Shown piece after piece: positions 1 through 64,000 of a stretch of DNA of 64,000 nt (within the stretch, counting starts at the first letter, position 1; each line of letters opens with the position of its first letter). This stretch comes from Candidatus Sulfotelmatobacter sp. (GTDB lineage: Bacteria; Eisenbacteria; RBG-16-71-46): contig DATKAB010000053.1 of NCBI GenBank assembly GCA_035498555.1, forward strand, positions 62,608-126,607, written 5' to 3'. Position numbers and translations under genes: made by a program. The notes under the pieces were generated by a model that saw only the letters and a list, made by a program, of their open reading frames with translations, was not told the origin of the DNA and made no database searches.

Positions 1-969
1 ATGCTGGCGCTGCTGGAAGAGCGCCATCTTCCCATCGCCGCATTGAGCCTCTTCGCGAGCCCCCGCTCCGCGGGCCGGCACCTCACCTTCCGCGGCCAGC
101 CCGTGCCGGTGCGCACGCTCGACGAGGGCGCGTTCTCGGGGCTCGATCTGGTGCTGTTCGCGGCCGGCAACCCGGTGAGCGAGCGCTGGGCCCCCGAGGC
201 GGTTCGCGCCGGGGCGAGGGTCGTGGACAACAGCAGCGCGTTTCGCTATCGGGACGAGATCCCGCTGGTGGTGCCGGAAATCAACGGCCGGTTGCTGGAC
301 CCGCTTCCCGAGCTGGTCGCGAATCCCAACTGCTCGACGGTCGCGATCGCGCTGGCGCTGGCGCCGCTGGCCACGGTGGTGCCGCTCGAGCGTTTGTGGG
401 TGGCCACCTATCAGGCGGTGTCCGGTGCCGGCAGTCGCGCGATCGAGGAGCTGGAGAGCGGCGTACAGGCCGGCCTCACCGGAACTCCGCCGCTCCGTTC
501 GGGCGGCGAGCCGCCGTTCGCGTTCAACGTCGTGCCGCACATCTCGACCTTCGAGGACAACGGCTACACGCGCGAGGAAATGAAGATCGTCTGGGAGTCG
601 AGAAAGATCCTCAATCTGCCGGACCTCAAGGTGAGCGCGACCGCGGTGCGCGTGCCGGTGCGGGTCGGCCACAGCGCCGCCGTGCATGCCGTGTTCGCCC
701 GCCCCATCAGCCCGGACGAAGCGCGGGCGGCGTGGCGCACGTTCCCGGGCCTCGAAGTCGTCGACGATCCGGCGCGCGGACGGTATCCGACCCCGCTCCA
801 GGCGGCCGGGCGCGACGCGGTGCTGGTGGGACGGGTGCGCCGGGATCTCTCCGAGCCGCGAGCGCTCGAGTTCTTCGTGGCCTCGGACAATCTTCGCAAG
901 GGGGCCGCGCTCAACGCGGTCCAGATTGCCGAAGCCCTGCTCGATCGCGAAGCGGCGACGCGCCGATGA
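1..969 (+). CDS. asd: aspartate-semialdehyde dehydrogenase (5' partial at window edge)
   Basis: Translation has the Asd hallmarks (NPNCSTV active-site Cys region, C-terminal RVPV..GHS motif); the ORF runs from the window start with no start codon. Confidence 0.85.
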   Translation: MLALLEERHLPIAALSLFASPRSAGRHLTFRGQPVPVRTLDEGAFSGLDLVLFAAGNPVSERWAPEAVRAGARVVDNSSAFRYRDEIPLVVPEINGRLLDPLPELVANPNCSTVAIALALAPLATVVPLERLWVATYQAVSGAGSRAIEELESGVQAGLTGTPPLRSGGEPPFAFNVVPHISTFEDNGYTREEMKIVWESRKILNLPDLKVSATAVRVPVRVGHSAAVHAVFARPISPDEARAAWRTFPGLEVVDDPARGRYPTPLQAAGRDAVLVGRVRRDLSEPRALEFFVASDNLRKGAALNAVQIAEALLDREAATRR

Positions 970-1697
970 GATCTTCCGAGCACGCGCGGCGCCAGATCGC
1001 CCCGCTGCTGCTGGGCTCGCTGCTCGGATCGCTGGTGGCGGCCCACGTCGCGGTGGGAGTGGGCTGCCTCGCGCTCTCGACGGGCGCCGCGATCGCCGCC
1101 GGGGCCGTGCGGCCGTCATGGGGTTGGTGGCGGGCGCTGCTGATCGCGGCCGGCATCGCGATTCTCCTCAACACCTACCTGGTGGCCGGGGCGACGCTGC
1201 CGTGGCCGCGCGTATTCGGCGCGCCGGCGACGCTCGAAGGTCTCCGCCAGGGGTTGCTGTTCGCGCTTCGGCTCACCGGCGCCGCGGTCGCGCTTCACGG
1301 CCTTCGCGCCGCGTGGCCGGGCGAGCGGGCGGTGGACGAGCTGGCCTCGCGGCTTCGCTGGCTCGAGTCCCTGCGCGTGCCGGTGCGGCGCGCGCGCGCC
1401 ACCATCGAGCTCGCGCTGCGCTTCGCGCCGCTGCTGGCCGAGGAGGCGCGACGCATCTCGAAGCTCCAGACCCTGCGGGCCGGCCGCCCGCCGCGCTCGC
1501 TGGCGGAGCGTGTGACTCGCGCCCGCGCAGTGGCGGTGCCGGCGCTGGTGGCGTCGCTCGAGCGCGCCGATCAGGTGGCGCTCGCGCTCGAGGCTCGCCA
1601 CTATCGCATGAAGCAGGTGACGCGCACGCCGGCCGCGGGCTGGCTGTGGCGCGGCGCCGGACTGGCCGTGGCGGGAGTGGGACTCCTGTGGCGATAG
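966..1697 (+). CDS. CbiQ/EcfT-family transmembrane protein (putative ECF transporter T component)
   Basis: ATG at 966 overlaps the asd stop (ATGA). The 243-aa product is hydrophobic and multi-pass, with a C-terminal ALALEAR motif resembling the EcfT coupling helix. The N-terminal 190 aa of ORF 396..1697 lie over asd in another frame and are taken as artefact. Confidence 0.4.
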   Translation: MRSSEHARRQIAPLLLGSLLGSLVAAHVAVGVGCLALSTGAAIAAGAVRPSWGWWRALLIAAGIAILLNTYLVAGATLPWPRVFGAPATLEGLRQGLLFALRLTGAAVALHGLRAAWPGERAVDELASRLRWLESLRVPVRRARATIELALRFAPLLAEEARRISKLQTLRAGRPPRSLAERVTRARAVAVPALVASLERADQVALALEARHYRMKQVTRTPAAGWLWRGAGLAVAGVGLLWR

Positions 1698-1710
1698 CGT
1701 CCCACGGAAC

Positions 1711-2456
1711 GTGAGGATCGTGCGCATCGTGCTGGCCTACGACGGAACGGAATTCCATGGATGGCAGCGCCAGCCGGGCCAGCGCACGGTTCAGGGGGTG
1801 CTGGAAGAAGCCCTCTCCCATGTGCTGTCGGAGCGGGTCGAAGTGGCGGGTGCCGGACGCACCGACGCCGGGGTGCACGCGCGCGGCCAGAGCGCCTCCT
1901 TCGCGACTTCGTCCCGGCTGCCGGCGCGCGCCTTCGCCCCGGTGCTCGACCGCGAGCTGCCGGAGGACGTTCGCGTGATTCGCGCCGAGGATCGGGAAGA
2001 GGGTTTCCACGCGCGCCATGACGCCACCGGCCGGCGCTACGCCTACCGACTGCTCGATCGTGAGGACGTCCTGTGGAGCCGCTTCGCCTGGCAGCCCGGG
2101 GTACCCGTCGACGCCCCGGCGCTCGACCGGGCCACACGGGCGCTGGAGGGTCGTCACGATTGCCGCTCATTCGAGTCGTCGGGAAGCCCGTCGCGAAACC
2201 TGGAATGCCGCATCGATCGCGCGCGCTGGACGCGCTGGGAAGGTGGCCTGCGACTCGACGTGGTCGCGGATCACTTTCTCTATCACATGGTGCGCACGCT
2301 GGTCGGCACGGCGCTGGCGGCGTCCACGACTTCCGATCCCGCCGGCGAGATGCGCGCGGTGCTCGAGGCTCGCGATCGCGCGCGCGCCGGAGTCACCGCG
2401 CCGCCCCAGGGATTGTGCCTCGAGGAAGTCTTCTACGGATCCCGGGGAGCCGCGGA

Positions 2457-2460
<4 letters not shown>
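1711..2460 (+). CDS. truA: tRNA pseudouridine(38-40) synthase TruA
   Basis: N-terminus IVLAYDGTEFHGWQRQPG and the GAGRTDAGVHA catalytic Asp motif are canonical TruA. Confidence 0.85.
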
Positions 2461-3595
<1,135 letters not shown>

Positions 3596-3599
<4 letters not shown>

Positions 3600-4894
3600 T
3601 CGAACGCTATTCGCGGCCCGAGATGCGCCGGATCTGGACCGACGCGCACCGGCTCGAGCTCTGGCTCGAGGTCGAGCTCGCGGTCACCGGCGTTCGCGAG
3701 ACGCGCGGCGAGGTCCCGGCCGGCACCGTCGCCGGGATCCGCGCGCGCGCGCGTCTCGACGCGGCCCGCATGCAGGCGATCGAAGCCGAAGTCCATCACG
3801 ACGTCATCGCGTTCCTCACCATGCTCGCCGAATCCGCGGGCGATGGAGCGCGCCACCTCCACGCCGGGCTCACGTCGTCGGATCTGGTGGACACCGCGCT
3901 CGCCCTCCAGCTCCAGGAGGCATCACGGCAGGTCTCGAGCGGGCTCGCGGCGTTGCGCGGCACCTGCTGGAATCTGGCTCAGCGCCATCGCCACACCGCG
4001 ATGGCGGGGCGTACCCACGGCATCCACGCCGAGCCGATCAGTTTCGGACTCAAGTGCCTGGTGTGGAGCGAAGAGCTGGGCCGCTCCGAGCGCCGGCTCG
4101 GCGCGGCGGCGCGCGACCTCGCAGTCGGCAAGTTTTCGGGCGCGGTCGGCACCCTCGCCCATCTCGAGCCCGCGATCGAGGAGCAGGCGTTGGCCAAGCT
4201 CGGGCTCGAGCCCGAGCCGGTTGCGAATCAGGTGGTGCAGCGCGATCGTCATGCGGCGTTGCTGGCGACGTTCGCGGTGCTGGCCGGTACGCTCGAGAAG
4301 ATCGCCACCGAGATCCGCCACCTGCAGCGCTCGGAAGTGCGCGAGGCGGCGGAGCCGTTCGGAGCGGGACAGAAGGGCTCATCGGCGATGCCGCACAAGA
4401 GGAATCCGGTGCGCAGCGAGCGCATCGCCGGGCTGGCCCGTCTGGTGCGCGGGTACGCCATGGTGGGATTCGAGAATCAGCCGCTCTGGCACGAGCGCGA
4501 CATCAGCCACTCGTCGGCCGAGCGCGTGATCCTTCCCGATGCCTTCGAGGTGGTGGACTTCATGCTCGCCGAGCTCGACGACATCCTGTCTCGGCTGGTG
4601 GTGGACGAGCGGCGGATGCGCGCCAATCTCGAGGCCGGCGGCGGCCTGGTGTATTCGCAGCGCGTGCTGCTGGCGCTCACCGATCACGGCCTGCCGCGCG
4701 ACGAAGCCTATCGAATCGTGCAGCAACACGCGCTGGCCGCGCTGGATGGCGGCCCGGCGTTCCGCGAGGCGTTGTCGCGCGACCCCGCGGTGCGTGCGCG
4801 GCTCTCGAGCGAAGAACTGGAAGCGTGCTTCACGTTCGAACCGTTCTTCCGCCACCTCGATGCGCTCTACGCGCGCGCCGCGGCCCCGCGATGA
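3596..4894 (+). CDS. purB: adenylosuccinate lyase
   Basis: GTG start gives MIERYSRPEM, the canonical PurB N-terminus; the fumarate-lyase signature GSSAMPHKRNP is present. The start overlaps the htrA stop (GTGA). Confidence 0.9.
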
Positions 4895-7239
4895 CGCTCG
4901 GGCTCGAGAGTCACGGGTGGACACTCGAGGAGGCGCGCGACCCGGCGGCGGTATCGGCGCGACTCCAGGGGCGCGGGGTTCGCCTCGAGCCCGAGGAAGT
5001 GGTGCTGCTCTCGAGCCTGCTCGGCCGCGCCCCGAGCTGGGCGGAGGCGGTGCTGTTCGGAATCCTGTGGAGCGAACACTGTTCCTACAAGTCCACGCGG
5101 CACCTGCTGCGACGGCTGCCCACTCAGGCGCCGCAGGTGATCCTCGGGCCGGGCGAGGACGCCGGCGTGGTGGCGCTGCCCGCGCCCTGCGAGGACCTGG
5201 CGCTGGTGCTGGCGCACGAGAGCCACAATCACCCCAGCCAGGTGCTGCCGGTGGAAGGCGCGGCGACCGGCGTCGGGGGCATCGTCCGGGACGTTGGCTG
5301 CATGGGCGCCCAGGTCATCGGCGTGCTCGATTCGTTGCGCTTCGGCGATCCGCGCGGCGAGGTTCACGTGCGCGACGTGGTGCGGGGTGCGGTGCAGGGC
5401 ATCGCCGACTACGGCAACGCGCTCGGCGTCCCGAATCTGGGTGGCGACGTAGTGTTCGACGGCGGCTTCGACCGGAACTGCCTGGTCAACGTCATGGCGC
5501 TCGGACTGGCGCCGCGCGACGGCGTGCTGCGCAGCCGGGTTCCCGAGGGTCCCGGGCCGTGGAGCTTCGTGCTGATCGGCAAGCCCACCGACGAGAGTGG
5601 CTTTGGCGGCGCCTCGTTCGCCTCCGGCGAGCTGGGCCAGAGCGATCAGCGCGGCGCCGTCCAGCTCCCCGATCCGTTTCTGAAGCGCGTATTGCACGTC
5701 GCCAACGACGCCGCCTTCCAGCGCATCCGCTCGCGTGGCATCCCGGTCGGGTTCAAGGATCTCGGCGCGGGCGGGGTGGCCTGCGCGACCAGCGAGCTCG
5801 CCGCCGCCGGCGGCCGCGGCGCTCACATTCGCCTCGACGAGGTTCACGTGGTGGGGCGCCGGCTTCCGCCTGAAGTGCTGCTGTGCGCCGAGACGCAGGA
5901 GCGCTATTGCTGGGTGGTGCCGCAGAGCTTCGCCGCCGAGCTGTGCGATCTCTACAACCGCGAGTTCGATCTTCCGCGCATGTTCCCGGGCGCCGGCGCG
6001 CGCGAGATCGGGGTCGCCACCGACGACGGACGCTACCGGGTGACCTGGCGCGGCGAGCCGCTGGTGGACTGCGCGGTGGAAGCCATCACCACCGGACGCC
6101 GGGTGCAGCGCCCGGCCCGGCGGCGCGCGCCGCGGCGCCCGCGCTTGCCGCGCCGACGCGGGCCGGCGGTGCGCGGCGCGCTGCTGCGCCTGCTGCGCGG
6201 CGTCCACCTCGGCTCGCGCGAATACCTGTTCCGCCACTACGACAGCGAGGTGCAGGGCCGCACCTGGCTTCGCCCCGGTGAAGGGGATGCCGCGGTAATC
6301 CGGGTCGCCCCCGATCGCGCGCTCGGCGTCGCGGTCGCGGTGGGAGGCAATCCGTTCTGGTGCGGGAGCGATCCCGAGCTCGGGGCGCGCCATGCGGTCG
6401 CCGAGGCGGCCCGCAACGTCGCGTGCGTGGGCGGGCGGCCGTGGGCGCTCACCGACTGCCTCAACTTCGGACATCCCGAGAATCCGGAAGTGATGGGCGA
6501 TTTGGAGGCGACGCTCGAAGGACTGGCGGTGGCGGCCGAGAAGCTCGGCGGCCTGGCCGCCGCGGGCCATCCGCTGCCCTACGTGAGCGGCAATGTCAGC
6601 CTCTACAACCAGTCGGGCGATCGGGCGATTCCGGCCTCGCCGATCGTGATGTGCGCGGGTGTGCTCTCGAGCGTCGCGCACGCGGTCGGCCAGGGCTGGC
6701 GGCGTCCGGGAGACTTCCTGGTGTTCGTTGGGGAACCGCGCGACGATCTCAGCGGCTCGAGCTTCGCGCGCGAGCTGCTGGGCCACAAGGGCGGCGCGCC
6801 GCCCTCGCTCGATCTCGAACGCGAGGCGCGGCTGCAGGAGCTGGCGGTGCGCGCCGCCGAGGGCCGCTGGGTGAGCGCCGCACACGACGTGTCGGATGGC
6901 GGGCTGCTGGTCGCGCTGGTCGAGATGATGCTGGCCGGCCCCGCGGATCGAGCGCTGGGCGGCGACGTGGATTTCGGCTCGCTCGAGGCGGAGCCGCTGC
7001 CCGCGCTGTTCAGCGAGCAGCCGGGCATCGTGTTCGCCGTGCGCCCCGAACGCGCCACGCGCCTCTTCCAGGCGGCGCGCGAACGCTCGCTGCTGGCCTG
7101 GCCGCTGGGGAGCGTCGCGGCGCACGGCCGCCTGCGCGTTCGGCTGCCGGAGGGCGGGCGCGAGGCATGGAGCCGCGACGAGCTCGAGGCCGCGGTGCAT
7201 CGCGCCCTGCCGCGGCTGTGGAACGAGGAGTCGCTGTGA
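4891..7239 (+). CDS. purL: phosphoribosylformylglycinamidine synthase subunit PurL (small PurL, 782 aa)
   Basis: Internal ATG at residue 280 of ORF 4054..7239 overlaps the purB stop (ATGA). Has the AIR-synthase-related domains (HESHNHPS) characteristic of PurL. Confidence 0.9.
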   Translation: MTLGLESHGWTLEEARDPAAVSARLQGRGVRLEPEEVVLLSSLLGRAPSWAEAVLFGILWSEHCSYKSTRHLLRRLPTQAPQVILGPGEDAGVVALPAPCEDLALVLAHESHNHPSQVLPVEGAATGVGGIVRDVGCMGAQVIGVLDSLRFGDPRGEVHVRDVVRGAVQGIADYGNALGVPNLGGDVVFDGGFDRNCLVNVMALGLAPRDGVLRSRVPEGPGPWSFVLIGKPTDESGFGGASFASGELGQSDQRGAVQLPDPFLKRVLHVANDAAFQRIRSRGIPVGFKDLGAGGVACATSELAAAGGRGAHIRLDEVHVVGRRLPPEVLLCAETQERYCWVVPQSFAAELCDLYNREFDLPRMFPGAGAREIGVATDDGRYRVTWRGEPLVDCAVEAITTGRRVQRPARRRAPRRPRLPRRRGPAVRGALLRLLRGVHLGSREYLFRHYDSEVQGRTWLRPGEGDAAVIRVAPDRALGVAVAVGGNPFWCGSDPELGARHAVAEAARNVACVGGRPWALTDCLNFGHPENPEVMGDLEATLEGLAVAAEKLGGLAAAGHPLPYVSGNVSLYNQSGDRAIPASPIVMCAGVLSSVAHAVGQGWRRPGDFLVFVGEPRDDLSGSSFARELLGHKGGAPPSLDLEREARLQELAVRAAEGRWVSAAHDVSDGGLLVALVEMMLAGPADRALGGDVDFGSLEAEPLPALFSEQPGIVFAVRPERATRLFQAARERSLLAWPLGSVAAHGRLRVRLPEGGREAWSRDELEAAVHRALPRLWNEESL

Positions 7240-8051
7240 GCGCACGCGTGGCGGTGGTGCAGATTCCCGGCACCAACTGCGAAGCGGAAAGCGTGCGCGC
7301 GCTCGAGCGCGTGGGACTTTCCGCCCAGGTGCATCCGTGGTCGCTGCCGGCGGATCGCCTGCGCGACTATCAGGCATTCGTGCTGCCCGGAGGTTTCGCC
7401 TATCAGGATCGCGTGCGCGCCGGCGCGCTGGCGGCCAAGGAGGCGAGCCTCGAGGTACTGGCCGAGGAAGCCGCGCGCGGCAAACCGGTGCTCGGCATCT
7501 GCAACGGCGCTCAGGTGCTGGTCGAGGCCGGCCTGGTGCCGAGCGAGGGGCCGGTCGAGCTGGCGCTGGCGCGCAACCGCATGAAACATCGGGTGGGTTA
7601 CTACGCCCGCTGGATCCACCTGCGCGTCGAGGAGAGCCCCTGCGTGTTCACGCGCTCGCTCGAGCCGGGAACCGTTCTGGCGATGCCGGTCGCTCACGGC
7701 GAAGGACGCTTCGCGTCGCGGAGCCCCGAGCGGCTCGCGGCGCTACTGCGCGGTGGACAGGTGCCGCTCCGCTACGCCTCGGCCGACGGCGGGCTCGCCG
7801 ACGATTTCCCGGACAATCCCAACGGCTCTCCTCACGCGATCGCGGCCGTCTGCAACCGCCGCGGCAACGTGCTGGCGCTGATGCCGCACCCCGAGCGCGC
7901 CCAGGATCTCGGCGGCCTGGGCCGCGAGGTCGGCGGCGCGTGGGGGGAACGCTACGATGCGTGGGCCGGCAGCGGCTCTCCCGACGCGGATGCCCGGGGG
8001 CCCGGGCTGGCTCTGTTCGAGGGACTGCGTCAGTATCTGGAGCGCGCATGA
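7236..8051 (+). CDS. purQ: phosphoribosylformylglycinamidine synthase subunit PurQ (glutaminase)
   Basis: GTG start overlaps the purL stop. N-terminus VAVVQIPGTNCE and the GICNGAQ catalytic-Cys motif identify a class-I glutamine amidotransferase PurQ. Confidence 0.85.
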   Translation: MSARVAVVQIPGTNCEAESVRALERVGLSAQVHPWSLPADRLRDYQAFVLPGGFAYQDRVRAGALAAKEASLEVLAEEAARGKPVLGICNGAQVLVEAGLVPSEGPVELALARNRMKHRVGYYARWIHLRVEESPCVFTRSLEPGTVLAMPVAHGEGRFASRSPERLAALLRGGQVPLRYASADGGLADDFPDNPNGSPHAIAAVCNRRGNVLALMPHPERAQDLGGLGREVGGAWGERYDAWAGSGSPDADARGPGLALFEGLRQYLERA

Positions 8052-8656
8052 CGGCGAGGACGGGACCGGCAGGAGTAACGCGGGAGGCGAGGCCGTCACG
8101 CACGGTCCAGGCGTGGATCGAGCCGATCGCCGACGATCCCGAGGCGCTGTCGGCGCTCGAGGTCGCACGCCGCACGCTCCCGGCGTCGCTTCGGCTGCGC
8201 TCGCTGCGGCGCATGCGGCTGATGGAAATCACCGGACCGCTGAAGGAAGGATGGGATGTGGGCGAACGGCTTCATGAATCCACGCAGTTCTACAACCCTC
8301 ACAAGGAGCGCGTGTTCCTGCGCCAGTCGACGGCCGACCTCACGCCGGGCTCCGCCGAGGAACGCCTGGTGCTGATCCGCGAGCGCGGAGGGGAGCGTCG
8401 CGCCGCGGCGGAGCGCTGGTGGCGTCATGTCACGGGTGATCCGGTGCAAGTTCGCGAGGCCACGGTGTGGCTGGTGACGCCGGAATCCGCCGAGACGGCG
8501 ACCGCGCTGCTCGGCGAGCTGGTCGAGCTGCGCGACCGTCATCACGGGTTGCTCTGCAATCCCCATTCGCAGGATCGCGAGCTCGCTTCGGCCACGGTGC
8601 CGGTGCCCTGGCTGGATCAGGCCCGGCCGGAGCGCGCGCGAAAGGGGAGACGATGA
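8048..8656 (+). CDS. hypothetical protein, possible atypical PurS-like FGAM synthase subunit
   Basis: 202-aa ORF with 4-nt overlaps to purQ upstream and purF downstream. The N-terminal half loosely resembles PurS (DPEALSALEVARRTL against the PurS DPQG..V..AL motif; LRRMRLMEI against VR.GK.IEL). No other PurS is present although PurL is the small type. Confidence 0.35.
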   Translation: MTARTGPAGVTREARPSRTVQAWIEPIADDPEALSALEVARRTLPASLRLRSLRRMRLMEITGPLKEGWDVGERLHESTQFYNPHKERVFLRQSTADLTPGSAEERLVLIRERGGERRAAAERWWRHVTGDPVQVREATVWLVTPESAETATALLGELVELRDRHHGLLCNPHSQDRELASATVPVPWLDQARPERARKGRR

Positions 8657-10098
8657 ACCGCGGCTGGTCGCCGGACAAGGTCTGGCGCGAGGAATGCGGG
8701 GTTTTCGCGGCGGTGGGCGTACCGCGCGCGGCGGAGGTGGTGTGCCTGGGGCTCCACGCGCTTCAGCATCGCGGCCAGGAATCGGCCGGCATCGTGGCCT
8801 GCGATGAGCGCGGCGAGTTCCACGCGCACCGGGGTCTGGGGCTGGTTTCCGACGTGTTCGGCGATGCCGAGGTCGCGCGGCTCCCCGGCTCGATGGGCAT
8901 CGGGCACAACCGCTATTCCACGACCGGGGCGCTGACCCGCGAGAACACCCAGCCGCTGATGGTGGTCTATCGCGGCGGGCCGCTGGCCCTCGCTCACAAC
9001 GGCAATCTGGTCAATTCGAGCGAGCTGCGGCGTTCGCTCGAGTCGGCCGGCTCGATCTTCCAGACCACGCTCGACACCGAGATCTTCCTGCACCTGATGG
9101 CGCTGTCGGGATCGGACGATCCCCAGGTGGCGTTGATCGAGGCCGCGAAGCAGGTGCGCGGCGCCTATTCGCTGGTCGTGCTGACGCGCGAGGCGGTGTT
9201 CGCGCTGCGCGACCCGCACGGATTCCGGCCGCTGTGCATCGGCAGGCTGGGCGATGGCTATGTGGTCGCGAGCGAGACCTGCGCGCTCGATCTGGTTGCG
9301 GCCGACTACGTGCGCGACGTCGCTGCCGGCGAGCTGGTGCGGATCGATCCGCACGGCATGCGCTCGATCCGGCCCTTCGAACCCCAGGAGCCGCTGCGCC
9401 AGTGCGTGTTCGAGCACATCTACTTCTCGCGCCCCGACAGCCGGGTGTTCGGCGTCACCGTGGATCGGGTGCGGCGCCGCATCGGACACCAGCTGGCGCG
9501 CGAGCACCCGGCCGCCGGCGACGTGGTGATCGCGGTGCCCGACTCGAGCAATTCGATCGCGCTCGGCTACAGCGAAGCCACCGGCATCCCCTTCGAGCTC
9601 GGCCTGATCCGCAATCACTACGTCGGTCGCACCTTCATCCAGCCGCAGCAGGCCGGCCGCGACTCGAGCGTTCGCGTGAAGTTCAATCCGGTGCGTGAGG
9701 TGCTGGCCGGGAAGCGCGTGGTGCTGGTGGACGATTCGATCGTGCGTGGCACCACCTCGCGCAAGCTGGTGCGCATGCTGCGGCGGAACGGCGCCGAAGC
9801 CGTGCACTTCCGGGTGGGTTCTCCGCCGGTGACGCATCCCTGCTTCTACGGGATCGACACGCCGAGTCGGCGCGAGCTGATCGCCGCGCTCAAGACTCCC
9901 GAGGAGATCCGCGAGTTCCTGGGCGCCGATTCGATCGGCTATCTCTCGCTCGAGGGACTGCTGGCCTGCGAGCAGGACGGCCAGCAGTTCTGCCGCGCCT
10001 GCTTCACCGGCAGGTATCCGGTCACGGTGGATCCCGGGGCGAGCAAACTGAGTCTCGAAGAGATCCACCGCCCGCTTCCCTTCCCCGAAAGGGTCTAG
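8653..10098 (+). CDS. purF: amidophosphoribosyltransferase
   Basis: N-terminal catalytic Cys context (ECGVFA), Ntn glutaminase domain, PRTase motif VVLVDDSIVRGTT and C-terminal Fe-S cysteines. Confidence 0.9.
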   Translation: MNRGWSPDKVWREECGVFAAVGVPRAAEVVCLGLHALQHRGQESAGIVACDERGEFHAHRGLGLVSDVFGDAEVARLPGSMGIGHNRYSTTGALTRENTQPLMVVYRGGPLALAHNGNLVNSSELRRSLESAGSIFQTTLDTEIFLHLMALSGSDDPQVALIEAAKQVRGAYSLVVLTREAVFALRDPHGFRPLCIGRLGDGYVVASETCALDLVAADYVRDVAAGELVRIDPHGMRSIRPFEPQEPLRQCVFEHIYFSRPDSRVFGVTVDRVRRRIGHQLAREHPAAGDVVIAVPDSSNSIALGYSEATGIPFELGLIRNHYVGRTFIQPQQAGRDSSVRVKFNPVREVLAGKRVVLVDDSIVRGTTSRKLVRMLRRNGAEAVHFRVGSPPVTHPCFYGIDTPSRRELIAALKTPEEIREFLGADSIGYLSLEGLLACEQDGQQFCRACFTGRYPVTVDPGASKLSLEEIHRPLPFPERV

Positions 10099-10102
10099 CC
10101 GA

Positions 10103-11620
10103 ATGTCGCTCGCCGAATTGATGCGGCAGAGGCAGGAGAAGCTCGAGCGCTGGCGGGCTCTGGGCGTGCCGCCCTATGCCTATCGTTTCGACGTCACGCA
10201 CGACGCCGCGCAGTGTCTGGCGCGCGGCGAGGCGGTGACCTCCGAGCCGGGCGAGCGCGTGCGCGTCGCCGGCCGGGTCATGGCGCTGCGCGGCCACGGC
10301 AAGGCGGGATTCGCGCACCTGCTCGACCGCTCCGGCAGGATCCAGCTCTACTTCCGCGCCGATCAGCTCGGCGAACAGTTCGCGCGATACGAGCTGCTCG
10401 ACGTCGGCGACTGGATCGGGGTGGAGGGCCCGCTGTTCCGCACCCGTACCGGCGAGATCACGGTGCGCGTCGACATGCTGGAACTGCTGGCCAAGTCCAT
10501 GCGCCCGCTGCCCGAGAAGTGGCACGGGCTGCGCGAGCCCGAAACCCGCTTCCGCCAGCGCTACGCCGACCTGTTCATGAACCTTGAGGTGCGCGAGGTG
10601 TTTCGGCGGCGCAGCGCCATGATCGCCGCGCTGCGCGACGGGCTGACCGCGCACGGCTACCTGGAGGTCGAGACGCCGGTGCTGCAGCCGCTCTACGGCG
10701 GCGCTTTCGCGCGGCCATTCGTGACCCGCCACCTCGCGCTCGACATGGATCTCTACCTGCGGATCTCCGACGAGCTCTATCTCAAGCGCCTGATTGTGGG
10801 CGGACTCGATCGCGTGTTCGAGTTCTCTCGCAACTTCCGCAACGAGGGCATGGATCGCTCGCACAACCCCGAGTTCACGATCCTCGAGTACTACCAGGCG
10901 TTCGCCGACGTCCACGACATGATGGCGCTGACCGAGGCCCTCGTCACTGACGCGATCCGCCGGGTGCGGGGCGGGACCGTGCTTCCTCACGACGGCGGCA
11001 CGCTCGACTTCACGCCGCCCTGGCCGCGGCTCTCGATGCTGGACGCGGTGAGCGAGAAGGTCGGGGAGCCGGTCCACGATCTCGACCGTTCGCGGCTCGA
11101 GCAGATCGCCGCGCGCCACGGGCTCGGCGCGCGTCCCGGCACCGGCGCCGGCGGGCTGCTGGACGAGCTGTTCGGCGAACTGGTGCAGCCGGGGCTCGTT
11201 CGCCCCACCTTCGTGATCGATCACCCGATCGAGATCTCGCCGCTCGCGAGGCCGAGCCGCACCCGGCCCGGAGTGGTCGAGCGCTTCGAGCTGTTCATCG
11301 CCGGGATGGAGCTGGCCAACGCCTTTTCCGAGCAGAACGACCCCGAAGCGCAGCGCGCCGCGTTCGAGGCGCAGGCGCAGCGCCGCGCGAGCGGCGACGA
11401 AGAGGCGCATCCCATGGACCTCGACTACCTGCGCGCGCTCGAGTACGGCATGCCGCCGACCGGCGGGGTCGGCATCGGCATCGATCGGCTGGCCATGCTG
11501 GTCACCGACCAGCGGTCGATCCGCGATGTGATCCTGTTCCCGCAGCTCCGGCCCGAGGAGGGCCGCGCCGAGCCTCACGACGAAGAGGAGGCCGAACCCT
11601 CCGAGGCGCCGTCGCGGTGA
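10103..11620 (+). CDS. lysS: lysine--tRNA ligase (class II)
   Basis: OB-fold anticodon-binding N-terminus plus class II motifs (FRNEG, GGVGIGIDRL). Confidence 0.9.
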   Translation: MSLAELMRQRQEKLERWRALGVPPYAYRFDVTHDAAQCLARGEAVTSEPGERVRVAGRVMALRGHGKAGFAHLLDRSGRIQLYFRADQLGEQFARYELLDVGDWIGVEGPLFRTRTGEITVRVDMLELLAKSMRPLPEKWHGLREPETRFRQRYADLFMNLEVREVFRRRSAMIAALRDGLTAHGYLEVETPVLQPLYGGAFARPFVTRHLALDMDLYLRISDELYLKRLIVGGLDRVFEFSRNFRNEGMDRSHNPEFTILEYYQAFADVHDMMALTEALVTDAIRRVRGGTVLPHDGGTLDFTPPWPRLSMLDAVSEKVGEPVHDLDRSRLEQIAARHGLGARPGTGAGGLLDELFGELVQPGLVRPTFVIDHPIEISPLARPSRTRPGVVERFELFIAGMELANAFSEQNDPEAQRAAFEAQAQRRASGDEEAHPMDLDYLRALEYGMPPTGGVGIGIDRLAMLVTDQRSIRDVILFPQLRPEEGRAEPHDEEEAEPSEAPSR

Positions 11621-12855
11621 GACTCTCCCTGTGGATCGCCGGGCGCTATCTGCGCACCCGGCGACAGAGCGGATTCATCTCGCTGCTCACCGGGATTTCG
11701 ATCGGCGGGGTTACGGTCGGGGTCACCGCGTTGCTCACCGTGCTGGCGGTGATGAACGGCTTCGAGAGCGAGGTCCAGACCCGCATCGCCGGCACCGACG
11801 CCCACGTCGTGCTGCTGGGGGAGAACACCGCGGCGGTCAAGGACGCCGATCCGCTGGCCGCCAGCGTCGCGAAGCTTCCGGGGGTCGCCGGCGTCGCGCC
11901 CTTCGTCTACACCAAGGCGATCGTCTTCCATGAAGGCCTCACCGAGGGCCTGGTGGTGAAGGGTGTGGATCTCCGCGCCGAACGCACCGTCACCACCATC
12001 GGCAAGCACATCGAGCCGCCGCTCGATTCGATTCCGCGCATGACGCCCGGGGGCGCTCCCGGCATCGTGCTGGGCTCGGAGCTCGCGGCCCGGCTCGGCA
12101 CCGGGCCCGGCCAGCGCGTGACGCTGGTCTCGATGGTCGGCGCCCGGAACTCGGCGATGGGTTTCGCTCCCAAATTGCGCGCCTTCCAGGTGGTCGGGAT
12201 CTTCACCTCGGGGCTCTACACCTACGATTCGAGCTTCGGCTTCACCTCGCTCCCGGCGGCTCAGGATTTCTTCGGCTACCAGGACGGTGTCACCGGGCTC
12301 GAGATCCGGCTCGACGACATGTTCGACGCGCCGCGCATGGCGGCGCGGATCCTGGCGGCGCTGCATCGCCCCGATCTGCGCAGCAACAACTGGATCGAGC
12401 TCAATCGGAATCTGTTCACCTGGATGAAGCTCGAGAAGGTGGTGATGTTCGTGATCCTCGCTCTGATCGTGGTGGTCGCGACCTTCAACATCGTCAGCAC
12501 GCTGTTCATGGTGGTGCTCGAGAAGCGCCGCGACATCGGGGTGCTCAAGTCGCTCGGGGCCTCGGACGGCCTGGTGCTGCGCGTGTTCCTCTGGAAGGGA
12601 CTGCTGATCGGCGCTGCCGGCACCTTCCTTGGCGCCACGCTCGGGGTGACGCTCATCGAGATCCTGCGCCGCTACCCGTTCGTGAAGCTTCCGGGTGACG
12701 TCTACTTCATCGAACGCCTGCCGGTTCGGCCAGAATGGGGCGACTTCGCCGCCGTGATTCTGGCCGCCCTGTCCCTGTGCCTGATCGCCGCCCTCTATCC
12801 CGCCTGGCGGGCCTCCCGACTCGACCCGGTCGAAGCCATCCGCGGCCCGGTGTGA
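11617..12855 (+). CDS. lolC: lipoprotein-releasing system transmembrane subunit LolC/LolE (FtsX-family permease)
   Basis: GTG overlaps the lysS stop. 412 aa with an N-terminal TM, large periplasmic domain and C-terminal FtsX 3-TM module; followed by lolD. Confidence 0.75.
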   Translation: MRLSLWIAGRYLRTRRQSGFISLLTGISIGGVTVGVTALLTVLAVMNGFESEVQTRIAGTDAHVVLLGENTAAVKDADPLAASVAKLPGVAGVAPFVYTKAIVFHEGLTEGLVVKGVDLRAERTVTTIGKHIEPPLDSIPRMTPGGAPGIVLGSELAARLGTGPGQRVTLVSMVGARNSAMGFAPKLRAFQVVGIFTSGLYTYDSSFGFTSLPAAQDFFGYQDGVTGLEIRLDDMFDAPRMAARILAALHRPDLRSNNWIELNRNLFTWMKLEKVVMFVILALIVVVATFNIVSTLFMVVLEKRRDIGVLKSLGASDGLVLRVFLWKGLLIGAAGTFLGATLGVTLIEILRRYPFVKLPGDVYFIERLPVRPEWGDFAAVILAALSLCLIAALYPAWRASRLDPVEAIRGPV

Positions 12856-12887
12856 AGCCGTGGCTCAGGCGATTGAGATAACTCACT

Positions 12888-13589
12888 GTGAATAGGACAG
12901 TATCGGACTCGACTCCCGTTCTGGTGGCACGCGGGCTCGAGAAACGCTACCGCCACGGGCACGAGGTGCTCGAGGTACTGCGAGGGCTCGATCTCGAGGT
13001 CACGCGCGGCATGCTTCTGGCTATCGTCGGAGCTTCGGGTTCGGGCAAGAGCACCCTGCTGAACATTCTTGGGACACTTGACCGGCCCGACGCGGGCACC
13101 GTCGAGTTGGAGGGTCGCAGGCTGGAAGGACTGTCCGCCCCGGAGCTGGCCCGGATTCGGGCCCGGCGGATCGGATTCGTGTTCCAGTTCCACCATCTGC
13201 TGCCGGAGTTCAGCGCCGAGGAGAACGTCATGATGCCACTCCTGATGACGGGTCAGTCCACCCTCGAAGCCCGGGCGCGGGCCCGGGAGCTGCTCGGCGT
13301 GCTCTCGCTCTCGGGTTGGCGCGATCATCGCCCGGCCGAACTCTCGGGTGGCGAGGCCCAGCGCGTGGCGGTGGCGAGGGCGCTGGCGGCGTCGCCGGAT
13401 CTGGTCCTGGCGGACGAACCCAGCGGAAACCTCGACTCCCAGACCGCACAGGAACTCCACCAGCTCCTGACAACCCTCTGTCGCGAGCGACATCAAACTT
13501 TCGTCATCGCCACCCACAACGAACGCCTGGCGTCGGCCGCCGATCGAGTGCTCAAGCTCGAAGCGGGCCGCCTGCGTCCCATGGAATAG
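12888..13589 (+). CDS. lolD: lipoprotein-releasing ABC transporter ATP-binding protein LolD
   Basis: Walker A GASGSGKST, ABC signature LSGGEAQR, Walker B LVLADEP. Confidence 0.75.
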   Translation: MNRTVSDSTPVLVARGLEKRYRHGHEVLEVLRGLDLEVTRGMLLAIVGASGSGKSTLLNILGTLDRPDAGTVELEGRRLEGLSAPELARIRARRIGFVFQFHHLLPEFSAEENVMMPLLMTGQSTLEARARARELLGVLSLSGWRDHRPAELSGGEAQRVAVARALAASPDLVLADEPSGNLDSQTAQELHQLLTTLCRERHQTFVIATHNERLASAADRVLKLEAGRLRPME

Positions 13590-13603
13590 AGGATCATCGA
13601 TTC

Positions 13604-14137
13604 ATGCTCTGTCAGATCTGCGGCAAGAGCCCGGCCACCGTGCACTTCACGGAGATCCAGGACAACAAGATGTCCGAGATCCACGTGTGCGATCGCTGCG
13701 CGGAGGAAAAGGGCATGCACGCCTCGGCGAAGAAGCACAAGTTCGACATCGCCGACCTGCTGGCGGGCATGGTGGACGGCATGACCTCGACCGAGGAGGA
13801 GCGCGTCGGGCACGTCCAGTGCCCGCGCTGCGGCATGCTGTATTCGGCCTTCAAGGAGACCGGCCGCCTGGGCTGCGCCGAGTGTTACGCCGCCTTCCAG
13901 TTCCAGCTCCGGCCGCTGCTGCGCAGGATCCACGGCGACACCCGCCACAAGGGCAAGAAGCCGGCGCGCGATCATGCCGGCGCCACCCGCACCCGGCAGA
14001 TCCAGCGCCTTCACGACGAGCTGCAACGCGCCGTCGAGCGCGAGGACTTCGAACGCGCCGCCAGCATTCGCGACGAGATTCGCCGCCTGGAGCGCGAAGC
14101 GCAGGTGACGACCGATCCGGCGGAGGGGCGCTCGTGA
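13604..14137 (+). CDS. mcsA: protein-arginine kinase activator McsA (zinc-finger plus UVR motif)
   Basis: Paired CxxC zinc-finger motifs (CQICG, CDRC, CPRC, CAEC) followed by a UVR-like motif (ERAASIRDEIRRLE). Confidence 0.7.
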   Translation: MLCQICGKSPATVHFTEIQDNKMSEIHVCDRCAEEKGMHASAKKHKFDIADLLAGMVDGMTSTEEERVGHVQCPRCGMLYSAFKETGRLGCAECYAAFQFQLRPLLRRIHGDTRHKGKKPARDHAGATRTRQIQRLHDELQRAVEREDFERAASIRDEIRRLEREAQVTTDPAEGRS

Positions 14138-15252
14138 GCGCGGAGCGTCCCAATCCGCCCGCCGACTTCGGCGACCTGCTGTCGCGACCGAGCCCCTGGC
14201 TCTCCGGCGATGGCCCGCACGCCGAGATGGTGCTGTCGACGCGCATGCGCCTCGCCCGCAATCTGCAGAGCGTGCCGTTCACGCATCGCGCCCGCGACGA
14301 GCAGCTCCAGGGCGTGATGATGAGCGTGACCGGCGCGGCTCAGCGCGCCGCATCGTTCGAAGGCGGGCTGATGCTGCGCATGAACGAGCTGGAGCCGGTC
14401 GAGCGGCAGATCCTGGTCGAGCGCCACCTGGTCAGTCACGAGCTGGGCGACGGCGTGCGCCCGCGTGGAATCCTGATCGGTTCGGACCAGCGCCTGTCGC
14501 TGATGATCAACGAGGAGGATCACCTGCGGCTTCAATCGATGGCCGCCGGGTTCCAGCTGGCGGAGGCCTGGTCGCTGGCCGACGACGCCGACGACGAGCT
14601 CGAGCAGGGTCTCGACTACGCGTTCTCGGAAGAGATCGGCTATCTCACCTCGTGCCCGACCAACGCCGGCACCGGACTGCGTGCCTCGGTGCTCATCCAC
14701 CTGCCGGCGCTGGTGCTGCTCGAGGAGATCCAGCGGGTCTTGAAGAGCGTGGCGCAGGTGGGGCTCAACGTGCGCGGCCTGTACGGCGAGCACAGCGAGG
14801 TGATGGGCAATCTGTTCCAGATCTCGAATCAGACCACCCTCGGTCGCGGCGAACACGATTCCATCGAGCAACTCGATCGCGTGACCCGCCAGATCATCGG
14901 CTGGGAGGAAAAGGCGCGCGAGCGTATGATGCGGGATGCGCGAGTCCAGGTGGAGGACAAGGTGTGGCGGGCCTACGGCACGCTGCGTCATTGTCGCTCC
15001 ATTCAGACCCGCGAAGTCATCAATTTGTGTTCGGCGGTGCGCTTCGGCGTGGCCCTGGGCCTGAACGGCCTCTGCCCGCTCGGAGTGCTCAATGAATTGC
15101 TGGTGATCACGCAGCCTGCGCACCTCCAGCGCGCTCATGGCGGGCAGCTTCAGCCGGCCGAGCGCAACGTGGTGCGCGCGGATGTGGTGCGCGAGAGGCT
15201 GGCGGCCGCGGAGCGGGAAGAGCCGCGCCGGCGCCGGCCGAATCGCGAATAG
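14134..15252 (+). CDS. mcsB: protein arginine kinase McsB (ATP:guanido phosphotransferase family)
   Basis: GTG overlaps the mcsA stop. The phosphagen-kinase catalytic domain motif CPTNAGTGLRASV matches the McsB/creatine-kinase signature. Confidence 0.8.
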   Translation: MSAERPNPPADFGDLLSRPSPWLSGDGPHAEMVLSTRMRLARNLQSVPFTHRARDEQLQGVMMSVTGAAQRAASFEGGLMLRMNELEPVERQILVERHLVSHELGDGVRPRGILIGSDQRLSLMINEEDHLRLQSMAAGFQLAEAWSLADDADDELEQGLDYAFSEEIGYLTSCPTNAGTGLRASVLIHLPALVLLEEIQRVLKSVAQVGLNVRGLYGEHSEVMGNLFQISNQTTLGRGEHDSIEQLDRVTRQIIGWEEKARERMMRDARVQVEDKVWRAYGTLRHCRSIQTREVINLCSAVRFGVALGLNGLCPLGVLNELLVITQPAHLQRAHGGQLQPAERNVVRADVVRERLAAAEREEPRRRRPNRE

Positions 15253-15334
15253 CGAAGCCGAAAACTACAGGCGTGGGAGCGGCGACCACCGGTCGGTGGC
15301 CGCGGGCTCCCCTCCAGGGAACGAGAGCAACGCC

Positions 15335-17812
15335 ATGCATGACAAATTCACGGAGCGGGTGCGAAAGGTCATCTACCTCGCGCGCGAGGAAGCGGCGAGG
15401 CTCCAGCACGACTACATCGGCACCGAGCATCTGTTGCTGGGTGTGATTCGCGAGGGCGAGGGCATCGCGGCCACCGTGCTGAACAATCTGGGGCTCGATC
15501 TCGATCGCATTCGCCAGGAAGTCGAGAACATGGTGAGCGCCTCCGGCGGCACCATGACCATTGGCGAGATCCCCTTCACGCCGCGCGCGAAGCGCGTGCT
15601 GGAGCTGGCCGTCGAGGAAGCTCGATCGCTGGGTCACAACTACGTCGGCACCGAGCACCTGTTGCTGGGGCTGATTCGCGAAGGCGAAGGCGTAGCCGCC
15701 AAGGTGCTGCTCGAGCTGGGCGTGGACCGCAAGCGCGTGCGCGAAGAGACCCTGAAGCTCCTGGGCGGCACGCCGTCTTCGAGCAGCAGTGCCGAGCGCG
15801 AGGAGCGTCCGGAGACCCCGGCCCTCAATCAGTTCGGTCGCGACCTCACCCAGCTGGCGCGCGAGGGCAAGCTGGATCCGGTGATCGGCCGCGACAAGGA
15901 GATCGAGCGCGTCATCCAGGTGCTATCGCGTCGCAAGAAGAACAATCCGGTGCTGATCGGCGAGCCGGGCGTCGGCAAGACCGCGATCGCCGAGGGGCTG
16001 GCGCAGCGGATCGTCTCGGCGCAGGTGCCGGAGAGCCTCAAGAACAAGCGCATCGTCACGCTCGACCTGGCGGCGGTGGTGGCCGGCACCAAGTATCGCG
16101 GTCAGTTCGAAGAGCGCCTGAAGACGGTGATGAACGAGATCCGGGAATCGAAGGACACCGTGATCTTCATCGACGAGCTGCACACCATCGTCGGCGCGGG
16201 CGGCGCGGAGGGCGCGATCGACGCGAGCAACATGCTCAAGCCGGCTCTGGCACGCGGCGAGCTCCAGTGCATCGGCGCCACCACCCTCGACGAGTACCGC
16301 AAGTACATCGAGAAGGACGGCGCGCTCGAGCGCCGCTTCCAGCCGGTGATGGTGGACCAGCCGAGCATTCAGGACACGATCGCGATCCTGAACGGGCTGC
16401 GCGACAAGTACGAGGCGCACCACGGTGTCAAGATCACTGATAGCGCGGTGGTCCAGGCGGTCAAGCTCGCCGATCGCTACATGAACGACCGGTTCTTCCC
16501 GGACAAGGCCATCGACGTGATCGACGAGGCGTGCGCGCGCGCGCGCCTGTCGGTGAGCACCGTGCCCTCCGAGATCCACGAGCTCGAGAAGAAGCTCGAG
16601 GAGGTCATCAAGGAGAAGGAATCGGCGATCCGTGGCCAGGAGTACGAGAAGGCCGCCCGGCTGCGCGACCGCGAGAAGGAGCTGCGCGCGCGCCGCAACG
16701 AGCTCAAGAAGTCGTGGTCGGAGTCCAAGCGCGACAAGGAAGTTCAGGTCGACGAAGAGCTGATCGCCTCGGTGCTCTCGGTGATGACCGGGATCCCGGT
16801 CGTGAAGCTGGCCGAGGAGGAAACTCAAAAGCTCCTGCGCATGGAGGACGAACTCGGCAGGCGCGTGGTGGGGCAGGCCGAAGCGGTCGCGGCCGTGTCC
16901 CGCGCGGTGCGCCGCAATCGAGTCGGCCTGCGCGATCCCAAGCGTCCAATCGGTTCGTTCATCTTCCTGGGTCCCACCGGCGTGGGCAAGACCGAGCTGG
17001 CGCGGGCGCTCGCGGCTTTTCTTTTCGATGACGAAGACGCGCTCATTCGGATTGACATGTCGGAGTACATGGAGAAATTCTCGGTTTCGCGCCTGGTGGG
17101 AGCACCGCCGGGCTACGTGGGGTATGAGGAGGGCGGGCAACTCACCGAGAAGGTGCGCCGTAAGCCCTATTCGGTGGTGCTGCTCGACGAGATCGAGAAG
17201 GCGCATCCCGACGTATTCAATGTGCTCTTGCAGGTGCTGGATGACGGCGTCCTCACCGACAGCTCCCGTCGGCGCGTGGACTTCAAGAACACCGTCATCA
17301 TCATGACTTCGAATCTGGGCGGCCGGCAGATCGTCACGGGCGCGCGCAACCTGGGCTTCAAACAGGCGGCGGCCGGCGCTCAGCAGTTCGCGGCGATCAA
17401 GAGCACCGTCCAGGACGAACTCAAGCGCACCTTCAATCCGGAGTTCCTCAACCGGGTCGACGACGTGATCGTGTTCCACGCGCTCAGCCGCGAGGACATG
17501 GCCAACATCGTTCAGATCCTCTTGGGTCAGGTCAAGGAGCGACTGCGTGCACAAGAGATTCAACTCGAGATTCAACCCGAGGCGATCGAGCTCCTCATCG
17601 ACAAGGGGTTCGACCCGGCGCTGGGAGCGCGCCCCCTCAAGCGGGCCATTCAGCGACTGCTGGAGGATCCGCTCGCGGAATTCATCCTGCGCGGGCAGCT
17701 TCCTGGCGGCGCCGGCATCTGCGTGGAGCGCCGCAGCGACGAGCTCGCCTTCGAGCCCGCTGCCGCCCAGAAACCTGCGGAGGCTCCCGCTCCTGCGGTC
17801 CCGGGTCGTTAG
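15335..17812 (+). CDS. clpC: ATP-dependent Clp protease ATP-binding subunit ClpC
   Basis: Duplicated Clp N-domain repeats, two AAA+ modules (GEPGVGKT and GPTGVGKT Walker A motifs), and a UVR/M-domain linker ([14 protein letters not shown]). Confidence 0.9.
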
Positions 17813-20186
17813 CGCGGTCCTACCGCTCCTCCTCACGCTCCTCTCGGCGCCGGCGACCGCACAGTCGCCGGCGCCGGAGCGCTCCGACGCCGAGCCGCCG
17901 GTGGTCGGCGCGATCACGGTGGTCGGCAACACCATCACCGACACCACGCGCATCATCCGTTCGTTCGAGGTGGTGCCCGGCACGCGCTACAGCGAGGATG
18001 CGGTGCGCCGCGGCATGCGCAAGCTGTTCGCGCTCGGCGTGTTCGAGGACGTGTGGGTCGACAAGGACCTGCAGGGCGACACCATGAACCTCGTGATCCA
18101 CGTCGCCGAGCGGCGAAGGATCTCCAGGATCGAGTTCACCGGTCAGCGCAAGAAGAGCGAAGACGATCTGAAGAAGAAGCTCTTCCTCCACGTCGGTGAG
18201 AGTTACTCGCCGGTCCAGACCCGCAGCCAGGTGGACACGCTGCTCAAGCTCTATCGCGACGACGGTTACGCCCAGGCCGCGATCGACGCGGTGACCGACA
18301 CCACCGTCGGGCCGGGACAGCTCGCCCTTCGATTCGTGATTCGCGAGGGCGAGAAGGTCAGGATCGAACGCATCACCTTCGAGGGGATCTCGGCCTTCAA
18401 CGAGGCGCGGCTGCGCAAGAACATGAAGACTCACCAGAAGGGCTTCTTCGGCGGCGGCGAGGTCAAAGAGGAAGACCTGATGCAGGACAAGGAGAAGCTC
18501 GAGACCTGGTATCACGACCACGGCTACCGGGACATGCGCGTGGCCGGGCACGAGCTGTTGCCGGGCAGCGAGCCCAGGCGCCTGATCCTGCACGTGAAGA
18601 TCGAAGAGGGGCGTCCGTATTTCATCGGCAACGTGCGCTGGGAGGGTAACAAGGTCATCGGTCCGGCCGACCTGGCCAAGGTGCCGCAGCCCAAGAGCGG
18701 CGATCTCTACGACGCCAGCAAGATCGACCGAGCGCGCGGCGAGGCGTTCGGCAGCTACGCCGAGCACGGCTATCTGTACGTCCAGATCGAACCTCAGGAA
18801 AGCCTGCGCGACTCGCTGGTGGACATCACCTTTCACATCACCGAGGGCGATCCGTCCAATGTTCGCTACGTGGTGATCTCCGGCAACAAGGCGACCCGCG
18901 AGAAAGTGATCCGTCGCGAGATCGACATCCACGAGGGCGATCGCTTCCGGCGATCGGCGTTGATGCGGACGCGGGACGACATCATGCGACTCGGCATCTT
19001 CGAGGACGTGGCGATCGATTTCGGCCCGACCGAGACCAGCGACGTCGATGTGCTGCTCAAGGTGAAGGAGAAACAGGTCGGCACCGCGTCGGCGGGTGCG
19101 GGCTACACCAGCGCGACCGGCGTCACCGGGTTCGTCGAGCTGGGTCACAACAACGTGCTCGGCAACGGCCAGAGCCTGCAGCTGCACCTGGAGCGGGGCG
19201 CGACCAGCAACAACTATTTCCTGAGTTTCACCGAGCCGTGGTTCCACGACACCCCGACCCTGCTCGGCATCTCGGCGTTCAACACCGCCACCAATCAGGA
19301 TCTCTATCGCGAGAAGCGCGTCGGCGGCTCGGTTCGGATCGGCCGGCCGCTCCCCTGGCCCGACTACTCGCGCGGCTCGATCACGTATCGCCTGGAAGGC
19401 GTCACGCTCGACTCGCTCGGCACGCTCAGCGACGCGAACCGACTCGCGCTGACCGGCACCAAGTGGGGCGAGCAGGCCACCACCAGCAGCATGGAATTCG
19501 ACTTTCTCCGCAACACCACCGACAACCCGATGTACCCGAAGCGCGGCACGCGTCTCGCCCTCAGCAGCGAACTGGCGGGCGGTCCGTTTCTGGGCAACGT
19601 GAACTTCCAGAAGCAGCGGGTCGAGGGGCGGCTCTACATGCCTTCGATCCTGCGCGGCATCACCACCATGATGCGGGCGCGTGCCGGATGGCTGGGCGAA
19701 TTCGGACTCAGCAGCCTGCAGCCGGTGCCCGAATACGAACGCTTCCGGCTCGGCGGCGGCTCGACCATCGACCCGCTGCGCGGCTACGACGACTACATGG
19801 TGGTGCCGGAAAAGTTCATCCAGCGGGTGCGAACCCCGATTCTTGGCATCGTGATCGACAGTCTCGGGGTGGCGCGCAGCGACACCCTCGGCTACACCAA
19901 TTCCACGGTGCGCTACCCCGGTGGGCGCTTCTTCACCAGCTATACGGTCGAGCAGCAGTTCCCCATTGTGAATCCGCTGCACGGTGTGTTCTTCTTCGAC
20001 GCGGGAAACACCTGGGATCTGTTCAGTGAGATCAAGCCGTTCGACCTCAAGATGGGTGCCGGCATCGGCTTCCGCCTCGAGATCCCGCTGCTCGGCAACA
20101 TCGGCTTCGACTACGGATATGGATTCAATCGAGACGATCACCCCAAAGCCGTGGGCCACTTCCTGCTCGGAAACGTCAACTTCTGA
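17778..20186 (+). CDS. bamA: outer membrane protein assembly factor BamA (start codon uncertain)
   Basis: POTRA repeats followed by a C-terminal Omp85 beta-barrel. A signal-peptide-like segment ([30 protein letters not shown]) follows the clpC stop, but the first canonical in-frame start after that stop is GTG at 17901, inside the mature region. The listed start is the in-frame CTG at 17778. Confidence 0.8.
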   Translation, partial: RRLPLLRSRVVSAVLPLLLTLLSAPATAQSPAPERSDAEPPVVGAITVVGNTITDTTRIIRSFEVVPGTRYSEDAVRRGMRKLFALGVFEDVWVDKDLQGDTMNLVIHVAERRRISRIEFTGQRKKSEDDLKKKLFLHVGESYSPVQTRSQVDTLLKLYRDDGYAQAAIDAVTDTTVGPGQLALRFVIREGEKVRIERITFEGISAFNEARLRKNMKTHQKGFFGGGEVKEEDLMQDKEKLETWYHDHGYRDMRVAGHELLPGSEPRRLILHVKIEEGRPYFIGNVRWEGNKVIGPADLAKVPQPKSGDLYDASKIDRARGEAFGSYAEHGYLYVQIEPQESLRDSLVDITFHITEGDPSNVRYVVISGNKATREKVIRREIDIHEGDRFRRSALMRTRDDIMRLGIFEDVAIDFGPTETSDVDVLLKVKEKQVGTASAGAGYTSATGVTGFVELGHNNVLGNGQSLQLHLERGATSNNYFLSFTEPWFHDTPTLLGISAFNTATNQDLYREKRVGGSVRIGRPLPWPDYSRGSITYRLEGVTLDSLGTLSDANRLALTGTKWGEQATTSSMEFDFLRNTTDNPMYPKRGTRLALSSELAGGPFLGNVNFQKQRVEGRLYMPSILRGITTMMRARAGWLGEFGLSSLQPVPEYERFRLGGGSTIDPLRGYDDYMVVPEKFIQRVRTPILGIVIDSLGVARSDTLGYTNSTVRYPGGRFFTSYTVEQQFPIVNPLHGVFFFDAGNTWDLFSEIKPFDLKMGAGIGFRLEIPLLGNIGFDYGYGFNRDDHPKAVGHFLLGNVNF

Positions 20187-20187
20187 C

Positions 20188-20763
20188 GTGACGACTCCCG
20201 TGCGCTCGCGTCTCCATCCGATTCTCGGGCCGGCGCTGGTGGCGGTCGTGGCGCTGGCGTTCTCGGCGTCCCGGTCGCCCGCCGCCTCGGACCTGAAGAT
20301 CGGCTATATTGACTCGTCTCGGATCTTCCAGGAGTACAAGGCCGCCCAGGAAGCGCAGGCGAGCTTCGAGCGGCAGGTTCAGGGATGGCGCAGCGAGGCC
20401 GACGAGAAGCAGAAGGTCGTGGACCAGCTGCGGGCCGAGGTCCGGGATCAGGGTCCGATTCTCTCGGCCACCAAACGCCAGGAAAAGGAAGAAGCGCTGC
20501 AGCGGGCGATCAGCGATTACGAGAAGTTCGTGCAGGACACCTGGGGGCCGCAGGGTCGCGCTTCGCAGGAGAACGAGCGGGCCACTCAGGAAGTCATCGG
20601 ACAGATTCGCTCGGTGGTCGAGAAGCTGGCAGCCGATCGTCAGCTGGATCTGGTGCTGGACGCGGCGAGCGGCATCATCATTTACGCGGACAAGACGCTG
20701 GATCTGACATCGGCCGTTCTGCAGGAGCTGGCGCTCCGCAGCAGCACGGGAGCCACTCACTGA
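20188..20763 (+). CDS. skp: OmpH/Skp-family periplasmic chaperone
   Basis: GTG 1 nt after the bamA stop; signal peptide then a coiled-coil-rich 190-aa protein; sits in the canonical bamA-skp-lpxD position. Confidence 0.75.
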   Translation: MTTPVRSRLHPILGPALVAVVALAFSASRSPAASDLKIGYIDSSRIFQEYKAAQEAQASFERQVQGWRSEADEKQKVVDQLRAEVRDQGPILSATKRQEKEEALQRAISDYEKFVQDTWGPQGRASQENERATQEVIGQIRSVVEKLAADRQLDLVLDAASGIIIYADKTLDLTSAVLQELALRSSTGATH

Positions 20764-20851
20764 GTCTTCGACACATCATGGGACAATCGAGGCCGGCCGG
20801 GCGAGCCCCGCGCCGCCGGCATGCGGTGAACCTCCAGGGAGGGTCGCAGGC

Positions 20852-21901
20852 ATGATCACGCGCACGCTGGCCGAACTGGCTGCCGAACTCGGGGGCGAAG
20901 TCGCGGGGGACGGCTCGACCGTCATTCGCGGCGTGGCCGGGATTCGCGAGGCTCAGCCCGGCGACGTCACCTTCCTCGCCAACTCGCGTTACGACACCTA
21001 TCTCTCCGAGACCCGCGCCTCGGCGGTGATCTGTTCGCGCGACGCACGCACCTCTCTGCTGCCGCTGCTGCACGTCGACAATCCCTATCTCGCGTTCCAG
21101 AAGGTGGTGCGCATCTTCCGGCCCGATGCCTTTCGGCAGCCCGCCGGCATCCACCCCTCCGCGGTGGTGGACCCCTCGGCGCGACTGGGCGTCGAGGTTT
21201 CGATCGGACCGAACTGCGTGATCGAACGGGATGCGCAGATTGGCGAGCGCGCCGTGATCATGGCCGGCAGCTACGTGGGAGTCGCGTCCCGCGTCGGCGC
21301 CGGAACGGTGTTCTACCCGCGCGTCACGCTGCGGGAAGAGTGCGTGGTGGGGGAGCGGTGCATCATCCACAGCGGCGCAGTGATCGGCGCCGACGGCTTC
21401 GGCTTTGCCTTCGACGCCGGGAAGTATCACAAGGTCCCGCAGGTCGGAAACGTCGAGATCGGTGACGACGTCGAGATCGGGGCCAACACCACCATCGATC
21501 GCGCCACCACCGAGAGCACCCGGATCGGCGACGGCACCAAGATCGACAATCTGGTCCAGATCGGCCACAACGTGGTGATCGGCAAGCACTGCATCATCGT
21601 GGCGCAGGTGGGGATCTCGGGAAGCACCGAGCTCGAGGACTACGTCACCGTGGGCGGCCAGGCCGGGCTGGTGGGGCACATCCGCCTGGGACGCGGCTCC
21701 CAGGTCGGCGCGCAGAGCGGGGTATCGAAATCGGTGCCGGCCAACGCCACGGTGTTCGGTTATCCGGCGGCGCCGCTTTCGGCGTTCAAGCGGCTCAACG
21801 CCTATCTGCAGCGGCTGCCGCAGTTGTTCCAGCGCACCAAGACCATCGAGGAGCGCATCGAGAAGCTCGAGCGGGAGGCTCAGCGCGAGGAAGTGAGATG
21901 A
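20852..21901 (+). CDS. lpxD: UDP-3-O-(3-hydroxyacyl)glucosamine N-acyltransferase
   Basis: LpxD N-terminal domain followed by left-handed beta-helix hexapeptide repeats and a C-terminal helix. Confidence 0.9.
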   Translation: MITRTLAELAAELGGEVAGDGSTVIRGVAGIREAQPGDVTFLANSRYDTYLSETRASAVICSRDARTSLLPLLHVDNPYLAFQKVVRIFRPDAFRQPAGIHPSAVVDPSARLGVEVSIGPNCVIERDAQIGERAVIMAGSYVGVASRVGAGTVFYPRVTLREECVVGERCIIHSGAVIGADGFGFAFDAGKYHKVPQVGNVEIGDDVEIGANTTIDRATTESTRIGDGTKIDNLVQIGHNVVIGKHCIIVAQVGISGSTELEDYVTVGGQAGLVGHIRLGRGSQVGAQSGVSKSVPANATVFGYPAAPLSAFKRLNAYLQRLPQLFQRTKTIEERIEKLEREAQREEVR

Positions 21902-23220
21902 TCGCTCGGCCGCAGCGAACCATCCAGCGCGAGGCCTCGTTCGAGGGGGTCGGGCTCCACACCGGCGAGAAGGGCCGGGTGACCTTCAAGCCCGCCGTGG
22001 TCGGCTCGGGAATTCGATTCGTCCGCACCGATCTGGCCGGCCGCCCCACCGTCACGGTGCGGCCCGAGAACGCCGCCTTCGATCCCAGCGCCGGACGCCG
22101 CACCATCCTGCAGGAGAACGGCGTCCAGATCCACACCATGGAGCATCTGCTCGCGGCGGTGGCCGGGCTCGGCATCGACAACCTGATGATCGAGACCTCG
22201 ACCATGGAGATCCCCGAGCCGGCCGACGGCAGTGCCGCGCCGATCGCCCGCATTCTCCAATCCGCCGGCTTCGTCGAGCAGGATCGGGCCCGCCGCCACC
22301 TCAAGGTGACGCGGCCGGTGGTGTGGTCGGAGAACGGGGTCTCGCTGTCGGCGGTTCCATTTCAGGGCTTTCGCATTACCTTCCAGATCGACTACGACCA
22401 CCCGATGATCGGGCGGCAAACCGTGACCTTCGACATCGACGACGAGACCTTCATGCGCGAGATCGCCCCGGCGCGCACCTTCGTGCTCGAGCGCGACGTC
22501 GAAGCTCTGCGCACCGCTGGCTGGATCAAGGGCGGACGCATCGAGAGCGCGGTGGTGGTGGGGGAGAACGGCCTGCGCAATCCCGAGCCGCTCCGCTATC
22601 CGGACGAGTTCGCGCGCCACAAGGTGCTGGATCTGCTCGGCGATCTGTCGCTGCTCGGCGGACCGCTGCTCGGTCACGTGACCGCGGTCAAGGCTGGCCA
22701 CCAGAGCCACGTGGCGTTCGTCAAGCACCTGAAGGAGACCCTGCCGCTGCCCGGGCGCCGGCCGGGAAGTCCGGCCGACGAGTGGGACGTCACCGCGGTG
22801 ATGGACATCCTTCCGCATCGGTATCCCTTCCTGCTGGTGGATCGCGTCACCGGCTTGGAGGAGGGGAAGTGGATCGAAGGCATCAAGAACGTCACCATCA
22901 ACGAGCCCTTCTTCCAGGGACACTTCCCGGGCCACCCGATCATGCCGGCGGTGCTGATCATCGAGGCGATGGCGCAGGTGGGCGGACTGCTGCTGCTCAA
23001 CTCGATCGACGATCCGCACGACAAGTTGATGTACTTCATGGGCATCGACGCGGCGAAATTCCGCCGCCCGGTCACGCCTGGGGATCAGATTCGCTTCCAT
23101 CTGTCGCTGCTCAAGTTGCGCAAGGGCACCTCGAAAATGCGCGGCGAGGCCTTCGTCGGCGACCAGCTGGTCGCCGAGGCCGAGCTGCTGGCGATGGTCG
23201 TGGATCGGCGCCGGACGTGA
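21898..23220 (+). CDS. lpxC/fabZ: bifunctional UDP-3-O-acyl-N-acetylglucosamine deacetylase / 3-hydroxyacyl-ACP dehydratase (LpxC/FabZ fusion)
   Basis: N-terminal LpxC (HTMEHLLAA zinc-site region) joined in-frame to a C-terminal FabZ hot-dog domain (FFQGHFPGHPIMPAVLIIEAMAQ). ATG overlaps the lpxD stop. Confidence 0.9.
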   Translation: MIARPQRTIQREASFEGVGLHTGEKGRVTFKPAVVGSGIRFVRTDLAGRPTVTVRPENAAFDPSAGRRTILQENGVQIHTMEHLLAAVAGLGIDNLMIETSTMEIPEPADGSAAPIARILQSAGFVEQDRARRHLKVTRPVVWSENGVSLSAVPFQGFRITFQIDYDHPMIGRQTVTFDIDDETFMREIAPARTFVLERDVEALRTAGWIKGGRIESAVVVGENGLRNPEPLRYPDEFARHKVLDLLGDLSLLGGPLLGHVTAVKAGHQSHVAFVKHLKETLPLPGRRPGSPADEWDVTAVMDILPHRYPFLLVDRVTGLEEGKWIEGIKNVTINEPFFQGHFPGHPIMPAVLIIEAMAQVGGLLLLNSIDDPHDKLMYFMGIDAAKFRRPVTPGDQIRFHLSLLKLRKGTSKMRGEAFVGDQLVAEAELLAMVVDRRRT

Positions 23221-23993
23221 GCACCCGCATTCATCCCGCCGCGCTGGTGGATCCCGGCGCGCAGCTTGGAACCGACGTCGAGGTCGGCCCGGGTACGGTG
23301 GTCGGGCCCCATGCGCGGATCGGGGATCGCACCCGGATCGGCTCGTGCGCGCTGATCACCGGCTGGGCCCGAATCGGCAGCGATTGCAAGCTCCATCATG
23401 GCGCGGTGGTCGGCAGCCCGCCCCAGGATCTCAAGTATCCGGGCGAGGAGTCGTACCTCGAGATCGGTGATCGCACCGAGGTTCGCGAGTTCGTCACCGC
23501 GAATTTGGCCACCGAGCCGGGCGCGACGACGCGCATCGGCAGCGAGTGCCTGTTGATGGCCTACTCGCATGTCGCGCACGATTGCCAGCTCGGCAGTCAT
23601 GTGGTGGTGGCGAACTCGGTACAGTTCGCCGGCTACGTCACGGTCGAGGACTGGGCGATCGTCGGCGGCGGTTCGCTGATTCACCAGTTCGTTCGGATTG
23701 GTTGCCACGCGATGATCGGAGGCGGCTCGCGGATTCCGCAGGACGTGGCACCCTACATCACGCTGGCCGGCAGCCCCCCGCGTCTCGCCGGGATCAACGT
23801 GATCGGGCTCGAGCGCCGCGGGTTCGGGAAGGAGACGGTGGACGCCCTGAACGGCGCGTATCGGGTGTTGTTTCGCGAAGGGCTGAACCTCGGCGAGGCG
23901 GTATCCGCTCTGCGCGATCGCTACGCCGCCCATCCCGAGGTGGAACACCTCGCACGCTTTGCCGAGACGTCGACGCGGGGGCTGACGCGATGA
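23217..23993 (+). CDS. lpxA: acyl-ACP--UDP-N-acetylglucosamine O-acyltransferase
   Basis: GTG overlaps the fusion-gene stop; hexapeptide-repeat beta-helix and the LpxA C-terminal helical domain. Confidence 0.9.
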   Translation: MSTRIHPAALVDPGAQLGTDVEVGPGTVVGPHARIGDRTRIGSCALITGWARIGSDCKLHHGAVVGSPPQDLKYPGEESYLEIGDRTEVREFVTANLATEPGATTRIGSECLLMAYSHVAHDCQLGSHVVVANSVQFAGYVTVEDWAIVGGGSLIHQFVRIGCHAMIGGGSRIPQDVAPYITLAGSPPRLAGINVIGLERRGFGKETVDALNGAYRVLFREGLNLGEAVSALRDRYAAHPEVEHLARFAETSTRGLTR

Positions 23994-24988
23994 AGCCGGT
24001 TCGGGTCGGTGTGGCGGGAGTCGGCACCTGGGGCGAGAAGCACGCGCGCGTCTATCAGGCGATCCCCGAGGCCACGCTGGTCGGGGTGTTCGACGAGAAT
24101 GCCGAGCGCTCGCGCTCGGTGGCGCAGCAACACGGATGCGCGGTTTTCGACTCGCTCGACGAGCTGCTGGCGGAGGTCGAAGCGGTTTCGGTCGCGGTGC
24201 CCACGGTCGCGCACCGCGCGATGTTCGAGCGCGTGGCCAAGGCGGGTCGTCACGCGCTGGTGGAGAAGCCGATGGCGGTCACGGTCGAAGAGGCCGATGC
24301 GATGCGCGCCGCGGCCCAGCAGGCGGGTGTGAAGCTCCAGATCGGCCAGGTCGAGCGGTTCAATCCGGCGTTCGTGGCCGCTGCCGCGCACCTCAAGTCG
24401 GCGCGCTTTGTCGAGGCGCACCGCCTCGCGTTGTTCCAGCCGCGCTCGCTCGACATCGACGTGGTGTTCGATCTCATGATCCACGACATCGACCTCGTGC
24501 TCGCGCGCGTCGGCGAGTCGCCCGCGCAGATTTCGGCGGTCGGCGTGGCGGTGCTGTCCGAGAACGAGGACATCGCCAACGCGCGGCTCGAGTTCGAGAG
24601 CGGCGCGGTCGCAAATCTGACGGCGAGCCGGGTGTCGCAGGAACGTCTTCGCCGGATCCGGTTCTTCCAGGACGACGCCTACGTCGCCATCGACCTGTTC
24701 GAGAAGACCTGCGATCTGCTGCACGTGGATGTCGAACAGTTGCGCCGCGCCGCGCCGTTCGGCCTGGCCGCGGCCATGGGCGCGATCACCCGCCGGCGGC
24801 TGCCGGTGGATGCCGGCGAGCCCCTGACGCTCGAGCTGACCGCGTTCCTGCGCTCGCTGCGCGGCGAGGGGACGGGTGCGGCGTCTGCGGAGGCGGGGCG
24901 CGAGGCCCTCGCGGTGGCGGCCGAGGTGCGCGCCGCGATGAAGGCCCGAACCCGGCAGTGGGCGACTCACTCCAGCGCCGTCTCCTGA
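23990..24988 (+). CDS. Gfo/Idh/MocA-family NAD(P)-dependent oxidoreductase (possible GnnA-like UDP-GlcNAc 3-dehydrogenase)
   Basis: N-terminal Rossmann motif VGVAGVGTWGEKHA and the EKP motif typical of Gfo/Idh/MocA; translationally coupled between lpxA and lpxB. Confidence 0.7.
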   Translation: MKPVRVGVAGVGTWGEKHARVYQAIPEATLVGVFDENAERSRSVAQQHGCAVFDSLDELLAEVEAVSVAVPTVAHRAMFERVAKAGRHALVEKPMAVTVEEADAMRAAAQQAGVKLQIGQVERFNPAFVAAAAHLKSARFVEAHRLALFQPRSLDIDVVFDLMIHDIDLVLARVGESPAQISAVGVAVLSENEDIANARLEFESGAVANLTASRVSQERLRRIRFFQDDAYVAIDLFEKTCDLLHVDVEQLRRAAPFGLAAAMGAITRRRLPVDAGEPLTLELTAFLRSLRGEGTGAASAEAGREALAVAAEVRAAMKARTRQWATHSSAVS

Positions 24989-26091
24989 TCGTCGCCGGTG
25001 AAGCGTCGGGCGATCTCCACGCCGCCCGGCTGCTCACGGCATTGCGCGCGCGGATCGAGGTGGACGCGCGCGGGGTCACGGGTCCGGCGCTCGAGGCCGC
25101 CGGGGCGAAGCGCCTCGCGCCCATGGATCGCCTGGCGGTGATCGGCTTCACCGGCGTGCTCAGGCGGCTCCCGGCGATACGCGGAGTGTTCCGGACTCTG
25201 AATCGCGAAGTGCGCGAGAACCCTCCGGACGCCGCGCTGCTGGTGGATTCGCCGGGTTTCAACTTCCGTCTGGGGCCCGGGCTGCATGCGCGCGGCATCA
25301 AGGTCTTCTACTACATCGCGCCGCAGGTGTGGGCCTGGCACGCGGAACGCGCCCGCCAGATGGCGGGCTGGGTGGATCGCCTGGCGGTGGTATTCCCGTT
25401 CGAGGAGCCGCTGTTCCACGACGCCGGCGTCACCACCCGATGGGTCGGCCATCCGCTGCTCGACGACTTCCGGCCCGAGGTCGAGGAGAGCGCCTGGCGA
25501 GCCGAGCTGGGGCTCGCCAGGGATGCGCCGGTGCTGGGCCTGTTGCCCGGCAGCCGACCGCAGGAGATCGAGCGGCACCGTGGCCCGCTGCTCGAAGCGG
25601 CGGCCCGCCTGCGCGCGGATCGCCCGAGCCTCGCCGCGGTGATGGCATTGCCGCCGCGCTCGAGTGGCGCCGCGCCGCAGGTCTCGCGCGAGGATGGCGT
25701 GACGGTGGTGCGCGGGCGCACCCGCGCCACCCAGGCGTTCGCCCGCGCCTGCGCGGTGGCGTCGGGAACCGCCACGCTCGAAACCGCGCTGTTCGCCACT
25801 CCGCTGGTGGTGATCTACCGCACCGGCTGGCTCAACTGGGAGCTGGGTCGCCGGCTGGTGCGCCTGCCGCGCATCGGGTTGCCCAACATCGTCGCCGGTG
25901 AAGAGGTGGCTCCCGAGCTGCTCCAGCGCGACCTCACCGCCACGAAACTGGCCGAGCTGCTGGCGCCGTGGCTCGACGACGACGCGCAGCGCGCGCGGGC
26001 GAGCGAACGTCTGCGCCGCGTGCGCGAAAAGCTCGGCGGTCCGGGCGCTTCGGCGCGCGCCGCCGACTGGCTGGCGGAGATGCTCGCATGA
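24958..26091 (+). CDS. lpxB: lipid-A-disaccharide synthase
   Basis: N-terminal LLIVAGEASGD and GT-B fold matching LpxB. The start is set at the in-frame GTG (MGDSLQRRLLIVAGE), which overlaps the oxidoreductase 3' end by about 30 nt. Confidence 0.85.
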   Translation: MGDSLQRRLLIVAGEASGDLHAARLLTALRARIEVDARGVTGPALEAAGAKRLAPMDRLAVIGFTGVLRRLPAIRGVFRTLNREVRENPPDAALLVDSPGFNFRLGPGLHARGIKVFYYIAPQVWAWHAERARQMAGWVDRLAVVFPFEEPLFHDAGVTTRWVGHPLLDDFRPEVEESAWRAELGLARDAPVLGLLPGSRPQEIERHRGPLLEAAARLRADRPSLAAVMALPPRSSGAAPQVSREDGVTVVRGRTRATQAFARACAVASGTATLETALFATPLVVIYRTGWLNWELGRRLVRLPRIGLPNIVAGEEVAPELLQRDLTATKLAELLAPWLDDDAQRARASERLRRVREKLGGPGASARAADWLAEMLA

Positions 26092-26771
26092 GCGAGTCGG
26101 CCAGCCGGCGCGAGGACGCGTACCCGTGGTGGACGGCTCCCGCGGCGTGGCTGGGTGCGGCACTGCTCCGTACCCTGGGTTCGACGTGGCGGGTCGAGCG
26201 CGTCGGCCAGGCCGAGCACGACGCTCGGTCGAGCGGCGGCGCTCACTGTATCTTCGCGCTCTGGCACTCGCGCCTGCTGCCTCTCACCTACTTCCATCGC
26301 GATCGAGGAATCGCCGCGCTGATCAGCCGGCATCGTGACGGCGAGCTGGTGACGCGAGTGGTCGAGCGACTGGGATACGAGACCGCCCGCGGCTCGAGCA
26401 CGCGGGGCGGCGAGGAGGGGCTTCTCGAGATGATCGGCTGGACGGAACGCGGCCGCTCGCTGGCGTTCACTCCGGATGGCCCGCGCGGCCCGGCCGAGCG
26501 CGTGAAGCCGGGCCTGGCCTATCTGGCCAGTCGCACCGGAGTGCCGATCCTGCCGGTCGCGGCCGCCGCGCGATCCGAGTGGCGATTGCGATCGTGGGAC
26601 GGATTTCGCGTACCGAAGCCGTTCTCGCGACTGGTCGTTGCGTACGGGACGGCGATCCAGGTCCCGCCCGGGCTCGACCGCGACGCATTGGAGAGCTGGC
26701 GGGCGGAGATCGAGCGGCGGATCACCGCCGCGACCCGCGTGGCGGACGAGCGCGCCGGGAACCCGGCATGA
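26088..26771 (+). CDS. DUF374-family lysophospholipid acyltransferase-like protein (LpxJ-like putative lipid A late acyltransferase)
   Basis: ATG overlaps the lpxB stop. 227 aa with an LPLAT-like WHSR motif (HX4D variant); sits between lpxB and waaA. Confidence 0.55.
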   Translation: MSESASRREDAYPWWTAPAAWLGAALLRTLGSTWRVERVGQAEHDARSSGGAHCIFALWHSRLLPLTYFHRDRGIAALISRHRDGELVTRVVERLGYETARGSSTRGGEEGLLEMIGWTERGRSLAFTPDGPRGPAERVKPGLAYLASRTGVPILPVAAAARSEWRLRSWDGFRVPKPFSRLVVAYGTAIQVPPGLDRDALESWRAEIERRITAATRVADERAGNPA

Positions 26772-28015
26772 GCGTGGCCTGGGCGGCCTATCGCGTGGTG
26801 GCGCCGTGGCTCGGGGCTCTCGCTCCCGGCGTGCGGTGGTTCACGCCGCAGGCCGAGCGCTCGCTGTGGCGCGAACGGCTGGGAGAGGTGAGCTCAGCCG
26901 GAGTCTGCGACGCCTGGATCCATGCCTCGTCGCTGGGCGAGGCGCTGGCGGTGGGTCCGCTGATTGGAGAGCTGCGCGCGCTCGAGCCCGCCGCGCGCTT
27001 CTGGCTCACGGCCTCGACGCGCTCCGGCCGCAGCCGGCTCGAAGCGCTCGGGGAGCCGGTGAGCCTCGCGCCGCTCGACGCGCCGCAAATTGTCGCGCGC
27101 TTCTTCGCGTCGGTCCGACCCCGGCGCCTGTTCCTCATCGAGACCGAGCTGTGGCCGCACTGGCTGCTGCAGGCGCGCGCCGAGAGCATCCCGGTGGTGG
27201 CGTTGAGCGCGCGGCTCTCGGCCGGTTCGGTGCGCGAGTACCGTCGGCTCGGCGAGGACTTCCGCGCGCTGGTGTCAGGAGTTTCGGGCGTGCTCGCCCA
27301 GAGCGACGCGGATGCCCAGCGCTGGCTCAGGCTCGGCGCTCCCCGCGACCGAACCTGCGTGGCCGGCAATCTCAAGAACGACGCTCTGCCGTGGCCGGCC
27401 TCCGATCGCGGCGCGGCTCGCGGCGAGCTCGGGCTCGAGCTGGAGCGGCCGCTGCTGATCCTCGGCAACGTGCGCCCCGGCGAGGTACGGAAGCTGGCGC
27501 GCGCCTGGGGCCGACTGCCGGTGGCGCTACGGCGCCGCTGGCAGGTGGTGGCGGTGCCGCGCCATCCGCGCGCGGTCGCCGACCTCAAGGAGGAGGCGCG
27601 CCAGGCGAGCGCCGCGGGTGGGAGTGGAGACGCTCTCGGCGCATGGCGCTGGGAGGATCGGCTCGGCGTGCTGACGCGCTACTATGCGGTCGCGGACGCG
27701 GCGTTCGTGGGCGGGAGCCTGATCGCGTACGGCGGGCACAATCCGCTCGAGCCTGCGGCGTGCGGCGCGGCGGTGATGATGGGGCCGCACCACGATTCGC
27801 AACGCTCCGGAGTGGTGGCGCTGGAGAAACGCTCCGCGATTCGAGTCCTGGAGCCCGGCGAGCCCATCGATTCGGCGCTGCTCGATTGGTTGGGTGACGA
27901 GCGCCGGCTGCGCGAGCAGGGTGAGGCGGCGCGCGCCGCGATCGATCCGCTGCGCGGGGTCGCGCGACGCACCGTCGCGCAGCTCGCCGCCTGGCGGCTG
28001 TGGGCCGGAAGATGA
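26768..28015 (+). CDS. waaA: 3-deoxy-D-manno-octulosonic acid (Kdo) transferase
   Basis: ATG overlaps the upstream stop; N-terminal GT30 domain (WIHASSLGEA) and C-terminal GT-B domain typical of WaaA/KdtA. Confidence 0.85.
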   Translation: MSVAWAAYRVVAPWLGALAPGVRWFTPQAERSLWRERLGEVSSAGVCDAWIHASSLGEALAVGPLIGELRALEPAARFWLTASTRSGRSRLEALGEPVSLAPLDAPQIVARFFASVRPRRLFLIETELWPHWLLQARAESIPVVALSARLSAGSVREYRRLGEDFRALVSGVSGVLAQSDADAQRWLRLGAPRDRTCVAGNLKNDALPWPASDRGAARGELGLELERPLLILGNVRPGEVRKLARAWGRLPVALRRRWQVVAVPRHPRAVADLKEEARQASAAGGSGDALGAWRWEDRLGVLTRYYAVADAAFVGGSLIAYGGHNPLEPAACGAAVMMGPHHDSQRSGVVALEKRSAIRVLEPGEPIDSALLDWLGDERRLREQGEAARAAIDPLRGVARRTVAQLAAWRLWAGR

Positions 28016-28962
28016 GCATGGCCGGGGCGGTGGCGCGCGTCGTGGAGTGGGGCTGGGAGCTCCGTCGCTCGGCGTATGCGCGCGGCTGGCGAAGGCCCGA
28101 GCGGGTCGGCGCGCGCGTGGTGAGCGTCGGCAATCTCACCCTGGGCGGCACCGGCAAGACCACGCTCACCCGACACCTGGCCGGGGTGTTGCGCGAGCGC
28201 GGGCGCAGGGTGGCGGTGGTGTGCCGGCGCTATCATCCCGGGCCGGCCGGCGAAGGCGACGAAGAGCGCCTGCTGCGCGAGAGCCTGCCGGGGATTCCGG
28301 TGCTGGCCGGACGGAGCAAGCTCGAGCTGGCACGCCGGGCAGTCGACGAAGGATGCGATCTGGTGCTGGTGGATGACGGTTTCTCGCACTGGCCGCTCGA
28401 GCGCGATCTCGACATCGTGCTGGTGGATGGGCGCACGGCGCTGGAGCGGGAGGCGCTGTTTCCGGGCGGCCGGTTGCGCGAGCCATGGCGTGCGCTGCAG
28501 CGGGCGCAGTGGGTGGTCCTGTCGCGCCTCGACGCCGGGGAGGATCCGGGGCCGCGGTTCGCATGGCTCCGCCGGCGGGCGCCCGGCGCGCGTTTCGCGG
28601 CCGGTCGGCACGCGGTGTGCGGCGTGCGCGAAGCGCGCGGCTCCTGGCTTTCGGGAGGCGCGCGGGTGCGGGTGGTGACCGCGACCGGCAATCCCGGGTC
28701 GGTCGAACGGACGGCGCGCGAGGCGGGACTCGAGGTGGTCAGCGCCTCACGCTATCGCGATCACCACTGGTTCTCGGCCGACGAGGCTCGGCGCGAGCAG
28801 CAGGCCGCGGATCGAAGCGCGAGTCGCGTGCTGCTGACCGCCAAGGACGCGGTGCGCTGGCCCGAGGCAGCCGGGCCGCCGCCGCTGGTGCTGGAAGTGG
28901 CGTGGGAGTGGGTCTGGGGCGGCGCGGAGCTCGAGCGAAGCGCGGCCGGAGAGGACCGGTGA
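28012..28962 (+). CDS. lpxK: tetraacyldisaccharide 4'-kinase
   Basis: P-loop VSVGNLTLGGTGKT characteristic of LpxK; ATG overlaps the waaA stop. Confidence 0.8.
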   Translation: MSMAGAVARVVEWGWELRRSAYARGWRRPERVGARVVSVGNLTLGGTGKTTLTRHLAGVLRERGRRVAVVCRRYHPGPAGEGDEERLLRESLPGIPVLAGRSKLELARRAVDEGCDLVLVDDGFSHWPLERDLDIVLVDGRTALEREALFPGGRLREPWRALQRAQWVVLSRLDAGEDPGPRFAWLRRRAPGARFAAGRHAVCGVREARGSWLSGGARVRVVTATGNPGSVERTAREAGLEVVSASRYRDHHWFSADEARREQQAADRSASRVLLTAKDAVRWPEAAGPPPLVLEVAWEWVWGGAELERSAAGEDR

Positions 28963-30602
28963 GCGACCCCGACGTTCTGATCATCGGCAGCGGCATCGCA
29001 GGTCTGATGCTCGCTCTCAAGTCCGCTCGCTTCGGCGACGTGCGGGTGGTCTCGAAGCGGCGCGCCGAGGAATCGAGCACCAACTGGGCGCAGGGCGGGA
29101 TCGCGGCGGTGTTCGAGACCGGCGACACGTTCGCCGACCACATTCGCGACACCCTGCGCTGCGGCGGCTCGCTGAGCGACCCGCGCGTGGTGCGGCGGGT
29201 GGTCGAACAGGCGCCCGCCTGCGTGGACGAGCTCGCCGATCTGGGCGTGCCGTTCAACCGCGCCCGCCATGGCTTCGCGCTCGGACGCGAAGGCGGGCAT
29301 TCTCACCGTCGAATCGTCCATGCCAGCGATTTCACCGGTGCGGCGATCGAGCGCGTGCTACTCGACCGGGTGCAGAGCCATCCGCGCATCGAGCTGCTCG
29401 AGGATCAGCTGGCGGTGGATCTGATCCTCGAGTCGCGCTTGCGCGGCCGGCGGGCGGCTCGGGATGGCGACACCTGCTGGGGCGCCTACGTGATGGACCG
29501 CACCACCTCGCGCATCCGCCCGATGACCGCGCGGGTGACGGCGCTCGCGACCGGCGGCTGCGGCAAGGTCTACCTCTACACCACCAATCCCGACGTGGCG
29601 ACCGGCGATGGACTGGCGATGGCGTTCCGCGCCGGCCTTCCGATCGCCGACGTCGAGTTCGTCCAGTTCCATCCCACCTGCCTGTACCACCCGCGCGAGC
29701 GCTCGTTCCTGTTGAGTGAAGCGCTGCGCGGCGAGGGCGCGGTGCTGCGCACGCTTGGCGGCGAGCGTTTCATGAAGCGCTATCACCGCCAGGCGGAGCT
29801 GGCGCCGCGCGATGTCGTGGCGCGCGCCATCGATCGCGAGATGAAGCGGCGTGGCGAGCCCCACGTCTTCCTCGACATCAGTCATCGTCCGGCGGCGCTG
29901 ATCCGCCGGCGATTCCCGAACATCGACGCGCGGCTCCGGGCGCTCGGATTCGACCTGACGCGCGACCCGATCCCGGTGGTACCGGCGGCTCACTACATGT
30001 GCGGGGGCGTGGTCGCGGAGCTCACGGGCCGCACCTCGATGCGCGGCTTGCTGGCGCTCGGCGAGGTGGCGCGCACCGGACTCCATGGCGCGAATCGTCT
30101 CGCCAGCAACTCGCTGCTCGAAGCGCTGGTGAGCGCCCGCGAAGCGGCCGGAGAGGTCGCGCGGCGCCTCGCCGAGACTTCGCGCGCGCCGCGCGCGGAA
30201 GCCTGGCGCACTCGCGGCACTCGCCCGGCGCTCGAAGCCGTGGTCTTCGATCACGACTGGGATGCGGTGCGTCGCGCGATGTGGGATCTGGTGGGCATCG
30301 TGCGCTCGGATCAGCGTCTGTCGGCCGCGCGGCGTTTGCTCGACCTGCTCGGTGAAGAGATCGAACGGGATTACGACCGGCTGCTCCTCGGCCCCGACCT
30401 GATCGAGCTGCGCAACATCACCCAGGTGGGACGACTGATCGTGGAGGCCGCGCGGCGGCGCTCGGAGAGCCGCGGGCTTCACGAGACGCTCGATCATCCC
30501 GGCTCGCGGCGGTCGTGGGCGGGTCGCAGCATCGTTCTGTCACGGGGATCGAACGGCGAGCTGCGGGCGCGTCTTGCCACGCTTCGCGCCCGCGACCTAT
30601 AG
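28959..30602 (+). CDS. nadB: L-aspartate oxidase
   Basis: GTG overlaps the lpxK stop. FAD-binding DVLIIGSGIAGL and the succinate dehydrogenase/fumarate reductase flavoprotein-family motifs (HYMCGG, RTGLHGANRLASNSLLE). Confidence 0.85.
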   Translation: MSDPDVLIIGSGIAGLMLALKSARFGDVRVVSKRRAEESSTNWAQGGIAAVFETGDTFADHIRDTLRCGGSLSDPRVVRRVVEQAPACVDELADLGVPFNRARHGFALGREGGHSHRRIVHASDFTGAAIERVLLDRVQSHPRIELLEDQLAVDLILESRLRGRRAARDGDTCWGAYVMDRTTSRIRPMTARVTALATGGCGKVYLYTTNPDVATGDGLAMAFRAGLPIADVEFVQFHPTCLYHPRERSFLLSEALRGEGAVLRTLGGERFMKRYHRQAELAPRDVVARAIDREMKRRGEPHVFLDISHRPAALIRRRFPNIDARLRALGFDLTRDPIPVVPAAHYMCGGVVAELTGRTSMRGLLALGEVARTGLHGANRLASNSLLEALVSAREAAGEVARRLAETSRAPRAEAWRTRGTRPALEAVVFDHDWDAVRRAMWDLVGIVRSDQRLSAARRLLDLLGEEIERDYDRLLLGPDLIELRNITQVGRLIVEAARRRSESRGLHETLDHPGSRRSWAGRSIVLSRGSNGELRARLATLRARDL

Positions 30603-30627
30603 TCGGAGCAGACCGCGACTCGAGGAG

Positions 30628-31032
30628 ACCATGGCTCAGGAAATCGCCTTCTGGGAAGTGGTGGACGAGATCCGCGAGGCCGACGGGCGGTATCGCCGCG
30701 AGGCCTACGGCTTCCTGATGGCGGCGCTCGGCATCACCGTGCACGGGCTTCCCGAGGAGCGGAAGCTGGATCCGGCGCGGCGGCACCTGAGCGGCGGCGA
30801 GCTGCTGGAGGGAATGGTGCGGCTCGCGCGCAACGAATTCGGCGAGCTCGCCCCGACCGTGTTCAGCGAGTGGGGTGTCCATCACGGAGAGGATGTCGGC
30901 GAGATGGTCTTCCAGCTGGTGGCGAGCGGGCAGCTCAGCGCCCGGCCGGAGGACACCCTCGAGGACTTTCGCGGGTTTCGCCTGATGGAGGCGCTGCGCG
31001 GAGGCGGTACGCTCCCCGCCGGGTCCTCGTGA
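30628..31032 (+). CDS. hypothetical protein (134 aa, acidic, no recognisable domain)
   Basis: ATG preceded by a GGAGACC ribosome-binding site; embedded between nadB and msbA. Confidence 0.4.
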   Translation, partial: TMAQEIAFWEVVDEIREADGRYRREAYGFLMAALGITVHGLPEERKLDPARRHLSGGELLEGMVRLARNEFGELAPTVFSEWGVHHGEDVGEMVFQLVASGQLSARPEDTLEDFRGFRLMEALRGGGTLPAGSS

Positions 31033-31072
31033 GGCCACGTCCGGCCGCGAGTCGCCCTCTCGCCGTCGCACG

Positions 31073-32920
31073 GTGCCGCCGATGAAGACCTACCTTCGGC
31101 TGCTCGGCTATCTCAAGCCCTATCGGACCCGGCTGGCGCTGGCGCTCCTGTGCATGGTGCTCTACGCACTGATGTCGGCGGTGTCGCTGGGCATGGTGGC
31201 GCCGTTCATGCGCATCCTGTTCGAGCGCACCGGCGTGATGGGGCAGGTGTCCGGAGTCGCCGGCCTCGCGATGCAATCCGACCGCCTCACCGGATGGCCC
31301 GAGCCGTTGCGCGCTTGGGCCCAGGGCGCTCTGCTCGACGCGCGGCCGCTGGTGGCCCTCGAGCGCGTGTGCGTGCTGATCCTGGTGGCGCTCGCGCTCA
31401 AGAATCTCGCCGACTATCTGCAGGCCTACCTGATGGTGACGGTGGAACAGGCGGCCATCCGCGATCTCCGCAGCGGCATGTTCTCGCACCTGATGCAGCT
31501 GCCGCTCTCGTTCTTCCAGGAATCCCGCGGCGGCGCGCTGCTCTCGCGCATGACCAACGACCTGGAATTCGCGCGCGCCTCGCTGGCGGCCGGAGTCGGC
31601 AACCTGGTCAAGGACTCGCTCACCCTGCTCGGGTGCCTGGCCTGGGTGTTCCTGGCGTCGTGGCGTCTGGCGCTGCTGGCGATGGTCGTGCTGCCGCCGG
31701 CGGCGGTGGCGCTGGTGGCGATCGGGCGAAAGATGCGCCAGCGCTCAACTCGCGCCCAGCAGCGCATCGCCGAAGTCAGCAGCATCGTGCAGGAGACCGC
31801 GGCGGGCGTGCGAGTGGTCAAGGGCTTCGGCATGGAAGGTTACGAACGGAATCGGTTCGATCAGGCCAACGACGGCTACTACCGCGCCGTCGTCAAGCTG
31901 CGCCGGGTCTCGGCCGCGGCCCGACCGGTGAGCGAATACGCGATCGTGGTCGTGGCGGTGGCCATGCTGTGGGTGGGGGGTCAGCAAATCTTCGTCAACC
32001 ATTCGCTCGCCCCTCAGCAGTTCATCCTGTTCGTGACCGCGCTGCTCAGCACCATCTCGCCGATCAAGAGCCTGTCCGAGGTCAACGCCAACATTCAGCA
32101 GGGCATCTCCGCGGGCGAGCGGATCTTCGCGCTGTTCGACGCTCCGCCCACCGAGGTGGATCGCGCGGGCGCTCGCGCGCTGCCGAGACTGGCGCACGGC
32201 CTGCGCTTCGATCAGGTGAGCTTCGCCTACGACCACGACAAGCCGGTGCTCGAGAACGTGAGTTTCGAGGTTCGGCGGGGCGAGGTGCTGGCGCTGGTGG
32301 GCCCGAGCGGCGCGGGGAAGAGCACGGCGCTCGATCTGCTGGCGCGATTCCGCGAGCCGACCATGGGCCGCATCATCCTCGACGGCGTGGACATTCGAGA
32401 CGGCACCATCGCCTCGCTTCGCTCCCAGCTCGGCATCGTCACCCAGGAGACCCTGCTGTTCCACGACACCGTCTCTCACAATATCGCTTACGGCCTGACC
32501 GGCGTGGACCCGGACGCGGTGATCGCGGCCGCGCGCGCCGCGCACGCGCACGATTTCATCATGCGGTTGCCGAGGCGCTACGAGACCGTGATCGGCGAGC
32601 GCGGCACCCGGCTGTCGGGCGGCGAGCGGCAGCGGCTCGCGATCGCCCGGGCGCTGCTGCGCAATCCCGCCATTCTGCTGCTCGACGAGGCCACCTCGGC
32701 GCTCGACACCGAAAGCGAACGCCTGGTGCAGGACGCGCTCGAGCACCTGATGCGTGATCGCACCGTGGTGGTGATCGCGCACCGGCTCTCCACCGTGCAG
32801 CACGCCGACCGCATCGTGGTGCTCGAGCACGGTCGGGTCGTGGCCACCGGGACCCACGCCGAGCTGATGCTGGCGGGCGGCGCCTACCGCCGGCTCTACG
32901 AGCTTCAGTTCACGGGATGA
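31073..32920 (+). CDS. msbA: lipid A export ABC transporter permease/ATP-binding protein MsbA-like
   Basis: Six-TM ABC exporter domain plus NBD (Walker A GPSGAGKST, signature LSGGERQR). An alternative ATG start lies at 31082. Confidence 0.8.
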   Translation: MPPMKTYLRLLGYLKPYRTRLALALLCMVLYALMSAVSLGMVAPFMRILFERTGVMGQVSGVAGLAMQSDRLTGWPEPLRAWAQGALLDARPLVALERVCVLILVALALKNLADYLQAYLMVTVEQAAIRDLRSGMFSHLMQLPLSFFQESRGGALLSRMTNDLEFARASLAAGVGNLVKDSLTLLGCLAWVFLASWRLALLAMVVLPPAAVALVAIGRKMRQRSTRAQQRIAEVSSIVQETAAGVRVVKGFGMEGYERNRFDQANDGYYRAVVKLRRVSAAARPVSEYAIVVVAVAMLWVGGQQIFVNHSLAPQQFILFVTALLSTISPIKSLSEVNANIQQGISAGERIFALFDAPPTEVDRAGARALPRLAHGLRFDQVSFAYDHDKPVLENVSFEVRRGEVLALVGPSGAGKSTALDLLARFREPTMGRIILDGVDIRDGTIASLRSQLGIVTQETLLFHDTVSHNIAYGLTGVDPDAVIAAARAAHAHDFIMRLPRRYETVIGERGTRLSGGERQRLAIARALLRNPAILLLDEATSALDTESERLVQDALEHLMRDRTVVVIAHRLSTVQHADRIVVLEHGRVVATGTHAELMLAGGAYRRLYELQFTG

Positions 32921-33993
32921 GCCGGGCGCCGAAGCCGCTCGCGATACCGGCGGGAGGCTTCCGCGAGATCGCAATCCTGCGGCTCTCCTCGCTCGGCGAC
33001 GTGGTGCTGACTCTGCCGGTGGTGCACGCGCTGCGCGCGGCATTCCCCGACGCGCGAATTCACTACTGGGTGAAGGAAGAGTACGCCGAGGCGCTGAGTG
33101 CCGATCCGGCCATCGATCACGTGAGGATGCTCGAGCGCGACGGGCGCCGCCTCGAGGACCTGGTCTCGATGAGCGCCGAGCTCGAGGCCTGCGATCTGAT
33201 CGTGGATCTCCACGCCAGCTCGCGCACCCGCGTCCTCACCTTCCGCCAGGGCGCGCCCGTGTTGCGGGTGCGCAACCAGCGCCTGCTCCGCTCGCGCTGG
33301 GTGCACGCGCGCTGGACCGGGCCGCGGCCCGCCGATCCGGTCGTCGAGCGCTACGCGCGAACGCTCGCGCCACTCGGTATCGAGGCGGCGGAAGCGCCGC
33401 GGCTGACGGTCGGGCCCGAGGTCGAGCGATGGGCGGCGGACTGGTGTGCCGCCCGGGGAGCGGCACCGCGCATCGGCTTTTGTCCGGCCGCTCAGCACGC
33501 CACCAAACGCTGGCCGGAAGAACACTGGCTCTCGCTGCTCGAGCTCCAGCTCGCACGGGGCCGGCGGGTGGTGGCGTTCTCGCTGCCGCGCGAGCGCGAA
33601 CAATTCCCGAGGCTGCTGAGCGCGATCGAGAGCCAGTCGAGCGCGGGCTGGTGCTCGGAGAAGCTCCAGCGCCAGGCGGCGCTCATGAGCCGTCTCGACG
33701 CGGTGGTGTGCGGCGACACCGGCCTGATGCACGTGGCGGCCGCGCGCGGGGCGCGGGTGGTGGCGATGTTCGGCAGCACCTCGCCGGCGCTGGGGTTCGC
33801 GCCCGCCGGCGGCGGGCACATCGTGCTGTGCCGCAACGAGCCATGCCAGCCGTGCACGCTCCACGGCCGGGAGCGCTGCCCCCTCGGACACTTCCACTGT
33901 ATGAAGAAGCTGCTGCCGGGGGAGGTCGAGGCGGCGGTCGAGGACGTGCTGGCGGGAGCGCCCGCTCGGGCCGGAGGGCCCGTTTCCAATTGA
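32917..33993 (+). CDS. glycosyltransferase family 9 protein (LPS heptosyltransferase-like)
   Basis: ATG overlaps the msbA stop. N-terminus ILRLSSLGDVVLT and a central GFCPAAQHATKRWP motif typical of WaaC/WaaF-type heptosyltransferases. Confidence 0.7.
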   Translation: MSRAPKPLAIPAGGFREIAILRLSSLGDVVLTLPVVHALRAAFPDARIHYWVKEEYAEALSADPAIDHVRMLERDGRRLEDLVSMSAELEACDLIVDLHASSRTRVLTFRQGAPVLRVRNQRLLRSRWVHARWTGPRPADPVVERYARTLAPLGIEAAEAPRLTVGPEVERWAADWCAARGAAPRIGFCPAAQHATKRWPEEHWLSLLELQLARGRRVVAFSLPREREQFPRLLSAIESQSSAGWCSEKLQRQAALMSRLDAVVCGDTGLMHVAAARGARVVAMFGSTSPALGFAPAGGGHIVLCRNEPCQPCTLHGRERCPLGHFHCMKKLLPGEVEAAVEDVLAGAPARAGGPVSN

Positions 33994-34124
33994 CTCTCCC
34001 GCTCCGGCAGGCCTAGCCTACTTGGGCCTGCGGTTCGCGATCTCCCGAGGAACCCCCATCTCACCTGGCTACCCGGTTCCAACGCGCTTCCCGCCCCTCA
34101 CCGCCGATTACCGGGAGTATCGCC

Positions 34125-35930
34125 ATGGTCGCCTCGCGCCGCCTTGCCAGTTTCGCGTTCGCCGCGCTCACGTCGCTGGGGGTCGCGCATTCGTCCTTCG
34201 CGAACTCCCTTCCACCCGGGCCGGTGGTCGGGCATCCCGCCGACTACGTGATCATCACTCCTTCGGCCTACGCCAGCGAGTTCCAGCGTCTCGCGAAATT
34301 CAAGACCCACGTCGGCGTTCCGGCGCTGGTCAAGACCCTCGAGGCGATCGTGACCGAGTATCCGGGCGGGCGAGACGACGCCGAACGCGTCCGGATGTTC
34401 CTGCAGGACGCGAGCCAGCAGTGGAACACGCACTGGGCGTTGCTCGGCGGTCTGCCGCCCGAGGTGCCGGCGCGGCGCGTGCACAGCACGTTCTTCGGCG
34501 GCCTGGACTTCGTGACCGATCTCTACTTCGGATCGCTCCACGGCACCTGGGACGCCAACGGCAACGGGGTCTTCGGCGAGGGCTACGTCTCGAGCGCCGA
34601 TCCGGGCGACAGCGTGGATCTCAGCGTGCAAGTCTACATCGGGCGCGCGCCGGTCAGGAGCGTCGCCGAAGCGCGAGACTTCGTGAACAAGACGATCGCC
34701 GCCAGCGCCGTGCCGTTCGATCCGACGCCGCATGCCGCGTTGCTGGCCGCCGACGCGTTGTTCCCTCACCCCTGGAACGGAACCGATCCGTTGAGCCTCG
34801 ACGGCGCGGACTTCACCGAGGTCGTGCGCAGCGTGATCGTGGGGACGCCCGGCGCCGGCGTGACGCGCCTCTACCAGAACTGGAATGATCCGCGCTGGCC
34901 GGACGCGCAGCCGCTTTCGCGTGCCTCCCTGCTCTCCGAGCTTCGCGCCGGCACGGATTTCTATCTCGACGTGAACTTCGGCGGCCCCCTCGTGATGACG
35001 GCGGCCAATGATTCGGTGACCGCCGCGGACCTCGATGCGCTGGGCGACGCGGCCCGTTCCACACACGCCTGGATGACCGGCGCGTGGTGCGGCAACTTTG
35101 AGGGCGATTGCCTGGCCGCTCACTTCGTGCGAGGCGCGAGCGGCGGGGCGGTGACCTGCGTGGCCGCATCGACCGAGTTGTTCTTCACGCCGCTCCTCAA
35201 CTATCAGCAGGGCTACGCGGCCGCGCTCTACCCGCCGGCCTCGGATCCCGAGGGGGAGGCGCTGGCGGCGGCCAAGGCGCCGTTCATCGACTACTCGGCC
35301 TACGACGGCGTCCATCGCACCACCGAGATGGCCCTCAACCTGATCGGCGATCCGGGGCTGCAGATCCGTCCGGTCGAACCGCTGGCACTCGAAGCCGATT
35401 TCTCCTCGGCCGTCTCGGTCGGCAGCCCGGGCTTCGAGGTGGTCGTCACCGCAGCCGGCGCGCCGCTCGCCCGCGCGCGTGTGGCGGTGGAATTCGGCGA
35501 CGAAGCGCTGGCGGTGTCGATGACCGATATTACGGGCCGGGCGCAGGTCGAGCTGACCCCGGCGCACGCGGGCGTCGAGGCCCTGACGGTCACGGCACTC
35601 GACGGCAGCCGCCTCGAGGGCGCCGTTCAGGTGAACGAGGCGCTCGCGGTCGAGCGGGGCGGTTCCCCGGCGACGCGCCTCGACGCCCCGCTGCCCAATC
35701 CGGCGTTCGCGAACGCGCGGCTCTCGGGGGAAGCGGCATCGAATGGTTCGCTCGCGCTCTTCGATGTGGGCGGACGGCGGCTGCGCGAGTTCGCCATCGC
35801 TCCGGGCCGGTTCGATCTGCGCTGGGATCTCGGCGACGCGAGCGGACGTCGCGTGCCCGCGGGATTGTACTTCGCGCGGCTCTCCTCCGGCCCGGCGACC
35901 CTCGTTCAGCGACTGCTGGTCACGCGCTGA
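34125..35930 (+). CDS. peptidase C25 (gingipain/PorU-like) family protein with T9SS C-terminal sorting domain
   Basis: Signal peptide; N-terminal DYVIITPSAYASEF..KFK pattern as in C25 peptidases; His (LHG) and Cys (AWCGNF) candidate catalytic residues. The last ~80 aa (LPNPAFANA ... FDVGGRRLR ... WDLGDASGRRVPAGLYFARL) match the type-A T9SS/FlgD-Ig-like sorting domain consensus. Confidence 0.6.
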   Translation: MVASRRLASFAFAALTSLGVAHSSFANSLPPGPVVGHPADYVIITPSAYASEFQRLAKFKTHVGVPALVKTLEAIVTEYPGGRDDAERVRMFLQDASQQWNTHWALLGGLPPEVPARRVHSTFFGGLDFVTDLYFGSLHGTWDANGNGVFGEGYVSSADPGDSVDLSVQVYIGRAPVRSVAEARDFVNKTIAASAVPFDPTPHAALLAADALFPHPWNGTDPLSLDGADFTEVVRSVIVGTPGAGVTRLYQNWNDPRWPDAQPLSRASLLSELRAGTDFYLDVNFGGPLVMTAANDSVTAADLDALGDAARSTHAWMTGAWCGNFEGDCLAAHFVRGASGGAVTCVAASTELFFTPLLNYQQGYAAALYPPASDPEGEALAAAKAPFIDYSAYDGVHRTTEMALNLIGDPGLQIRPVEPLALEADFSSAVSVGSPGFEVVVTAAGAPLARARVAVEFGDEALAVSMTDITGRAQVELTPAHAGVEALTVTALDGSRLEGAVQVNEALAVERGGSPATRLDAPLPNPAFANARLSGEAASNGSLALFDVGGRRLREFAIAPGRFDLRWDLGDASGRRVPAGLYFARLSSGPATLVQRLLVTR

Positions 35931-36090
35931 TCGCGCGCCCCTCACGGGCGACCGCGTCGGAGGCCACGGCCTCGGCTTGAGAGGGTCGTGGCCCCCGCCT
36001 ATACTGCGCGCCCTTCGCGCCACCGCGGATGTCGAGTGTCGCGGTTTCGCCGGCCGTAGGTGCCGGCGTTTCGTCAGCCCCGGAGAGCCC

Positions 36091-37533
36091 GTGAGCCAGA
36101 CCGACGACAAGAAGCAGTTCGTCGAGGACCTGACCGACCAGTCCGACGATTTCTCGCGCTGGTACAACGAGGTGGTGCGCAAGGCCCAGCTCGCCGACTA
36201 CACACCGGTGCGCGGCTCGATGGTGATCCGGCCCTATGGCTACGCACTGTGGGAGAACATGCAGCAGCAACTCGACCGGCGCATCAAGGCCACCGGCCAT
36301 CAGAATGCCTACTTTCCGCTGCTGATCCCGGAGAGCCTGCTGGCCCTGGAGGCTGAGCACGTCGAGGGGTTCGCGCCCCAGGTCGCGTGGGTCACGCACG
36401 GCGGCAACGACAAGCTCGAAGAGCGCTACTGCATCCGCCCGACCAGCGAGGCCATCATCGGCCATCTCTACTCGCGCTGGATCGAGTCCTATCGGGACCT
36501 CCCGGTGCTCATCAACCAGTGGGCCAACGTGATGCGCTGGGAAAAGGTGACGCGGCTGTTCCTGCGCACCGCCGAGTTCCTGTGGCAGGAGGGTCATACC
36601 GCCCACGCCGGCGGAGCCGAAGCGCAGGAAGAAGTGCTGCGCATGCTCGAGGTGTATCGCGATTTCGTCGAGAACGAACTCGCCATCCCGGTCTGGCCGG
36701 GGAAGAAGAGCGACGCCGAGAAGTTCGCCGGCGCCGACGCGACCTACACCGTCGAGGCCCTGATGCGCGACGGCAAGGCCCTGCAGGCCGGCACTTCTCA
36801 CAATCTCGGGCAGCATTTCGCGAAAGTGTTCGACATCACCTTCCAGGACGAGCAGGGCAAGCGCCAGTACGTCCATCAGACGTCATGGGGCATGACCACT
36901 CGCATGATCGGCGGCGTGGTGATGACCCACGGGGACGATCAGGGATTGAAGATGCCGCCCCGCGTGGCGCCGATCCAGGCGGTGGTGATCCCGATCTGGC
37001 GGAAGCCGGAAGAGAAGTCGGCGGTGCTCGAGTTCCTCGACCGAGTGCGGGCGGCGCTGGCGGATCGCGTGCGCCTCCACGTCGACGCCCGCGATCAGTA
37101 TTCGCCGGGCTGGAAGTACAACGAGTACGAGTTGCGCGGCGTGCCGGTGCGCCTCGAGGTCGGTCCTCGCGACGTGAGCGCGCAGTCGGTGATGAGCGTG
37201 CGCCGCGACACTCGCGCCAAACAGCCGATTCCGCTGGCCGAGCTCGGCGTCCGCGTGCCGGCGTTGCTCGGCCAGGTCCAGCGCGATCTGTTCGATTCGG
37301 CGCTCAAGTTCCGCGAGGAGAACACCGCGTTCGCCAGGGACCTCGGCGAGATCGAAGCGCATTTCGCCGAACGGCGCGGCTTCGTGGCCACACCCTGGGA
37401 GGGCGACGCGAAGTTCGAGGCCGAGGTCAAGGCCCGTACCATGGCGACGTTGCGCTGCGTGCCGCTCGATCAGTCGCGCTTCCGCGAGCAGGCATCGGGC
37501 CGCAGCTGGGCGCTGTTCGCGCGCTCCTACTGA
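36091..37533 (+). CDS. proS: proline--tRNA ligase (archaeal/eukaryotic-type class II ProRS)
   Basis: GTG start; N-terminus FSRWYNEVVRKAQLADYTPVRGSMVIRPYGY; class II motifs and the C-terminal ProRS-specific domain; 480 aa. Confidence 0.9.
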   Translation: MSQTDDKKQFVEDLTDQSDDFSRWYNEVVRKAQLADYTPVRGSMVIRPYGYALWENMQQQLDRRIKATGHQNAYFPLLIPESLLALEAEHVEGFAPQVAWVTHGGNDKLEERYCIRPTSEAIIGHLYSRWIESYRDLPVLINQWANVMRWEKVTRLFLRTAEFLWQEGHTAHAGGAEAQEEVLRMLEVYRDFVENELAIPVWPGKKSDAEKFAGADATYTVEALMRDGKALQAGTSHNLGQHFAKVFDITFQDEQGKRQYVHQTSWGMTTRMIGGVVMTHGDDQGLKMPPRVAPIQAVVIPIWRKPEEKSAVLEFLDRVRAALADRVRLHVDARDQYSPGWKYNEYELRGVPVRLEVGPRDVSAQSVMSVRRDTRAKQPIPLAELGVRVPALLGQVQRDLFDSALKFREENTAFARDLGEIEAHFAERRGFVATPWEGDAKFEAEVKARTMATLRCVPLDQSRFREQASGRSWALFARSY

Positions 37534-37544
37534 GGCGCGCCGGG

Positions 37545-38522
37545 GTGGGCGACGCCGGGCGGTTGCTGGTCCGGATACCGAACTGGCTCGGCGACGCGAT
37601 CATGGCGCGACCGATGCTGAGTGCGATTCGGCGGCACTTCACCGGCGCGCGGGTGGTCGCGGTCGGGCCCGCGGCGCTGCTCGAGTTGCTGGAAGGGGAC
37701 GGCCACTGGGACGAGTCGGCGCCGCGCGACGTCGACCCGCGCTCGACGCCGGCGCTCGGCGCCCCCGCCGATCTCGCCATCGTCTGCCCGCCCTCGTTTT
37801 CGAGCGCGTGGCGGGCCTGGCGGCTGGGCTGCCGCCGGCGAGTCGGCTTCCGCGGCGAAGCCCGCGACTGGCTGCTGACCGATCCGATCGCGCGCCCCTC
37901 GAGAGGGAGTCTGCATCTGTCCGAGGAATACCTGTTGCTGTCGGCGCGCGTCGGGGCCTCGGCGTTCGAAACCCCGCCACTGCGCGCGCCCGCGCTCGAG
38001 ACGGGGAGTGGGGCGCCGCCGGGCTCCGCGGAGAACGACCACGCGCCCTTCGCGATCCTCGCGCCGGGCGCGACCTACGGGCCGGCGAAGCGCTGGCCCG
38101 CGGAGCGCTTCGTGGCGGTGGGCAGGGCGCTGACGGCTCGCGGCCTGGCGGTGCGCGTCTGCGGGGTCGGGGCCGAGCGCGAGATCTGCGAGTCGGTGGC
38201 CTCGGCGATCGCAGCAGCGCGATCGCTGGCCGGCCTGACTTCGCTCCAGCAGCTGGCGCGCCTGTGCTCCGGCGCGCGCCTGGTGGTGGCCAACGACTCG
38301 GGGCTCGCGCACCTCGCGGCCGCGGTCGGCGCGCCGACCGTGGTGGTGTTCGGCTCGACCAGCAGCGCGTGGACGGCGCCGCTGGGCCCGAAGGTGCGGG
38401 TGGTGCAGCGACCGCCGGTCTGCTCGCCCTGTTTCCAGCGCGCCTGCACGATCGGCTATCGCTGTCTCGAAGCCGTGCCGGTGCGCGACGTGCTCGGCGC
38501 CGCCGAGGAGCTGGCGGCGTGA
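37545..38522 (+). CDS. waaF: ADP-heptose--LPS heptosyltransferase (GT9, WaaF-like)
   Basis: GTG 12 nt after the proS stop. Motif FAILAPGATYGPAKRWP and C-terminal VVANDSGLAHLAAAVGAPTVVVFG align closely with E. coli WaaF. Confidence 0.7.
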   Translation: MGDAGRLLVRIPNWLGDAIMARPMLSAIRRHFTGARVVAVGPAALLELLEGDGHWDESAPRDVDPRSTPALGAPADLAIVCPPSFSSAWRAWRLGCRRRVGFRGEARDWLLTDPIARPSRGSLHLSEEYLLLSARVGASAFETPPLRAPALETGSGAPPGSAENDHAPFAILAPGATYGPAKRWPAERFVAVGRALTARGLAVRVCGVGAEREICESVASAIAAARSLAGLTSLQQLARLCSGARLVVANDSGLAHLAAAVGAPTVVVFGSTSSAWTAPLGPKVRVVQRPPVCSPCFQRACTIGYRCLEAVPVRDVLGAAEELAA

Positions 38523-39526
38523 GAGTGCTGGTGGCGGATTCGCCCGCGCTGAGCGCGAGCCGCATGCGCACTGCCGCCGAGGGATTGGCGCTGCGCGGAC
38601 ACCAGGTGATCCGGAAGCTGGAACCGGACGGCGGCCGGAATCCGCAGCTGGTGCTGGGCGCCGGTCCTCCGGCGGGTGCGGTGGTGCGCGGCTGGCGGGC
38701 GGCGGCGCACGTGGTGGTGCAGCAGATCACTCCGGCGGAGCTCAGGCGCTGGTCGCTCGTGGATCGCTGGCTATGGGCCTCGCTCTACGCCTTCGCGCTG
38801 GTCGAAGAGCGGGACGCCGGCGAGATTCGACTGCATCCGGGGCCGCTCCTCCTGGATCGAGTGGGACTCTGGTCCAGCGAGGCTCCCGCCGAACGACCGG
38901 CGGCCGAGCACGCCGATGTCGAGATCCTCGAGCGCGCCGGCGAGCGATCGATCGCGCGACATCGGAGCGCCGCGCCGCGGCGCGCGGTGTTCCTGGACCG
39001 CGACGGCACTCTGGTCGAGGAGGTGGGCTATCTCGACGATCCCGAGCGCCTGCGCCTCCTCCCCGGAGTGGCAGGGGCGCTCCGCTCGTTGCACGCCGCC
39101 GGCTTCGCCCTGGTGGTGATCTCGAACCAGTCGGGCGTCGGCCGGGGCCTCTACACCATGGCGACGGCGTACGCCGTGATGGCGCGACTTCGCTCCGAAC
39201 TCCGTCGCGAAGGCGTGGAGCTCGACGCCATCTATTTCTGTCCTCACCGTCCGGACCAGGGCTGCGCCTGTCGCAAGCCCGGCATCGAGCTGGTGGAACG
39301 CGCGGCCGAAGACCTGCTGCTCGACCCACGCCACTCGGTCATGATCGGGGACAAGCAGATCGACATCGAGACCGCGCGCCGGGCGGGCGCGGCCGGACTG
39401 CTGGTGCAGAGCGGCTACGGCGAGGAAGAGGCGCGGCGCATCGAGCAGGCCGGCGCCCCCAGGCCCGACCACGTGGCGTCGGATTTCGCCGCCGCGGCGC
39501 GCTGGGCCATCGATCGGCTCGCGTGA
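38519..39526 (+). CDS. gmhB: fusion protein: N-terminal Rossmann-like domain of unknown function plus C-terminal D-glycero-D-manno-heptose-1,7-bisphosphate phosphatase (GmhB, HAD-IIIA)
   Basis: GTG overlaps the waaF-like stop. The C-terminal 180 aa carry HAD motifs (FLDRDGTL, ISNQSG, CxCRKP, MIGDK) typical of GmhB. The N-terminal 150 aa (RVLVADSP...GHQV) resemble a truncated GT-B N-domain. Confidence 0.65.
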   Translation: MRVLVADSPALSASRMRTAAEGLALRGHQVIRKLEPDGGRNPQLVLGAGPPAGAVVRGWRAAAHVVVQQITPAELRRWSLVDRWLWASLYAFALVEERDAGEIRLHPGPLLLDRVGLWSSEAPAERPAAEHADVEILERAGERSIARHRSAAPRRAVFLDRDGTLVEEVGYLDDPERLRLLPGVAGALRSLHAAGFALVVISNQSGVGRGLYTMATAYAVMARLRSELRREGVELDAIYFCPHRPDQGCACRKPGIELVERAAEDLLLDPRHSVMIGDKQIDIETARRAGAAGLLVQSGYGEEEARRIEQAGAPRPDHVASDFAAAARWAIDRLA

Positions 39527-39527
39527 G

Positions 39528-40616
39528 CTAGCGGCTTCGATCGACGTCGAGCTGGTAGCTGGCGCCGCCTTCGACCGGCAGGTAGTGAAGCGCATAGCCC
39601 GAGACCTTGATCTGGTCGGCATCGATCCAGCGCGCTTCGATCAGATCCTGGAGCGAGGGCGGGTAGCCGCCGTGCTCGCGGCGGTAGAGGTCCAGCGCGA
39701 AGCGCAGGTCACGCATCTGCGCCGCGGCGAAGACGTCGTTGGCGGGCGGCGGGGGCGCGCTGGCCGCGATGCGTTGCGCCCCCAGCCGCAGCCCGAAGGC
39801 GAGAGCCGCGATCGCGACCGCCACCAGCGCCTCGCGGCTCCACGACAGGTCGCGCGGCACCAGCCGGCGAACGGGCGCGGACACCGGCGTGGCCGGGGCC
39901 TGGCCGGGGTCGCGGCGTCCGACCACCTCGATCCAATTGGCCTGAAGCATCCGAAACAGCGCTTCGTAGGCCTCGTACTCCGAAAGCGGCGCCGCGTCGA
40001 CGATCTCCTGCACCGTGTGCTGTCCGTCGACGATGCCGAACAGCTCGCGCTCCTCTTCGGAGAGCGGCTCGTTGGGGTCGGGCAGGTCGTGAACCCCGAG
40101 CAGCTGGTAGGGATCGCGGAACACCTGGACGAAACGCTTCTGCTCGTCCACCCGGCGGGCGGCTTCGATCAGTGCGCCCTCGATGCTCAGGCGTACGACC
40201 GGCGGCGCGTTCCAGCGGCTGTGCGGATCGAACCGATAGGTGCCGTCCTCCCAGCGCACCAGTCGCGTGAGATCGTCGAGGATCTGGCGCTCGACGTAGC
40301 CGGCCAGCTCGTCGGCGTCGAGGTACCGGCCGTTGAGGAGCAGATCCTCGACGTCGCGGTTGGACTCGCGCTGAATCGTCAGGATGCCGCGGTATTGCTC
40401 ATCCGACAGCCGGTGCACCTTGTGGAGGAACACCAGCAGCGGGTCGTCCTTCTGCTGGCCGCGATTGCGGGTGGAGACGATGCGCCCTTCCTGAACGTAG
40501 ACCACTGCGCGCTCGGTGTTCCACTCCATCATCAGACAGCCGGTCTTCTTCTGGCTGGCCACCAGCTGGAGGATCTCGGTGGCCGAGAAGTCGCGAAGAT
40601 TTCCCTGGAGCGCCAT
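39528..40616 (-). CDS. DUF4388 (PATAN-like) domain protein
   Basis: N-terminus GNLRDFSATEILQLVASQKKTGCLMM matches the DUF4388 domain. GAGG ribosome-binding site upstream; start lies 7 nt downstream of the stop of the preceding minus-strand gene. Confidence 0.6.
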   Translation of the reverse strand: MALQGNLRDFSATEILQLVASQKKTGCLMMEWNTERAVVYVQEGRIVSTRNRGQQKDDPLLVFLHKVHRLSDEQYRGILTIQRESNRDVEDLLLNGRYLDADELAGYVERQILDDLTRLVRWEDGTYRFDPHSRWNAPPVVRLSIEGALIEAARRVDEQKRFVQVFRDPYQLLGVHDLPDPNEPLSEEERELFGIVDGQHTVQEIVDAAPLSEYEAYEALFRMLQANWIEVVGRRDPGQAPATPVSAPVRRLVPRDLSWSREALVAVAIAALAFGLRLGAQRIAASAPPPPANDVFAAAQMRDLRFALDLYRREHGGYPPSLQDLIEARWIDADQIKVSGYALHYLPVEGGASYQLDVDRSR

Positions 40617-40623
40617 GGATGCC

Positions 40624-42672
40624 TCAGGCCGCTGCGACGTTGGAGGAGTGGCTGGTGGCCTGCACGCTGCGGCTCCGGGTCGGCGCCGCGAGGACGGCCG
40701 CCTGATACTGAGCGCGGTTCACCAGACGCGAGTAGCCGATGATGGACCACGAATAGAGCATGCCCCAGGTGGCGAGCCGCACCACCCACGGCAGGTCGCT
40801 GGGCGTCACCGCGAGCCGCGGCTCGAACGCGAACGGGGGCGCCGCGACCAGCTGGCTGCCCAGCATCCCGAGCGCGATCGTCAGCATGAGTATCGGTGAG
40901 AACGCGCGCCTGAAGCTGATCAGGCCGAAGCCGGGGATCAACACAGCGAGCGCGCCACGCAGCAGATTCTGAGTGCGGTCCACGCGCCTCTTGCGATTGG
41001 CGAGCAGCACGCGCGCCACCTCGGGAGCGTCGGCGGACTTCTCGGCTGCCGCGCAGGCCGGGCACAGGGCCAGCTCGCGACGCCGCTCGGCGCAGCGGCG
41101 GCACACGGTTCGACCACAGTTGCTGCAGGCGCGCAGCGGCAGCTGGCGCTGCTGCTGGAGGCCGGCGAGCACGCCCAGCACGGCCACCCCGAGCACGGCG
41201 AGCGAGAAACCCCAGCCGCGAGTCTCGAGTCGGTCGCGCCAGCCGGGAGGCAGCGCGCCGCGCGTGCTCCCGGAGGGCACCGAGCCCGAAAGCGAGCGCC
41301 AGAAGCGATTGGGCGCGATCCACTGGTCCACCAGCGCCAGGTACCCGTCTTCCGTGCTCTGGCCCTGATAGGTCTTGACCATCTCGAAGTTGATGGCCGA
41401 GGCGCGAGTGAGCGCATCGCTCGCAGCGCGGAAATCGAAGCGCTGCGTGTAGAGCTGGGAGATGTTGAACCACGCCGCCCCGTTGGACGGGTTCTGCGAA
41501 GTCGCACGGCGATAGAAGTCGAAGGCCTCGTCGCCGCGGCCCTGGCTCATCATGACGTTGCCGAGGTTGTTGAGCAGCCGGTCGTCGTTCGGCCACAGGT
41601 GGAGCGCGTGGCGATAGAGCCGCTCGGCGGCGGGCACGTCGCCGGCCCGCCTCGCCATCCAGCCGGCGGCGAAGGCCAGGAACGGATTCTCGGGCTCGCG
41701 GGCCGAGAGCTGCTCCAGCTCCTCGGCGCGCGCCGGCGAGGCCGGCTCGGTTTCGACCATCGCCACGCCGTGGAGCGGACCGCGGGCGGCGTCGAGCGGC
41801 AGGGTCAGGCGATCGAGTGCGTCCACCACCAGCGGCATTACCGCGAGGCTCGCGACCAGCAGGATGAACACGATTCGTTCGCGCGCCTGTAGCAGCGGCC
41901 AGAGCAGGGCGAGGAACAGGACCACCGGCAGCGCCGGACCCAGGCCGAGGAAGAACGGCATCGCCAGCAGCGCCCAGGACCAGGCTTCGGCGCTGGACGC
42001 GGTCACCAGTCGGCGCAGCGGTTCTCTCCAGGAATGGCGCAGCTCGGCCTGATGCACGGCGACCACCAGCGCGCCGGTGGCGAGAATGCCGAGGAACAGC
42101 GCCTGCAGGATGGCGTAGATCGTGTTCGCGCACAGCGCGAGCTGGAGGAGAAAGTTCTGGCGCGCCAGCTCGAGCACGCTGGCGTAGCGGAGCAGCGCCT
42201 GGCTCGGCTCGTGGAGCAGACTCCACGACGCGAGCGTGAGGTGCGGGGTGACGAAGGTCGGGTCGAGCTCCGCCGCGCCGCGCACCAGCCGGGCCGCTTC
42301 GTCGAGACTGCCGGACTCGTGAGCGAGGATTCCGCGGCGATAGAAGAGTCGTGCCTCGAGCGGGAGCGAGGCGATGTGATGGCGCTCCTTGTACTGCAAC
42401 CAGCCGGTGAGGTCGGTGAGCGGCGGTTGCGCTTCGTCGGCGGCGACCGCCGCAGGCGGCGGAGCGGGGGTTGTGGTCGCGGGAGCGGTATCGGCCGGAT
42501 GCTCGGTGGTGCCGGGAACGTTCGGCGCCGATCCCGCCGCGGACGCCCCGAGCGCCGTGGCGAGCACCAGCACGAGAGCGACCCCGGCCTGCCGAAGACG
42601 CCGGCCGGAGAGCCCAGATTGTCCGGCCGCTCGGCTCCTGAGCGCGCTCCCGCCGTCCAGCCATTCGAACAT
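40624..42672 (-). CDS. polytopic membrane protein with TPR repeats and a zinc-ribbon (CxxC x3) motif
   Basis: Minus-strand ORF with a signal-anchor, a Pro/Thr-rich linker, several TM helices, TPR-like repeats (AERLYRHALHLWPNDDRLLNNLGNV...) and CSNCGRTVCRRCAERRRELALCPAC, followed by 2 C-terminal TMs. The start is taken at the ATG (MFEWLDGG) with an AGGGA ribosome-binding site; a longer GTG start at 42717 is possible. Confidence 0.55.
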   Translation of the reverse strand: MFEWLDGGSALRSRAAGQSGLSGRRLRQAGVALVLVLATALGASAAGSAPNVPGTTEHPADTAPATTTPAPPPAAVAADEAQPPLTDLTGWLQYKERHHIASLPLEARLFYRRGILAHESGSLDEAARLVRGAAELDPTFVTPHLTLASWSLLHEPSQALLRYASVLELARQNFLLQLALCANTIYAILQALFLGILATGALVVAVHQAELRHSWREPLRRLVTASSAEAWSWALLAMPFFLGLGPALPVVLFLALLWPLLQARERIVFILLVASLAVMPLVVDALDRLTLPLDAARGPLHGVAMVETEPASPARAEELEQLSAREPENPFLAFAAGWMARRAGDVPAAERLYRHALHLWPNDDRLLNNLGNVMMSQGRGDEAFDFYRRATSQNPSNGAAWFNISQLYTQRFDFRAASDALTRASAINFEMVKTYQGQSTEDGYLALVDQWIAPNRFWRSLSGSVPSGSTRGALPPGWRDRLETRGWGFSLAVLGVAVLGVLAGLQQQRQLPLRACSNCGRTVCRRCAERRRELALCPACAAAEKSADAPEVARVLLANRKRRVDRTQNLLRGALAVLIPGFGLISFRRAFSPILMLTIALGMLGSQLVAAPPFAFEPRLAVTPSDLPWVVRLATWGMLYSWSIIGYSRLVNRAQYQAAVLAAPTRSRSVQATSHSSNVAAA

Positions 42673-42684
42673 GCGTGCCATCCC

Positions 42685-42713
42685 TTGACAGTGCCGGAGT
42701 GCCCACCTAGCGT
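42685..42713 (+). promoter_or_regulatory. candidate sigma70-like promoter (TTGACA-17 nt-TAGCGT) in the divergent region upstream of asnS
   Basis: Perfect -35 hexamer, 17-nt spacer and a TAnnnT -10-like hexamer about 120 nt upstream of the asnS ATG. Confidence 0.3.
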
Positions 42714-42835
42714 GCACCGCGTCCCATTCGTTATCGGCCCTTCTCGGCAGCCGCTTTACGCGAGTTTCCCCGGGGCCGCCGAAGCCCGCCCGGCCTCGCG
42801 CCGGCCGGACAACTCACGATCCAAGGACCCCTGGA

Positions 42836-44155
42836 ATGAGCGCCACGCCCCTGACCGGCACGCTGCCCTGGATCCGCATCGCCGAAGCTGCGCGCCACGT
42901 CGGACAAAGCGTCGAGGTCCGAGGCTGGCTTACCCACCGGCGATCGAGCGGCAAGATCCAGTTCCTGGTGGTTCGTGATGGGAGCGGGGTGTTGCAGTGC
43001 GTCGCCGGGCGCGAGGACCTGACGCCGGAGGCCTGGCAGGCCTCGAGCGAGCTGGGCCAGGAATCCGCGCTGGTGGTGCGGGGGGATCTACGCGCCGACC
43101 CGCGCTCGCCGGGTGGGGTCGAGATGGGGCTCCGGTCGGTCGAGGTGGTTCAGCGCGCGGAAGGGTTTCCGATTTCGCCCAAGGAGCACGGCACCGAGTT
43201 CCTCATGGATCACCGGCACCTCTGGCTGCGCTCTTCCCGGCAGCAGGCCATCCTGCGCATCCGCGCCGAAGTGATTCGCGCCTTTCGCGATTTCATGGAC
43301 GGCGAAGGCTTCCTATTGCTCGACGCGCCGATCTTCACGCCCAATGCCTGCGAAGGCACGACCACTCTGTTCGAGACCAGCTACTTCGATCAGAAGGCCT
43401 ACCTGACTCAGAGCGGCCAGCTCTACAACGAAGCGGGGGCCGCCGCGTTCGGGCGCGTCTACTGCTTCGGGCCGGCATTCCGGGCCGAGAAGAGCAAGAC
43501 CCGCCGGCATCTGATCGAATTCTGGATGATGGAGCCCGAATGGGCGTTCGCCACCCTCGAGGACGTGATTGCGCTGGAAGAACGGTTGCTCGTCTTCACC
43601 GTCGGGCGCGTGCTCGAGAAGCGGGCCGAGGACCTGAAAACGGTGGAGCGCGACGTGAGGAAGCTCGAGGCGGTCCAGACCCCGTTTCCACGTCTTCATT
43701 ACAACGATGCGGTGAACCTCCTGCATCAGAAGGGCATGACCTTCGAATGGGGGGGCGACTTCGGTTCGCCGGACGAAACCGCGATCTCGGAGAGCTTCGA
43801 TCGTCCAGTCTTCGTCACCCATTATCCGGCCGCGGTGAAGGCCTTCTACATGGAGCCCGATCCCGCCGACCCGCGGCTGTGCCTCTCCTGCGACTGCCTG
43901 GCGCCGGAAGGGTACGGAGAAATCATCGGGGGCGGGCAGCGCAGCCCGTCGCTGGAGCTGCTCGAGCGGCGCATCGACGAGCATGGACTGCCGCAATCGG
44001 CGTTCGAGTGGTACAAGGATCTGCGCCGCTACGGCAGCGTGCCGCACTCGGGGTTCGGGATCGGGGTGGAGCGGACCCTGGCATGGATCGCGGGCCTGGA
44101 GCACGTCCGCGAGACGATTCCCTTCCCGCGCATGCTCTATCGCCTGGCACCCTGA
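42836..44155 (+). CDS. asnS: asparagine--tRNA ligase (class IIb; archaeal-type AspRS not excluded)
   Basis: OB-fold N-terminus; motif 2 [21 protein letters not shown] resembles AsnRS; motif 3 [10 protein letters not shown]; 439 aa. Confidence 0.75.
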
Positions 44156-44181
44156 GGGCCCGAGCGTGGCGGCCCAGGCCA

Positions 44182-44211
44182 TTGACACGAACCCGCGCCG
44201 CTCCTTACACT
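44182..44211 (+). promoter_or_regulatory. candidate sigma70-like promoter (TTGACA-17/18 nt-TACACT) upstream of the Ton operon
   Basis: Sits in the 106-nt gap between asnS and the PstS-like gene. Confidence 0.35.
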
Positions 44212-44261
44212 TGGCTCGCTTCGTTGTCTCGGCGCCTGGTGCCAGGAGCCTGAGGCGGTTC

Positions 44262-45152
44262 ATGCCTCTGGTGCCGTGCCTGGTCGTGGTTCTCGGCTGC
44301 TCTCGCAAACCAGCGCCTCCCACCGTGGAAGACTCGCTGACCAGCGGAACGATTCGAATTGCCTGCGCTCCGGAGGCCCGGGGGCTGATCGCGCGCGAGG
44401 CCGCCGCCTTTGAGGCGCTCTATCCCCAGGCCCGTCTGGAGATTCATGAAGCATCGTCGCGGGATGGCGTTGGGGAGCTGTTCGGCGCGAGGTCCGATCT
44501 GGCGGTGATCACGCGCGAGCTGAGCACCGAAGAGCGGGCGGCTGCGGTGCGAGGAAAGCTCGAGCTCGAAGGATACCGGTTCGCTCGGGACGCGGCGGTG
44601 ATGATTGCGAACTCAGAAAATCCGGTGCAGAACCTGGCGGTCGACCGGTTGCGCGAAGTCTATTCGACGGACGGCGCGCGCTGGTCCAGTCTGGGAGGCG
44701 AAGATCGGCCGGTCGAGCCGGTGGTTCTGCCGGCCGGGGCCGACCTGACGGAGTTCATGATCCAGCAGGTGATGGGAGGGCAACCGATTCGCGCACATGC
44801 GATCTACGCCGCGAACGAAGCCGAGGTGGCGAGCCTGGTGAAGAAGCGCCCGAATGCCATCGGCTACGTGTCGCTGGCGGCGGTCCCCGAGGACGTTCGC
44901 GTGCTGCGCCTCGCCGGACTGACCGGGCTGCCCTACTGGAAGCCCGACCTCGAGGCCATCTATCGCGGCGACTACCCGCTCACGCGATTCTTCAGCCTCT
45001 ACGTCCGCACCGATGGGGCGAAGCTGGCGAACGGCTTCATCACCTATGTCACGAGTCGTGAGGGCCAGGCGCTGGTCGAGCAGGCCGGGCTGGTGCCGAC
45101 CGCGGTGCCGGTCCGTTTCGTCCGTCGCTCCCCGATGTTGAGCACGCACTAG
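44262..45152 (+). CDS. PstS-family (phosphate-binding-protein-like) periplasmic substrate-binding lipoprotein
   Basis: Lipoprotein signal (LVVVLGC lipobox); PBP type-2 fold motifs (SGTIRIA, AVMIANSENPV, PNAIGYVS). No pstCAB genes are adjacent. Confidence 0.55.
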   Translation: MPLVPCLVVVLGCSRKPAPPTVEDSLTSGTIRIACAPEARGLIAREAAAFEALYPQARLEIHEASSRDGVGELFGARSDLAVITRELSTEERAAAVRGKLELEGYRFARDAAVMIANSENPVQNLAVDRLREVYSTDGARWSSLGGEDRPVEPVVLPAGADLTEFMIQQVMGGQPIRAHAIYAANEAEVASLVKKRPNAIGYVSLAAVPEDVRVLRLAGLTGLPYWKPDLEAIYRGDYPLTRFFSLYVRTDGAKLANGFITYVTSREGQALVEQAGLVPTAVPVRFVRRSPMLSTH

Positions 45153-45179
45153 GTCCCAAGAGGAGAACGATTCCCGACG

Positions 45180-46973
45180 ATGATTGGCTTCGGGCAGTTG
45201 CAGACGACGCGGCGATTCTGGCCGCGGATGGGAACGCTGCTGGTGGCCGTGGCGCTGGCGACGCCGGCGCTCGCCGACGATCTCAAGGACGCGCGCGCCG
45301 CTCTCCAGGCCGGGCGCGTCGATCAGGCCGCGACGCTGTTCGGGAAGCTGGCGAGCCAGGGCCAGATCGAGGGACACATCGGGCTCGGGCAGGTCTACCT
45401 GAAGAAGCGCCAGTATTCGAAAGCCCAGGACGAGTTCAAGCTCACCCAGCGTCAGGATCCGACGGTGGCGTGGGGATACTACGGCGAGGGTGAGGCCCTC
45501 AAGCGTCAGGGCAAGTGCGACGACGCGGTGCCGCTGATGCGAAAGGCCACCGATCTCGACAAGCGCTTCCCCGAGGCCACGCTTTCGCTCGGCGACTGCC
45601 TGGTGCAGCAGAAGCAGGTGGACGCCGCGATCGCGGTGCTCTCTCCCGGGGCCAAGTGGGGCTCCAAGTGGCGGCCGAAGTTCCTGGTGGCGCTCGGCAA
45701 CGCCGAGCTGGCGCGCGACTCGTTGCGCTCGGCCAGCGTCTACTACACGCAGGCGCGCGAGGAATCGCCCGAGGATCCGGCGCCGCGCAAGGCGCTCGGA
45801 GACTTCTACCTGTACACGCGCCGCATCGCGGAGCTGGCGATTCCCGAATACGAGGCAGCCGTCCAGCTCGATTCGTCGGACGTGGAGCTCCACTACGCTC
45901 TGGGCGAGGCGCTGTTCGCCGGCCAGCGCTACAACGAGGCGCTCGACCAATACAAGTGGGTGGTGGCGACCGACCCCGATTTCCCGCCCGGCCAGCTCTC
46001 GCTCGGCAATCTCTACTTCCTGTCGGGCCCGAACGACCCCCGCCGCTATGCCGACGCGCGCGCGCCGCTCGAGAAGTACACCCAGCTCGAGCCCAACGAC
46101 GCCAAGGGCTGGAGTCTGCTCGGCCGCACCTACTACTATCTGAAGATGAAGGACGAGGCGGTGCAGGCGATGGAGAAATCGCTCACGCTCGGCGGCGCCA
46201 ACAAAGAAACCTTCACGATCATGGCCCGCGTCTATGCCGAGAAGAAGGACTGGCAGAAGTCCCTCGACGCCTTCGCCAAGGGCGAGCCGACCTCGCGTGA
46301 CATGCTGACCATCGGCCAGATGTGGGTCTTCCTCGGCAAGCCGGAACGGGCCGACTCGATCTATCAGGCGGTGGTCGCCAAGGACTCCACCAGCGCCGAC
46401 GCCCGCTTCGCCCTGAACGAGTCGGGAAAGCTCCACTTCCGGCGCCAGGAGTACCCGATTGCCATCGCCATCTTCCAGCGGGTGATCGCTCTTGACCCGA
46501 GCAACGACGAGGCTTACTACTACCTCGGTCTGGCTTATAAGGAGTTGAAGCAGTACCCCGACGCGCTGAACGCGCTTCGGCAAGCGGCGACGCTGGCTCC
46601 CGGCAAGGCCGACCGCCAGTTCTGGCTGGGGATCCTTTACGCTCAGTTGGACTCGACGGCACTCTCGAGAGCTGCGCTCGAGAAATCGGTGGCGATCGAT
46701 TCCAGCGGGCAGTTCGCGGGTGTAGCGTATCGCCAGCTGGGTTACTACCGCCTTCTCGACAAGGAGTACGAAGGCGCCATCAGCCTGCTGGAACGGGCGG
46801 TGGCGTTGAACGACAAGGACATCCAGGCCTGGGTCTGGCTGGGGCAGGGGAATCAGAACGCCGGCCACCTGGCGCGGGCCGCTGAATGCTATCGCAAGGT
46901 GCTGGCGCTGGATCCGAAGCAGCCCGACGCGCAGAAGGGGCTGCAGTCGCTCCCCGCGGCGGCGCCCAAATAG
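45180..46973 (+). CDS. secreted TPR-repeat protein
   Basis: Signal peptide (LLVAVALATPALA) followed by multiple TPR units (e.g. AYYYLGLAYKELKQYPDAL). The opposite-strand 799-aa ORF is judged spurious. Confidence 0.65.
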   Translation: MIGFGQLQTTRRFWPRMGTLLVAVALATPALADDLKDARAALQAGRVDQAATLFGKLASQGQIEGHIGLGQVYLKKRQYSKAQDEFKLTQRQDPTVAWGYYGEGEALKRQGKCDDAVPLMRKATDLDKRFPEATLSLGDCLVQQKQVDAAIAVLSPGAKWGSKWRPKFLVALGNAELARDSLRSASVYYTQAREESPEDPAPRKALGDFYLYTRRIAELAIPEYEAAVQLDSSDVELHYALGEALFAGQRYNEALDQYKWVVATDPDFPPGQLSLGNLYFLSGPNDPRRYADARAPLEKYTQLEPNDAKGWSLLGRTYYYLKMKDEAVQAMEKSLTLGGANKETFTIMARVYAEKKDWQKSLDAFAKGEPTSRDMLTIGQMWVFLGKPERADSIYQAVVAKDSTSADARFALNESGKLHFRRQEYPIAIAIFQRVIALDPSNDEAYYYLGLAYKELKQYPDALNALRQAATLAPGKADRQFWLGILYAQLDSTALSRAALEKSVAIDSSGQFAGVAYRQLGYYRLLDKEYEGAISLLERAVALNDKDIQAWVWLGQGNQNAGHLARAAECYRKVLALDPKQPDAQKGLQSLPAAAPK

Positions 46974-46983
46974 GGGGAGTTCG

Positions 46984-47331
46984 ATGAAGCAACGCGAGGT
47001 CGGAAACATCAAGATCCTGACGCCGAAGGGCTACCTCACGGGTGGCGACGAGACCGACGAGCTCGACAAGGCCATCGAGCAGCTGAGCGAGAGTGGCAAC
47101 AAGGCGTTGATCATCAACCTCGCGGAGACCCAGCACCTGAACTCGACCGCGTTGGGCGTGCTGATTCGCGCGCACTCGAACTACGTGCGACGCGGGGGGC
47201 AGATGAAGCTGTGCTCGGTCGACAAGCGCATCGAGAACATCTTCGTGATCACCAAGCTGTCGCTGGTGTTCGACGTGTACCCCAACGAGGAGCAGGCCAT
47301 CGCCAGCTTCGCGGAGTCGAAGCCGGTCTGA
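46984..47331 (+). CDS. STAS-domain protein (anti-sigma-factor antagonist family), copy 1
   Basis: 115 aa with a SpoIIAA-like fold pattern; strong GGGGGAG ribosome-binding site. Confidence 0.7.
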   Translation: MKQREVGNIKILTPKGYLTGGDETDELDKAIEQLSESGNKALIINLAETQHLNSTALGVLIRAHSNYVRRGGQMKLCSVDKRIENIFVITKLSLVFDVYPNEEQAIASFAESKPV

Positions 47332-47351
47332 GGCCGGCGGGGGATCGGAGC

Positions 47352-47702
47352 GTGGCCATTCGCCGGAAGGAAGTTCGCACGGTGGTGGTGCTGTACCCGA
47401 AGGGGAATTTCTTCGGCGACGACGAGACGGACGAATTGCAGAAGGCGATCATGGACGAGGCGGCCGGCGGGAATGAGCGCCTCATCCTCAACATGCAGGA
47501 GTGTCAGTCGCTCAACTCGATCGCGATCGGCGTGCTGATGCGGGGATTCGCGAATTACCGCAGCCGCGGCGGCGAGATCAAGCTGTGTGGGCTGGGTAAG
47601 CGTCTTCAGGATCTCTTCACCATGACCAAGTTGATCATGGTGTTCGACCATCACGAGAGCGAGGAGGAAGCGCTCGCGGCTTTCGCGGTGGGAGCCCGGT
47701 AG
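47352..47702 (+). CDS. STAS-domain protein (anti-sigma-factor antagonist family), copy 2 (paralog of copy 1)
   Basis: GTG start; clear paralogy to copy 1 (shared GDETDEL..KAI, L..LNS.A.GVL.R...NY..RGG..KLC, TKL..VFD). Confidence 0.7.
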   Translation: MAIRRKEVRTVVVLYPKGNFFGDDETDELQKAIMDEAAGGNERLILNMQECQSLNSIAIGVLMRGFANYRSRGGEIKLCGLGKRLQDLFTMTKLIMVFDHHESEEEALAAFAVGAR

Positions 47703-47726
47703 CTCGAAGCGGAGGAGCCTCAGAAC

Positions 47727-48470
47727 ATGAGTCGTTTCATCGTTCCAATTGGGTTCGTGTCGGCTGCAGCGGTTTCGATCGCCATTTGGTACTTCCTGCC
47801 GGTTATCGGTGAACTCGGCAAGAACATCCAGCAGGGTGGCTACCTGGTGGCGGCGCTCATCATGCTCATCATCCTTCAGACCGCGTTCATCATCGAGCGC
47901 TCCTGGAGCCTTCGCAAGGCGCAGGGTCGCGGTCCGCTCACCGTGTTCCTGAACGAGGTCAGCCGCCGCCTGCACACCGGCGACGTGGACGGCGCCATCA
48001 AGGCCTGCGCGACTCAGCGGGGCTCGGCGGCGAACGTCATCCGCGCCGGCCTCGAGCGCTACCAGTCGCTGCGGGCAGAAAACGCGTCGCGCGAGAAGAT
48101 CGTGGCCGAGACCCAGGCCGCGATCGCGGAAGCCAACGGCCTCGAAGTGCCGTTGCTCGAGCGCAATCTGATCGCGTTGTCGACCATCGCATCGATTTCG
48201 ACCATGATCGGACTGCTGGGAACGGTGGTCGGAATGATCCGTTCGTTCGCCGCCCTCGGCCACACCGGCGCGGTGGACGCCACCAAGCTCGCCATCGGTA
48301 TCTCCGAGGCGCTCATCAATACCGCCGGCGGCCTGATCTGCGCGATTGCCGGAATCGTCGCCTATAACGTGTTCGTGACGCGCGTGGACGGCTTCAACTA
48401 TATGATGGATGAAGCCTCGTACGAGGCGGTCCAGCTGCTGGCCGCGTCGGCGCCCAGCGAGAAGAAGTAG
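47727..48470 (+). CDS. exbB: MotA/TolQ/ExbB proton-channel family protein
   Basis: 3-TM MotA/TolQ/ExbB architecture with the conserved C-terminal TM pair (TMIGLLGTVVGMI..F). Confidence 0.8.
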   Translation: MSRFIVPIGFVSAAAVSIAIWYFLPVIGELGKNIQQGGYLVAALIMLIILQTAFIIERSWSLRKAQGRGPLTVFLNEVSRRLHTGDVDGAIKACATQRGSAANVIRAGLERYQSLRAENASREKIVAETQAAIAEANGLEVPLLERNLIALSTIASISTMIGLLGTVVGMIRSFAALGHTGAVDATKLAIGISEALINTAGGLICAIAGIVAYNVFVTRVDGFNYMMDEASYEAVQLLAASAPSEKK

Positions 48471-48488
48471 GGGAGAGGGGCTCGAGCC

Positions 48489-48962
48489 ATGCTCAAGAAG
48501 ATGCGCCGCATCGGCATCGCCATCGACATGACGCCGATGGTCGATGTGGCGTTCCTGCTCCTGATCTTCTTCATGTGTACCACCCAGTTCAAGCCGCCCG
48601 AAAAGGACAAGATCACGCTGCCGGAATCGAGCTCCGAGGCCAAGTCTCCGGAGTCCGACATCATCACGATCGCGGTCACCAAGCTGCCTTCGGTGCGCGT
48701 GGTCTGGCATCAGGGCGGTCAGGAAGTGAACCGCGAGGTTCCCGCCGACAAGGTGGCGTCAGACCTTGGCAATGTCCTGAGCAACGCGCGTCTCGCCAAC
48801 CCGGCGGCCCGAATGATCGTCAAAATGGACAAGGATGCCCCGTACGGGGTGATGGCCGACATGATGGGCGCGCTGCAGGAAGCCAAGGCGCCGCGCTTCA
48901 ACGTACAGACCGAGCTCGAGGGCTCGGCCAATCCATTCAAGAAAGCCGCGGCCAAGCCATAG
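48489..48962 (+). CDS. exbD: ExbD/TolR biopolymer transport protein
   Basis: IDMTPMVDVAFLLLIFFM TM segment with the conserved Asp; periplasmic domain. Confidence 0.8.
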   Translation: MLKKMRRIGIAIDMTPMVDVAFLLLIFFMCTTQFKPPEKDKITLPESSSEAKSPESDIITIAVTKLPSVRVVWHQGGQEVNREVPADKVASDLGNVLSNARLANPAARMIVKMDKDAPYGVMADMMGALQEAKAPRFNVQTELEGSANPFKKAAAKP

Positions 48963-48985
48963 GTCGCTGGAGGAGGTGACGTCCC

Positions 48986-49480
48986 ATGGGTGCGGTAGAC
49001 ACCCCACAACCCAGACAAGGCAAGAAGAAGGGCAAGGGCTTCAGCCGCCCCAAGCGTCGCGTCGGTGTTCGCATCGACATGACGCCGATGGTGGACGTGG
49101 CGTTCCTGCTCCTGATCTTCTTCATGGTGACCACCGTGTTCCGGACTCCTCAGGCGCTCGAGATCAACCTGCCGCCCGACAAGGACGTCAAGGTCGAGAT
49201 CGCCCAATCCAAGGTGCTGAGCGTGCGGGTGCTCGGCGACGACCGTGCCTATTTCAAGCGCGGCGACGATCCATGGGCGCGCACCGACGTTCCGGGACTA
49301 AAAAAGGTGTTCGCGACGTACAAGGGGAACAAGGACCTGGTGGTCGTGATCAACATCGACCGTGAGTCGAAGTTCCACAACATGGTGGACATCATCGACG
49401 AGCTCGACCTGGCGAATCTGACGCGGTTCTCGCTGGGCACGCTGAAGCCGGAAGAGAAGAAGGAGGTCGAGTCGCTGTGA
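48986..49480 (+). CDS. exbD: ExbD/TolR biopolymer transport protein (second copy)
   Basis: Same IDMTPMVDVAFLLLIFFM motif; paralog of the preceding gene. Confidence 0.8.
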   Translation: MGAVDTPQPRQGKKKGKGFSRPKRRVGVRIDMTPMVDVAFLLLIFFMVTTVFRTPQALEINLPPDKDVKVEIAQSKVLSVRVLGDDRAYFKRGDDPWARTDVPGLKKVFATYKGNKDLVVVINIDRESKFHNMVDIIDELDLANLTRFSLGTLKPEEKKEVESL

Positions 49481-50196
49481 GCCAGCCGAACCTCACGCTT
49501 TACGAGTTCATGCCCTACGGGGCGCCCGAACTCAAGGAGGTCGCCAAGAAGTACATGACGCGGGCGATCGGCACTGCCGCGCTCGCGTGGCTGGTCGTGT
49601 TCGGCCTGTCCTTCGGCACTTCCGAGCTCCTCAAGCACCGTCCTCACGAGACCAGCGTGATCGTGGTGCCCTATCGCGAGCTGGCGGCGCCGCCGCCATT
49701 GACTCAGAACGAGCCTCCGCCGCAGGTGGCCATCGCCCAGCCGGTCGCGCCGCCGACCATGGGCGTCGCCGTGCCGGTCCCGGACGCCGAGGCCCCGCCC
49801 GAGCAGACCATCGCCACGCAGGAGGAGATCGCGCAGACCGCGCCTGGAATTTCCAAGGGCGACGGCGACCAGATCGTGGTCCAGCCGCCCTCCGAGGACG
49901 AGTTGCCGAAGCTCGGCGAGTACGTCTACGTCGAGGAGCTTCCCGAGGCGATCACCAAGGTCCCGCCCGAGTATCCGGACATCGCCCGCCAGGCGAACGT
50001 CGATGGCACCGTGCTCATGCAGGTGCTGGTCGGCAAGGATGGCAAGGTCAAGGACGTCAAGGTGATGAAGTCCGTCGCCATGCTCGATGCCGCGGCCATC
50101 ACCGCCGTGAAGCAGTGGATCTTCAAGCCCGCCCTTTCCAACAACAAGCCGGTGGCGGTGTGGGTGGCGGTGCCGATGAAGTTCACGCTCAACTAG
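49477..50196 (+). CDS. tonB: energy transducer TonB
   Basis: GTG overlaps the exbD stop; N-terminal TM, Pro-rich spacer, C-terminal TonB domain (YPDIARQANVDGTV ... KFTL). Confidence 0.7.
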   Translation: MSQPNLTLYEFMPYGAPELKEVAKKYMTRAIGTAALAWLVVFGLSFGTSELLKHRPHETSVIVVPYRELAAPPPLTQNEPPPQVAIAQPVAPPTMGVAVPVPDAEAPPEQTIATQEEIAQTAPGISKGDGDQIVVQPPSEDELPKLGEYVYVEELPEAITKVPPEYPDIARQANVDGTVLMQVLVGKDGKVKDVKVMKSVAMLDAAAITAVKQWIFKPALSNNKPVAVWVAVPMKFTLN

Positions 50197-50263
50197 ACCC
50201 TCGCCTCTCGCCACGCCCGGGACAGCTTTTGCAGCGCCGGTCGGGCCCGATTTGACCCCCGGT

Positions 50264-50300
50264 GAGCGGAGTCCTTAGGCTCCGCTCGTCTTTGTCTTCC
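50264..50300 (+). terminator. intrinsic terminator after tonB
   Basis: Perfect 8-bp stem GAGCGGAG/CTCCGCTC with an 8-nt loop, followed by GTCTTTGTCTT. Confidence 0.55.
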
Positions 50301-50328
50301 CCCGCCCGCCCTCATTATCGGAGTGACC

Positions 50329-51096
50329 ATGTCCGCGATTCCCTCGGACGGCGACGCGGCCGTTGCCGCTCCCGCACCCGGCCCCAATCTCTCGCTTTTC
50401 CAGCGCGCACTCGCCATCTATGCGCGGCCCTCGCAGGCCTGGAGCGGCCTCCAGGACCACGTCCAGTGGTGGTTCCCGCTGCTGCTCTTCCTTGCCATCA
50501 ACGTCTCGGGAGCCCTGCTGCTCCACGAGCGAGCCCTGATTCCCATGCTCCAGGACACCTGGGATCAGCAGGTCGCCAACGGGAACATGACCCCGGATCG
50601 CGTCGACAAGATGCTCGACTTCATGCGCAGCCCGATGGGAATCGGCTTCGCGGTCGGCCAGCAGGTGATCGTGATCGCGGTCATCACGTTTGTCACCGCG
50701 CTGGTCATCTGGTTCGGCGTGGGATTCCTGCTCGGCTCTCGATTCTCGTACCGTCTGTCTTTGGAGGTCGCGGCCTGGGCGGGTCTGGTCAACGTACCGG
50801 CCCAGTTGCTGGCATTCGGCCTCGCCTGGTATCGCCAGACCTACAAGGGCCTGCACGTGGGCTTCGGAGCGTTGCTGCCCGAGGCGGACACGCCCAGCAA
50901 GCTGATGGTGGGGCTCGGAGTCTTGCTCGACGCGATCGGACCCTTCTCGATCTGGTTCCTGGCCGTCGGGATCATCGGCGCCTCGACGCTGTCGGGGGCG
51001 CCGCGAAAATCGGTGGGGTGGTCGCTCGGGCTGTTGTACGGGGTGATGTGGGTCTTCGTCGCCGCCCTGGCCGCGGTGTTCACGCCGGGCAGCTAG
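50329..51096 (+). CDS. Yip1-family membrane protein
   Basis: Five-TM Yip1/DUF1282-like topology; GGAG ribosome-binding site before the ATG at 50329. Confidence 0.5.
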   Translation: MSAIPSDGDAAVAAPAPGPNLSLFQRALAIYARPSQAWSGLQDHVQWWFPLLLFLAINVSGALLLHERALIPMLQDTWDQQVANGNMTPDRVDKMLDFMRSPMGIGFAVGQQVIVIAVITFVTALVIWFGVGFLLGSRFSYRLSLEVAAWAGLVNVPAQLLAFGLAWYRQTYKGLHVGFGALLPEADTPSKLMVGLGVLLDAIGPFSIWFLAVGIIGASTLSGAPRKSVGWSLGLLYGVMWVFVAALAAVFTPGS

Positions 51097-51180
51097 GCAC
51101 GTGACAGGTCTGCAACCAATGCGTATCCGAAACGTAGAAGCAGCGACTGCCGGCTCGACCGGATCGCGGGGGGAATCTCG

Positions 51181-52566
51181 ATGATTCACATGAGTGGCTG
51201 GCGAGCTGTCCTGGTGGTCCTGCTGACAGTGGCGGCGGGGCAGGCGCGCGCCGAGGAAGCGGCCGCGCCGGCGGGTCCCATGAACGCCGACGCGGCGGTC
51301 AAGATCGCGTTGAAGCACGGCTCCGATGCGATTCGATCCAAGGCTTCGATCCAGGACGCCCTCGGGAACTACTGGGGGGCGGCCAACGGCGTGCTCCCGG
51401 CGGTATCCCTGAACGCCGGCCGCAGCGGCAGCCTGACTCAGAACCAGCCGATCACGCTGGCCACCATCGTCGGCACCCAGGTGGTCACGGGAACCGGTCT
51501 GCTCGACGTCGAATCCTACCAGCGCAACGCGGTGGTGAGCGGCAGCTGGGCGATCCTCAACCCATCCGCCATCGCCGGGTATTCCTCGGCGAAGAACGAG
51601 CTCAAGTCGGCGAAGCTCCAGGATCTTTCCACACGCCAGGACATCGGGCTCAGCGTCCGCCGCCAGTACTACGAAGTGGTGAAGGCCATCAAGCTGGCGC
51701 AGGTGTCGGACGGGGCGCTGCGACTGTCGCGCGACAACGAGCGGCGCGTGCGCGCGCTGTTCGAGGTGGGATCGGTCTCGCGCAGCGATCTGCTCAAGGC
51801 TCAGGTGCAGACGGCGCAGAGCGAGCTCGACTCGATCACCAATCATCAGCAGATCGTGGCCCAGCGCATCACGCTCGCCAATCTGATCGGAATTCCCGAG
51901 AACTCGATGGGCGAGGTGGACACCACGCTGGCCTATCGGCCGATGGACTACGACGAAGCGACGCTGATCAAGGAGGCGCTTGCGAACCGGCCGGATCTCA
52001 AGGCCGCCGACGCCTCGCTCAAGTCGGCTCACGCCGGTCTGGGCGCCGCCCGCTACAGTCGGCTTCCCTACCTGGTGCTCAGCGGTTCGGTCAATGTCAA
52101 GCCGGCGTTCGACCAGAAGAGCGATGCCGACACCATGCCCGGCGCGCCTCACGATATCTCCAGACAGCACGTCGAGAGCGACCGGATTTGGAGCGGCACG
52201 ATCGCGCTGCGCTGGGACTTCAACGTCGGCACCGATTCGAGGATCGCTTCAGCGCGGGCCAATCTGATGCGCGCGGAGGACACGCGCACCGCCCTCAATC
52301 GCGATCTCGAGGGGGACATCCGTTCGGCGTTGTTCACCTATCGCCAGGCGGTGGCGGGGAGCGACGTCGCTCAGCGCAGCATCGAGTCGGCCACCGAGAC
52401 CTACAAACTGATTCAGCAGAAGTACAACGTGGGTTCCTCCACGATTCTGGATCTCATCGACGCCCAGGTTCAGCTCGAGCGCGCCTACAGTGACCTGGTG
52501 AATGCGCTCGCGGTCATTCGCGTGGCCGAAGCACAGTTGAACCGTCTGGCAGGCCGCGGCGAGTGA
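51181..52566 (+). CDS. TolC-family outer membrane efflux protein
   Basis: Signal peptide and two OEP repeats (coiled-coil plus beta-barrel segments). Confidence 0.75.
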   Translation: MIHMSGWRAVLVVLLTVAAGQARAEEAAAPAGPMNADAAVKIALKHGSDAIRSKASIQDALGNYWGAANGVLPAVSLNAGRSGSLTQNQPITLATIVGTQVVTGTGLLDVESYQRNAVVSGSWAILNPSAIAGYSSAKNELKSAKLQDLSTRQDIGLSVRRQYYEVVKAIKLAQVSDGALRLSRDNERRVRALFEVGSVSRSDLLKAQVQTAQSELDSITNHQQIVAQRITLANLIGIPENSMGEVDTTLAYRPMDYDEATLIKEALANRPDLKAADASLKSAHAGLGAARYSRLPYLVLSGSVNVKPAFDQKSDADTMPGAPHDISRQHVESDRIWSGTIALRWDFNVGTDSRIASARANLMRAEDTRTALNRDLEGDIRSALFTYRQAVAGSDVAQRSIESATETYKLIQQKYNVGSSTILDLIDAQVQLERAYSDLVNALAVIRVAEAQLNRLAGRGE

Positions 52567-52594
52567 TCCTGCCGCGAGAGGGGATGGACTGGCG

Positions 52595-53887
52595 ATGCTG
52601 AAGAACAAGAAGCTCCTGTGGATCGGGCTCGGCGCGCTGTTGCTGGTGGTGTTGATCGTCGCTCAGGTGGCGAACAGCGCGAAGGGCAAGGTCGAGGCGG
52701 TGCAACTGGCGCGAGTGCGGGTGGAAGACGTCACTTCGCGTGTCCGGGCGCCCGGCAAGATCGAGCCGAAGACCCAGGTCAAGATCAGCGCCGACATCCC
52801 GGGCAAGATCACGCACCTGCTCGTCAAGGAGGGCGACCGCGTCAAGCAGGGCCAGCTGATGCTGCAGCTCGACGACACTCAGTACCGTGCCAATTTCAAT
52901 CAGGCCCGCGCGGCGCTGGCTTCGGCCGAAGCCCATCAGAAGGACGCGGACGCGGCGCTCAAGGTGGCCGAGGCGAACTACACCCGGCAGAAGGCTCTGT
53001 TCGATCAGAAACTCCTGTCGCAGGCCGAGTGGGATCAGGCGACCAGCGCGTACGAGTCGGCGCGCGCCGCGGACGCCACCGGCCACGAGGAGATCACGCG
53101 GTGTCAGGCCGCGCTCGACGGCGCCCGCGACAACGTGGACAAGTGCGCGTTCAGGGCGCCGTTCGACGGCATCGTCAGCTCGCTGGACGTCGAGCAGGGC
53201 GAGATCGTCATCACCGGCACCATGAACAACGCCGGCACCCAGATCATGGTGGTGTCCGACCTGTCGAGAATGCTGGTGCGAGCCGACGTGGACGAGACCG
53301 ACGTCGTCGACATGAAGCTCGGGCAGAAGGCGAAGATCTCGGTGGACGCCATGCCCGACACCACCTTCGAGGGAACCGTCACCGAGATCGGTAACACCGC
53401 CAAGGCTTCGATCACCTCGACGGTTCAGGGCCAGACCAACTTCGAGGTCAAGGTGGTGTTCGACTCCAACGTGCCCCAGGTGCGGCCGGGCATGACCGCC
53501 GACGTGGACATCGAGACCGCCACCCATTCGAAGACCCGCGCCGTGCCCATTCAGGCCGTGGTGGTGCGCACCCAGCGCGAGCTGGACCGGGCCCTGAACA
53601 AGCGCAAGGCCGGCCGCAACCCGCGGGTCGGCGACGCTTCCGCGGCGGAAGAGGACACCGTCGGGCGCAAGGACAAGGAGATCACCGGAATCTTCGTGAA
53701 TCGCGGCGGGATCGCGACCTTCGTTCCGGTGCGCACCGGCATCGCGAGCGAAACCATGATCGAGGTGTACGGGGACGTGAAGGAAGGGGAGCAGGTGGTG
53801 ACCGGGCCCTACAAGGCCTTGCGCGAGCTCAAGCCTCAGGCCAAGATCAAGGCCGAGGCCGCGGGCGCGCATGGCGTACGGAAGTAG
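52595..53887 (+). CDS. efflux transporter periplasmic adaptor subunit (HlyD/MacA family)
   Basis: N-terminal TM, biotinyl/lipoyl-like hairpin domain, coiled coil, beta-barrel domain. Confidence 0.8.
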   Translation: MLKNKKLLWIGLGALLLVVLIVAQVANSAKGKVEAVQLARVRVEDVTSRVRAPGKIEPKTQVKISADIPGKITHLLVKEGDRVKQGQLMLQLDDTQYRANFNQARAALASAEAHQKDADAALKVAEANYTRQKALFDQKLLSQAEWDQATSAYESARAADATGHEEITRCQAALDGARDNVDKCAFRAPFDGIVSSLDVEQGEIVITGTMNNAGTQIMVVSDLSRMLVRADVDETDVVDMKLGQKAKISVDAMPDTTFEGTVTEIGNTAKASITSTVQGQTNFEVKVVFDSNVPQVRPGMTADVDIETATHSKTRAVPIQAVVVRTQRELDRALNKRKAGRNPRVGDASAAEEDTVGRKDKEITGIFVNRGGIATFVPVRTGIASETMIEVYGDVKEGEQVVTGPYKALRELKPQAKIKAEAAGAHGVRK

Positions 53888-53893
53888 GCAGGC

Positions 53894-54592
53894 ATGTTGA
53901 TCCAGATCCGCGGACTGCACCGCGTCTATCAGGTCGGCGACGAGAAAGTCCACGCCTTGAACGGCGTGGATCTCGATATCGAAAGCAATGAATACGTCGC
54001 CATCATGGGACCGTCGGGCTCGGGCAAGTCGACGCTCATGAACATCCTCGGCTGTCTCGACAGCCCGACCCAGGGCTCCTATCAGCTCAAGGGCGCGGAG
54101 ATCTCCCGAGTTTCCGACGACGAGCTCGCGCGGATTCGAAACCAGGAAATCGGCTTCGTCTTCCAGACCTTCAATCTGCTTCCCCGCGCCGACGCGCTGC
54201 ACAACGTCGAGCTGCCGCTGGTCTACGCAGGCATTCGGCACGAAGAGCGGCGGAAGCGCGCCCGCGAAGCGCTCCAGCTGGTGGGCCTCGGCGATCGCAT
54301 GTCGCACCGGCCCAACGAGCTCTCGGGCGGACAGCGCCAGCGTGTCGCCATCGCGCGTGCGCTGGTCAACAAGCCCAGCATCGTCCTGGCCGATGAGCCG
54401 ACCGGCAACCTCGACACCGTCACCGGTGAGGAGATCATGGCGGCGTTCCAGCGGATCTGGAAGGAAGGAAACACGGTGATCCTGGTCACGCACGAGCCCG
54501 ACATCGCCGCTCACGCGAACCGCGTGGTGCGCATGCGAGACGGCAAGGTCGAAAGCGACCAGCGCTCGGTGAGCCAGCGAGTGGGCGCATGA
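53894..54592 (+). CDS. MacB-type ABC transporter ATP-binding protein
   Basis: Walker [10 protein letters not shown], signature LSGGQRQR, Walker B IVLADEP. Confidence 0.85.
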
Positions 54593-55806
54593 ATCTCCGC
54601 GAGAGCGTGGGGATCGCCCTCGGGGCGCTCCGCGCCAACAAACTCCGTTCGTTCCTCACCCTGCTCGGCACCATCATCGGCGTCACCTCGGTGATCGCGG
54701 TGATCTCGTTCGTCGAGGGGCTCAATCGCTTCGTGTCCGACAAGCTGCTGAACGCCGGGGCCAACGTGTTCGTGGTGGATCGCGAGGGTTTCATCACCAG
54801 CCAGGAGGCCTACGAAGAGGCGCAGCGCCGGCCGTTCGTGACGCTCGATGACTCGGACGCGCTGAGGCTCGGTGTCCAGCACGCGAGCCTGGTGGTGCCG
54901 CAAATGGAGACCATCGAGTCGCTCCACTGGAAGGGCAAGGCCATGAAGGCCGTGGCCATTCATGGCCGCGGCATCGGCTATGACGTGGTCGACGACCTGT
55001 CCATCGAGGAGGGGCGCCACCTCGCCGATGCCGACGACCAGCATCGCGAAATGGTGTGCGTGATCGGCCCCGAAGTGGTGGACGACCTGTTCGCCGGACT
55101 CGATCCGCTGGGCCGGAACATGCGGATCAACGATTTCACCTTCGAGGTGGTGGGCGTGACCAAGGCCAAGGGCAAGATCTTCGGCGCCAGCCAGGATCGG
55201 TTCGTGGTGATCCCGATCCACACCTTCCAGAAGCTGTTCGAGGAGCGCGGCTCGATCTCGATCGCGGTCAAGAGCGTGGATCAATCGTCACTGCCGCTCG
55301 CCGAGCAGGAGGCGCGCAACATCATGCGCGGGCGCCGCCATCTCGGCCCCGGCCGGCCCGACAACTTCGGGATCACCACCTCCGACAACTACCTCGAGCT
55401 GTACCGGAACCTCACCGGCGGCATCTTCGTGGTGACCATCGGCGTGGCGGCGATCTCGTTGCTGGTGGGCGGTATCGTGATCATGAACATCATGCTGGTG
55501 TCGGTGACGGAGCGGACTCGCGAGATCGGCATCCGCAAGGCACTTGGGGCGCGCCGCCGCGATATCCTGACGCAGTTCCTGGTCGAGTCCACCACGCTTT
55601 CGCTCGCTGGCGGCGTGATCGGCATCCTGGGAGGCATCGGTCTGGCGTTGCTGGTCGGGGCGATCTCGCCGCTGCCGGCGGCCGTCAATCTGCCTTCGAT
55701 CGCGGCCGGGCTGCTGATGTCGAGCCTGGTGGGCGTGTTCTTCGGTTCCTATCCAGCGGTGCGCGCCGCGAAATTGGATCCCATCGAATCCCTGCGGTAC
55801 GAATAG
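54589..55806 (+). CDS. ABC transporter permease (FtsX/MacB-type with periplasmic domain)
   Basis: ATG overlaps the ATPase stop; N-terminal TM, large periplasmic domain, C-terminal FtsX 3-TM bundle. Confidence 0.8.
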
Positions 55807-55808
55807 CC

Positions 55809-57077
55809 ATGAGCTGGTTCCTGATCCGCGAGACCCTCCAGATGGCGCAGCTGGCGCTGGTCGCGAATCGACTGCGCAGCTTCCTCGCGCTCCTCGGCAT
55901 CGTCATCGGCGTCGGCACCGTGATCGGGATGGTGGCGCTGATCAACGGCTTCCAGCGCTCGTTCCAGAAGAGCATCCAGTCGTTCGGCACCAACACCATC
56001 TATATCCGCCGCATCCGGCCCGGGATCCAGTTCTCGGGCGGCATTCCCGACAGCCTCAAGCAGCGCCGCGCCTTCACCATGGACGATGCGGAAGCGATCC
56101 TCGATCGCTGCCCGGCGGTGCGGGCGATCGCGCCGTTCAAGTTCCCGTTCGACGACCTGCGCCTCGAATACCGCGGCAAGAAGACCAAGATCACCTTCGT
56201 GTTCGGCACCAACGAGGACTACCTGATGGTGCACGGCCAGAACCTCGAACGCGGGCGCTTCTTCACCGAGGAAGAGGTGCAGCGCCGCGCCAACGTGGTG
56301 GTGCTGGGCCGCGATACCCGAGAAGCGCTGTTCGGCGATGCCAGCGGGCTGGGCAGTACCATTCACATCCGCGACATCCCGTTCACGGTGGTGGGAGAGT
56401 TCGAGCGCAAGGGCAAGTTCCTCGGCAACAATTTCGACGAGGTCGCGGTCGTTCCCTATACCATCGTGGACAAGTACTTCGCCGCGCCCTCGGACGCGCC
56501 GCCCTGGTTCCCGAAGCGCGGGGAGCTGTTCCTCGACGCGACGGCGGTGGCGCCCGAGCTCAACGAGGAAGCGCAGCGCCAGATCAGCGAAGTACTTCGC
56601 GTTCGACGGCATCTGCCCAGCAACAAGCTGAACAACTTCGTGGTGTTCACCGACGACGCGTTCCTTCAGCTCTATCAGACCGTCACCGGCGGCATCGTCG
56701 CGCTGATGACCCTGATTTCCTCGATCTCGCTGCTGGTGGGCGGCATCGGCGTCATGAACATCATGCTGGTCGCGGTGACCGAACGCACGCGTGAGATCGG
56801 CGTCCGCAAGGCGCTGGGCGCGCCGCGCAAGGCGATCCTCACCCAGTTCCTGATCGAGGCGGTGCTGCTGACGGCGCTGGGCGGCGTGCTGGGCGTGCTG
56901 CTCGGTGGCGGGATCTCGTGGCTGGTGCACGCCGCGAGTCCGCTTCCGACCTACGTCTCGCTCTGGTCGGTGGTGGTGGGCATCGGCTTCTCGGCGATCG
57001 TCGGGGTGTTCTTCGGACTCTACCCGGCGATGCGCGCCTCACGGCTCGACCCGGTGGACTCGCTGCGCTACGAGTAG
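55809..57077 (+). CDS. ABC transporter permease (FtsX/MacB-type), second paralog
   Basis: Internal ATG of ORF 55056..57077, 3 nt after the previous stop; same architecture as the preceding gene. Confidence 0.8.
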   Translation: MSWFLIRETLQMAQLALVANRLRSFLALLGIVIGVGTVIGMVALINGFQRSFQKSIQSFGTNTIYIRRIRPGIQFSGGIPDSLKQRRAFTMDDAEAILDRCPAVRAIAPFKFPFDDLRLEYRGKKTKITFVFGTNEDYLMVHGQNLERGRFFTEEEVQRRANVVVLGRDTREALFGDASGLGSTIHIRDIPFTVVGEFERKGKFLGNNFDEVAVVPYTIVDKYFAAPSDAPPWFPKRGELFLDATAVAPELNEEAQRQISEVLRVRRHLPSNKLNNFVVFTDDAFLQLYQTVTGGIVALMTLISSISLLVGGIGVMNIMLVAVTERTREIGVRKALGAPRKAILTQFLIEAVLLTALGGVLGVLLGGGISWLVHAASPLPTYVSLWSVVVGIGFSAIVGVFFGLYPAMRASRLDPVDSLRYE

Positions 57078-57117
57078 CGCCGCCGGGCCGGCTCGACGAG
57101 TCTGCTAGAGTGCCGGC

Positions 57118-59997
57118 ATGACCTCGCTCGACGCCCCGAGCGCGGGCCCCGGCGCATCCGACGCGTCCGCCGAGCGCGGACTCACCGACATCACGATTCG
57201 CGGGGCCCGCGAGCACAATCTCCAGAACCTCAGCCTCAAGCTGCCGCGCCAGAGCCTGATCGTCCTCACCGGCGTGTCGGGCTCCGGCAAGTCGTCGCTG
57301 GCCTTCGACACGCTTTACGCCGAGGGTCAGCGGCGCTACGTCGAGTCACTCTCGGCCTACGCGCGGCAGTTCCTCGGGCAGATGGAGAAGCCCGAGGTGG
57401 ATGCGATCGACGGCCTGTCGCCGGCGATCGCCATCGAGCAGCGCGGCGTGGGCGCCAACCCGCGCTCTACGGTCGCCACGGTCACCGAGATCTACGATTA
57501 CTTCCGCTTGCTGTTCACGCGACTCGGAACGCAGTACTGCCCGAACTGCGGGACCCGCATGGAGCGCCGCAGCTCGAGCGAGATCGTGGACGCGCTGATC
57601 CAGCAATGCTCCGGCCAGCGCGTCGCCCTGCTGGCACCGATCGTTCGCGGCCGGAAGGGCGAGTACAAGAAGGAGCTGGAGGCGGCCCGGCGCCAGGGAT
57701 TCGTGCGCGCGCGGGTGGACGGCGCCTGGGTGGAGCTGGAGGAGCCGCCGACGCTCGCGCGGCACCGCCGTCACGACATCGAGATCGTGGTGGACCGCGT
57801 GACGGTGAGCGCCGAGCAGCGCGGCCGGATCGGCGAGGCGGTCGAAGCCGCCCTCCGGCTCGGCAACGGCATGGTGATGGGCGCGCGGGAGGGAAGCGAG
57901 GACCTGGTGTTCAGCGCCGGCGCCGCCTGCCCGAAGTGCGGCGCGAGCGTGCCGGTGCTCGAACCCAAGAGTTTCTCGTTCAACTCACCCTATGGCGCGT
58001 GTCCGGATTGCGGTGGACTGGGCACCCAGAATCGCGTCGATCCCGAACTCGTCGTCCCCGATCCGTCGAAAAGCATCGCCGGCGGCGCGATCCCGGCCTG
58101 GGGCGATGCCACCGGCACCTGGGTGGGCGGGACGTTCCGCGCGCTTGCCAGGCGGTTCGATTTCTCGCTCGACACCCCCTGGAACAAGCTGCCCGCCAGG
58201 GCGCGGAAGCTGATCCTCTACGGCAGCGGAGGAGAAGAGGTGCGGTTCGAGTACCGCACGCGCAAGGGCTCGGCGTTCATTCAGAAGAGCACGTTCGAGG
58301 GCGTGATCCCGAATCTCGAGCGCCGTTTCCGGGAAACGAAGAGCGAGAGCATGCGCGCCAGCATCGCCGAGCTGCTCGAGCCGCGGCCCTGCGAAACCTG
58401 CGGCGGGCGGCGGCTGCGGCGCGAGGCGCTCGCGGTCCGGATCGACGGCGCCCACATCGCCGAATGGGCCGCGCTGTCGGTGAGCGAGGCCCGCGTTCGC
58501 GCAGCCGGCCTGCGCTTCGAGAGCGGAAGGGTCACGATCGCGCAGCCGATCCTGCGCGAGATCTCGAGTCGGCTGGGATTCCTCGAGGACGTGGGGCTCG
58601 GCTATCTCACGCTCGATCGTTCGGCGGGCTCCCTGGCCGGCGGCGAGGCGCAGCGCATCCGGCTCGCGACCCAAATCGGCTCGCAGCTGACCGGCGTGCT
58701 CTACATCCTCGATGAGCCCTCGATCGGCCTCCATCCGCGCGACACGCGAAGGCTGCTCGACACGCTGCTCAAGCTGCGCGATCTCGGCAATACCGTAGTG
58801 GTCGTGGAACACGACCGCGAGACCATGGAGGCCGCCGACTGGATCGTCGACCTCGGCCCCGGCGCCGGGCGCCACGGTGGCCGGCTGGTTGCCGAGGGAA
58901 CGCCCGATCAGATTCGCGAGTCGAGCGACTCGCTGACCGGCGCCTACCTCTCGGGCCGCCGCCGGGTGGAGGTTCCCGCCCGCCGGCGGCCGGCGAAGGG
59001 GCCGTTCCTCGAGATCCTCGGCGCGCGCGCCCACAATCTCAAGAACGTCGACGCGGCGATTCCGCTCGGCACCTTCACCTGTGTCACCGGCGTGTCGGGC
59101 TCGGGGAAGAGCACGCTGGTCAACGACGTGCTGCGGGCCGCGCTGGAGCGCCACTTCGGGATCAAGGGGCCGACGCCGGGCGAACATCGAGCGATCCGCG
59201 GGCTCGACGCCCTCGACAAGGTGGTGGCGATCGATCAGAGCCCGATCGGCCGAACGCCGCGCTCGAACCCCGCCACCTACACCGGCGCGTTCAGCCTGAT
59301 TCGGGATCTGTTCGCGCAGTTGCCCGAAGCACGCGTGCGCGGCTACCGGCCCGGGCGCTTCTCCTTCAACGTCAAGGGCGGGCGTTGCGAAGCCTGTGAG
59401 GGCGACGGCCTCAAGCGCATCGAGATGCATTTCCTCCCGGACGTCTATGTGCGTTGCGACGTGTGCCATGGCCGGCGTTACAACCGCGAAACCCTCGAGG
59501 TCTTGTGGCACGGTCGTTCGATCGCCGACGTGCTCGATCTGACGGTCGAGGAAGCCGTGGATGCGCTCGGCGCGATCCCGCCGCTTCGCAGAAAGCTCGA
59601 AACGCTCCGGGGTGTCGGGCTTGGGTACATCCACCTCGGTCAGGCGGCGACCACGCTCTCGGGCGGTGAGGCGCAGCGCGTCAAGCTGGCGACCGAGCTG
59701 TCGCGGGTCGCGACCGGCCGCACCCTCTATCTCCTCGACGAGCCGACCACCGGACTCCACTTCGAAGACGTGCGCGTGCTGCTCGAAGTGCTGCACGCCC
59801 TGGTCGAGCGCGGCAACACCGTGGTGGTGATCGAGCACCAGCTCGACGTGATGCGCAGCGCCGACTGGATCATCGACCTCGGCCCCGAAGGCGGCGATCG
59901 CGGTGGCACCATTGTCGCCACCGGCACGCCCGAAGAGCTGGCCCGGCGCGCCGGTTCGCACACCGGCGCCGCGCTGCGGGAGAGCTTCGCCAGGTGA
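57118..59997 (+). CDS. uvrA: excinuclease ABC subunit A
   Basis: Two ABC ATPase modules (GVSGSGKSS and GVSGSGKST) with interspersed zinc-finger cysteines; 959 aa. Confidence 0.95.
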
Positions 59998-60025
59998 AGT
60001 TCGAGCTCTGGGCGCCTGAGACCGT

Positions 60026-60045
60026 GACATCCGCGAGCGGATGTC
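60026..60045 (+). other. stable stem-loop (8-bp stem, CGAG tetraloop) between uvrA and tdh
   Basis: GACATCCG-CGAG-CGGATGTC lies 29 nt after the uvrA stop; no U-tract follows. Confidence 0.35.
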
Positions 60046-60124
60046 GCATGCTTCCGCCGGTATGACGTCGATTCCCACCACCCGCGACGAGCCTCGAACG
60101 CCGAGCACGGTGCGCTCGACCACC

Positions 60125-61168
60125 ATGAAGGCGGTGGTCAAGGCGCGCGCCGGCCCCGGGCTCGAGATCCGCGACGTGCCGGTGCCCACCGTGGGCCCGG
60201 GCCAGATTCTGCTGCGGGTGCTGCGTGCCGGGGTGTGCGGTACCGACCTGCACATCTGGGAGTGGGATGCGTGGTCACAGGGGCGCATGCGCCCGCCGGT
60301 CACGGTCGGCCACGAGTTCGTCGGCGAGGTCGTCGAGCTCGGCGAGGGCGTGACCGAGCTCAAGGTGGGCGATCGCGTCTCGTGCGAGAGCCACATCGTC
60401 TGCGGGCACTGCATCGCCTGCCGCACCGGCCACGCCCACGTCTGCGAAAACACGAGGATCCTGGGTGTGGACGTCAATGGCGGCTGGGCCGAATTCGTCG
60501 CGGTGCCGGCCTCGAACGCCTGGCAGGCGCCCACCAACGTTCCGATCGAGGTGCAGGGCATCATGGAGCCGCTCGGCAATGCCGTGCACACCGCGTTCGC
60601 CGGAGAGCTCTCGGCCTGCCGGATCGCGGTGACCGGCTGCGGCCCGATCGGCCTGTTCGCGGTGGGCGTGGCGAAGGCCGCGGGCGCCGCGCAGGTGATC
60701 GCCAGCGATGTTTCGCCCTACCGCCTGGAGCTGGCGAGGAAGATGAACGCCGACGCGGTGATCGATCCCTCGAAGCAGGATTTCGTCGAACGGGTGCGCG
60801 AGCTGACCGGCGGGCGGATGCTCGACGGCGTGCTCGAGATGTCGGGCAATGCCGGCGCGATCCGCGACGCGCTGCGCGCGCTCCGGAGCGGCGGCCGGCT
60901 CTCGCAGCTCGGCCTCATCGGTGCGCCGCTGGCGCTCGACTGGACGCAGCTTCTGATCTTCAAGGGCATCACCGTGCACGGCATCATCGGCCGTCGCATG
61001 TACCAGACCTGGTATCAGATGGATGGGCTCCTGCGCTCGGGCCGGCTCGACGTGCGACCCGCGATCACGCACGTGATGCCGATGGATCAGGTGGAGGACG
61101 CGATCCGCCTGCTGCGCTCCGGGCAGGCCGGCAAGGTGGTGCTGGTGCCGTGGGGCGAGGAGGCGTGA
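60125..61168 (+). CDS. tdh: L-threonine 3-dehydrogenase (zinc-dependent MDR family)
   Basis: MKAVVK start, zinc ligands ([29 protein letters not shown]), NAD site GCGPIGL; followed by kbl. Confidence 0.85.
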
Positions 61169-61173
61169 CCGCG

Positions 61174-62388
61174 ATGGACCCGAAGGTCAGATCACAGCTC
61201 GCCGCCGAACTCCAGGCGATCCGCGACGCCGGACTGTGGAAGGAGGAGCGCGTTCTGGCCTCGGCGCAGGGTCCCGAGGTGACGCTGGCCGACGGCCGCC
61301 GGGTGCTGGTGTTCTGCGCCAACAACTATCTCGGCCTCTCGAGCCACCCGAAGGTCATCGAAGCCGCGCACCGCGCGCTCGACACCCATGGTTTCGGGCT
61401 CTCGTCGGTTCGCTTCATCTGCGGCACCCAGGACATCCACAAGACGCTGGAGCGGAAGATCTCGGATTTCCTCGGCACCGAGGACACCCTCCTCTATGCC
61501 GCCTGCTTCGACGCCAATGGCGGCGTGTTCGAGCCGCTGCTCGGCGAGCAGGACGCAGTGATCTCCGACGCGCTCAACCACGCTTCGATCATCGACGGCA
61601 TCCGGCTCTGCAAGGCGCAGCGCTGGCGCTTCGACACCAATGACATGGCGGATCTCGAGCGCTGTCTCAAGGAGGCGGCCGCCCGGGACACGCGCCGGCG
61701 GCTGATCGTCACCGACGGGGTGTTCTCGATGGACGGGACCATCGCCAATCTCGGGGCGATCTGCGACCTCGCCGACCGCTATCGCGCGCTGGTGATGATC
61801 GACGAGTGCCACGCCATGGGTTTCCTCGGCAAGACCGGCCGGGGCACGCCCGAGCTGACCGGGACCCAGGGGCGGATCGATATCATCACCGGCACGCTGG
61901 GGAAGGCGCTTGGCGGAGCGCTGGGCGGATTCACCTCCGGGCGGAAGGAGATCATCGATCTCCTTCGGCAGCGTTCCCGGCCCTACCTGTTCTCCAACAG
62001 TCTGCCGCCGGCGGTGGTGGGCGCTTCGATCGCGGTCTTCGACCTGTTGTCCTCGACCACCGAGCTGCGCGACCGGCTCGAGGCCAACACGCGCTTCTTC
62101 CGCGAGCGGATGACCGCGGCCGGATTCGAGATCAAGCCCGGGAACCATCCGCTGGTCCCCATCATGCTCTACGACGAGCGCCTGGCCCACGACATGGCGC
62201 GCCGGCTGCTCGAGCGGGGGATCTACGTGATCGGCTTCTCGTTCCCGGTGGTGCCGAAGGGGCAGGCGCGGATCCGGGTCCAGCTTTCAGCGGCGCACGA
62301 GCGCGCTCACCTCGAGCGCGCCGTCAGTGCATTCGCGGAGGTCGGCCGGGAGCTGGGAGTACTGGCTACCGACTCTACGCGCCGCTAG
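61174..62388 (+). CDS. kbl: glycine C-acetyltransferase (2-amino-3-ketobutyrate CoA ligase)
   Basis: PLP fold-type I alpha-oxoamine synthase motifs ([21 protein letters not shown]); GAGGAGG ribosome-binding site 11 nt before the ATG at 61174. A GTG at 61165 overlapping the tdh stop is an alternative. Confidence 0.85.
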
Positions 62389-62683
62389 CTCGTCTCGCGC
62401 GAGCGAAGACCGTTCTATCTCACTGAACGGCATCGAACTCCCCCTCGTTCCCACGTGAGCGATCCGTTCTGGGCGATCACCGACGACGCGATCCCGACCC
62501 GGATGACCTTGCTCTCCGCGCGGCCGGTGTCCGAGGGCATCGCCCGGATCGCTCTGCACGATCCCGGCCATCAACACTCTCCGCTGCACAACCCATTTCG
62601 TGGAGATGAAGGCGGGCGGCAAGCGCCTCAGCCAGAGGTTCGTTCTGGCCCGCTAAACAACTTCGATCGACTGGATCGCCGGG

Positions 62684-62719
62684 CCACGGGGCAAATCGTC
62701 CGGGCCCCGGCTTTTTCTT
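62684..62719 (+). terminator. candidate intrinsic terminator about 300 nt downstream of kbl
   Basis: GC-rich 6-7 bp stem (CGGGGC...GCCCCG) followed by CTTTTTCTT. Confidence 0.4.
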
Positions 62720-62735
62720 GACGGACACTCGTCAA
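62718..62735 (+). promoter_or_regulatory. 18-bp perfect palindrome TTGACG-N6-CGTCAA (candidate operator / -35 region) upstream of the BNR-repeat gene
   Basis: Perfect inverted repeat immediately after the T-tract, about 320 nt upstream of the next gene. Confidence 0.3.
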
Positions 62736-63055
62736 ATGTCTTTCAAGCCCAGGTTCGACACTCTAGACTTGGGCGACGTTCGAGCTTCGTGACTCCGAAA
62801 CAGTCGACGAGTCGCGGGGAAATTGATCGGCGGGCGGCCCATGCGCGCGCGGAGATCGAGCCTCGATCCCGCGCGCACGTCTTCAGACGGGCCACGGAAC
62901 GGAATGACCGGTTGAAGCAGGAAGCGGATGCCGTCGTCGCGGGCGGCACCGACCAATGATCCGGGGGGAGCGCGGGGAGGGAATCCCGAGTTCATTCCGG
63001 TGCGATCGCAGAGCCGGCCGCACACCCCGCGGCCGTCTCTCGCATGGAGGTGGAG

Positions 63056-64000
63056 ATGCAGCTCAGGAGACATCGGAGAGCGTCGCTGCTGGTTGCCCTG
63101 GTGCTAGGTGTTTCGAGTCTGGCTTCTGCACGTCCCTCGCAGGCTCAGGACGTCAACGATCCGGTGTACCTGAAGGGAAACCCGATCGTGCAGCAGGAGC
63201 GGATCCAGATGCTGCGCGAGGAGTTCAAGGAGCGTCAGCGCGAGATCCGCGAGCAGCTCGAGCGCGCGAAGCACGCCAAGCGTGGCAAGGGCAAGAAGGT
63301 CGAGGAAGTTCCGCAGGACATCGACTACGTCGGTCTCAATCAGAGCCTCTCGAGGTCGCCGTTCAACACCCTGGTGGCTCCGACCAACGTGCTGGTCAAC
63401 AATAAGGCCGGTGACGCCGCGGGCGCCGGACAGGCCGAGCAGAGCCCGGTGTTCATCGGGCTCAACGGGCTGATCGCCTGGAACGACGGACAGGGCTTCA
63501 ACCTCACGCCGCAGGACGTGCAGGGCTACGGCTGGTCGAATGACGGCGGCGCGACCTGGACCGATGGCGGCATCCCGCTCAAGCAGGGCACGATCGCAAC
63601 CTGGTCGAGCGATCCTTCGGTGACCGCCAACGAGAAGACCGGCGACTTCTACTACACCGGTCTCACCACCAACACCGGAACCAACAACAACGGCGTCGCG
63701 GTCGCGCGCGGCCACTTCACCGCTGGCGTGTTCGGCTGGGATGCCGCGACGGTGGTCGCTTCAGGCCCCGCCTCATCGCAGGGCTTCGACAAGGAGTGGA
63801 TGGCGGCCGATTCGTCCAACGGCAACCTCTACGTGACCTGGACGCTCTTCACCACCACCGGTGACGCGATCTGGTTCTCGCGCTCGACCGACAACGGCGC
63901 CACCTGGAGCGCGCCGCTGCAGATCAGCGGCTCCTGGGAGAATGGCCTGGTCTCGGGCTCGCGTCCCGAGGTCGGACCCAACGGCGAGGTCTACGTGATC
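63056..64000 (+). CDS. secreted BNR/Asp-box repeat protein (sialidase/glycosyl-hydrolase-like), 3' partial at window edge
   Basis: Not in the ORF track because it has no stop within the window. ATG with a GGAGGTGGAG ribosome-binding site, signal peptide (LLVALVLGVSSLASA), and Asp-box motifs (SNDGGATWT, STDNGATWS). An alternative in-frame ATG lies at 63044. Confidence 0.55.
   Translation, partial: MQLRRHRRASLLVALVLGVSSLASARPSQAQDVNDPVYLKGNPIVQQERIQMLREEFKERQREIREQLERAKHAKRGKGKKVEEVPQDIDYVGLNQSLSRSPFNTLVAPTNVLVNNKAGDAAGAGQAEQSPVFIGLNGLIAWNDGQGFNLTPQDVQGYGWSNDGGATWTDGGIPLKQGTIATWSSDPSVTANEKTGDFYYTGLTTNTGTNNNGVAVARGHFTAGVFGWDAATVVASGPASSQGFDKEWMAADSSNGNLYVTWTLFTTTGDAIWFSRSTDNGATWSAPLQISGSWENGLVSGSRPEVGPNGEVYVI

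Follow-up and report, generated by a model that had tools for sequence, protein, structure and literature searches.

The window analysed here, a 64-kb stretch of DNA from an Eisenbacteria-like diderm bacterium, encodes a genuine McsA-McsB-ClpC module, in which every tested catalytic and zinc residue is intact and ClpC keeps both its pockets and its LGF loop. Judging from the sequence, we put at roughly 0.8 the probability that this is an orthodox phospho-arginine quality-control system, inherited within an old conserved gene string together with envelope genes. The module is a known system, and it is ordinary for its phylum because every relative in that phylum carries it.

The three genes lie on the plus strand, as do all genes located below: mcsA (13604-14137; 177 aa), mcsB (14134-15252; 372 aa) and clpC (15335-17812; 825 aa). 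mcsA runs from an ATG to a TGA stop at 14135-14137, and mcsB starts with a GTG at 14134, giving a GTGA start/stop overlap at 14134-14137 that was read directly from the sequence. clpC begins with an ATG after an 82-nt spacer (15253-15334) that contains a G+C-rich stem-loop at approximately 15275-15311. The first-pass annotation had described the trio as contiguous, with a GTGA overlap and with mcsA 14 nt past lolD, and this description is exact. On three public contigs that encode an identical McsB, independent gene calling gave the same boundaries (177, 372 and 825 aa); lolD ends with a TAG stop at 13589. The 14-nt spacer between lolD and mcsA (13590-13603), also read directly, has an AGGA Shine-Dalgarno-like motif and is too short for a promoter or operator. 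Among Eisenbacteria-like loci, the lolD-mcsA spacer measures 3-28 nt, or is replaced by a 4-nt overlap, in 29 of the 31 loci that could be measured (L028 was left out of this count); in locus L025 it is 151 nt. The 4-nt mcsA/mcsB overlap is identical in 31/32 of the Eisenbacteria-like loci.

McsB has the ATP:guanido phosphotransferase catalytic domain but lacks the N-terminal domain of phosphagen kinases, and arginine kinases align to it only from about their residue 99 on. Profile searches of the kind proposed in the first-pass annotation identified the catalytic domain with PF00217 (224.7 bits, residues 67-260); NF002194, “protein arginine kinase”, matched above its cut-off (409.4 bits; cut-off 385), and the Bacillus-trained model NF053707 scored 389.9 bits, under its cut-off of 500. 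The protein matches the solved McsB of B. subtilis and G. stearothermophilus over its full length (E ~1e-97), and the C-terminal dimerisation domain is covered by full-length alignment to 6TV6 and 6FH1 and by a precomputed PF27454 McsB_C match. The catalytic residues, with roles assigned in PMC11046695, are present as NEEDH (E121), TSCPTN (C167) and E212; the catalytic Cys and Glu, whose loss the earlier reading had named as the mark of an inactive homologue, are both kept. NEEDH, TxCPTN, E212, R337 and R341 are invariant among 69 McsB sequences from diderm genomes.

In the phospho-arginine receptor site, the window McsB keeps R337 and R341 and has D338 changed to N and S285 changed to T. Functional roles for these and the following positions were taken from PMC11046695, PMC8370763 and PMC12583610. 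Of 32 Eisenbacteria-like McsB proteins, 31 carry D338N, 23 have T or A in place of S285, none has a basic residue at the R190 position, and 12 have K at R194, the octamer latch. In B. subtilis, R194K weakens octamer formation and heat tolerance (PMC8370763). Because of the receptor-site changes and the lysine at R194 in many relatives, McsB self-regulation may be unlike that of B. subtilis. The same substitutions would fit a real McsB that served chiefly as an adaptor for ClpC or controlled particular targets, with altered self-regulation, rather than acting as a general degradation tagger. We consider this rather unlikely, given that the catalytic residues and both receptor arginines are invariant and the ClpC pockets are intact. 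Moreover, B. subtilis combines adaptor and tagging roles, such that the adaptor model would differ from tagging in degree and would not describe a different system.

In McsA, a UVR/coiled-coil domain, with PF02151 UVR over residues 131-164, comes after two zinc-coordination domains that together hold four CxxC pairs. The protein scored 175.4 bits against NF053706, by its name a Bacillus-based McsA model, which is under the cut-off of 210, with a match spanning residues 1-170 of 177. All eight zinc-ligand cysteines (C3, C6, C29, C32, C81, C84, C99 and C102 in B. subtilis numbering) are invariant in 75 McsA sequences from diderm genomes, as are the McsB-contact residues R96, G98, Y103 and H124; H118 and K127 are kept in 74/75. 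The window McsA keeps the contacts R96, G98, Y103, H118, T122, H124 and K127, and has L for F97 and R for K83. Zinc-ligand and McsB-contact assignments are those of PMC11046695.

ClpC is a class I AAA+ Clp/Hsp100 unfoldase with two Clp_N repeats, AAA, AAA_lid_9, a UVR segment (a short UVR-type M-domain), AAA_2 and D2-small. It is colinear with residues 2-805 of B. subtilis ClpC (1046 bits). A ClpB or ClpA identity was rejected, since ClpB matches with 787 bits in two separate stretches and the NCBIfam models for ClpB and ClpA both score under their cut-offs. The phospho-arginine pocket residues T7, E32, K85 and E106, of which E32 and E106 lie in GTEH motifs, are kept in the window protein and are invariant among 58 ClpC sequences from diderm genomes, and the LGF ClpP-docking loop is found at residues 673-675.

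The trio proteins, their order and their domain architectures are shared with the B. subtilis class III heat-shock operon ctsR-mcsA-mcsB-clpC, as are NEEDH/C167, the eight McsA cysteines, McsB R337/R341, ClpC E32/E106 and the ClpP-docking loop. In both genomes, lysS is the preceding protein-coding gene of the string, located before ctsR in B. subtilis. The window differs in the D338N and S285T changes, in sequence (about 45% identity for McsB and 37% for McsA), in having no ctsR or CtsR operators at the locus, and in having lolCE-lolD between lysS and mcsA. It also has bamA-skp-lpx after clpC, unlike B. subtilis, where radA-disA follows. Chlamydia trachomatis, with McsA and McsB orthologues and ClpC, provides a published Gram-negative precedent, and its ClpC, together with ClpP, is reported to degrade arginine-phosphorylated casein (PMC10128030). 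No mention of CtsR was found for the chlamydial system, matching the window locus. Chlamydia has a tRNA-flanked mcsAB operon apart from clpC, whereas the window trio is contiguous and belongs to a multi-phylum string with lysS and lol genes. Mycobacterial ClpC1 likewise has a ClpC-type N-domain with conserved phospho-arginine pockets outside Firmicutes, but mycobacteria have no known McsB homologues (PMC9604228), in contrast to the full McsA/McsB pair adjoining clpC here.

The trio is embedded among outer-membrane biogenesis genes. The string begins with lysS (lysine-tRNA ligase; 10103..11620; NF001756, 649.5 bits, above the 468 cut-off), which overlaps by 4 nt a single lolC/E-type lipoprotein-release permease gene (11617..12855; Pfam MacB_PCD and FtsX; TIGR02212 lolCE 359.9 bits, slightly below the 362.45 cut-off). 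lolD, encoding the ABC ATPase of the Lol system, follows at 12888..13589; among NCBIfam models TIGR02211 LolD fits it best, with 265.7 bits, short of the cut-off of 307.75. On the other side of the trio, a public gene caller placed bamA at 17901..20186 (TIGR03303, 447 bits, above 297; five POTRA repeats and Omp85). A signal-peptide-like segment lies in the bamA frame at 17769-17864, 5′ of the first canonical start codon after the clpC stop, and the true bamA start is probably upstream of 17901, overlapping the end of clpC. Next come skp/ompH, for a periplasmic chaperone (20188..20763; PF03938 OmpH, 96 bits), and the start of the lipid A pathway, with lpxD, an lpxC-fabZ fusion and lpxA (20852..23993). 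LpxD scores 419 bits with NF002060, the fusion scores 476 bits with the bifunctional LpxC/FabZ model NF009667 (cut-off 465), and LpxA has Hexapep and Acetyltransf_11 matches; LpxB, KdtA, LpxK and MsbA continue the order. The placement of the trio between lolCDE and bamA-skp-lpx, as first annotated, therefore holds for position but not for separate lolC and lolE genes, as there is one lolC/E-type permease gene only. The full set of lipid A pathway genes in the window agrees with the proposed LPS-type host.

Evidence that the string is old came from 80 related loci, which were the best matches to the window McsB and are not an unbiased diderm sample. The order lysS-lolCE-lolD-mcsA-mcsB-clpC-bamA was found in all 32 Eisenbacteria-like species-level genomes retrieved, with genes counted where flanks allow: lolD in 29/29, lysS in 25/25, clpC in 21/21 and bamA in 16/16 loci with sufficient flank. 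With lolCE-lolD upstream, the layout also extends to loci of at least six further candidate phyla of diderms, where sufficient flank gave lolD in 34/35, lysS in 23/23 and clpC in 38/38; carrier genomes are labelled Omnitrophota, Zixibacteria, Ignavibacteria, Ratteibacteria, Auribacterota and NPL-UPA2. In the diderm versions sampled, lolCE-lolD occupies the place of Bacillus ctsR. The occurrence of the same layout in about nine other lineages argues for an old shared arrangement rather than a recent Gram-positive borrowing. Given that the window McsB is equally far from B. subtilis (44.7% identity) and from other diderm phyla (median 44.0%), and that the B. subtilis order is dusB-lysS-ctsR-mcsA (PMC5270213), the linkage of lysS and mcsA appears to be ancient.

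These data do not support the suggestion that a “Gram-positive-type” module was “recruited” here into an outer-membrane supraoperon: the 32/32 relatives and at least six other phyla share the string, McsB is no nearer to Bacillus than to other phyla, and lysS precedes ctsR-mcsA in B. subtilis also. A specific form of this idea is that a Gram-positive mcsA-mcsB-clpC cassette entered this lineage by horizontal transfer, landing between lolD and bamA and losing ctsR en route. The literature describes the system almost only for Firmicutes (PMC11046695, PMC8370763, PMC9604228), and the authors of the Chlamydia study suggest horizontal acquisition for mcsAB (PMC10128030). We nevertheless judge such an acquisition very improbable: the insertion point and neighbours are constant across all of the relatives and the other phyla, the McsB identities show no excess towards B. 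subtilis, the module has a G+C content of 0.66-0.67, equal to that of its flanks, and the lysS linkage is common to Bacillus. Such a transfer would have to lie very far back in time, unless the essential lysS and lol genes moved along with the cassette. The arrangement is common in the phylum, a circumstance that the first-pass annotation had considered together with prior description; no paper was found on the arrangement, its wide diderm distribution or its constant envelope-gene neighbourhood.

The genes after clpC vary among lineages. Eisenbacteria, NPL-UPA2 and Ratteibacteria have bamA-skp-lpx, whereas in Omnitrophota and Auribacterota mlaE/F/D is found together with a weak TamB-like match; Zixibacteria have dxr-rseP, and Ignavibacteria have fumarase genes. 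The constant lolCE-lolD upstream, the recurrence of envelope genes downstream even in unrelated layouts, and the overlap of the bamA signal-peptide region with the end of clpC could point to a module tied to outer-membrane biogenesis. On this view, precursors of lipoproteins and outer-membrane proteins that have not been exported, or components of Lol, Bam or Lpx, would be cleared or regulated by McsB/ClpC, and selection for co-expression would keep the module next to lol and bam or mla genes in different phyla. This is an unlikely explanation, since Ignavibacteria have fumarase genes in that place and gene order can last without functional coupling. Moreover, the first 39 kb of the window form one dense same-strand array that includes pur genes and tRNA ligases, making adjacency weak evidence of shared function. 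It is similarly doubtful that lysS-[lolCE-lolD]-mcsA-mcsB-clpC is ancestral with phospho-arginine tagging and ClpC coupled to envelope biogenesis, for example through clearance of such unexported precursors, and that the Bacillus lysS-ctsR-mcsA-mcsB-clpC order is a remnant left when lol was lost with the outer membrane and ctsR was added.

While the literature treats the arginine phosphorylation degradation tag as a Gram-positive speciality, and its prevalence in other phyla was called unclear in 2022 (PMC9604228), intact McsA-McsB-ClpC sets in many uncultured diderms widen the expected range of the phospho-arginine system. The synteny marker lysS ... mcsAB-clpC could serve studies relating monoderm and diderm cell plans.

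As the first-pass annotation had noted, there is no ctsR and there are no CtsR boxes nearby: the head of the operon has no ctsR, with mcsA directly after lolD, the operator GGTCAAANANGGTCAAA (tandem GGTCAAA heptad) had 0 matches in the window with up to 3 mismatches, and the CtsR protein (3H0D sequence) had no match in the window by tblastn or phmmer. No CtsR homologue was found in the window or in the 80 related loci (1.27 Mb, flanks up to 10 kb), and the one operator match in those 1.27 Mb, with 2 mismatches, was away from the module. Omnitrophota-type loci have one more gene, located between lolD and mcsA; it encodes a class IV aminotransferase and is not ctsR. The diderm version of the locus thus looks to be without ctsR, and CtsR control would be a lineage-specific addition rather than part of the core system, with Gram-positive sampling limited to Bacillus. 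With no CtsR repressor or operator here, the Bacillus-type derepression loop is absent at this locus. A scan for sigma-70 consensus sites found no sigma-70-like promoter in the 8-24 kb region, where the four terminator-like matches were weak, not intergenic and fewer than the shuffled expectation.

An orthodox quality-control system at this locus would operate as follows. Because the spacer is just 14 nt, mcsA and mcsB are probably transcribed together with lolD, and the GTGA overlap would couple their translation, keeping the levels of activator and kinase matched. Invariant residues at catalytic and interface positions suggest that McsA activates McsB by docking its second zinc finger on the kinase domain, and that active McsB phosphorylates arginines of unfolded or aberrant proteins. 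Phospho-arginine would then be bound by McsB, at its C-terminal receptor site, and by both pockets in the N-domain of ClpC, leading to ClpC activation. ClpC would feed substrate through its LGF loop to ClpP, necessarily encoded elsewhere, as the 64-kb window encodes no ClpP; nor does it encode a YwlE-type phospho-arginine phosphatase. The weakest step concerns regulation. Expression is probably housekeeping-like, carried by the envelope gene string, in which case responses to stress would depend on post-translational regulation of McsB and ClpC. The mcsB-clpC stem-loop may also contribute, by tuning the ratio of kinase to unfoldase. The 82-nt spacer gave no match to Rfam and has neither a sigma-70-like promoter nor a terminator-like site, and as a lone sequence it folds no better than its shuffled versions (z = -0.72). 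The mean fold z of 24 Eisenbacteria-like mcsB-clpC spacers is -1.09, and that of coding controls is +0.13 (Mann-Whitney p = 1e-5), consistent with a conserved structure.

The genes mcsA (13604-14137, + strand, 177 aa), mcsB (14134-15252, + strand, 372 aa) and clpC (15335-17812, + strand, 825 aa) are contiguous, confirming the arrangement proposed in the first-pass annotation. The mcsA stop codon and the GTG start codon of mcsB share the sequence GTGA, and mcsA begins after a 14-nt spacer, AGGATCATCGATTC, that follows the end of lolD at 13589. Nearly all genes in the window are on the + strand, and its G+C content is ~69%. GC3-threshold gene calling was unreliable at this G+C content, and a codon log-odds model was used instead; public gene calls agree with the model, and an independent gene caller gave the same products on three public contigs that encode an identical McsB. 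McsA has a UVR domain (Pfam) and a full-length match to the NCBIfam McsA model that scores 175 bits, below the cut-off of 210. McsB matches the ATP:guanido phosphotransferase domain (Pfam, 225 bits) and the NCBIfam "protein arginine kinase" model NF002194 (409 bits, above the cut-off of 385), while ClpC is composed of two Clp_N repeats, followed by AAA, lid, UVR, AAA_2 and D2-small domains (Pfam/NCBIfam). Taken as a whole, the module is a typical McsAB-ClpC system.

The solved McsB proteins of B. subtilis and G. stearothermophilus align with the window McsB along its whole length (E ~1e-97), and residue roles, in B. subtilis numbering, were taken from published work (PMC11046695, PMC8370763). 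The window McsB keeps E121 in the NEEDH motif, the catalytic cysteine C167 in TSCPTN, E212, and both receptor arginines, R337 and R341; among 69 McsB sequences from diderm genomes, neither these two arginines nor the catalytic residues vary. The guanido-phosphotransferase domain, which the first-pass annotation had left to be checked, is present as judged from the Pfam and NF002194 matches, and the catalytic McsB residues are intact. Other positions differ from those of B. subtilis. In the window McsB, D338 is replaced by N and S285 by T; the octamer latch retains R194, and R190 is replaced by E. The D338N replacement occurs in 31/32 Eisenbacteria-like McsB sequences, whereas all 37 sequences from other phyla have D. 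S285 is replaced by A or T in 23/32 Eisenbacteria-like sequences, and R194 by K in 12/32 of these and in 20/37 of the others. The phospho-arginine (pArg) receptor site is altered in a lineage-specific manner, and the control of McsB self-assembly may differ from the B. subtilis model.

In 75 McsA sequences, all eight zinc-ligand cysteines and the main residues that contact McsB show no variation or almost none. ClpC is colinear with B. subtilis ClpC, scoring 1046 bits against this protein versus 787 bits against ClpB; it retains the phospho-arginine pocket residues T7, E32, K85 and E106, and the ClpP-docking loop LGF is present. Judged by these residues, nothing suggests an inactive homologue in McsA, McsB or ClpC. 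In four related loci from Ignavibacteria and Zixibacteria (L037, L041, L044 and L047), the ClpC N-domain is 37-39% identical to that of B. subtilis, as compared with 55-63% in other phyla, with E32 and E106 still in place; the low identity would be accounted for by divergence of the domain or by wrongly chosen start codons.

The distribution of the module was assessed by scanning one genome per species, retaining the best 80 McsB-matching loci and mapping the window proteins onto them. The identical McsB is recorded as a "protein arginine kinase" from a metagenome-assembled genome (MAG) labelled Candidatus Sulfotelmatobacter, an acidobacterial genus. Since the near relatives of this McsB (71-87% identity, same synteny) all come from Candidatus Eisenbacteria genomes, the window is best treated as Eisenbacteria-like. 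By appearance, both this MAG and that of locus L001, labelled Saccharimonadaceae, are mislabelled. Counting only loci with long enough flanks, the 32 Eisenbacteria-like loci have mcsA before mcsB in 31/31 cases, lolD upstream in 29/29, lysS upstream in 25/25, clpC downstream in 21/21 and bamA downstream in 16/16. The 4-nt mcsA/mcsB overlap is found in 31 of the 32, and among the 31 loci where the lolD-mcsA spacer was measurable (L028 was not), the spacer does not exceed 28 nt, or the genes overlap by 4 nt, in 29; in L025 the spacer is 151 nt.

The other 48 loci carry labels that include NPL-UPA2, Nitrospirota, Ratteibacteria, Ignavibacteria, Zixibacteria, Omnitrophota and Auribacterota, with a few MAGs labelled Planctomycetia or Clostridia. 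Here, too, lolD (34/35) and lysS (23/23) lie upstream and clpC downstream (38/38), with bamA downstream in just 3/30. A class IV aminotransferase gene (PF01063, ~290 aa, of the IlvE or D-amino-acid aminotransferase type) separates lolD from mcsA in Omnitrophota, NPL-UPA2, Ratteibacteria and similar loci (L033, L036, L038-L040 and L049-L080). In the same interval, NPL-UPA2 adds a 129-aa ORF and the "Clostridia" MAG L065 a 191-aa ORF. The genes past clpC depend on lineage and are often envelope-related: MlaE, RuvCAB, MlaF and MlaD in Omnitrophota, with ruvC-ruvA-ruvB between mlaE and mlaF-mlaD in L073 (13551-19105); a weak TamB-like match, then MlaE, MlaF and MlaD, in Auribacterota; PPIase, Dxr and RseP in Zixibacteria; and fumarase in Ignavibacteria. 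In L071 (13559-17938), mlaE is preceded by a gene for a 569-aa protein that matches TamB weakly.

In Bacillus, the module belongs to a heat-shock operon headed by the gene for the CtsR repressor. The first-pass annotation's statement that CtsR is absent from the locus held up. The CtsR operator had 0 matches in the window with up to 3 mismatches allowed, and searches with tblastn and phmmer --max, using the 3H0D CtsR sequence as query, found no CtsR homologue in the window and the 80 loci (1.27 Mb); the query had been checked against PDB entry 3H0D (E = 5e-82). The 0.9-1.5 kb lolD-mcsA gap of Omnitrophota-type loci was considered as a place for ctsR, and this candidate was rejected, the gap gene being the PF01063 aminotransferase. 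The HrcA CIRCE element was absent, the CtsR operator scans likewise giving no meaningful match, and no clpP or ywlE-like gene was found within the window. Across 8-24 kb, a sigma-70 promoter scan gave no promoter-like site, a terminator scan gave four weak matches (below the number expected from shuffled sequence, and 0 in intergenic spacers), and an Rfam scan gave two matches, both far under their gathering scores. Between ~1 and 39 kb the genes run densely along one strand, overlapping or separated mostly by <100 nt.

The first-pass annotation had read the locus as a Gram-positive-type module "recruited" into an outer-membrane supraoperon. This reading is unsupported: the layout is phylum-wide (lolD 29/29, lysS 25/25), and the window McsB shares 44.7% identity with its B. 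subtilis counterpart and a median of 44.0% with other diderm phyla. The star-like pattern of McsB identities gives no sign of recent transfer from Bacilli, and such a transfer was rejected on synteny together with the McsB identity levels. The G+C content of the module matches that of its flanks. In B. subtilis, the gene order is dusB, lysS (BSU00820), ctsR (BSU00830), mcsA (BSU00840) (PMC5270213), indicating that the linkage of lysS with mcsA-mcsB-clpC is common to Bacillus and the diderm lineages. What lies between lysS and mcsA differs, being lolCE-lolD in the diderm lineages and ctsR in Bacillus. The simplest reading, with one Firmicutes genome compared and other Bacilli generally resembling it, would be that the linkage is ancient and that ctsR is a lineage-specific addition to the locus.

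McsAB-ClpC is described by the field as a Gram-positive system (PMC11046695, PMC8370763), and its prevalence in other phyla was called unclear in 2022 (PMC9604228). Chlamydia is the exception: there, ClpC degrades pArg-casein (PMC10128030) and the mcsAB operon lies apart from clpC, whereas mcsA, mcsB and clpC are contiguous here. A literature search found no report on McsB in Omnitrophota, Eisenbacteria, Planctomycetes or the candidate phyla met here, no distribution survey, and none on the lol linkage. The module is ordinary for the window's genome because the whole phylum carries it. The first-pass annotation would have counted a common and already described arrangement in the phylum against its own reading; the arrangement is indeed common there, seen in every Eisenbacteria-like locus with enough flank, and no published description of it was found. 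The broader pattern, a CtsR-less module across many diderm lineages, always beside lysS and lol genes, is modestly novel.

The 82-nt mcsB-clpC spacer (15253-15334) is among the larger gaps of the ~1-39 kb array and forms a G+C-rich stem-loop at about 15275-15311. Taken alone, this stem-loop is no better than shuffles (z = -0.72). As a set, 24 comparable Eisenbacteria-like spacers folded more stably than dinucleotide shuffles, with a mean z of -1.09 and 22/24 negative; coding controls had a mean z of +0.13 (Mann-Whitney p = 1e-5 versus spacers, a value that overstates independence since the 24 sequences are related). The spacer stem-loops of L001-L032 are G+C-rich and lack a T-run, and their sequence is not conserved. 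A role for the stem-loop in setting the mcsAB-to-clpC ratio is plausible but unproven. Palindromic insertions occur in two Eisenbacteria loci, at 11093-11322 in L002 (mcsB-clpC, 230 nt) and 9323-9473 in L025 (lolD-mcsA, 151 nt). The former has perfect 17-nt terminal inverted repeats and the latter shorter repeats with a mismatch; they share the core GGCACCCGCG(C)AAGCGGGTCC. With no Rfam match and no other copy among the loci examined, the insertions resemble a small mobile or repetitive element.

Upstream of the module lie, in order, asd, a CbiQ-family gene, truA, an HtrA-like protease gene, purB, purL and purQ, and, nearer the module, an ORF without assignment, purF, lysS, one lolC/E-type permease gene and lolD. 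Downstream are bamA, skp, lpxD, an lpxC-fabZ fusion, lpxA, a Gfo/Idh/MocA oxidoreductase gene, lpxB and a DUF374 gene, and further on kdtA, lpxK, an FAD flavoprotein gene, msbA and heptosyltransferase genes. The lpx, kdtA and msbA genes indicate that the organism has the full lipid A pathway. A functional coupling of the module to envelope biogenesis is speculative and improbable. The "lolCDE" of the first-pass annotation is correct as to lolD and a lolC/E-type permease, but there are no separate lolC and lolE genes; a single permease gene (11617-12855) accompanies lolD, as in all related loci. The lpxC-fabZ fusion is one 440-aa gene (21898-23220; NF009667, 476 bits, above the cut-off of 465), and it persists in the related Eisenbacteria, NPL-UPA2 and Ratteibacteria loci and in one from Omnitrophota. 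The conserved ORF between purQ and purF (8048-8656) overlaps each by 4 nt, encodes 202 aa in public gene calls or 147 aa from the ATG at 8213, and has no Pfam or NCBIfam match.

The start of bamA is ambiguous. Its frame contains no ATG, GTG or TTG between 17547 and 17901, yet a clear signal-peptide-like segment of 32 residues is encoded at 17769-17864, spanning the stop codon of clpC (17812). In the public call, bamA begins at GTG 17901, which leaves no signal peptide. A start at 17805 was rejected, as the codons there, GTC GTT, are not start codons. The start may be a CTG at 17760 or 17775, or the gene may begin at GTG 17547 with a 266-nt overlap; an assembly error is the third possibility. 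More broadly, positions 1-39526 hold ~35 genes that share one strand and either overlap or lie very close together, covering purine synthesis, lysS, Lol, McsAB-ClpC, Bam/Skp, the whole lipid A pathway and msbA, together with two heptosyltransferases, proS and a C25 (gingipain-type) peptidase at 34125-35930. The cumulative GC skew climbs steadily across the window.

Follow-up and report, generated by a model that had tools for sequence, protein, structure and literature searches.

PATAN domains act, in the cases studied, as output modules that localise at the inner membrane and bind PilB1 and PilC or divisome proteins (bioRxiv 10.1101/2021.06.11.447907; PMC7380572). [quoted passage not shown] Cytoplasmic zinc-ribbon domains carried by the membrane proteins GltJ and ZitP are docking switches, used as protein-docking modules in motility, pilus and polarity systems (PMC11135422). 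In LapB a single N-terminal membrane helix precedes nine cytoplasmic TPRs, and contiguous with these is a C-terminal rubredoxin domain that bears two CxxC motifs (PMC11046580). The gene pair described here combines known parts in an undescribed arrangement.

The gene pair and its neighbourhood

The window, which is the whole 64,000-nucleotide stretch of DNA analysed, carries the two genes, called A and B below, on its minus strand:

40624-42672, minus strand: gene A, encoding a 682-aa polytopic inner-membrane protein; stop codon at 40624-40626 (ORF list, GC3, homolog length)
40617-40626, minus strand: stop codon of A and spacer before the start of B (direct sequence reading)
39528-40616, minus strand: gene B, encoding a 362-aa bitopic membrane protein; stop codon at 39528-39530 (ORF list, GC3)
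42673-42835: divergent A/asnS intergenic region, presumed site of promoters (sequence)

Both are real coding genes, with the codon-position GC of real genes (GC3 0.87, in a genome of about 70% GC). The two minus-strand ORFs proposed by the first-pass annotation are thus confirmed by the ORF list and by codon-position GC. The large one had been started at 42717 and given 680 aa; the ORF is real, and its longest form has a GTG at that position (697 aa), but translation more likely begins at the ATG at 42672, which matches the database protein P0001 (99% identical, 682 aa). Gene A ends with a TGA (40624-40626), seven nucleotides, ggcatcc, separate it from the ATG of B (40616), and a GAGG sequence overlaps this stop codon, so that the 7-nt gap and ribosome-binding site stand as first described. 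This arrangement suggests translational coupling, and the A-to-B gaps of relatives are similarly short. The pair had also been called the only minus-strand unit of the first 50 kb, which is consistent with a composition-based ORF screening in which not every gap was annotated; the other minus-strand ORFs listed overlap plus-strand genes or resemble shadow frames.

The location between a lipopolysaccharide (LPS)/heptose cluster and asnS is likewise retained. On one side are a GT9 heptosyltransferase and, directly downstream of the pair, a gmhB-like HAD phosphatase; on the other is asnS, divergent from gene A in every lineage examined. Searches of the intergenic region for a sigma-70-like promoter, a terminator or an Rfam match found none. 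The wider region includes bamA, lpxD, lpxK, an msbA-like ABC transporter and two GT9 heptosyltransferases, with an exbB-exbD-exbD-tonB cluster nearby, and this outer-membrane/LPS context persists in deep lineages. Such neighbours stand in place of pilus or secretion genes, none of which was found near the pair; neither a GspE/PilB-type Walker A nor a prepilin motif was detected in the window and 78 related loci (930 kb, largely overlapping). No PADLOC anti-phage defence model matched A or B at E <= 0.01.

All taxonomically placeable relatives belong to Candidatus Eisenbacteria, an uncultured phylum, and the pair is restricted to it. The two genes occur together in each member of the phylum that was sampled. 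Wherever a related contig continues beyond A, B follows directly downstream, in the most divergent lineages too and at identities to the window copy as low as 28-37% for A and 31-47% for B; the pairing proposed from a single locus is thus conserved in relatives. The region is itself syntenic across the phylum (lpxK-side genes, gmhB, B and A, asnS, exbBD-tonB), which makes the adjacency weaker as stand-alone evidence of a functional link. This restriction to one phylum and the phylum-wide synteny had escaped the first reading.

A and B might accordingly be functionally independent, their adjacency being merely the inherited gene order of a strongly syntenic phylum. About 20 kb around the pair are collinear between the window and relatives with a 77-79% identical AsnS, and both asnS and exbBD-tonB remain near the pair even in the deepest lineages, so that conserved order is not specific to A and B. 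Independence is nevertheless improbable in our view, since the A-to-B gap is about 7-50 nt, or an overlap, in nearly all loci (the widest, about 100-175 nt, being found in the most divergent lineages), and since A and B are never separated while the neighbourhood varies elsewhere: PBP, TPR and STAS genes occur in some loci and not in others, UbiA is inserted in one locus (L077) and a peptidase C25 gene in the window. The distance matrices of A and B also co-vary more than those of any other neighbouring gene pair (raw r = 0.92; partial r = 0.54 after control for AsnS, HAD and GT9). Finally, A and B both reside in the inner membrane, and the charges of their cytoplasmic domains are complementary.

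Architecture of protein A

The following segments of protein A were delineated:

42538-42672, minus strand: residues 1-45, basic N-terminus and hydrophobic segment (hydropathy, alignment, N-terminal net charge of +3.7 over 47 homologs)
42412-42537, minus strand: residues 46-87, Pro/Thr/Ala-rich spacer of varying length (alignment; low model confidence)
42157-42411, minus strand: residues 88-172, conserved N-terminal helical TPR-like domain, predicted periplasmic (model, alignment)
41803-42156, minus strand: residues 173-290, first membrane block (hydropathy, alignment, model, charge)
41338-41766, minus strand: residues 303-445, about four canonical TPR repeats, predicted periplasmic
41143-41214, minus strand: residues 487-510, membrane helix between the TPR and Cys-rich domains (hydropathy 2.14, model helix)
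41053-41127, minus strand: residues 516-540, six-Cys motif CxxC-x4-CxxC-x9-CxxC in a very basic segment, predicted cytoplasmic (alignment, charge, model)
40723-40968, minus strand: residues 569-650, second membrane block (hydropathy, alignment, model, charge)
40627-40722, minus strand: residues 651-682, basic tail with an -Ala-Ala-COOH end, candidate ssrA-like degron (homolog C-termini, charge)

Profile and fold searches assign A to no known family, in keeping with the unusual architecture first noted. Its Pro/Thr-rich spacer, several hydrophobic helices and TPR repeats are all recovered by hydropathy, alignment and profiles, and the AlphaFold2 model, confident overall (pLDDT 85.4, pTM 0.81), falls below a pLDDT of 50 at residues 42-77. 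The N-terminus, originally read as a signal-anchor, is probably a cleavable Sec signal peptide instead, with an ASA/A site in the window copy (the slash marks the cleavage point), since the hydrophobic region of homologs closes with AxA-type sites (VRA/Q, ARA/Q, AIA/Q); cleavage is deduced here from hydropathy and alignment, which reveal no lipobox Cys in or after this region.

The helices of the N-terminal domain (residues 88-172) are modelled with a pLDDT above 90. They give weak TPR_2/TPR_16 matches and match consensus-TPR structures at E = 5e-9, and the domain has six invariant residues (W91, R108, G114, D137, P143, W150). Profile-level TPR matches are confined to about residues 340-445, and A has in total about six TPR-like repeats in two blocks. 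The first membrane block comprises membrane helices 174-206 and 263-289, a basic helix 208-222, cytoplasmic according to the predicted topology, and a probable re-entrant hairpin at residues 225-256 with invariant P239, G243, G245 and P249. It also contains invariant polar residues (Q177, N183, H213, E217, E265, R266), has loop charges of +2.4 and +1.7, and has no Pfam or PDB match. The second block contains an interface element with an invariant P580-G581-x-G583 and helices 591-608 and 629-650, separated by a short acidic loop. A has about five membrane helices plus re-entrant elements, and this membrane core has no match among solved structures. The charge distribution over 47 homologs fits a single topology, with external TPR modules and with the Cys domain and the tail internal. 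Taken together, hydropathy, charge counts and model predict periplasmic TPR modules and a cytoplasmic Cys domain and tail, which would put the zinc ribbon, whose location the first-pass annotation left to be checked, in the cytoplasm.

The Cys cluster between hydrophobic segments, annotated initially as a zinc ribbon, is present as described, but its spacers are x4 and x9 rather than x5 and x8. The six Cys are invariant in all 47 aligned homologs, their spacing is identical in 120 of 120 among the matches listed, and divergent members also carry the motif. The surrounding segment (residues 509-568) has a net charge of +8.3, and the alignment contains no conserved His or Cys upstream of the motif. 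The domain is modelled as a small, zinc-ribbon-like or treble-clef-like beta-hairpin and is putatively metal-binding, zinc being the presumed metal. Weak matches to zinc-binding RING, FYVE and B-box models recur, those of the RING type in homologs as well, although all remain below gathering thresholds (best profiles zf-UDP, 17 bits for a cut-off of 27, and zf-RING_10, 15.5 bits for a cut-off of 31; RING-type models matched only below threshold). A RING binuclear treble-clef finger was rejected, since there are six Cys instead of eight cross-brace ligands and no profile above threshold.

The six Cys could alternatively hold an iron-sulfur cluster instead of zinc, the pair being then a redox or oxygen sensor. 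The best PDB sequence match of the domain is indeed the large subunit of the corrinoid/iron-sulfur protein, in a stretch that we take to ligate its [4Fe-4S] cluster and in which, as in the first three Cys of A, the spacing is Cx2Cx4C; six invariant Cys also exceed the needs of one zinc site. This match is however not significant (E = 0.11), and both the hairpin of the model and the recurring zinc-binding matches argue for zinc, which makes an iron-sulfur cluster very improbable.

The C-terminal tail (net charge +3.3) ends in Ala-Ala in 120 of 120 among the homologs listed (LAA in 43, AAA in 30) and in most divergent members too, a universal feature not mentioned in the first reading. ClpXP and FtsH recognise C-termini of this ssrA-like kind; the tail is on this basis a candidate degron, and by analogy proteolysis may control how much of A is present.

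This tail is also one of the features evoking a LapB (YciM)-like regulator of envelope homeostasis, a membrane TPR/Cys-metal protein that would monitor LPS or outer-membrane assembly; A would then deliver either itself or a biosynthetic enzyme to FtsH or ClpXP, with B as its anti-adaptor or sensor partner. Like LapB, A is anchored in the membrane and has both TPR repeats and a CxxC metal domain (PMC11046580), its conserved Ala-Ala end suggests proteolytic control, and the pair lies in a conserved outer-membrane/LPS region (bamA, lpxD, lpxK, GT9s, gmhB-like), also in deep lineages. The sequence profile of A, however, matches no LapB model or structure, and the TPRs of LapB are cytoplasmic and contiguous with its rubredoxin whereas those of A, beyond a hydrophobic helix and behind a signal peptide, are predicted to be periplasmic. 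Moreover, the cluster also contains unrelated genes (proS, asnS and the peptidase C25 gene), which makes context a weak guide. We regard this explanation as unlikely.

Architecture of protein B

Protein B (626 homologs; AlphaFold2 model with a pLDDT of 82) is built of four segments:

40122-40616, minus strand: residues 1-165, PATAN/DUF4388 domain with a helical insertion at residues 59-119
39906-40121, minus strand: residues 166-237, strongly acidic winged-helix domain
39768-39842, minus strand: residues 259-283, single membrane helix after a basic linker (hydropathy, alignment, model, charge)
39531-39749, minus strand: residues 290-362, pseudopilin-like (GspG-fold) domain, a long helix followed by a beta-hairpin, predicted periplasmic

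The initial assignment to DUF4388 holds: residues 4-160 match PF14332 at E = 7.1e-26 (91.1 bits for a cut-off of 25), and all 45 aligned homologs match this family too. The helical insertion is possibly GspE-N/MshEN-like; MshEN-type domains bind c-di-GMP and have tandem 24-residue RLGxx(L/V/I)(L/V/I)xxG... motifs. B is a membrane protein, not a soluble one. Its bitopic nature, with a membrane helix at about 259-283 and a pseudopilin-like periplasmic domain, had been overlooked. The linker before the helix has a net charge of +3.0, and Glu262, at the cytoplasmic end of the helix, is near-invariant.

B has the hydrophobic alpha-1 helix and following globular alpha/beta domain of a pilin fold. 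Its score with Pfam T2SSG (PF08334) is 12.6 bits, below the cut-off of 21; of the 45 homologs, 27 match T2SSG weakly, at best with E = 1.7e-4. No N-terminal class III leader with its prepilin-peptidase site (cleavage after the Gly of G-F/M-T-L-x-E) is present in B, the consensus before the helix being R-x4-R-E-L, and B would thus be neither processable nor polymerisable like a pilin. A PatA-type response regulator was also rejected, given that no REC match was found at E <= 1 and that the C-terminal half is otherwise built. The literature searched contained no description of this architecture.

The order of modules in B (cytoplasmic winged helix, linker, one membrane helix, periplasmic domain) resembles that of ToxR/CadC-type regulators, and early work on PATAN proteins reportedly suggested DNA binding. 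B might then be a ToxR-like membrane-tethered transcription factor, with its winged helix on DNA, a periplasmic sensor, and A as a ToxS-like modulator. The net charge of the winged helix, -10.8 +/- 1.3 over 72 residues in 45 homologs, is however incompatible with ordinary DNA binding, and no DNA-binding family was found above threshold, TrmB reaching only E = 0.01-0.1; a preprint on Synechocystis also argues that DNA binding by PATAN is unlikely (bioRxiv 10.1101/2021.06.11.447907). Such a role therefore appears scarcely credible. The charges of the winged helix (-10.8) and of the Cys region of A (+8.3) are both conserved and complementary.

Proposed function and comparison with known systems

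The genes, their domains, their conservation, their restriction to one phylum and their strict adjacency are all direct observations. Tentatively, and with less than even confidence, we favour a two-subunit inner-membrane complex of A and B, in which periplasmic TPR and pilin-like modules would be coupled to a cytoplasmic PATAN output. The pair, a putative relay, probably conveys information across the membrane. Translational coupling would keep the amounts of A and B in a fixed ratio, and the two would assemble in the membrane, with A as a polytopic scaffold and B as a membrane-tethered PATAN adaptor. The periplasmic modules would bind an envelope partner, while the basic Cys domain of A would dock on the acidic winged helix or the PATAN part of B, A and B being thus presumed to be in contact. 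By analogy with cyanobacterial PatA-type proteins, the PATAN domain of B would be the output and bind a membrane machine, possibly the ATPase and platform of a type IV pilus or type II secretion system, or components of the divisome; the Ala-Ala end would make the abundance of A tunable by ClpXP/FtsH-type proteolysis. By analogy, the candidate targets are the motor of a type IV pilus or of type II secretion, the divisome, and envelope homeostasis. The strict adjacency, the co-varying distance matrices and the complementary charges speak for this reading; the phylum-wide synteny and the presence of LPS and outer-membrane genes near the pair in place of pilus or secretion genes speak against it. 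The first-pass idea of an uncharacterised envelope-associated signalling or assembly system survives, as neither a known family nor an unconserved pairing was found.

A bolder and rather speculative proposal is an undescribed trans-envelope coupling device, in which an uncleaved, tethered pseudopilin-fold domain would be hard-wired to a PATAN output, together with a TPR/six-Cys partner carrying an Ala-Ala degron. If true, it would be a phylum-wide core module through which the state of the envelope would act on cell polarity or on a cytoplasmic machine, and the first membrane-integral, two-component context for PATAN.

Several known families resemble A in part. With PilF/PilW/TadD pilus proteins, its likeness is generic to TPR proteins: these are outer-membrane lipoproteins whereas A is an integral inner-membrane protein, and this identity was rejected (TIGR02521 34.6 bits for a cut-off of 154; no lipobox Cys), as was the PEP-CTERM TPR protein PrsT (TIGR02917 31.2 bits versus 312.2, over a generic TPR stretch only). 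LapB of Enterobacteria regulates LPS assembly and, like A, is a membrane-anchored protein in which TPR repeats are joined to a metal-binding domain of the CxxC type; LPS biosynthesis genes surround gene A, and the link to proteolysis, FtsH for LapB, is deduced from the tail for A. A differs by its signal peptide, by its about five membrane helices plus re-entrant elements, by six Cys in place of four, and by TPRs and Cys domain placed on opposite sides of a membrane helix. It has no sequence relationship with LapB models or structures beyond TPR, and an identity with LapB/YciM was rejected on architecture (signal peptide, two TPR blocks, intervening helix, three CxxC).

RING-type domains, namely the N-terminal RING of plant cellulose synthase and the Prok-RING families, offer another comparison for the Cys domain. 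The six Cys of A are spaced so as to align with the final three pairs of ligands in the cellulose synthase RING ('aCneCgfpaCrpC...CpqC'), but A has six of the eight ligand positions, which would leave one metal site incomplete per monomer. GltJ (Myxococcus) and ZitP (Caulobacter) also carry a small Cys-ligated beta-hairpin domain at the cytoplasmic face of an envelope-spanning membrane protein; theirs are four-Cys N-terminal ribbons on bitopic proteins whereas A has six Cys in an internal loop of a polytopic one. The likeness is one of analogy.

On the side of B, GspG (EpsG, PulG) and type IV pilins have a short leader before the hydrophobic helix, where B has about 260 cytoplasmic residues instead. 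With known PATAN proteins (PixE, PixG, PatA; Myxococcus), B shares the full-length, significant domain and its helical insertion. It has no receiver (REC) domain and is therefore not of the PatA response-regulator type; it further departs from these proteins by its own membrane anchor, its winged helix and periplasmic pilin-like domain, and its constant pairing with protein A.

Genes A and B and the layout of their products

The adjacent minus-strand genes A and B, which encode respectively a 682-residue polytopic membrane protein and a 362-residue membrane protein with a PATAN (DUF4388) domain, are best read as coding for a two-subunit inner-membrane complex. The elements concerned are as follows:

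40624-42672, minus strand: A
40627-40632, minus strand: last two codons of A (Ala-Ala)
39528-40616, minus strand: B

Two open reading frames span 39528-42717, and their codon-position GC (GC3 0.87, GC2 0.45-0.54) has the pattern of genuine genes for this genome, the G+C content of the window being about 70%. As for the remaining minus-strand ORFs listed, they either overlap genes on the plus strand or show the composition of a shadow frame. The longest possible ORF of A begins with a GTG at 42717; the most likely start is the ATG at 42672, since a database protein of 99% identity is also 682 residues long. The stop codon of A (TGA, 40624-40626) is followed after 7 nt by the ATG of B at 40616, with a GAGG motif overlapping this stop, so that both the two real genes and the tight linkage claimed by the first-pass annotation are borne out. 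The stretch 39000-43200 gave no match to Rfam, no sigma-70-like promoter and no intrinsic terminator.

The topology of A was deduced from hydropathy, an alignment of 47 homologs and loop charges averaged over these 47. Net charges are positive for the N-terminus (+3.7), the loops 207-231 (+2.4) and 257-266 (+1.7), the Cys region 509-568 (+8.3) and the C-terminal tail (+3.3), and negative for the spacer (-2.2), the TPR domain (-3.2) and the loop 609-628 (-1.1). Taken together, these data support a layout with periplasmic TPR modules and a cytoplasmic Cys domain and tail, from which we infer the overall topology listed below; the side of the membrane facing the proposed zinc ribbon is thus predicted to be cytoplasmic. 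The AlphaFold2 model of A is confident and compact (pLDDT 85.4, pTM 0.81).

Predicted layout of protein A (residue numbers)
N-terminus: cleavable signal peptide (AxA-type sites in homologs)
After the signal peptide: variable Pro/Thr spacer
88-172: periplasmic TPR-like domain
174-206: membrane helix
208-222: basic cytoplasmic helix
225-256: probable re-entrant hairpin, with invariant P239, G243, G245 and P249
263-289: membrane helix
303-445: about four periplasmic TPRs
487-510: membrane helix
516-540: cytoplasmic six-Cys domain, followed by a long basic helix
After the basic helix: interface element with an invariant PGxG
C-terminal part: two further membrane helices, then a cytoplasmic tail

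The N-terminal hydrophobic segment had initially been described as a signal-anchor. The segment itself stands, and the AxA-type sites fit a cleavable signal peptide instead. Within the first membrane helix, the polar residues Q177 and N183 (42126-42144 in the window) are invariant among the 47 homologs, as are H213, E217, E265 and R266 at the cytoplasmic interface. Their invariance suggests a functional site, in the membrane or at its interface, and speaks against a passive anchor.

Predicted layout of protein B (residue numbers; AlphaFold2 model of pLDDT 82 unless stated)
4-160: DUF4388/PATAN domain, significant profile match (E = 7e-26)
59-119: helical insertion in the PATAN core
166-237: winged helix
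Between the winged helix and the hydrophobic helix: basic linker, modelled with low confidence
259-283: single long hydrophobic helix
290-362: C-terminal domain, a long helix plus a beta-hairpin

The PATAN match secures the earlier assignment of B to the DUF4388 proteins. A weak Pfam T2SSG match at residues 293-328, found in 27 of 45 homologs (best E = 1.7e-4), and a weak PulG match in a profile search of the PDB (E = 1.1) are two independent sequence signals that agree with a predicted pilin-like fold of the C-terminal domain. About 260 cytoplasmic residues precede the hydrophobic helix, where neither the alignment nor a motif scan revealed a prepilin-peptidase site; the domain thus has a predicted pilin fold and cannot act as a pilin. 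The winged helix has a strikingly acidic character (net charge -10.8 +/- 1.3 over 45 homologs), which argues against DNA binding and led us to reject a ToxR-like transcription factor.

Family searches, six-Cys domain and C-terminus of A

Significant matches of A are to TPR models alone, at residues 340-445. PDB sequence profiles returned nothing beyond TPR proteins, and the non-TPR parts searched alone gave no significant match, in keeping with the initial statement that A has no obvious family assignment. LapB, PilF/PilW, PrsT, BcsC, PgaA and other TPR-containing families were considered as identities for A, all of them falling far below threshold. A PADLOC search gave no anti-phage defence system matching the pair, a weak MAD8 match (16 bits versus 175) being disregarded.

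With the full A profile searched against 1.8 billion representatives, further full-length divergent members were retrieved at 225-317 bits, giant multi-repeat TPR proteins flooding the results below about 300 bits. These divergent members are P0282, from a 2.69-Mb Eisenbacteria contig, and the metagenome or assembly proteins P0291, P0297, P0323, P0357 and P0360. Once the TPR regions were removed, the profile retrieved only 14 proteins, every one in the A family. An apparent short relative, P0407, was set aside as a frameshifted copy in a long-read assembly. At locus L078, a long-read metagenome contig has the gene block around A and B in broken form, with several genes split, asnS among them in two pieces, and A truncated with a poly-Arg/Ala tail; this short A is most likely an assembly frameshift error, not a short paralog.

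The six Cys of A are invariant, with the same 25-residue spacing in 120/120 homologs among the matches listed, and they are kept in the most divergent members. Searches for a zinc-finger family gave recurrent RING, FYVE and B-box matches, all sub-threshold. The domain aligns to the last three ligand pairs of the cellulose synthase RING, which would leave one metal site complete and the other half-formed in the A monomer. Its best PDB sequence match is the corrinoid/iron-sulfur protein large subunit, which is not significant (E = 0.11). Within the domain (residues 516-540; 41053-41127 in the window), the first three Cys have the Cx2Cx4C spacing of the aligned stretch of this subunit, which we take to be its [4Fe-4S] motif. 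From this resemblance, the metal bound could be iron-sulfur instead of zinc.

A also ends in Ala-Ala in 120/120 homologs among the matches listed (LAA 43, AAA 30, EAA 10, KAA 8, others), and again in most of the divergent members. Both ClpX and FtsH recognise C-termini that resemble the ssrA tag. By analogy, such an end on a predicted cytoplasmic tail suggests a built-in proteolytic control of A, possibly through constitutive ClpXP or FtsH targeting.

Distribution, pairing and neighbourhood

Where homologs of A and B carry a source name, it is mostly Candidatus Eisenbacteria. Scanning one genome per GTDB species by pattern gave 71 loci, nearly all with this label; the same block also occurs in a few soil bins under labels of other phyla. 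The Eisenbacteria-type pair is carried under such labels (Udaeobacter, Terriglobales, Saccharimonadaceae/Saccharimonadales, Verrucomicrobiia, Limnocylindria, Methylomirabilota) at L012, L018, L019, L057, L059, L060, L072 and L074, L059 ending before B; mis-binning or mislabelling probably accounts for these contigs. The pair is confined to a single uncultured phylum.

The window is a large envelope-biogenesis region, with the following genes in order:

bamA, lpxD and lpxK: first in the region
msbA-like ABC transporter: after lpxK
GT9 heptosyltransferase, then a peptidase C25 gene: after the msbA-like transporter
proS, a second GT9 and a gmhB-like HAD phosphatase: before B and A
B and A: opposite strand, after the gmhB-like phosphatase
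asnS, a PBP_like_2 protein and a 597-aa TPR protein: after A
47703-50193: exbB-exbD-exbD-tonB
TolC-like / HlyD / ABC / MacB set: last in the region

Relatives show the same gene order. The synteny is deep, with asnS divergent upstream of A, exbBD-tonB nearby and gmhB downstream, so that adjacency alone is no proof of a functional link between A and B. Other neighbours are gained and lost across relatives and A and B are never separated, which argues against purely inherited gene order. The proposed pairing held when its co-occurrence was checked: a B homolog directly follows A in every locus whose contig reaches past the end of A. This includes divergent lineages such as L063-L065 (A 33-37%, B 47% identity), L074 (about 31% each), L073, where B is beyond the reach of tblastn and visible by translation, and the P0357 and P0282 loci. 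The correlation of distance matrices is highest for A and B among the neighbour pairs tested (raw r = 0.92; partial r = 0.54 with AsnS, HAD and GT9 controlled, next best pair 0.37), a supportive result short of a formal test. Compared with the window copy, related loci have a median identity of 46% for A, 62% for B, 77% for AsnS and 53% for GT9, and both A and B are under ordinary purifying selection.

The exbB-exbD-exbD-tonB genes are never more than a few kb from asnS and the pair in the lineages examined (the window, L001, L003, L076 and L077). Between asnS and exbB, L001, L003 and L004 hold PBP_like_2, a TPR gene of about 600 aa and two STAS genes; the PBP_like_2 and TPR genes have the same place in the window. 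The C25 (gingipain-family) gene, at 34017-35927 between the GT9 heptosyltransferase and proS, is replaced by a 732-aa protein without Pfam match in L003 and by nothing in L001, so that this position varies within a block that is conserved elsewhere. In the gmhB-like ORF (38561-39523), about 140 N-terminal residues have no Pfam match, HAD matches covering just residues 146-311 of the translated stretch; its product is 184-194 aa long in the deep-branching L076 and L077 and 350-366 aa in closer relatives. Just one base separates the stop of this gene (39524-39526, plus strand) from that of the converging B (39528-39530, minus strand), and no terminator-like structure was found between them.

Since LPS, outer-membrane and TonB genes make up the conserved neighbourhood, the main rival to the reading proposed here is an envelope-homeostasis role, in which the pair would act like LapB without being LapB. 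Genes for pili or secretion are lacking around the pair; motif scans of the window and 78 related loci gave neither a GspE/PilB-type Walker A nor prepilin leaders.

A putative envelope-wiring complex and its known counterparts

In the two-subunit complex that we favour, the periplasmic binding modules, namely two TPR blocks in A and a pilin-fold domain in B, would face the envelope, as the predicted topology implies. In the cytoplasm, A has a basic Cys domain and B an acidic winged helix; their charges are complementary, and the two domains may contact each other. The PATAN domain of B would then be the output, and the Ala-Ala tail would permit turnover of A. The cautious initial reading, an uncharacterised envelope-associated pair, is thereby supported and sharpened. 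Its parts are known domains (PATAN, winged helix, pilin fold, TPR repeats, Cys-metal finger); no description of this architecture and pairing was found in the literature searched, nor any functional information on Eisenbacteria bearing on the locus.

PATAN domains occur widely among environmental bacteria, in thousands of proteins, and a single genome often has many copies; to our knowledge they are understood only in a few cyanobacterial regulators. Candidatus Eisenbacteria is a common, uncultured lineage of soils and sediments with almost no functional biology. A PATAN domain that a membrane helix links to a periplasmic domain of pilin fold, and that is tied to a conserved membrane partner, would provide a concrete and testable model of envelope wiring. 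Three experimental handles are available: the contact between A and B, the metal site and the candidate Ala-Ala degron. The six-Cys domain, which is invariant, and the Ala-Ala end, which is universal, are simple ones for heterologous work. As a phylum-wide signature, the pair could also serve as a marker, and it already flags several metagenome bins under other-phylum labels that hold the Eisenbacteria block.

We know of no experimentally studied PATAN domains other than those binding PilB1/PilC or ZipN/SepF. The former partners are pilus motor proteins (bioRxiv 10.1101/2021.06.11.447907) and the latter divisome proteins (PMC7380572). For the Cys domain of A, the counterparts are the cytoplasmic zinc ribbons of the envelope-spanning proteins GltJ and ZitP, which act as docking switches (PMC11135422). 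LapB, a membrane-anchored and LPS-linked protein combining TPRs with a rubredoxin domain (PMC11046580), is the obvious functional look-alike of A, but it is unmatched by A and differs from it in domain topology.

What the first reader, a model, noticed from the sequence alone, without database searches (positions are those of the whole stretch)
44182..50300. Eight-gene Ton operon: PstS-like lipoprotein, secreted TPR protein, two STAS proteins, then ExbB-ExbD-ExbD-TonB
Gaps between the eight genes are 10-27 nt or overlaps. A TTGACA-17-TACACT promoter candidate lies upstream and a perfect hairpin plus U-tract terminator lies after tonB, so this reads as one transcription unit. A PstS-like binding protein and a TPR protein associated with exbB-exbD-exbD-tonB is, to my recollection, a Bacteroidota-type Ton locus organisation, but there they follow tonB. 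Here they lead the operon and two STAS-domain genes are inserted before exbB. The PstS-like protein has no cognate PstCAB, implying a non-transport (Ton-complex accessory) role.
Basis: partly seen in the sequence, partly recalled or inferred. Interest (0 to 1): 0.5.

Follow-up and report, generated by a model that had tools for sequence, protein, structure and literature searches.

The report
Ton motor operon with STAS regulators
This is a real eight-gene operon for a TonB-type envelope motor in an uncultured Eisenbacteria-like bacterium, and its notable feature is that small cytoplasmic STAS "switch" proteins sit directly before the motor gene exbB in more than 100 loci from two distant lineages, which suggests an unreported way of regulating such motors.

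Summary
Eight co-directional genes (44262-50196) encode a PstS-like lipoprotein, a secreted TPR protein, two STAS proteins, ExbB, two ExbD and TonB. Gaps are 10-27 nt, plus one 4-nt overlap.

The promoter (TTGACA-18-TACACT) and the hairpin after tonB are both conserved in position in related loci.

The interpretation needs correcting. The order is the standard Eisenbacteria locus (37 further loci, all collinear). A STAS gene before exbB is not an Eisenbacteria insertion: 72 non-Eisenbacteria loci, nearly all labelled Ignavibacteria or Bacteroidota, also have STAS-exbB-exbD-exbD. Seven of them carry the full set in the order STAS-ExbB-ExbD-ExbD-TonB-PBP-TPR. The window's operon is therefore a cyclic permutation of that set with STAS duplicated.

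STAS1 is the best conserved protein of the operon. It keeps the SpoIIAA phospho-serine in all 80 exbB-linked copies aligned, and its model matches RsbV/SpoIIAA. Paralogues not next to exbB lie directly after a GAF-PP2C phosphatase gene.

The PstS-like protein has lost the phosphate-binding motifs, in both lineages.

Best reading: a Ton-type proton-driven motor with periplasmic accessory proteins and a phospho-switchable cytoplasmic STAS input. The STAS-motor contact is inferred, not shown. No paper linking STAS to ExbB was found.

The parts
44182..44211 (+). Sigma-70-type promoter: -35 TTGACA (44182-44187), 18-nt spacer, -10 TACACT (44206-44211)
   Evidence: Found by the promoter scan. The pattern occurs only twice in the window against 0.02 expected. 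The hexamers and their spacing are conserved in 7 of 8 Eisenbacteria loci while the spacer sequence varies.
44217..44225 (+). Conserved motif CGCTTCGTT (consensus yACTTCGTT), 5 nt after the -10. Probably the start of the transcript or a regulator site.
   Evidence: Present at the same offset in L039, L082, L083, L084 and L089. Its function was not tested.
44262..45152 (+). PstS-like (PBP_like_2) periplasmic lipoprotein, 296 aa, with degenerate phosphate-binding motifs
   Evidence: Pfam PF12849, E 1.5e-28. TIGR02136 scores 101 bits against a cutoff of 206.6. Alignment to PstS 4gd5 shows GSTS changed to CAPEA and the REDGSGT motif lost. The identical 296-aa protein is in public annotation as P0121. 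Lipobox LVVVLGC.
45180..46973 (+). Secreted TPR-repeat protein, 597 aa
   Evidence: Many TPR Pfam families, E down to 5e-46. The N-terminal signal-like sequence ends in ALA-DD. It is always adjacent to the PBP gene in relatives.
46984..47331 (+). STAS1: single-domain SpoIIAA/RsbV-like protein, 115 aa, cytoplasmic, with conserved Ser54
   Evidence: Pfam STAS, E 1.2e-13. PDB sequence hits to SpoIIAA, with Ser54 aligned to the DSSGLG motif that holds phospho-Ser58 (residue number from my own knowledge). AF2 model pLDDT 89.3; best fold matches RsbV and SpoIIAA, TM 0.75-0.86. N53-S54 is invariant in the 80 exbB-linked copies aligned.
47352..47702 (+). STAS2: paralogue of STAS1 (49% identical), 116 aa, an Eisenbacteria-specific duplicate
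   Evidence: BLASTP E 1e-40 against STAS1. Pfam STAS, E 1.1e-9. The GTG 47352 start is supported by conserved N-termini in relatives, and the LNS serine is kept. Absent from L082, L087 and all non-Eisenbacteria loci.
47727..48470 (+). ExbB/TolQ-family proton-channel subunit, 247 aa
   Evidence: Pfam MotA_ExbB, E 2.3e-27. PDB sequence hits to E. coli ExbB (1.6e-14) and TolQ (2.9e-14). Hydrophobic segments at 1-31, 36-59, 147-178 and 194-221.
48489..48962 (+). ExbD1, 157 aa, single TM helix with the conserved Asp (MVDVAF)
   Evidence: Pfam ExbD, E 2.4e-24. Sequence.
48986..49480 (+). ExbD2, 164 aa, with a long basic cytoplasmic N-terminal tail and the TM Asp aligned with E. coli ExbD
   Evidence: Pfam ExbD, E 9.4e-25. 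Alignment to E. coli ExbD 6tyi places the Asp of idmtpmvDvafll opposite the Asp of invtpfiDvmlvl; that this is Asp25 is my own knowledge.
49477..50196 (+). TonB, 239 aa: N-terminal TM anchor, Pro-rich linker, C-terminal TonB_C domain. Overlaps ExbD2 by 4 nt.
   Evidence: Pfam TonB_C, E 6.5e-22. TIGR01352 scores 59 bits against a cutoff of 27.1. PDB sequence hits are TonB C-terminal domains only.
50261..50300 (+). Intrinsic-terminator-like hairpin followed by UCUUUGUCUU
   Evidence: Found by the terminator scan and by folding. A hairpin lies after tonB in L087, L088 and L089 as well. It overlaps TTGACC-18-TAGGCT (50252-50281), the likely promoter of the next cluster.

Best explanation
**What it is.** The locus is one operon for a Ton-type, proton-motive-force-driven energy transducer of the kind found in the FCB group (Fibrobacterota-Chlorobiota-Bacteroidota and allied phyla, to which I assign Eisenbacteria from my own knowledge). 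It has two sets of accessory proteins.

**Shown**
- ExbB plus two different ExbD proteins, each keeping the transmembrane Asp, form the inner-membrane stator.
- TonB has an anchor, a Pro-rich linker and a TonB_C domain, and is the periplasm-spanning output.
- A lipoprotein of PstS fold with a remodelled anion pocket, and a 597-aa secreted TPR protein, are always encoded as a pair with this module.
- One or two SpoIIAA/RsbV-like STAS genes always lie directly upstream of exbB.
- The same seven components occur in Ignavibacteria/Bacteroidota loci in the order STAS-ExbB-ExbD-ExbD-TonB-PBP-TPR. The window holds a cyclic permutation of that set with STAS duplicated.

**Inferred**
- The cytoplasmic STAS protein(s) bind the cytoplasmic face of the ExbB-ExbD stator.
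- This contact controls assembly or proton flux of the stator.
- The invariant Ser54 is phosphorylated and dephosphorylated by a kinase and a GAF-PP2C phosphatase encoded elsewhere. This would be a partner switch whose output is a motor rather than a sigma factor.
- The PBP-TPR pair acts in the periplasm as a scaffold or ligand sensor for TonB or ExbD, not as a phosphate importer.
For: **Domains and spacing.** Domain calls are and the gene spacing.

**Operon boundaries.** The promoter is supported by a phylogenetic footprint and by its rarity in the window. A hairpin is positionally conserved after tonB, and the next cluster has its own promoter-like element.

**STAS-exbB linkage**
- 76 of the 80 loci from the species-representative genome scan have STAS immediately upstream of exbB-exbD-exbD.
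- Counting the metagenome loci too, there are 37 collinear Eisenbacteria-type loci and 72 non-Eisenbacteria linked loci.
- In most Ignavibacteria loci the module is STAS-ExbB-ExbD-ExbD with no TonB, PBP or TPR nearby. STAS is therefore tied to the stator genes specifically.

**Conservation**
- Median identity to the window among Eisenbacteria-type loci: STAS1 79%, ExbB 73, STAS2 72, TonB 68, ExbD1 67, ExbD2 62, TPR 52, PBP 47.
- Window versus the 72 non-Eisenbacteria loci: STAS 57%, ExbB 54, ExbD 30-37.

**STAS features**
- N53-S54 and the G20-G21/E23-T24-D25 motif are conserved at 94-100% across the 80 linked copies.
- The fold matches RsbV and SpoIIAA, and Ser54 sits at the N-terminus of helix 54-69.

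**Phospho-regulation context**
- All four STAS copies not linked to exbB (L007, L010, L012, L014) lie directly after a GAF-SpoIIE phosphatase gene. L010 is also followed by a Ser/Thr kinase.
- Fusions within the wider family include three STAS domains joined to a protein kinase, and FHA joined to STAS.
- One MAG (JBBIJH01) has both an exbB-linked copy (L013) and a PP2C-linked copy (L007).

**PBP pocket.** The pocket is remodelled identically in both lineages: a Glu replaces the phosphate-binding Ser/Thr and the SGT motif is lost.

**Absence of canonical partners.** No sigma factor, anti-sigma kinase or PstCAB is called within about 10 kb. A tblastn search with a PP2C phosphatase, a Ser/Thr kinase and SpoIIAB found nothing credible anywhere in the window.
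Against: - No physical evidence for a STAS-ExbB or STAS-ExbD contact could be obtained.
- No kinase or phosphatase is encoded in the window.
- STAS relatives at about 50% identity occur in unrelated contexts, for example next to a P-type ATPase in L090. The family is not dedicated to ExbB.
- ExbB and both ExbD score somewhat higher with TolQ/TolR models than with ExbB/ExbD models, all below the cutoffs.
- No TonB-dependent receptor is encoded near the operon, so the cargo is unknown.
- Operon status rests on sequence and comparative evidence only, with no transcript data.
Confidence: 0.55

Rival explanations
1. The STAS proteins are ordinary anti-sigma-factor antagonists. They act on an RsbW/SpoIIAB-type kinase and a sigma factor encoded elsewhere, and they are merely co-expressed with the Ton genes, for example to couple a stress regulon to envelope transport.
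For: The fold and best structural matches are RsbV and SpoIIAA. The phospho-serine is conserved. TIGR00377 (anti-sigma factor antagonist) scores 50.9 bits, just under its cutoff of 53.45. Paralogues lie next to PP2C phosphatase genes, as in classical partner-switching modules.
Against: No anti-sigma kinase or sigma gene is called in the annotated loci or in the ORFs I scanned with Pfam in L010, L018 and L065. A tblastn search of the window and the first 86 loci with a SpoIIAB sequence written from memory also found nothing. Adjacency to exbB persists across two deeply separated lineages and survives the loss of TonB, PBP and TPR from the locus. STAS1 is conserved as strongly as the stator itself, which is unusual for a loosely co-regulated gene.
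Confidence: 0.2
2. The module is functionally a Tol-Pal-like envelope-maintenance or cell-division machine, with TolQ-TolR-TolA analogues plus a CpoB-like TPR protein. It would not be an energiser of TonB-dependent nutrient receptors. This concerns the output only and is compatible with STAS regulation.
For: NCBIfam scores are TolQ 103.9 against ExbB 65.4, and TolR 55-57 against ExbD 24-33. The TPR protein hits the YbgF/CpoB model at 73 bits (cutoff 90). The neighbourhood is rich in outer-membrane biogenesis genes: LpxD, LpxC-FabZ, LpxB, an MsbA-like ABC exporter and a heptosyltransferase. An LptD-like gene follows the module in Ignavibacteria. In B. thetaiotaomicron the starch phenotypes were traced to TonB4 and TonB6, and the roles of the other nine TonB homologues, including TonB5 of the equivalent cluster, remain open (PMC10350073).
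Against: The C-terminal domain passes the TonB cutoff, and its PDB sequence hits are TonB only, never TolA. ExbD2 is closer to E. coli ExbD (2e-6) than to TolR (5e-3). No TolB or Pal gene is in any locus examined. All the Tol model scores are far below their cutoffs.
Confidence: 0.2
3. The PstS-like lipoprotein still binds phosphate or a related oxyanion, and the operon couples Ton activity to phosphate availability or to the uptake of phosphorylated substrates.
For: The overall PstS fold family is clear (PF12849, E 1.5e-28; PDB PstS hits at 3e-21). One Arg of the anion site (the ASR to TRE motif) and the SS of the second motif are kept.
Against: A conserved Glu replaces the phosphate-binding Ser/Thr of the GSTS motif, and the REDGSGT motif is lost, in both Eisenbacteria and Ignavibacteria. 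The score is half of the PstS family cutoff. No pstCAB is nearby.
Confidence: 0.1
4. The gene order is chance or genomic hitch-hiking, with no functional link between the accessory genes and the Ton core.
For: No experiment links them. STAS, TPR and PBP are all common, promiscuous domains.
Against: More than 100 independent loci keep the linkage. This includes a cyclic permutation that keeps all seven components together, with tight spacing and a single conserved promoter.
Confidence: 0.03

Closest known systems
E. coli ExbB-ExbD-TonB (Ton system)
   Same: It has a MotA_ExbB-family channel protein, ExbD with the transmembrane Asp, and TonB with a Pro-rich linker and a TonB_C domain. It presumably works as a PMF-driven stator pulling on outer-membrane receptors.
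   Different: There are two distinct ExbD genes, which suggests a heterodimer (inferred). It has a periplasmic PstS-like lipoprotein and a TPR protein, and cytoplasmic STAS proteins, none of which exist in the E. coli system. The TonB TM segment has no His, whereas E. coli TonB has the S-H-L-S motif with His20 (my own knowledge). No cognate receptor is identified.
Bacteroidota-type cluster exbB-exbD-exbD-tonB-(substrate-binding protein)-(TPR), e.g. B. thetaiotaomicron BT2668-BT2664 (tonB5)
   Same: The core and the PstS-like companion are the same. BT2664-68 are listed together as a down-regulated set under iron limitation (PMC10434189). tonB5 lies beside ExbB and two ExbD genes and is conserved in almost all the Bacteroides species analysed (PMC10350073). 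Ignavibacteria/Bacteroidota MAG loci L008-L038 show the full order, with PBP and TPR after tonB.
   Different: In the window PBP-TPR lead the operon, and two STAS genes precede exbB. Neither Bacteroides paper mentions a STAS gene, and I could not check BT2669 myself. The function of the Bacteroides cluster is also unknown.
SpoIIAA/RsbV anti-sigma-factor antagonists (partner-switching modules)
   Same: It is a single-domain STAS protein. The best sequence and fold matches are SpoIIAA and RsbV. The phosphorylatable Ser lies at the N-terminus of the helix. Paralogues lie next to PP2C (SpoIIE-type) phosphatase and Ser/Thr kinase genes.
   Different: No anti-sigma kinase or sigma factor is in the locus. 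The conserved genomic partner is a membrane stator (exbB-exbD). The family-specific motif is KG-x-L-x-GG-x-ETD-x-L. TIGR00377 falls just below its cutoff.
MlaB in the MlaFEDB lipid transporter (a STAS accessory subunit of an envelope machine; from my own knowledge, not tested here)
   Same: It is a precedent for a small single-domain STAS protein acting as a cytoplasmic accessory or regulatory subunit of an inner-membrane envelope-transport complex, rather than on a sigma factor.
   Different: MlaB binds an ABC ATPase, not a MotA/ExbB-type channel. MlaB-containing structures were not among the 50 fold matches listed.
Tol-Pal system with CpoB/YbgF
   Same: It has TolQ/TolR-like scores and a periplasmic TPR protein encoded with the motor. 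The E. coli tol operon also begins with a small cytoplasmic protein gene, ybgC (my own knowledge).
   Different: No TolB or Pal gene. The C-terminal domain is TonB_C, not TolA. The accessory proteins are of different folds (PstS-like, STAS).
Fibrobacter succinogenes FSU_2396-2403 (OmpA, TPR, TPR, ..., ExbB, ExbD, ExbD, TonB)
   Same: This is another cluster in which TPR proteins precede exbB-exbD-exbD-tonB. The cluster FSU_2400-2403 and the TPR and OmpA proteins are up-regulated on cellulose (PMC6851124).
   Different: Neither a PstS-like nor a STAS component is reported there, and an OmpA-family protein is present instead. The homology of the TPR proteins was not tested.

Membership tests
Ton system (ExbB-ExbD-TonB) | ExbB/TolQ/MotA-family channel protein with three TM helices and a cytoplasmic domain | tested here: met
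   PF01618, E 2.3e-27. PDB ExbB hit at 1.6e-14. Hydrophobic segments are listed. The NCBIfam equivalog cutoffs for ExbB and TolQ are not reached.
Ton system (ExbB-ExbD-TonB) | ExbD with a single TM helix carrying the essential Asp | tested here: met
   PF02472, E about 1e-24 for both genes. Both carry the MVDVAF motif, and ExbD2 aligns its Asp with that of E. coli ExbD.
Ton system (ExbB-ExbD-TonB) | TonB with an N-terminal anchor, a Pro-rich spacer and a TonB_C domain | tested here: met
   PF03544, 78 bits (cutoff 24.6). TIGR01352, 59 bits (cutoff 27.1). The linker PPPLTQNEPPPQ...APP is visible. PDB sequence hits are TonB only.
Ton system (ExbB-ExbD-TonB) | Energises TonB-box-bearing outer-membrane receptors | not testable with these tools
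   No receptor gene is called within about 10 kb. This needs the whole genome or an experiment.
PstS phosphate-binding protein of the PstSCAB transporter | PstS-type periplasmic binding fold | tested here: met
   PF12849, E 1.5e-28. PDB PstS hits at 3e-21.
PstS phosphate-binding protein of the PstSCAB transporter | Conserved phosphate-binding motifs (GSTS, GSS-G, R...SGT) and the family score cutoff | tested here: not met
   GSTS is changed to CAPEA with a conserved Glu, and REDGSGT is lost. TIGR02136 scores 101 bits against a cutoff of 206.6.
PstS phosphate-binding protein of the PstSCAB transporter | Adjacent pstC-pstA-pstB genes | tested here: not met
   None is called within about 10 kb of the gene in the source contig or in relatives.
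Anti-sigma-factor antagonist (SpoIIAA/RsbV) partner-switching module | Single-domain STAS fold | tested here: met
   PF01740, E 1.2e-13 and 1.1e-9. AF2 model pLDDT 89.3, with RsbV and SpoIIAA as top fold matches at TM 0.75-0.86.
Anti-sigma-factor antagonist (SpoIIAA/RsbV) partner-switching module | Phosphorylatable Ser at the start of the helix (SpoIIAA Ser58) | tested here: met
   STAS1 Ser54 aligns with the DSSGLG motif. It is invariant in the 80 linked copies aligned and is kept in STAS2. Phosphorylation itself is untested.
Anti-sigma-factor antagonist (SpoIIAA/RsbV) partner-switching module | Cognate anti-sigma kinase (HATPase_c type) and sigma factor, usually adjacent | tested here: not met
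   None appears in the Pfam-annotated neighbourhoods. tblastn with a SpoIIAB sequence written from memory found nothing in the window or the first 86 loci. The rest of the genome was not searched.
Anti-sigma-factor antagonist (SpoIIAA/RsbV) partner-switching module | PP2C (SpoIIE/RsbU-type) phosphatase partner | tested here: inconclusive
   Absent from the window. A GAF-SpoIIE gene lies directly upstream of the exbB-unlinked paralogues in L007, L010, L012 and L014.
Tol-Pal system | tolB and pal genes with tolQRA; TolA-type C-terminal domain | tested here: not met
   No TolB or Pal gene is called in any locus. The C-terminal domain is TonB_C. TolQ and TolR models score best but are far below their cutoffs.

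The most novel reading that the evidence does not exclude
The exbB-linked STAS proteins are regulatory subunits of the ExbB-ExbD stator. In one phosphorylation state of Ser54 they dock on the cytoplasmic face of the stator and switch proton flux or assembly on or off. This would give Eisenbacteria and Ignavibacteria post-translational, partner-switching control of a Ton/Tol/Mot-family motor. Such control is not described for any Ton system in the papers I could search. The duplicated STAS1/STAS2 pair of Eisenbacteria might act as a heterodimer matched to the ExbD1/ExbD2 pair.
Probability: 0.3. Interest if true: 0.75.

Novelty: new variant of a known kind. Interest (0 to 1): 0.55.

Why it matters
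Ton systems are usually thought to be controlled at the level of transcription (my own knowledge). I know of no cytoplasmic protein that regulates the ExbB-ExbD stator, and the literature searches found none linked to STAS.

A conserved, possibly phospho-switchable STAS partner would add a new control layer to a major consumer of proton-motive force. It would also extend partner-switching outputs from sigma factors to membrane motors.

The result also defines a seven-component module (STAS, ExbB, two ExbD, TonB, a PstS-like protein with a degenerate pocket, and TPR) shared by Eisenbacteria and Ignavibacteria/Bacteroidota. That gives a comparative handle on the uncharacterised TonB5-type cluster, which is conserved in almost all the Bacteroides species analysed in PMC10350073.

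The hypothesis may be testable in cultured Ignavibacteria such as Ignavibacterium album (cultured status is my own knowledge). A MAG labelled I. album, L024, carries STAS-exbB-exbD-exbD.

Tried and rejected
1. **Linked-chain structure job.** I tried to predict a STAS1-linker-ExbB chain to test for a contact.

2. **Natural fusions.** I looked for natural STAS-ExbB or STAS-ExbD fusions among ten of the larger relatives in the top 150 representatives. There were none, only tandem STAS, STAS-kinase, FHA-STAS and HTH-STAS.

3. **Profile search for other phyla.** A search with diverse distant STAS sequences again returned mostly Eisenbacteria STAS1, because that sequence is the most central in the family. 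The three look-ups that followed were all Eisenbacteria-type loci.

4. **Metagenome scan.** A scan aimed at a roughly 50%-identity STAS clade mostly recovered Eisenbacteria loci. The one true member of that clade (L090) lies next to a P-type ATPase, not exbB. The linkage cannot be extended to the whole STAS subfamily.

5. **Possible PP2C in the window.** A weak tblastn hit at 22852-23208 (minus strand) is spurious. The region encodes LpxC-FabZ on the + strand.

6. **Known RNAs.** The Rfam scan of 43.5-51.5 kb gave only sub-threshold snoRNA noise.

7. **Internal promoter.** No TTGACA-type element lies in the STAS-exbB spacers of relatives.

8. **Literature.** Searches for STAS or anti-sigma antagonist together with ExbB/TonB found only incidental co-mentions.

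9. **First alignment for the genome scan.** It was too diverse to yield a search pattern.

Full report
**1. Observation**

- PBP_like_2 (PstS-like), 44262-45152
- TPR protein, 45180-46973
- STAS, 46984-47331
- STAS, 47352-47702
- MotA_ExbB, 47727-48470
- ExbD, 48489-48962
- ExbD, 48986-49480
- TonB_C, 49477-50196

The gaps are 27, 10, 20, 24, 18 and 23 nt, followed by a 4-nt overlap. GC3 is 0.81-0.94 throughout.

The PBP has a lipobox (LVVVLGC) and the TPR protein has a signal-peptide-like N-terminus. The two STAS proteins have no hydrophobic segment, so they are cytoplasmic.

The STAS2 start is better placed at GTG 47352 than at the 47382 used by public gene calls. The residues between the two positions are conserved, and many relatives have ATG at the equivalent of 47352.

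**2. Boundaries**

*Promoter.* The candidate is TTGACA (44182), an 18-nt spacer, and TACACT (ending at 44211).
- The simple scan alone is not significant: 1 hit against 1.1 expected in 7.4 kb.
- The stricter pattern TTGACA-N17-19-TAnnnT occurs only twice in the whole 64 kb against 0.02 expected. Both sites lie in intergenic DNA just upstream of + strand genes, the class II aminoacyl-tRNA synthetase gene and the PBP gene.
- In 7 of 8 Eisenbacteria-type loci the same hexamers and the 18-nt spacing lie upstream of the PBP gene, while the spacer sequence differs. A further conserved motif, yACTTCGTT, lies 5 nt after the -10. This is a phylogenetic footprint of a real promoter.

*Terminator.* After tonB there is a hairpin at 50261-50290 followed by UCUUUGUCUU. 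A hairpin occupies the same position in L087, L088 and L089, each with a different sequence.

*Next cluster.* The next gene (50323-51096) is a weak YknW/Yip1-family match and is called Yip1 in relatives. It is followed by OEP, HlyD-type and MacB-type ABC genes. It is preceded by its own TTGACC-18-TAGGCT element (50252-50281), which L087 and L088 share. The Ton unit therefore ends at tonB.

No TTGACA-type element lies in the STAS-exbB spacers of relatives. Promoters inside coding regions cannot be excluded without transcript data.

**3. Source and conservation of the arrangement**

Homologues carrying a source name are mostly called Candidatus Eisenbacteria. Six metagenome contigs carry the same locus at 99-100% protein identity.

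The species-representative genome scan, the metagenome scan and three contig look-ups yielded 37 further Eisenbacteria-type loci. All are collinear: aaRS ... PBP-TPR-STAS1-(STAS2)-ExbB-ExbD-ExbD-TonB-Yip1-OEP-HlyD. The one apparent exception is a cross-hit at the end of a truncated contig. 35 loci have two STAS genes, and L082 and L087 have one.

So the eight-gene order is the standard locus of this lineage, not a peculiarity of the window.

**4. The wider module**

The genome scan with a STAS alignment found 357 relatives. The best 80 come mainly from Ignavibacteria/Ignavibacteriota and from MAGs labelled Bacteroidota, with a few Kryptoniota and Eisenbacteria.

- In 76 of the 80 loci the STAS gene lies immediately upstream of exbB-exbD-exbD on the same strand.
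- Seven loci (L008, L009, L011, L013, L018, L023, L038) read STAS-ExbB-ExbD-ExbD-TonB(-TonB)-PBP-TPR.
- Pfam on L018 confirms all seven, with nearly the same lengths as in the window: 115, 249, 154, 165, 241, 345 and 605 aa.
It matches the literature on B. thetaiotaomicron, where tonB5 (BT2665) lies beside ExbD BT2666-67 and ExbB BT2668, and BT2664 is a substrate-binding-domain protein listed in the same regulated set (PMC10350073, PMC10434189).
- The window's operon is therefore a cyclic permutation of a shared seven-component set, with STAS duplicated.
- In most Ignavibacteria loci tblastn detected no TonB, PBP or TPR after the second ExbD gene. In L065, the one I annotated, the order is Adk-STAS-ExbB-ExbD-ExbD followed by two TPM-domain proteins and an LptD-like protein. 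This ties STAS to the stator genes rather than to TonB, PBP or TPR.

**5. The STAS proteins**

- STAS1 and STAS2 are 49% identical paralogues.
- STAS1 hits SpoIIAA and RsbV in PDB by sequence, with Ser54 aligned to the DSSGLG motif that holds SpoIIAA's phospho-serine.
- Its AlphaFold model (pLDDT 89.3) is closest to RsbV and SpoIIAA, at TM 0.75-0.86 and rmsd 1.5-1.8 Å. Ser54 sits at the N-terminus of helix 54-69.
- Across the 80 exbB-linked copies aligned, N53-S54, A56, G58 and L60 are invariant. The loop G20-G21/E23-T24-D25 is conserved at 94-100%. In SpoIIAA the equivalent loop and the serine form the face that contacts the partner kinase (my own knowledge, not tested here).
- STAS1 is the best conserved protein of the operon. 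Median identity to the window among Eisenbacteria-type loci is: STAS1 79%, ExbB 73, STAS2 72, TonB 68, ExbD1 67, ExbD2 62, TPR 52, PBP 47.
- Against the 72 non-Eisenbacteria loci the medians are STAS 57%, ExbB 54 and ExbD 30-37.
- The four STAS copies not next to exbB (L007, L010, L012, L014) all lie directly after a GAF-SpoIIE (PP2C) phosphatase gene. L010 is also followed by a Ser/Thr kinase fused to an AAA domain.
- One Ignavibacteriales MAG has both kinds of copy (L013 and L007).
- Fusions in the wider family include three STAS domains joined to a protein kinase and ankyrin repeats, and FHA joined to STAS.
- These contexts indicate that the family is phospho-regulated.
- No kinase, phosphatase, sigma or anti-sigma gene is present in the window.

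**6. The PstS-like protein**

It belongs to the PstS fold family but scores half of the TIGR02136 cutoff. I aligned it with PstS 4gd5 and with Ton-linked homologues from both lineages. I take the four motifs below to form the phosphate site, by analogy with E. coli PstS as I remember it.
- The GSTS motif becomes (C/S)A-P/E-E/S, with a conserved Glu.
- GSSAG becomes S-S/T-R-E/D-A.
- The Arg of the ASR motif is kept.
- The REDGSGT motif is lost.

The same derived pocket in Eisenbacteria and Ignavibacteria shows that these proteins are orthologues of a dedicated Ton-associated subfamily. Canonical phosphate binding is unlikely. No pstCAB gene is nearby.

**7. Ton or Tol?**

- NCBIfam ranks TolQ and TolR models above ExbB and ExbD models for the stator proteins, though all are far below the cutoffs. 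The TPR protein weakly resembles CpoB/YbgF.
- The TonB C-terminal domain passes the TonB cutoff and matches only TonB structures.
- ExbD2 is closer to E. coli ExbD than to TolR, and ExbB is equidistant from ExbB and TolQ.
- No tolB or pal gene is present.

I file the locus as Ton-type and keep a Tol-like envelope role as a rival for the output.

**8. Mechanism proposed**

*Shown:* gene content, topology signals, conservation, synteny, the phospho-serine and the degenerate PBP pocket.

*Inferred:*
- (a) ExbB5 with an ExbD1/ExbD2 heterodimer forms the PMF-driven stator.
- (b) TonB transmits force to outer-membrane targets.
- (c) PBP and TPR form a periplasmic accessory or sensor scaffold.
- (d) STAS binds the cytoplasmic face of the stator, either the ExbB cytoplasmic domain or the long basic ExbD2 N-tail, and gates it. 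Ser54 phosphorylation by unlinked enzymes switches the binding.

Step (d) rests on linkage, conservation and analogy. The analogies are partner-switching outputs other than sigma factors, and MlaB as a STAS subunit of the MlaFEDB machine. Both come from my own knowledge and were not tested here.

**9. Novelty**

Neither NCBIfam nor Pfam has a specific family for the exbB-linked STAS or for the Ton-linked PBP. Full-text searches found no paper that connects STAS or anti-sigma antagonists with ExbB or TonB beyond incidental co-mentions.

The system is a new variant of a known kind. It is widespread in uncultured soil and sediment bacteria and entirely uncharacterised.

**10. Limits**
- No transcript data and no interaction evidence.
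- A complex prediction could not be run.
- The taxonomic reach of the STAS-exbB linkage beyond Eisenbacteria and the Ignavibacteria/Bacteroidota MAGs is unknown. One other contig (L118) shows it, and one STAS clade at about 50% identity (L090) does not.
- Whether Bacteroidia clusters such as BT2664-68 have or lack a STAS gene was not checked.

Noticed in passing
window 42685-42713 and 44182-44211: TTGACA-N17-19-TAnnnT occurs only twice in the 64 kb against 0.02 expected. Both sites lie just upstream of + strand genes, the class II aaRS at 42836 and the PBP gene. This lineage appears to use E. coli-like sigma-70 promoters with an 18-nt spacer.
   Followed up: partly
window 44217-44225; L039, L082, L083, L084, L089 upstream of the PBP gene: A conserved motif yACTTCGTT lies 5 nt after the -10 hexamer of the operon promoter, while the promoter spacer varies. 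It may be the start of the transcript or an operator.
   Followed up: partly
window 50252-50281: TTGACC-18-TAGGCT is a likely promoter for the downstream Yip1/YknW-OEP-HlyD-MacB efflux cluster. It overlaps the tonB terminator hairpin, with its -10 lying in the loop and 3' arm of the hairpin. Similar elements occur in L087 and L088.
   Followed up: partly
L039, L082, L083, L084, L087, L088, L089: spacer between the last STAS gene and exbB: Relatives have a 100-183 nt spacer here, rich in G+C hairpins. In L087 the hairpin is followed by a U-rich run, like an attenuator. The window has only 24 nt. This may set the expression ratio between the upstream genes and the stator genes.
   Followed up: partly
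L010, L012, L014 (Kryptoniota) and L007 (Ignavibacteriales): STAS paralogues 51-59% identical to STAS1 are not next to exbB. They lie directly after a GAF-SpoIIE (PP2C) phosphatase gene. In L010 the next gene encodes a 1442-aa Ser/Thr kinase with an AAA_16 domain.
   Followed up: yes
L065 9346-16261; tblastn gives the same STAS-ExbB-ExbD-ExbD pattern in most Ignavibacteria loci: L065 reads Adk-STAS-ExbB-ExbD-ExbD, then two TPM-domain proteins and an LptD_2-family outer-membrane protein, with no TonB. This looks like a different machine built on the same STAS-stator core. Only L065 was annotated downstream.
   Followed up: partly
L087 11164-12746: One single-STAS Eisenbacteria-type locus carries an extra ExbB (246 aa) and an unusually long ExbD (281 aa) between tonB and the Yip1 gene.
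   Followed up: no
proteins P0242 and P0243: P0242 is a single STAS whose N-terminal half looks like STAS1 and whose C-terminal half looks like STAS2. This suggests recombination between the tandem paralogues, or an assembly collapse. P0243 (240 aa) is a tandem fusion of two STAS domains whose first domain is 60% identical to an Eisenbacteria STAS1.
   Followed up: no
window 20852-26091 and 30986-32920: A lipid A cluster lies upstream: LpxD, an LpxC-FabZ fusion protein (440 aa), LpxB (its domain occupies residues 284-633 of a 651-aa ORF) and an MsbA-like ABC exporter. ClpB/ClpC-like, PurF-like and a second class II aaRS gene lie further upstream.
   Followed up: partly
window 40624-42717 (minus strand): A 697-aa ORF lies divergent from the aaRS gene. 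It has a Cys-rich CxxC...CxxC stretch and hydrophobic stretches by eye. The gene at the corresponding position in L001, L087 and L088 is called a TPR protein, and a PatA_N gene lies beyond it in L001 and L087.
   Followed up: no
protein P0121 (identical to the window PBP): NCBI labels the identical protein as coming from a 'Candidatus Sulfotelmatobacter sp.' MAG (Acidobacteriota by my own knowledge). Other hits are labelled Limnocylindria or Saccharimonadaceae. The locus is otherwise typical of Eisenbacteria, so these are probably mis-binned contigs.
   Followed up: no
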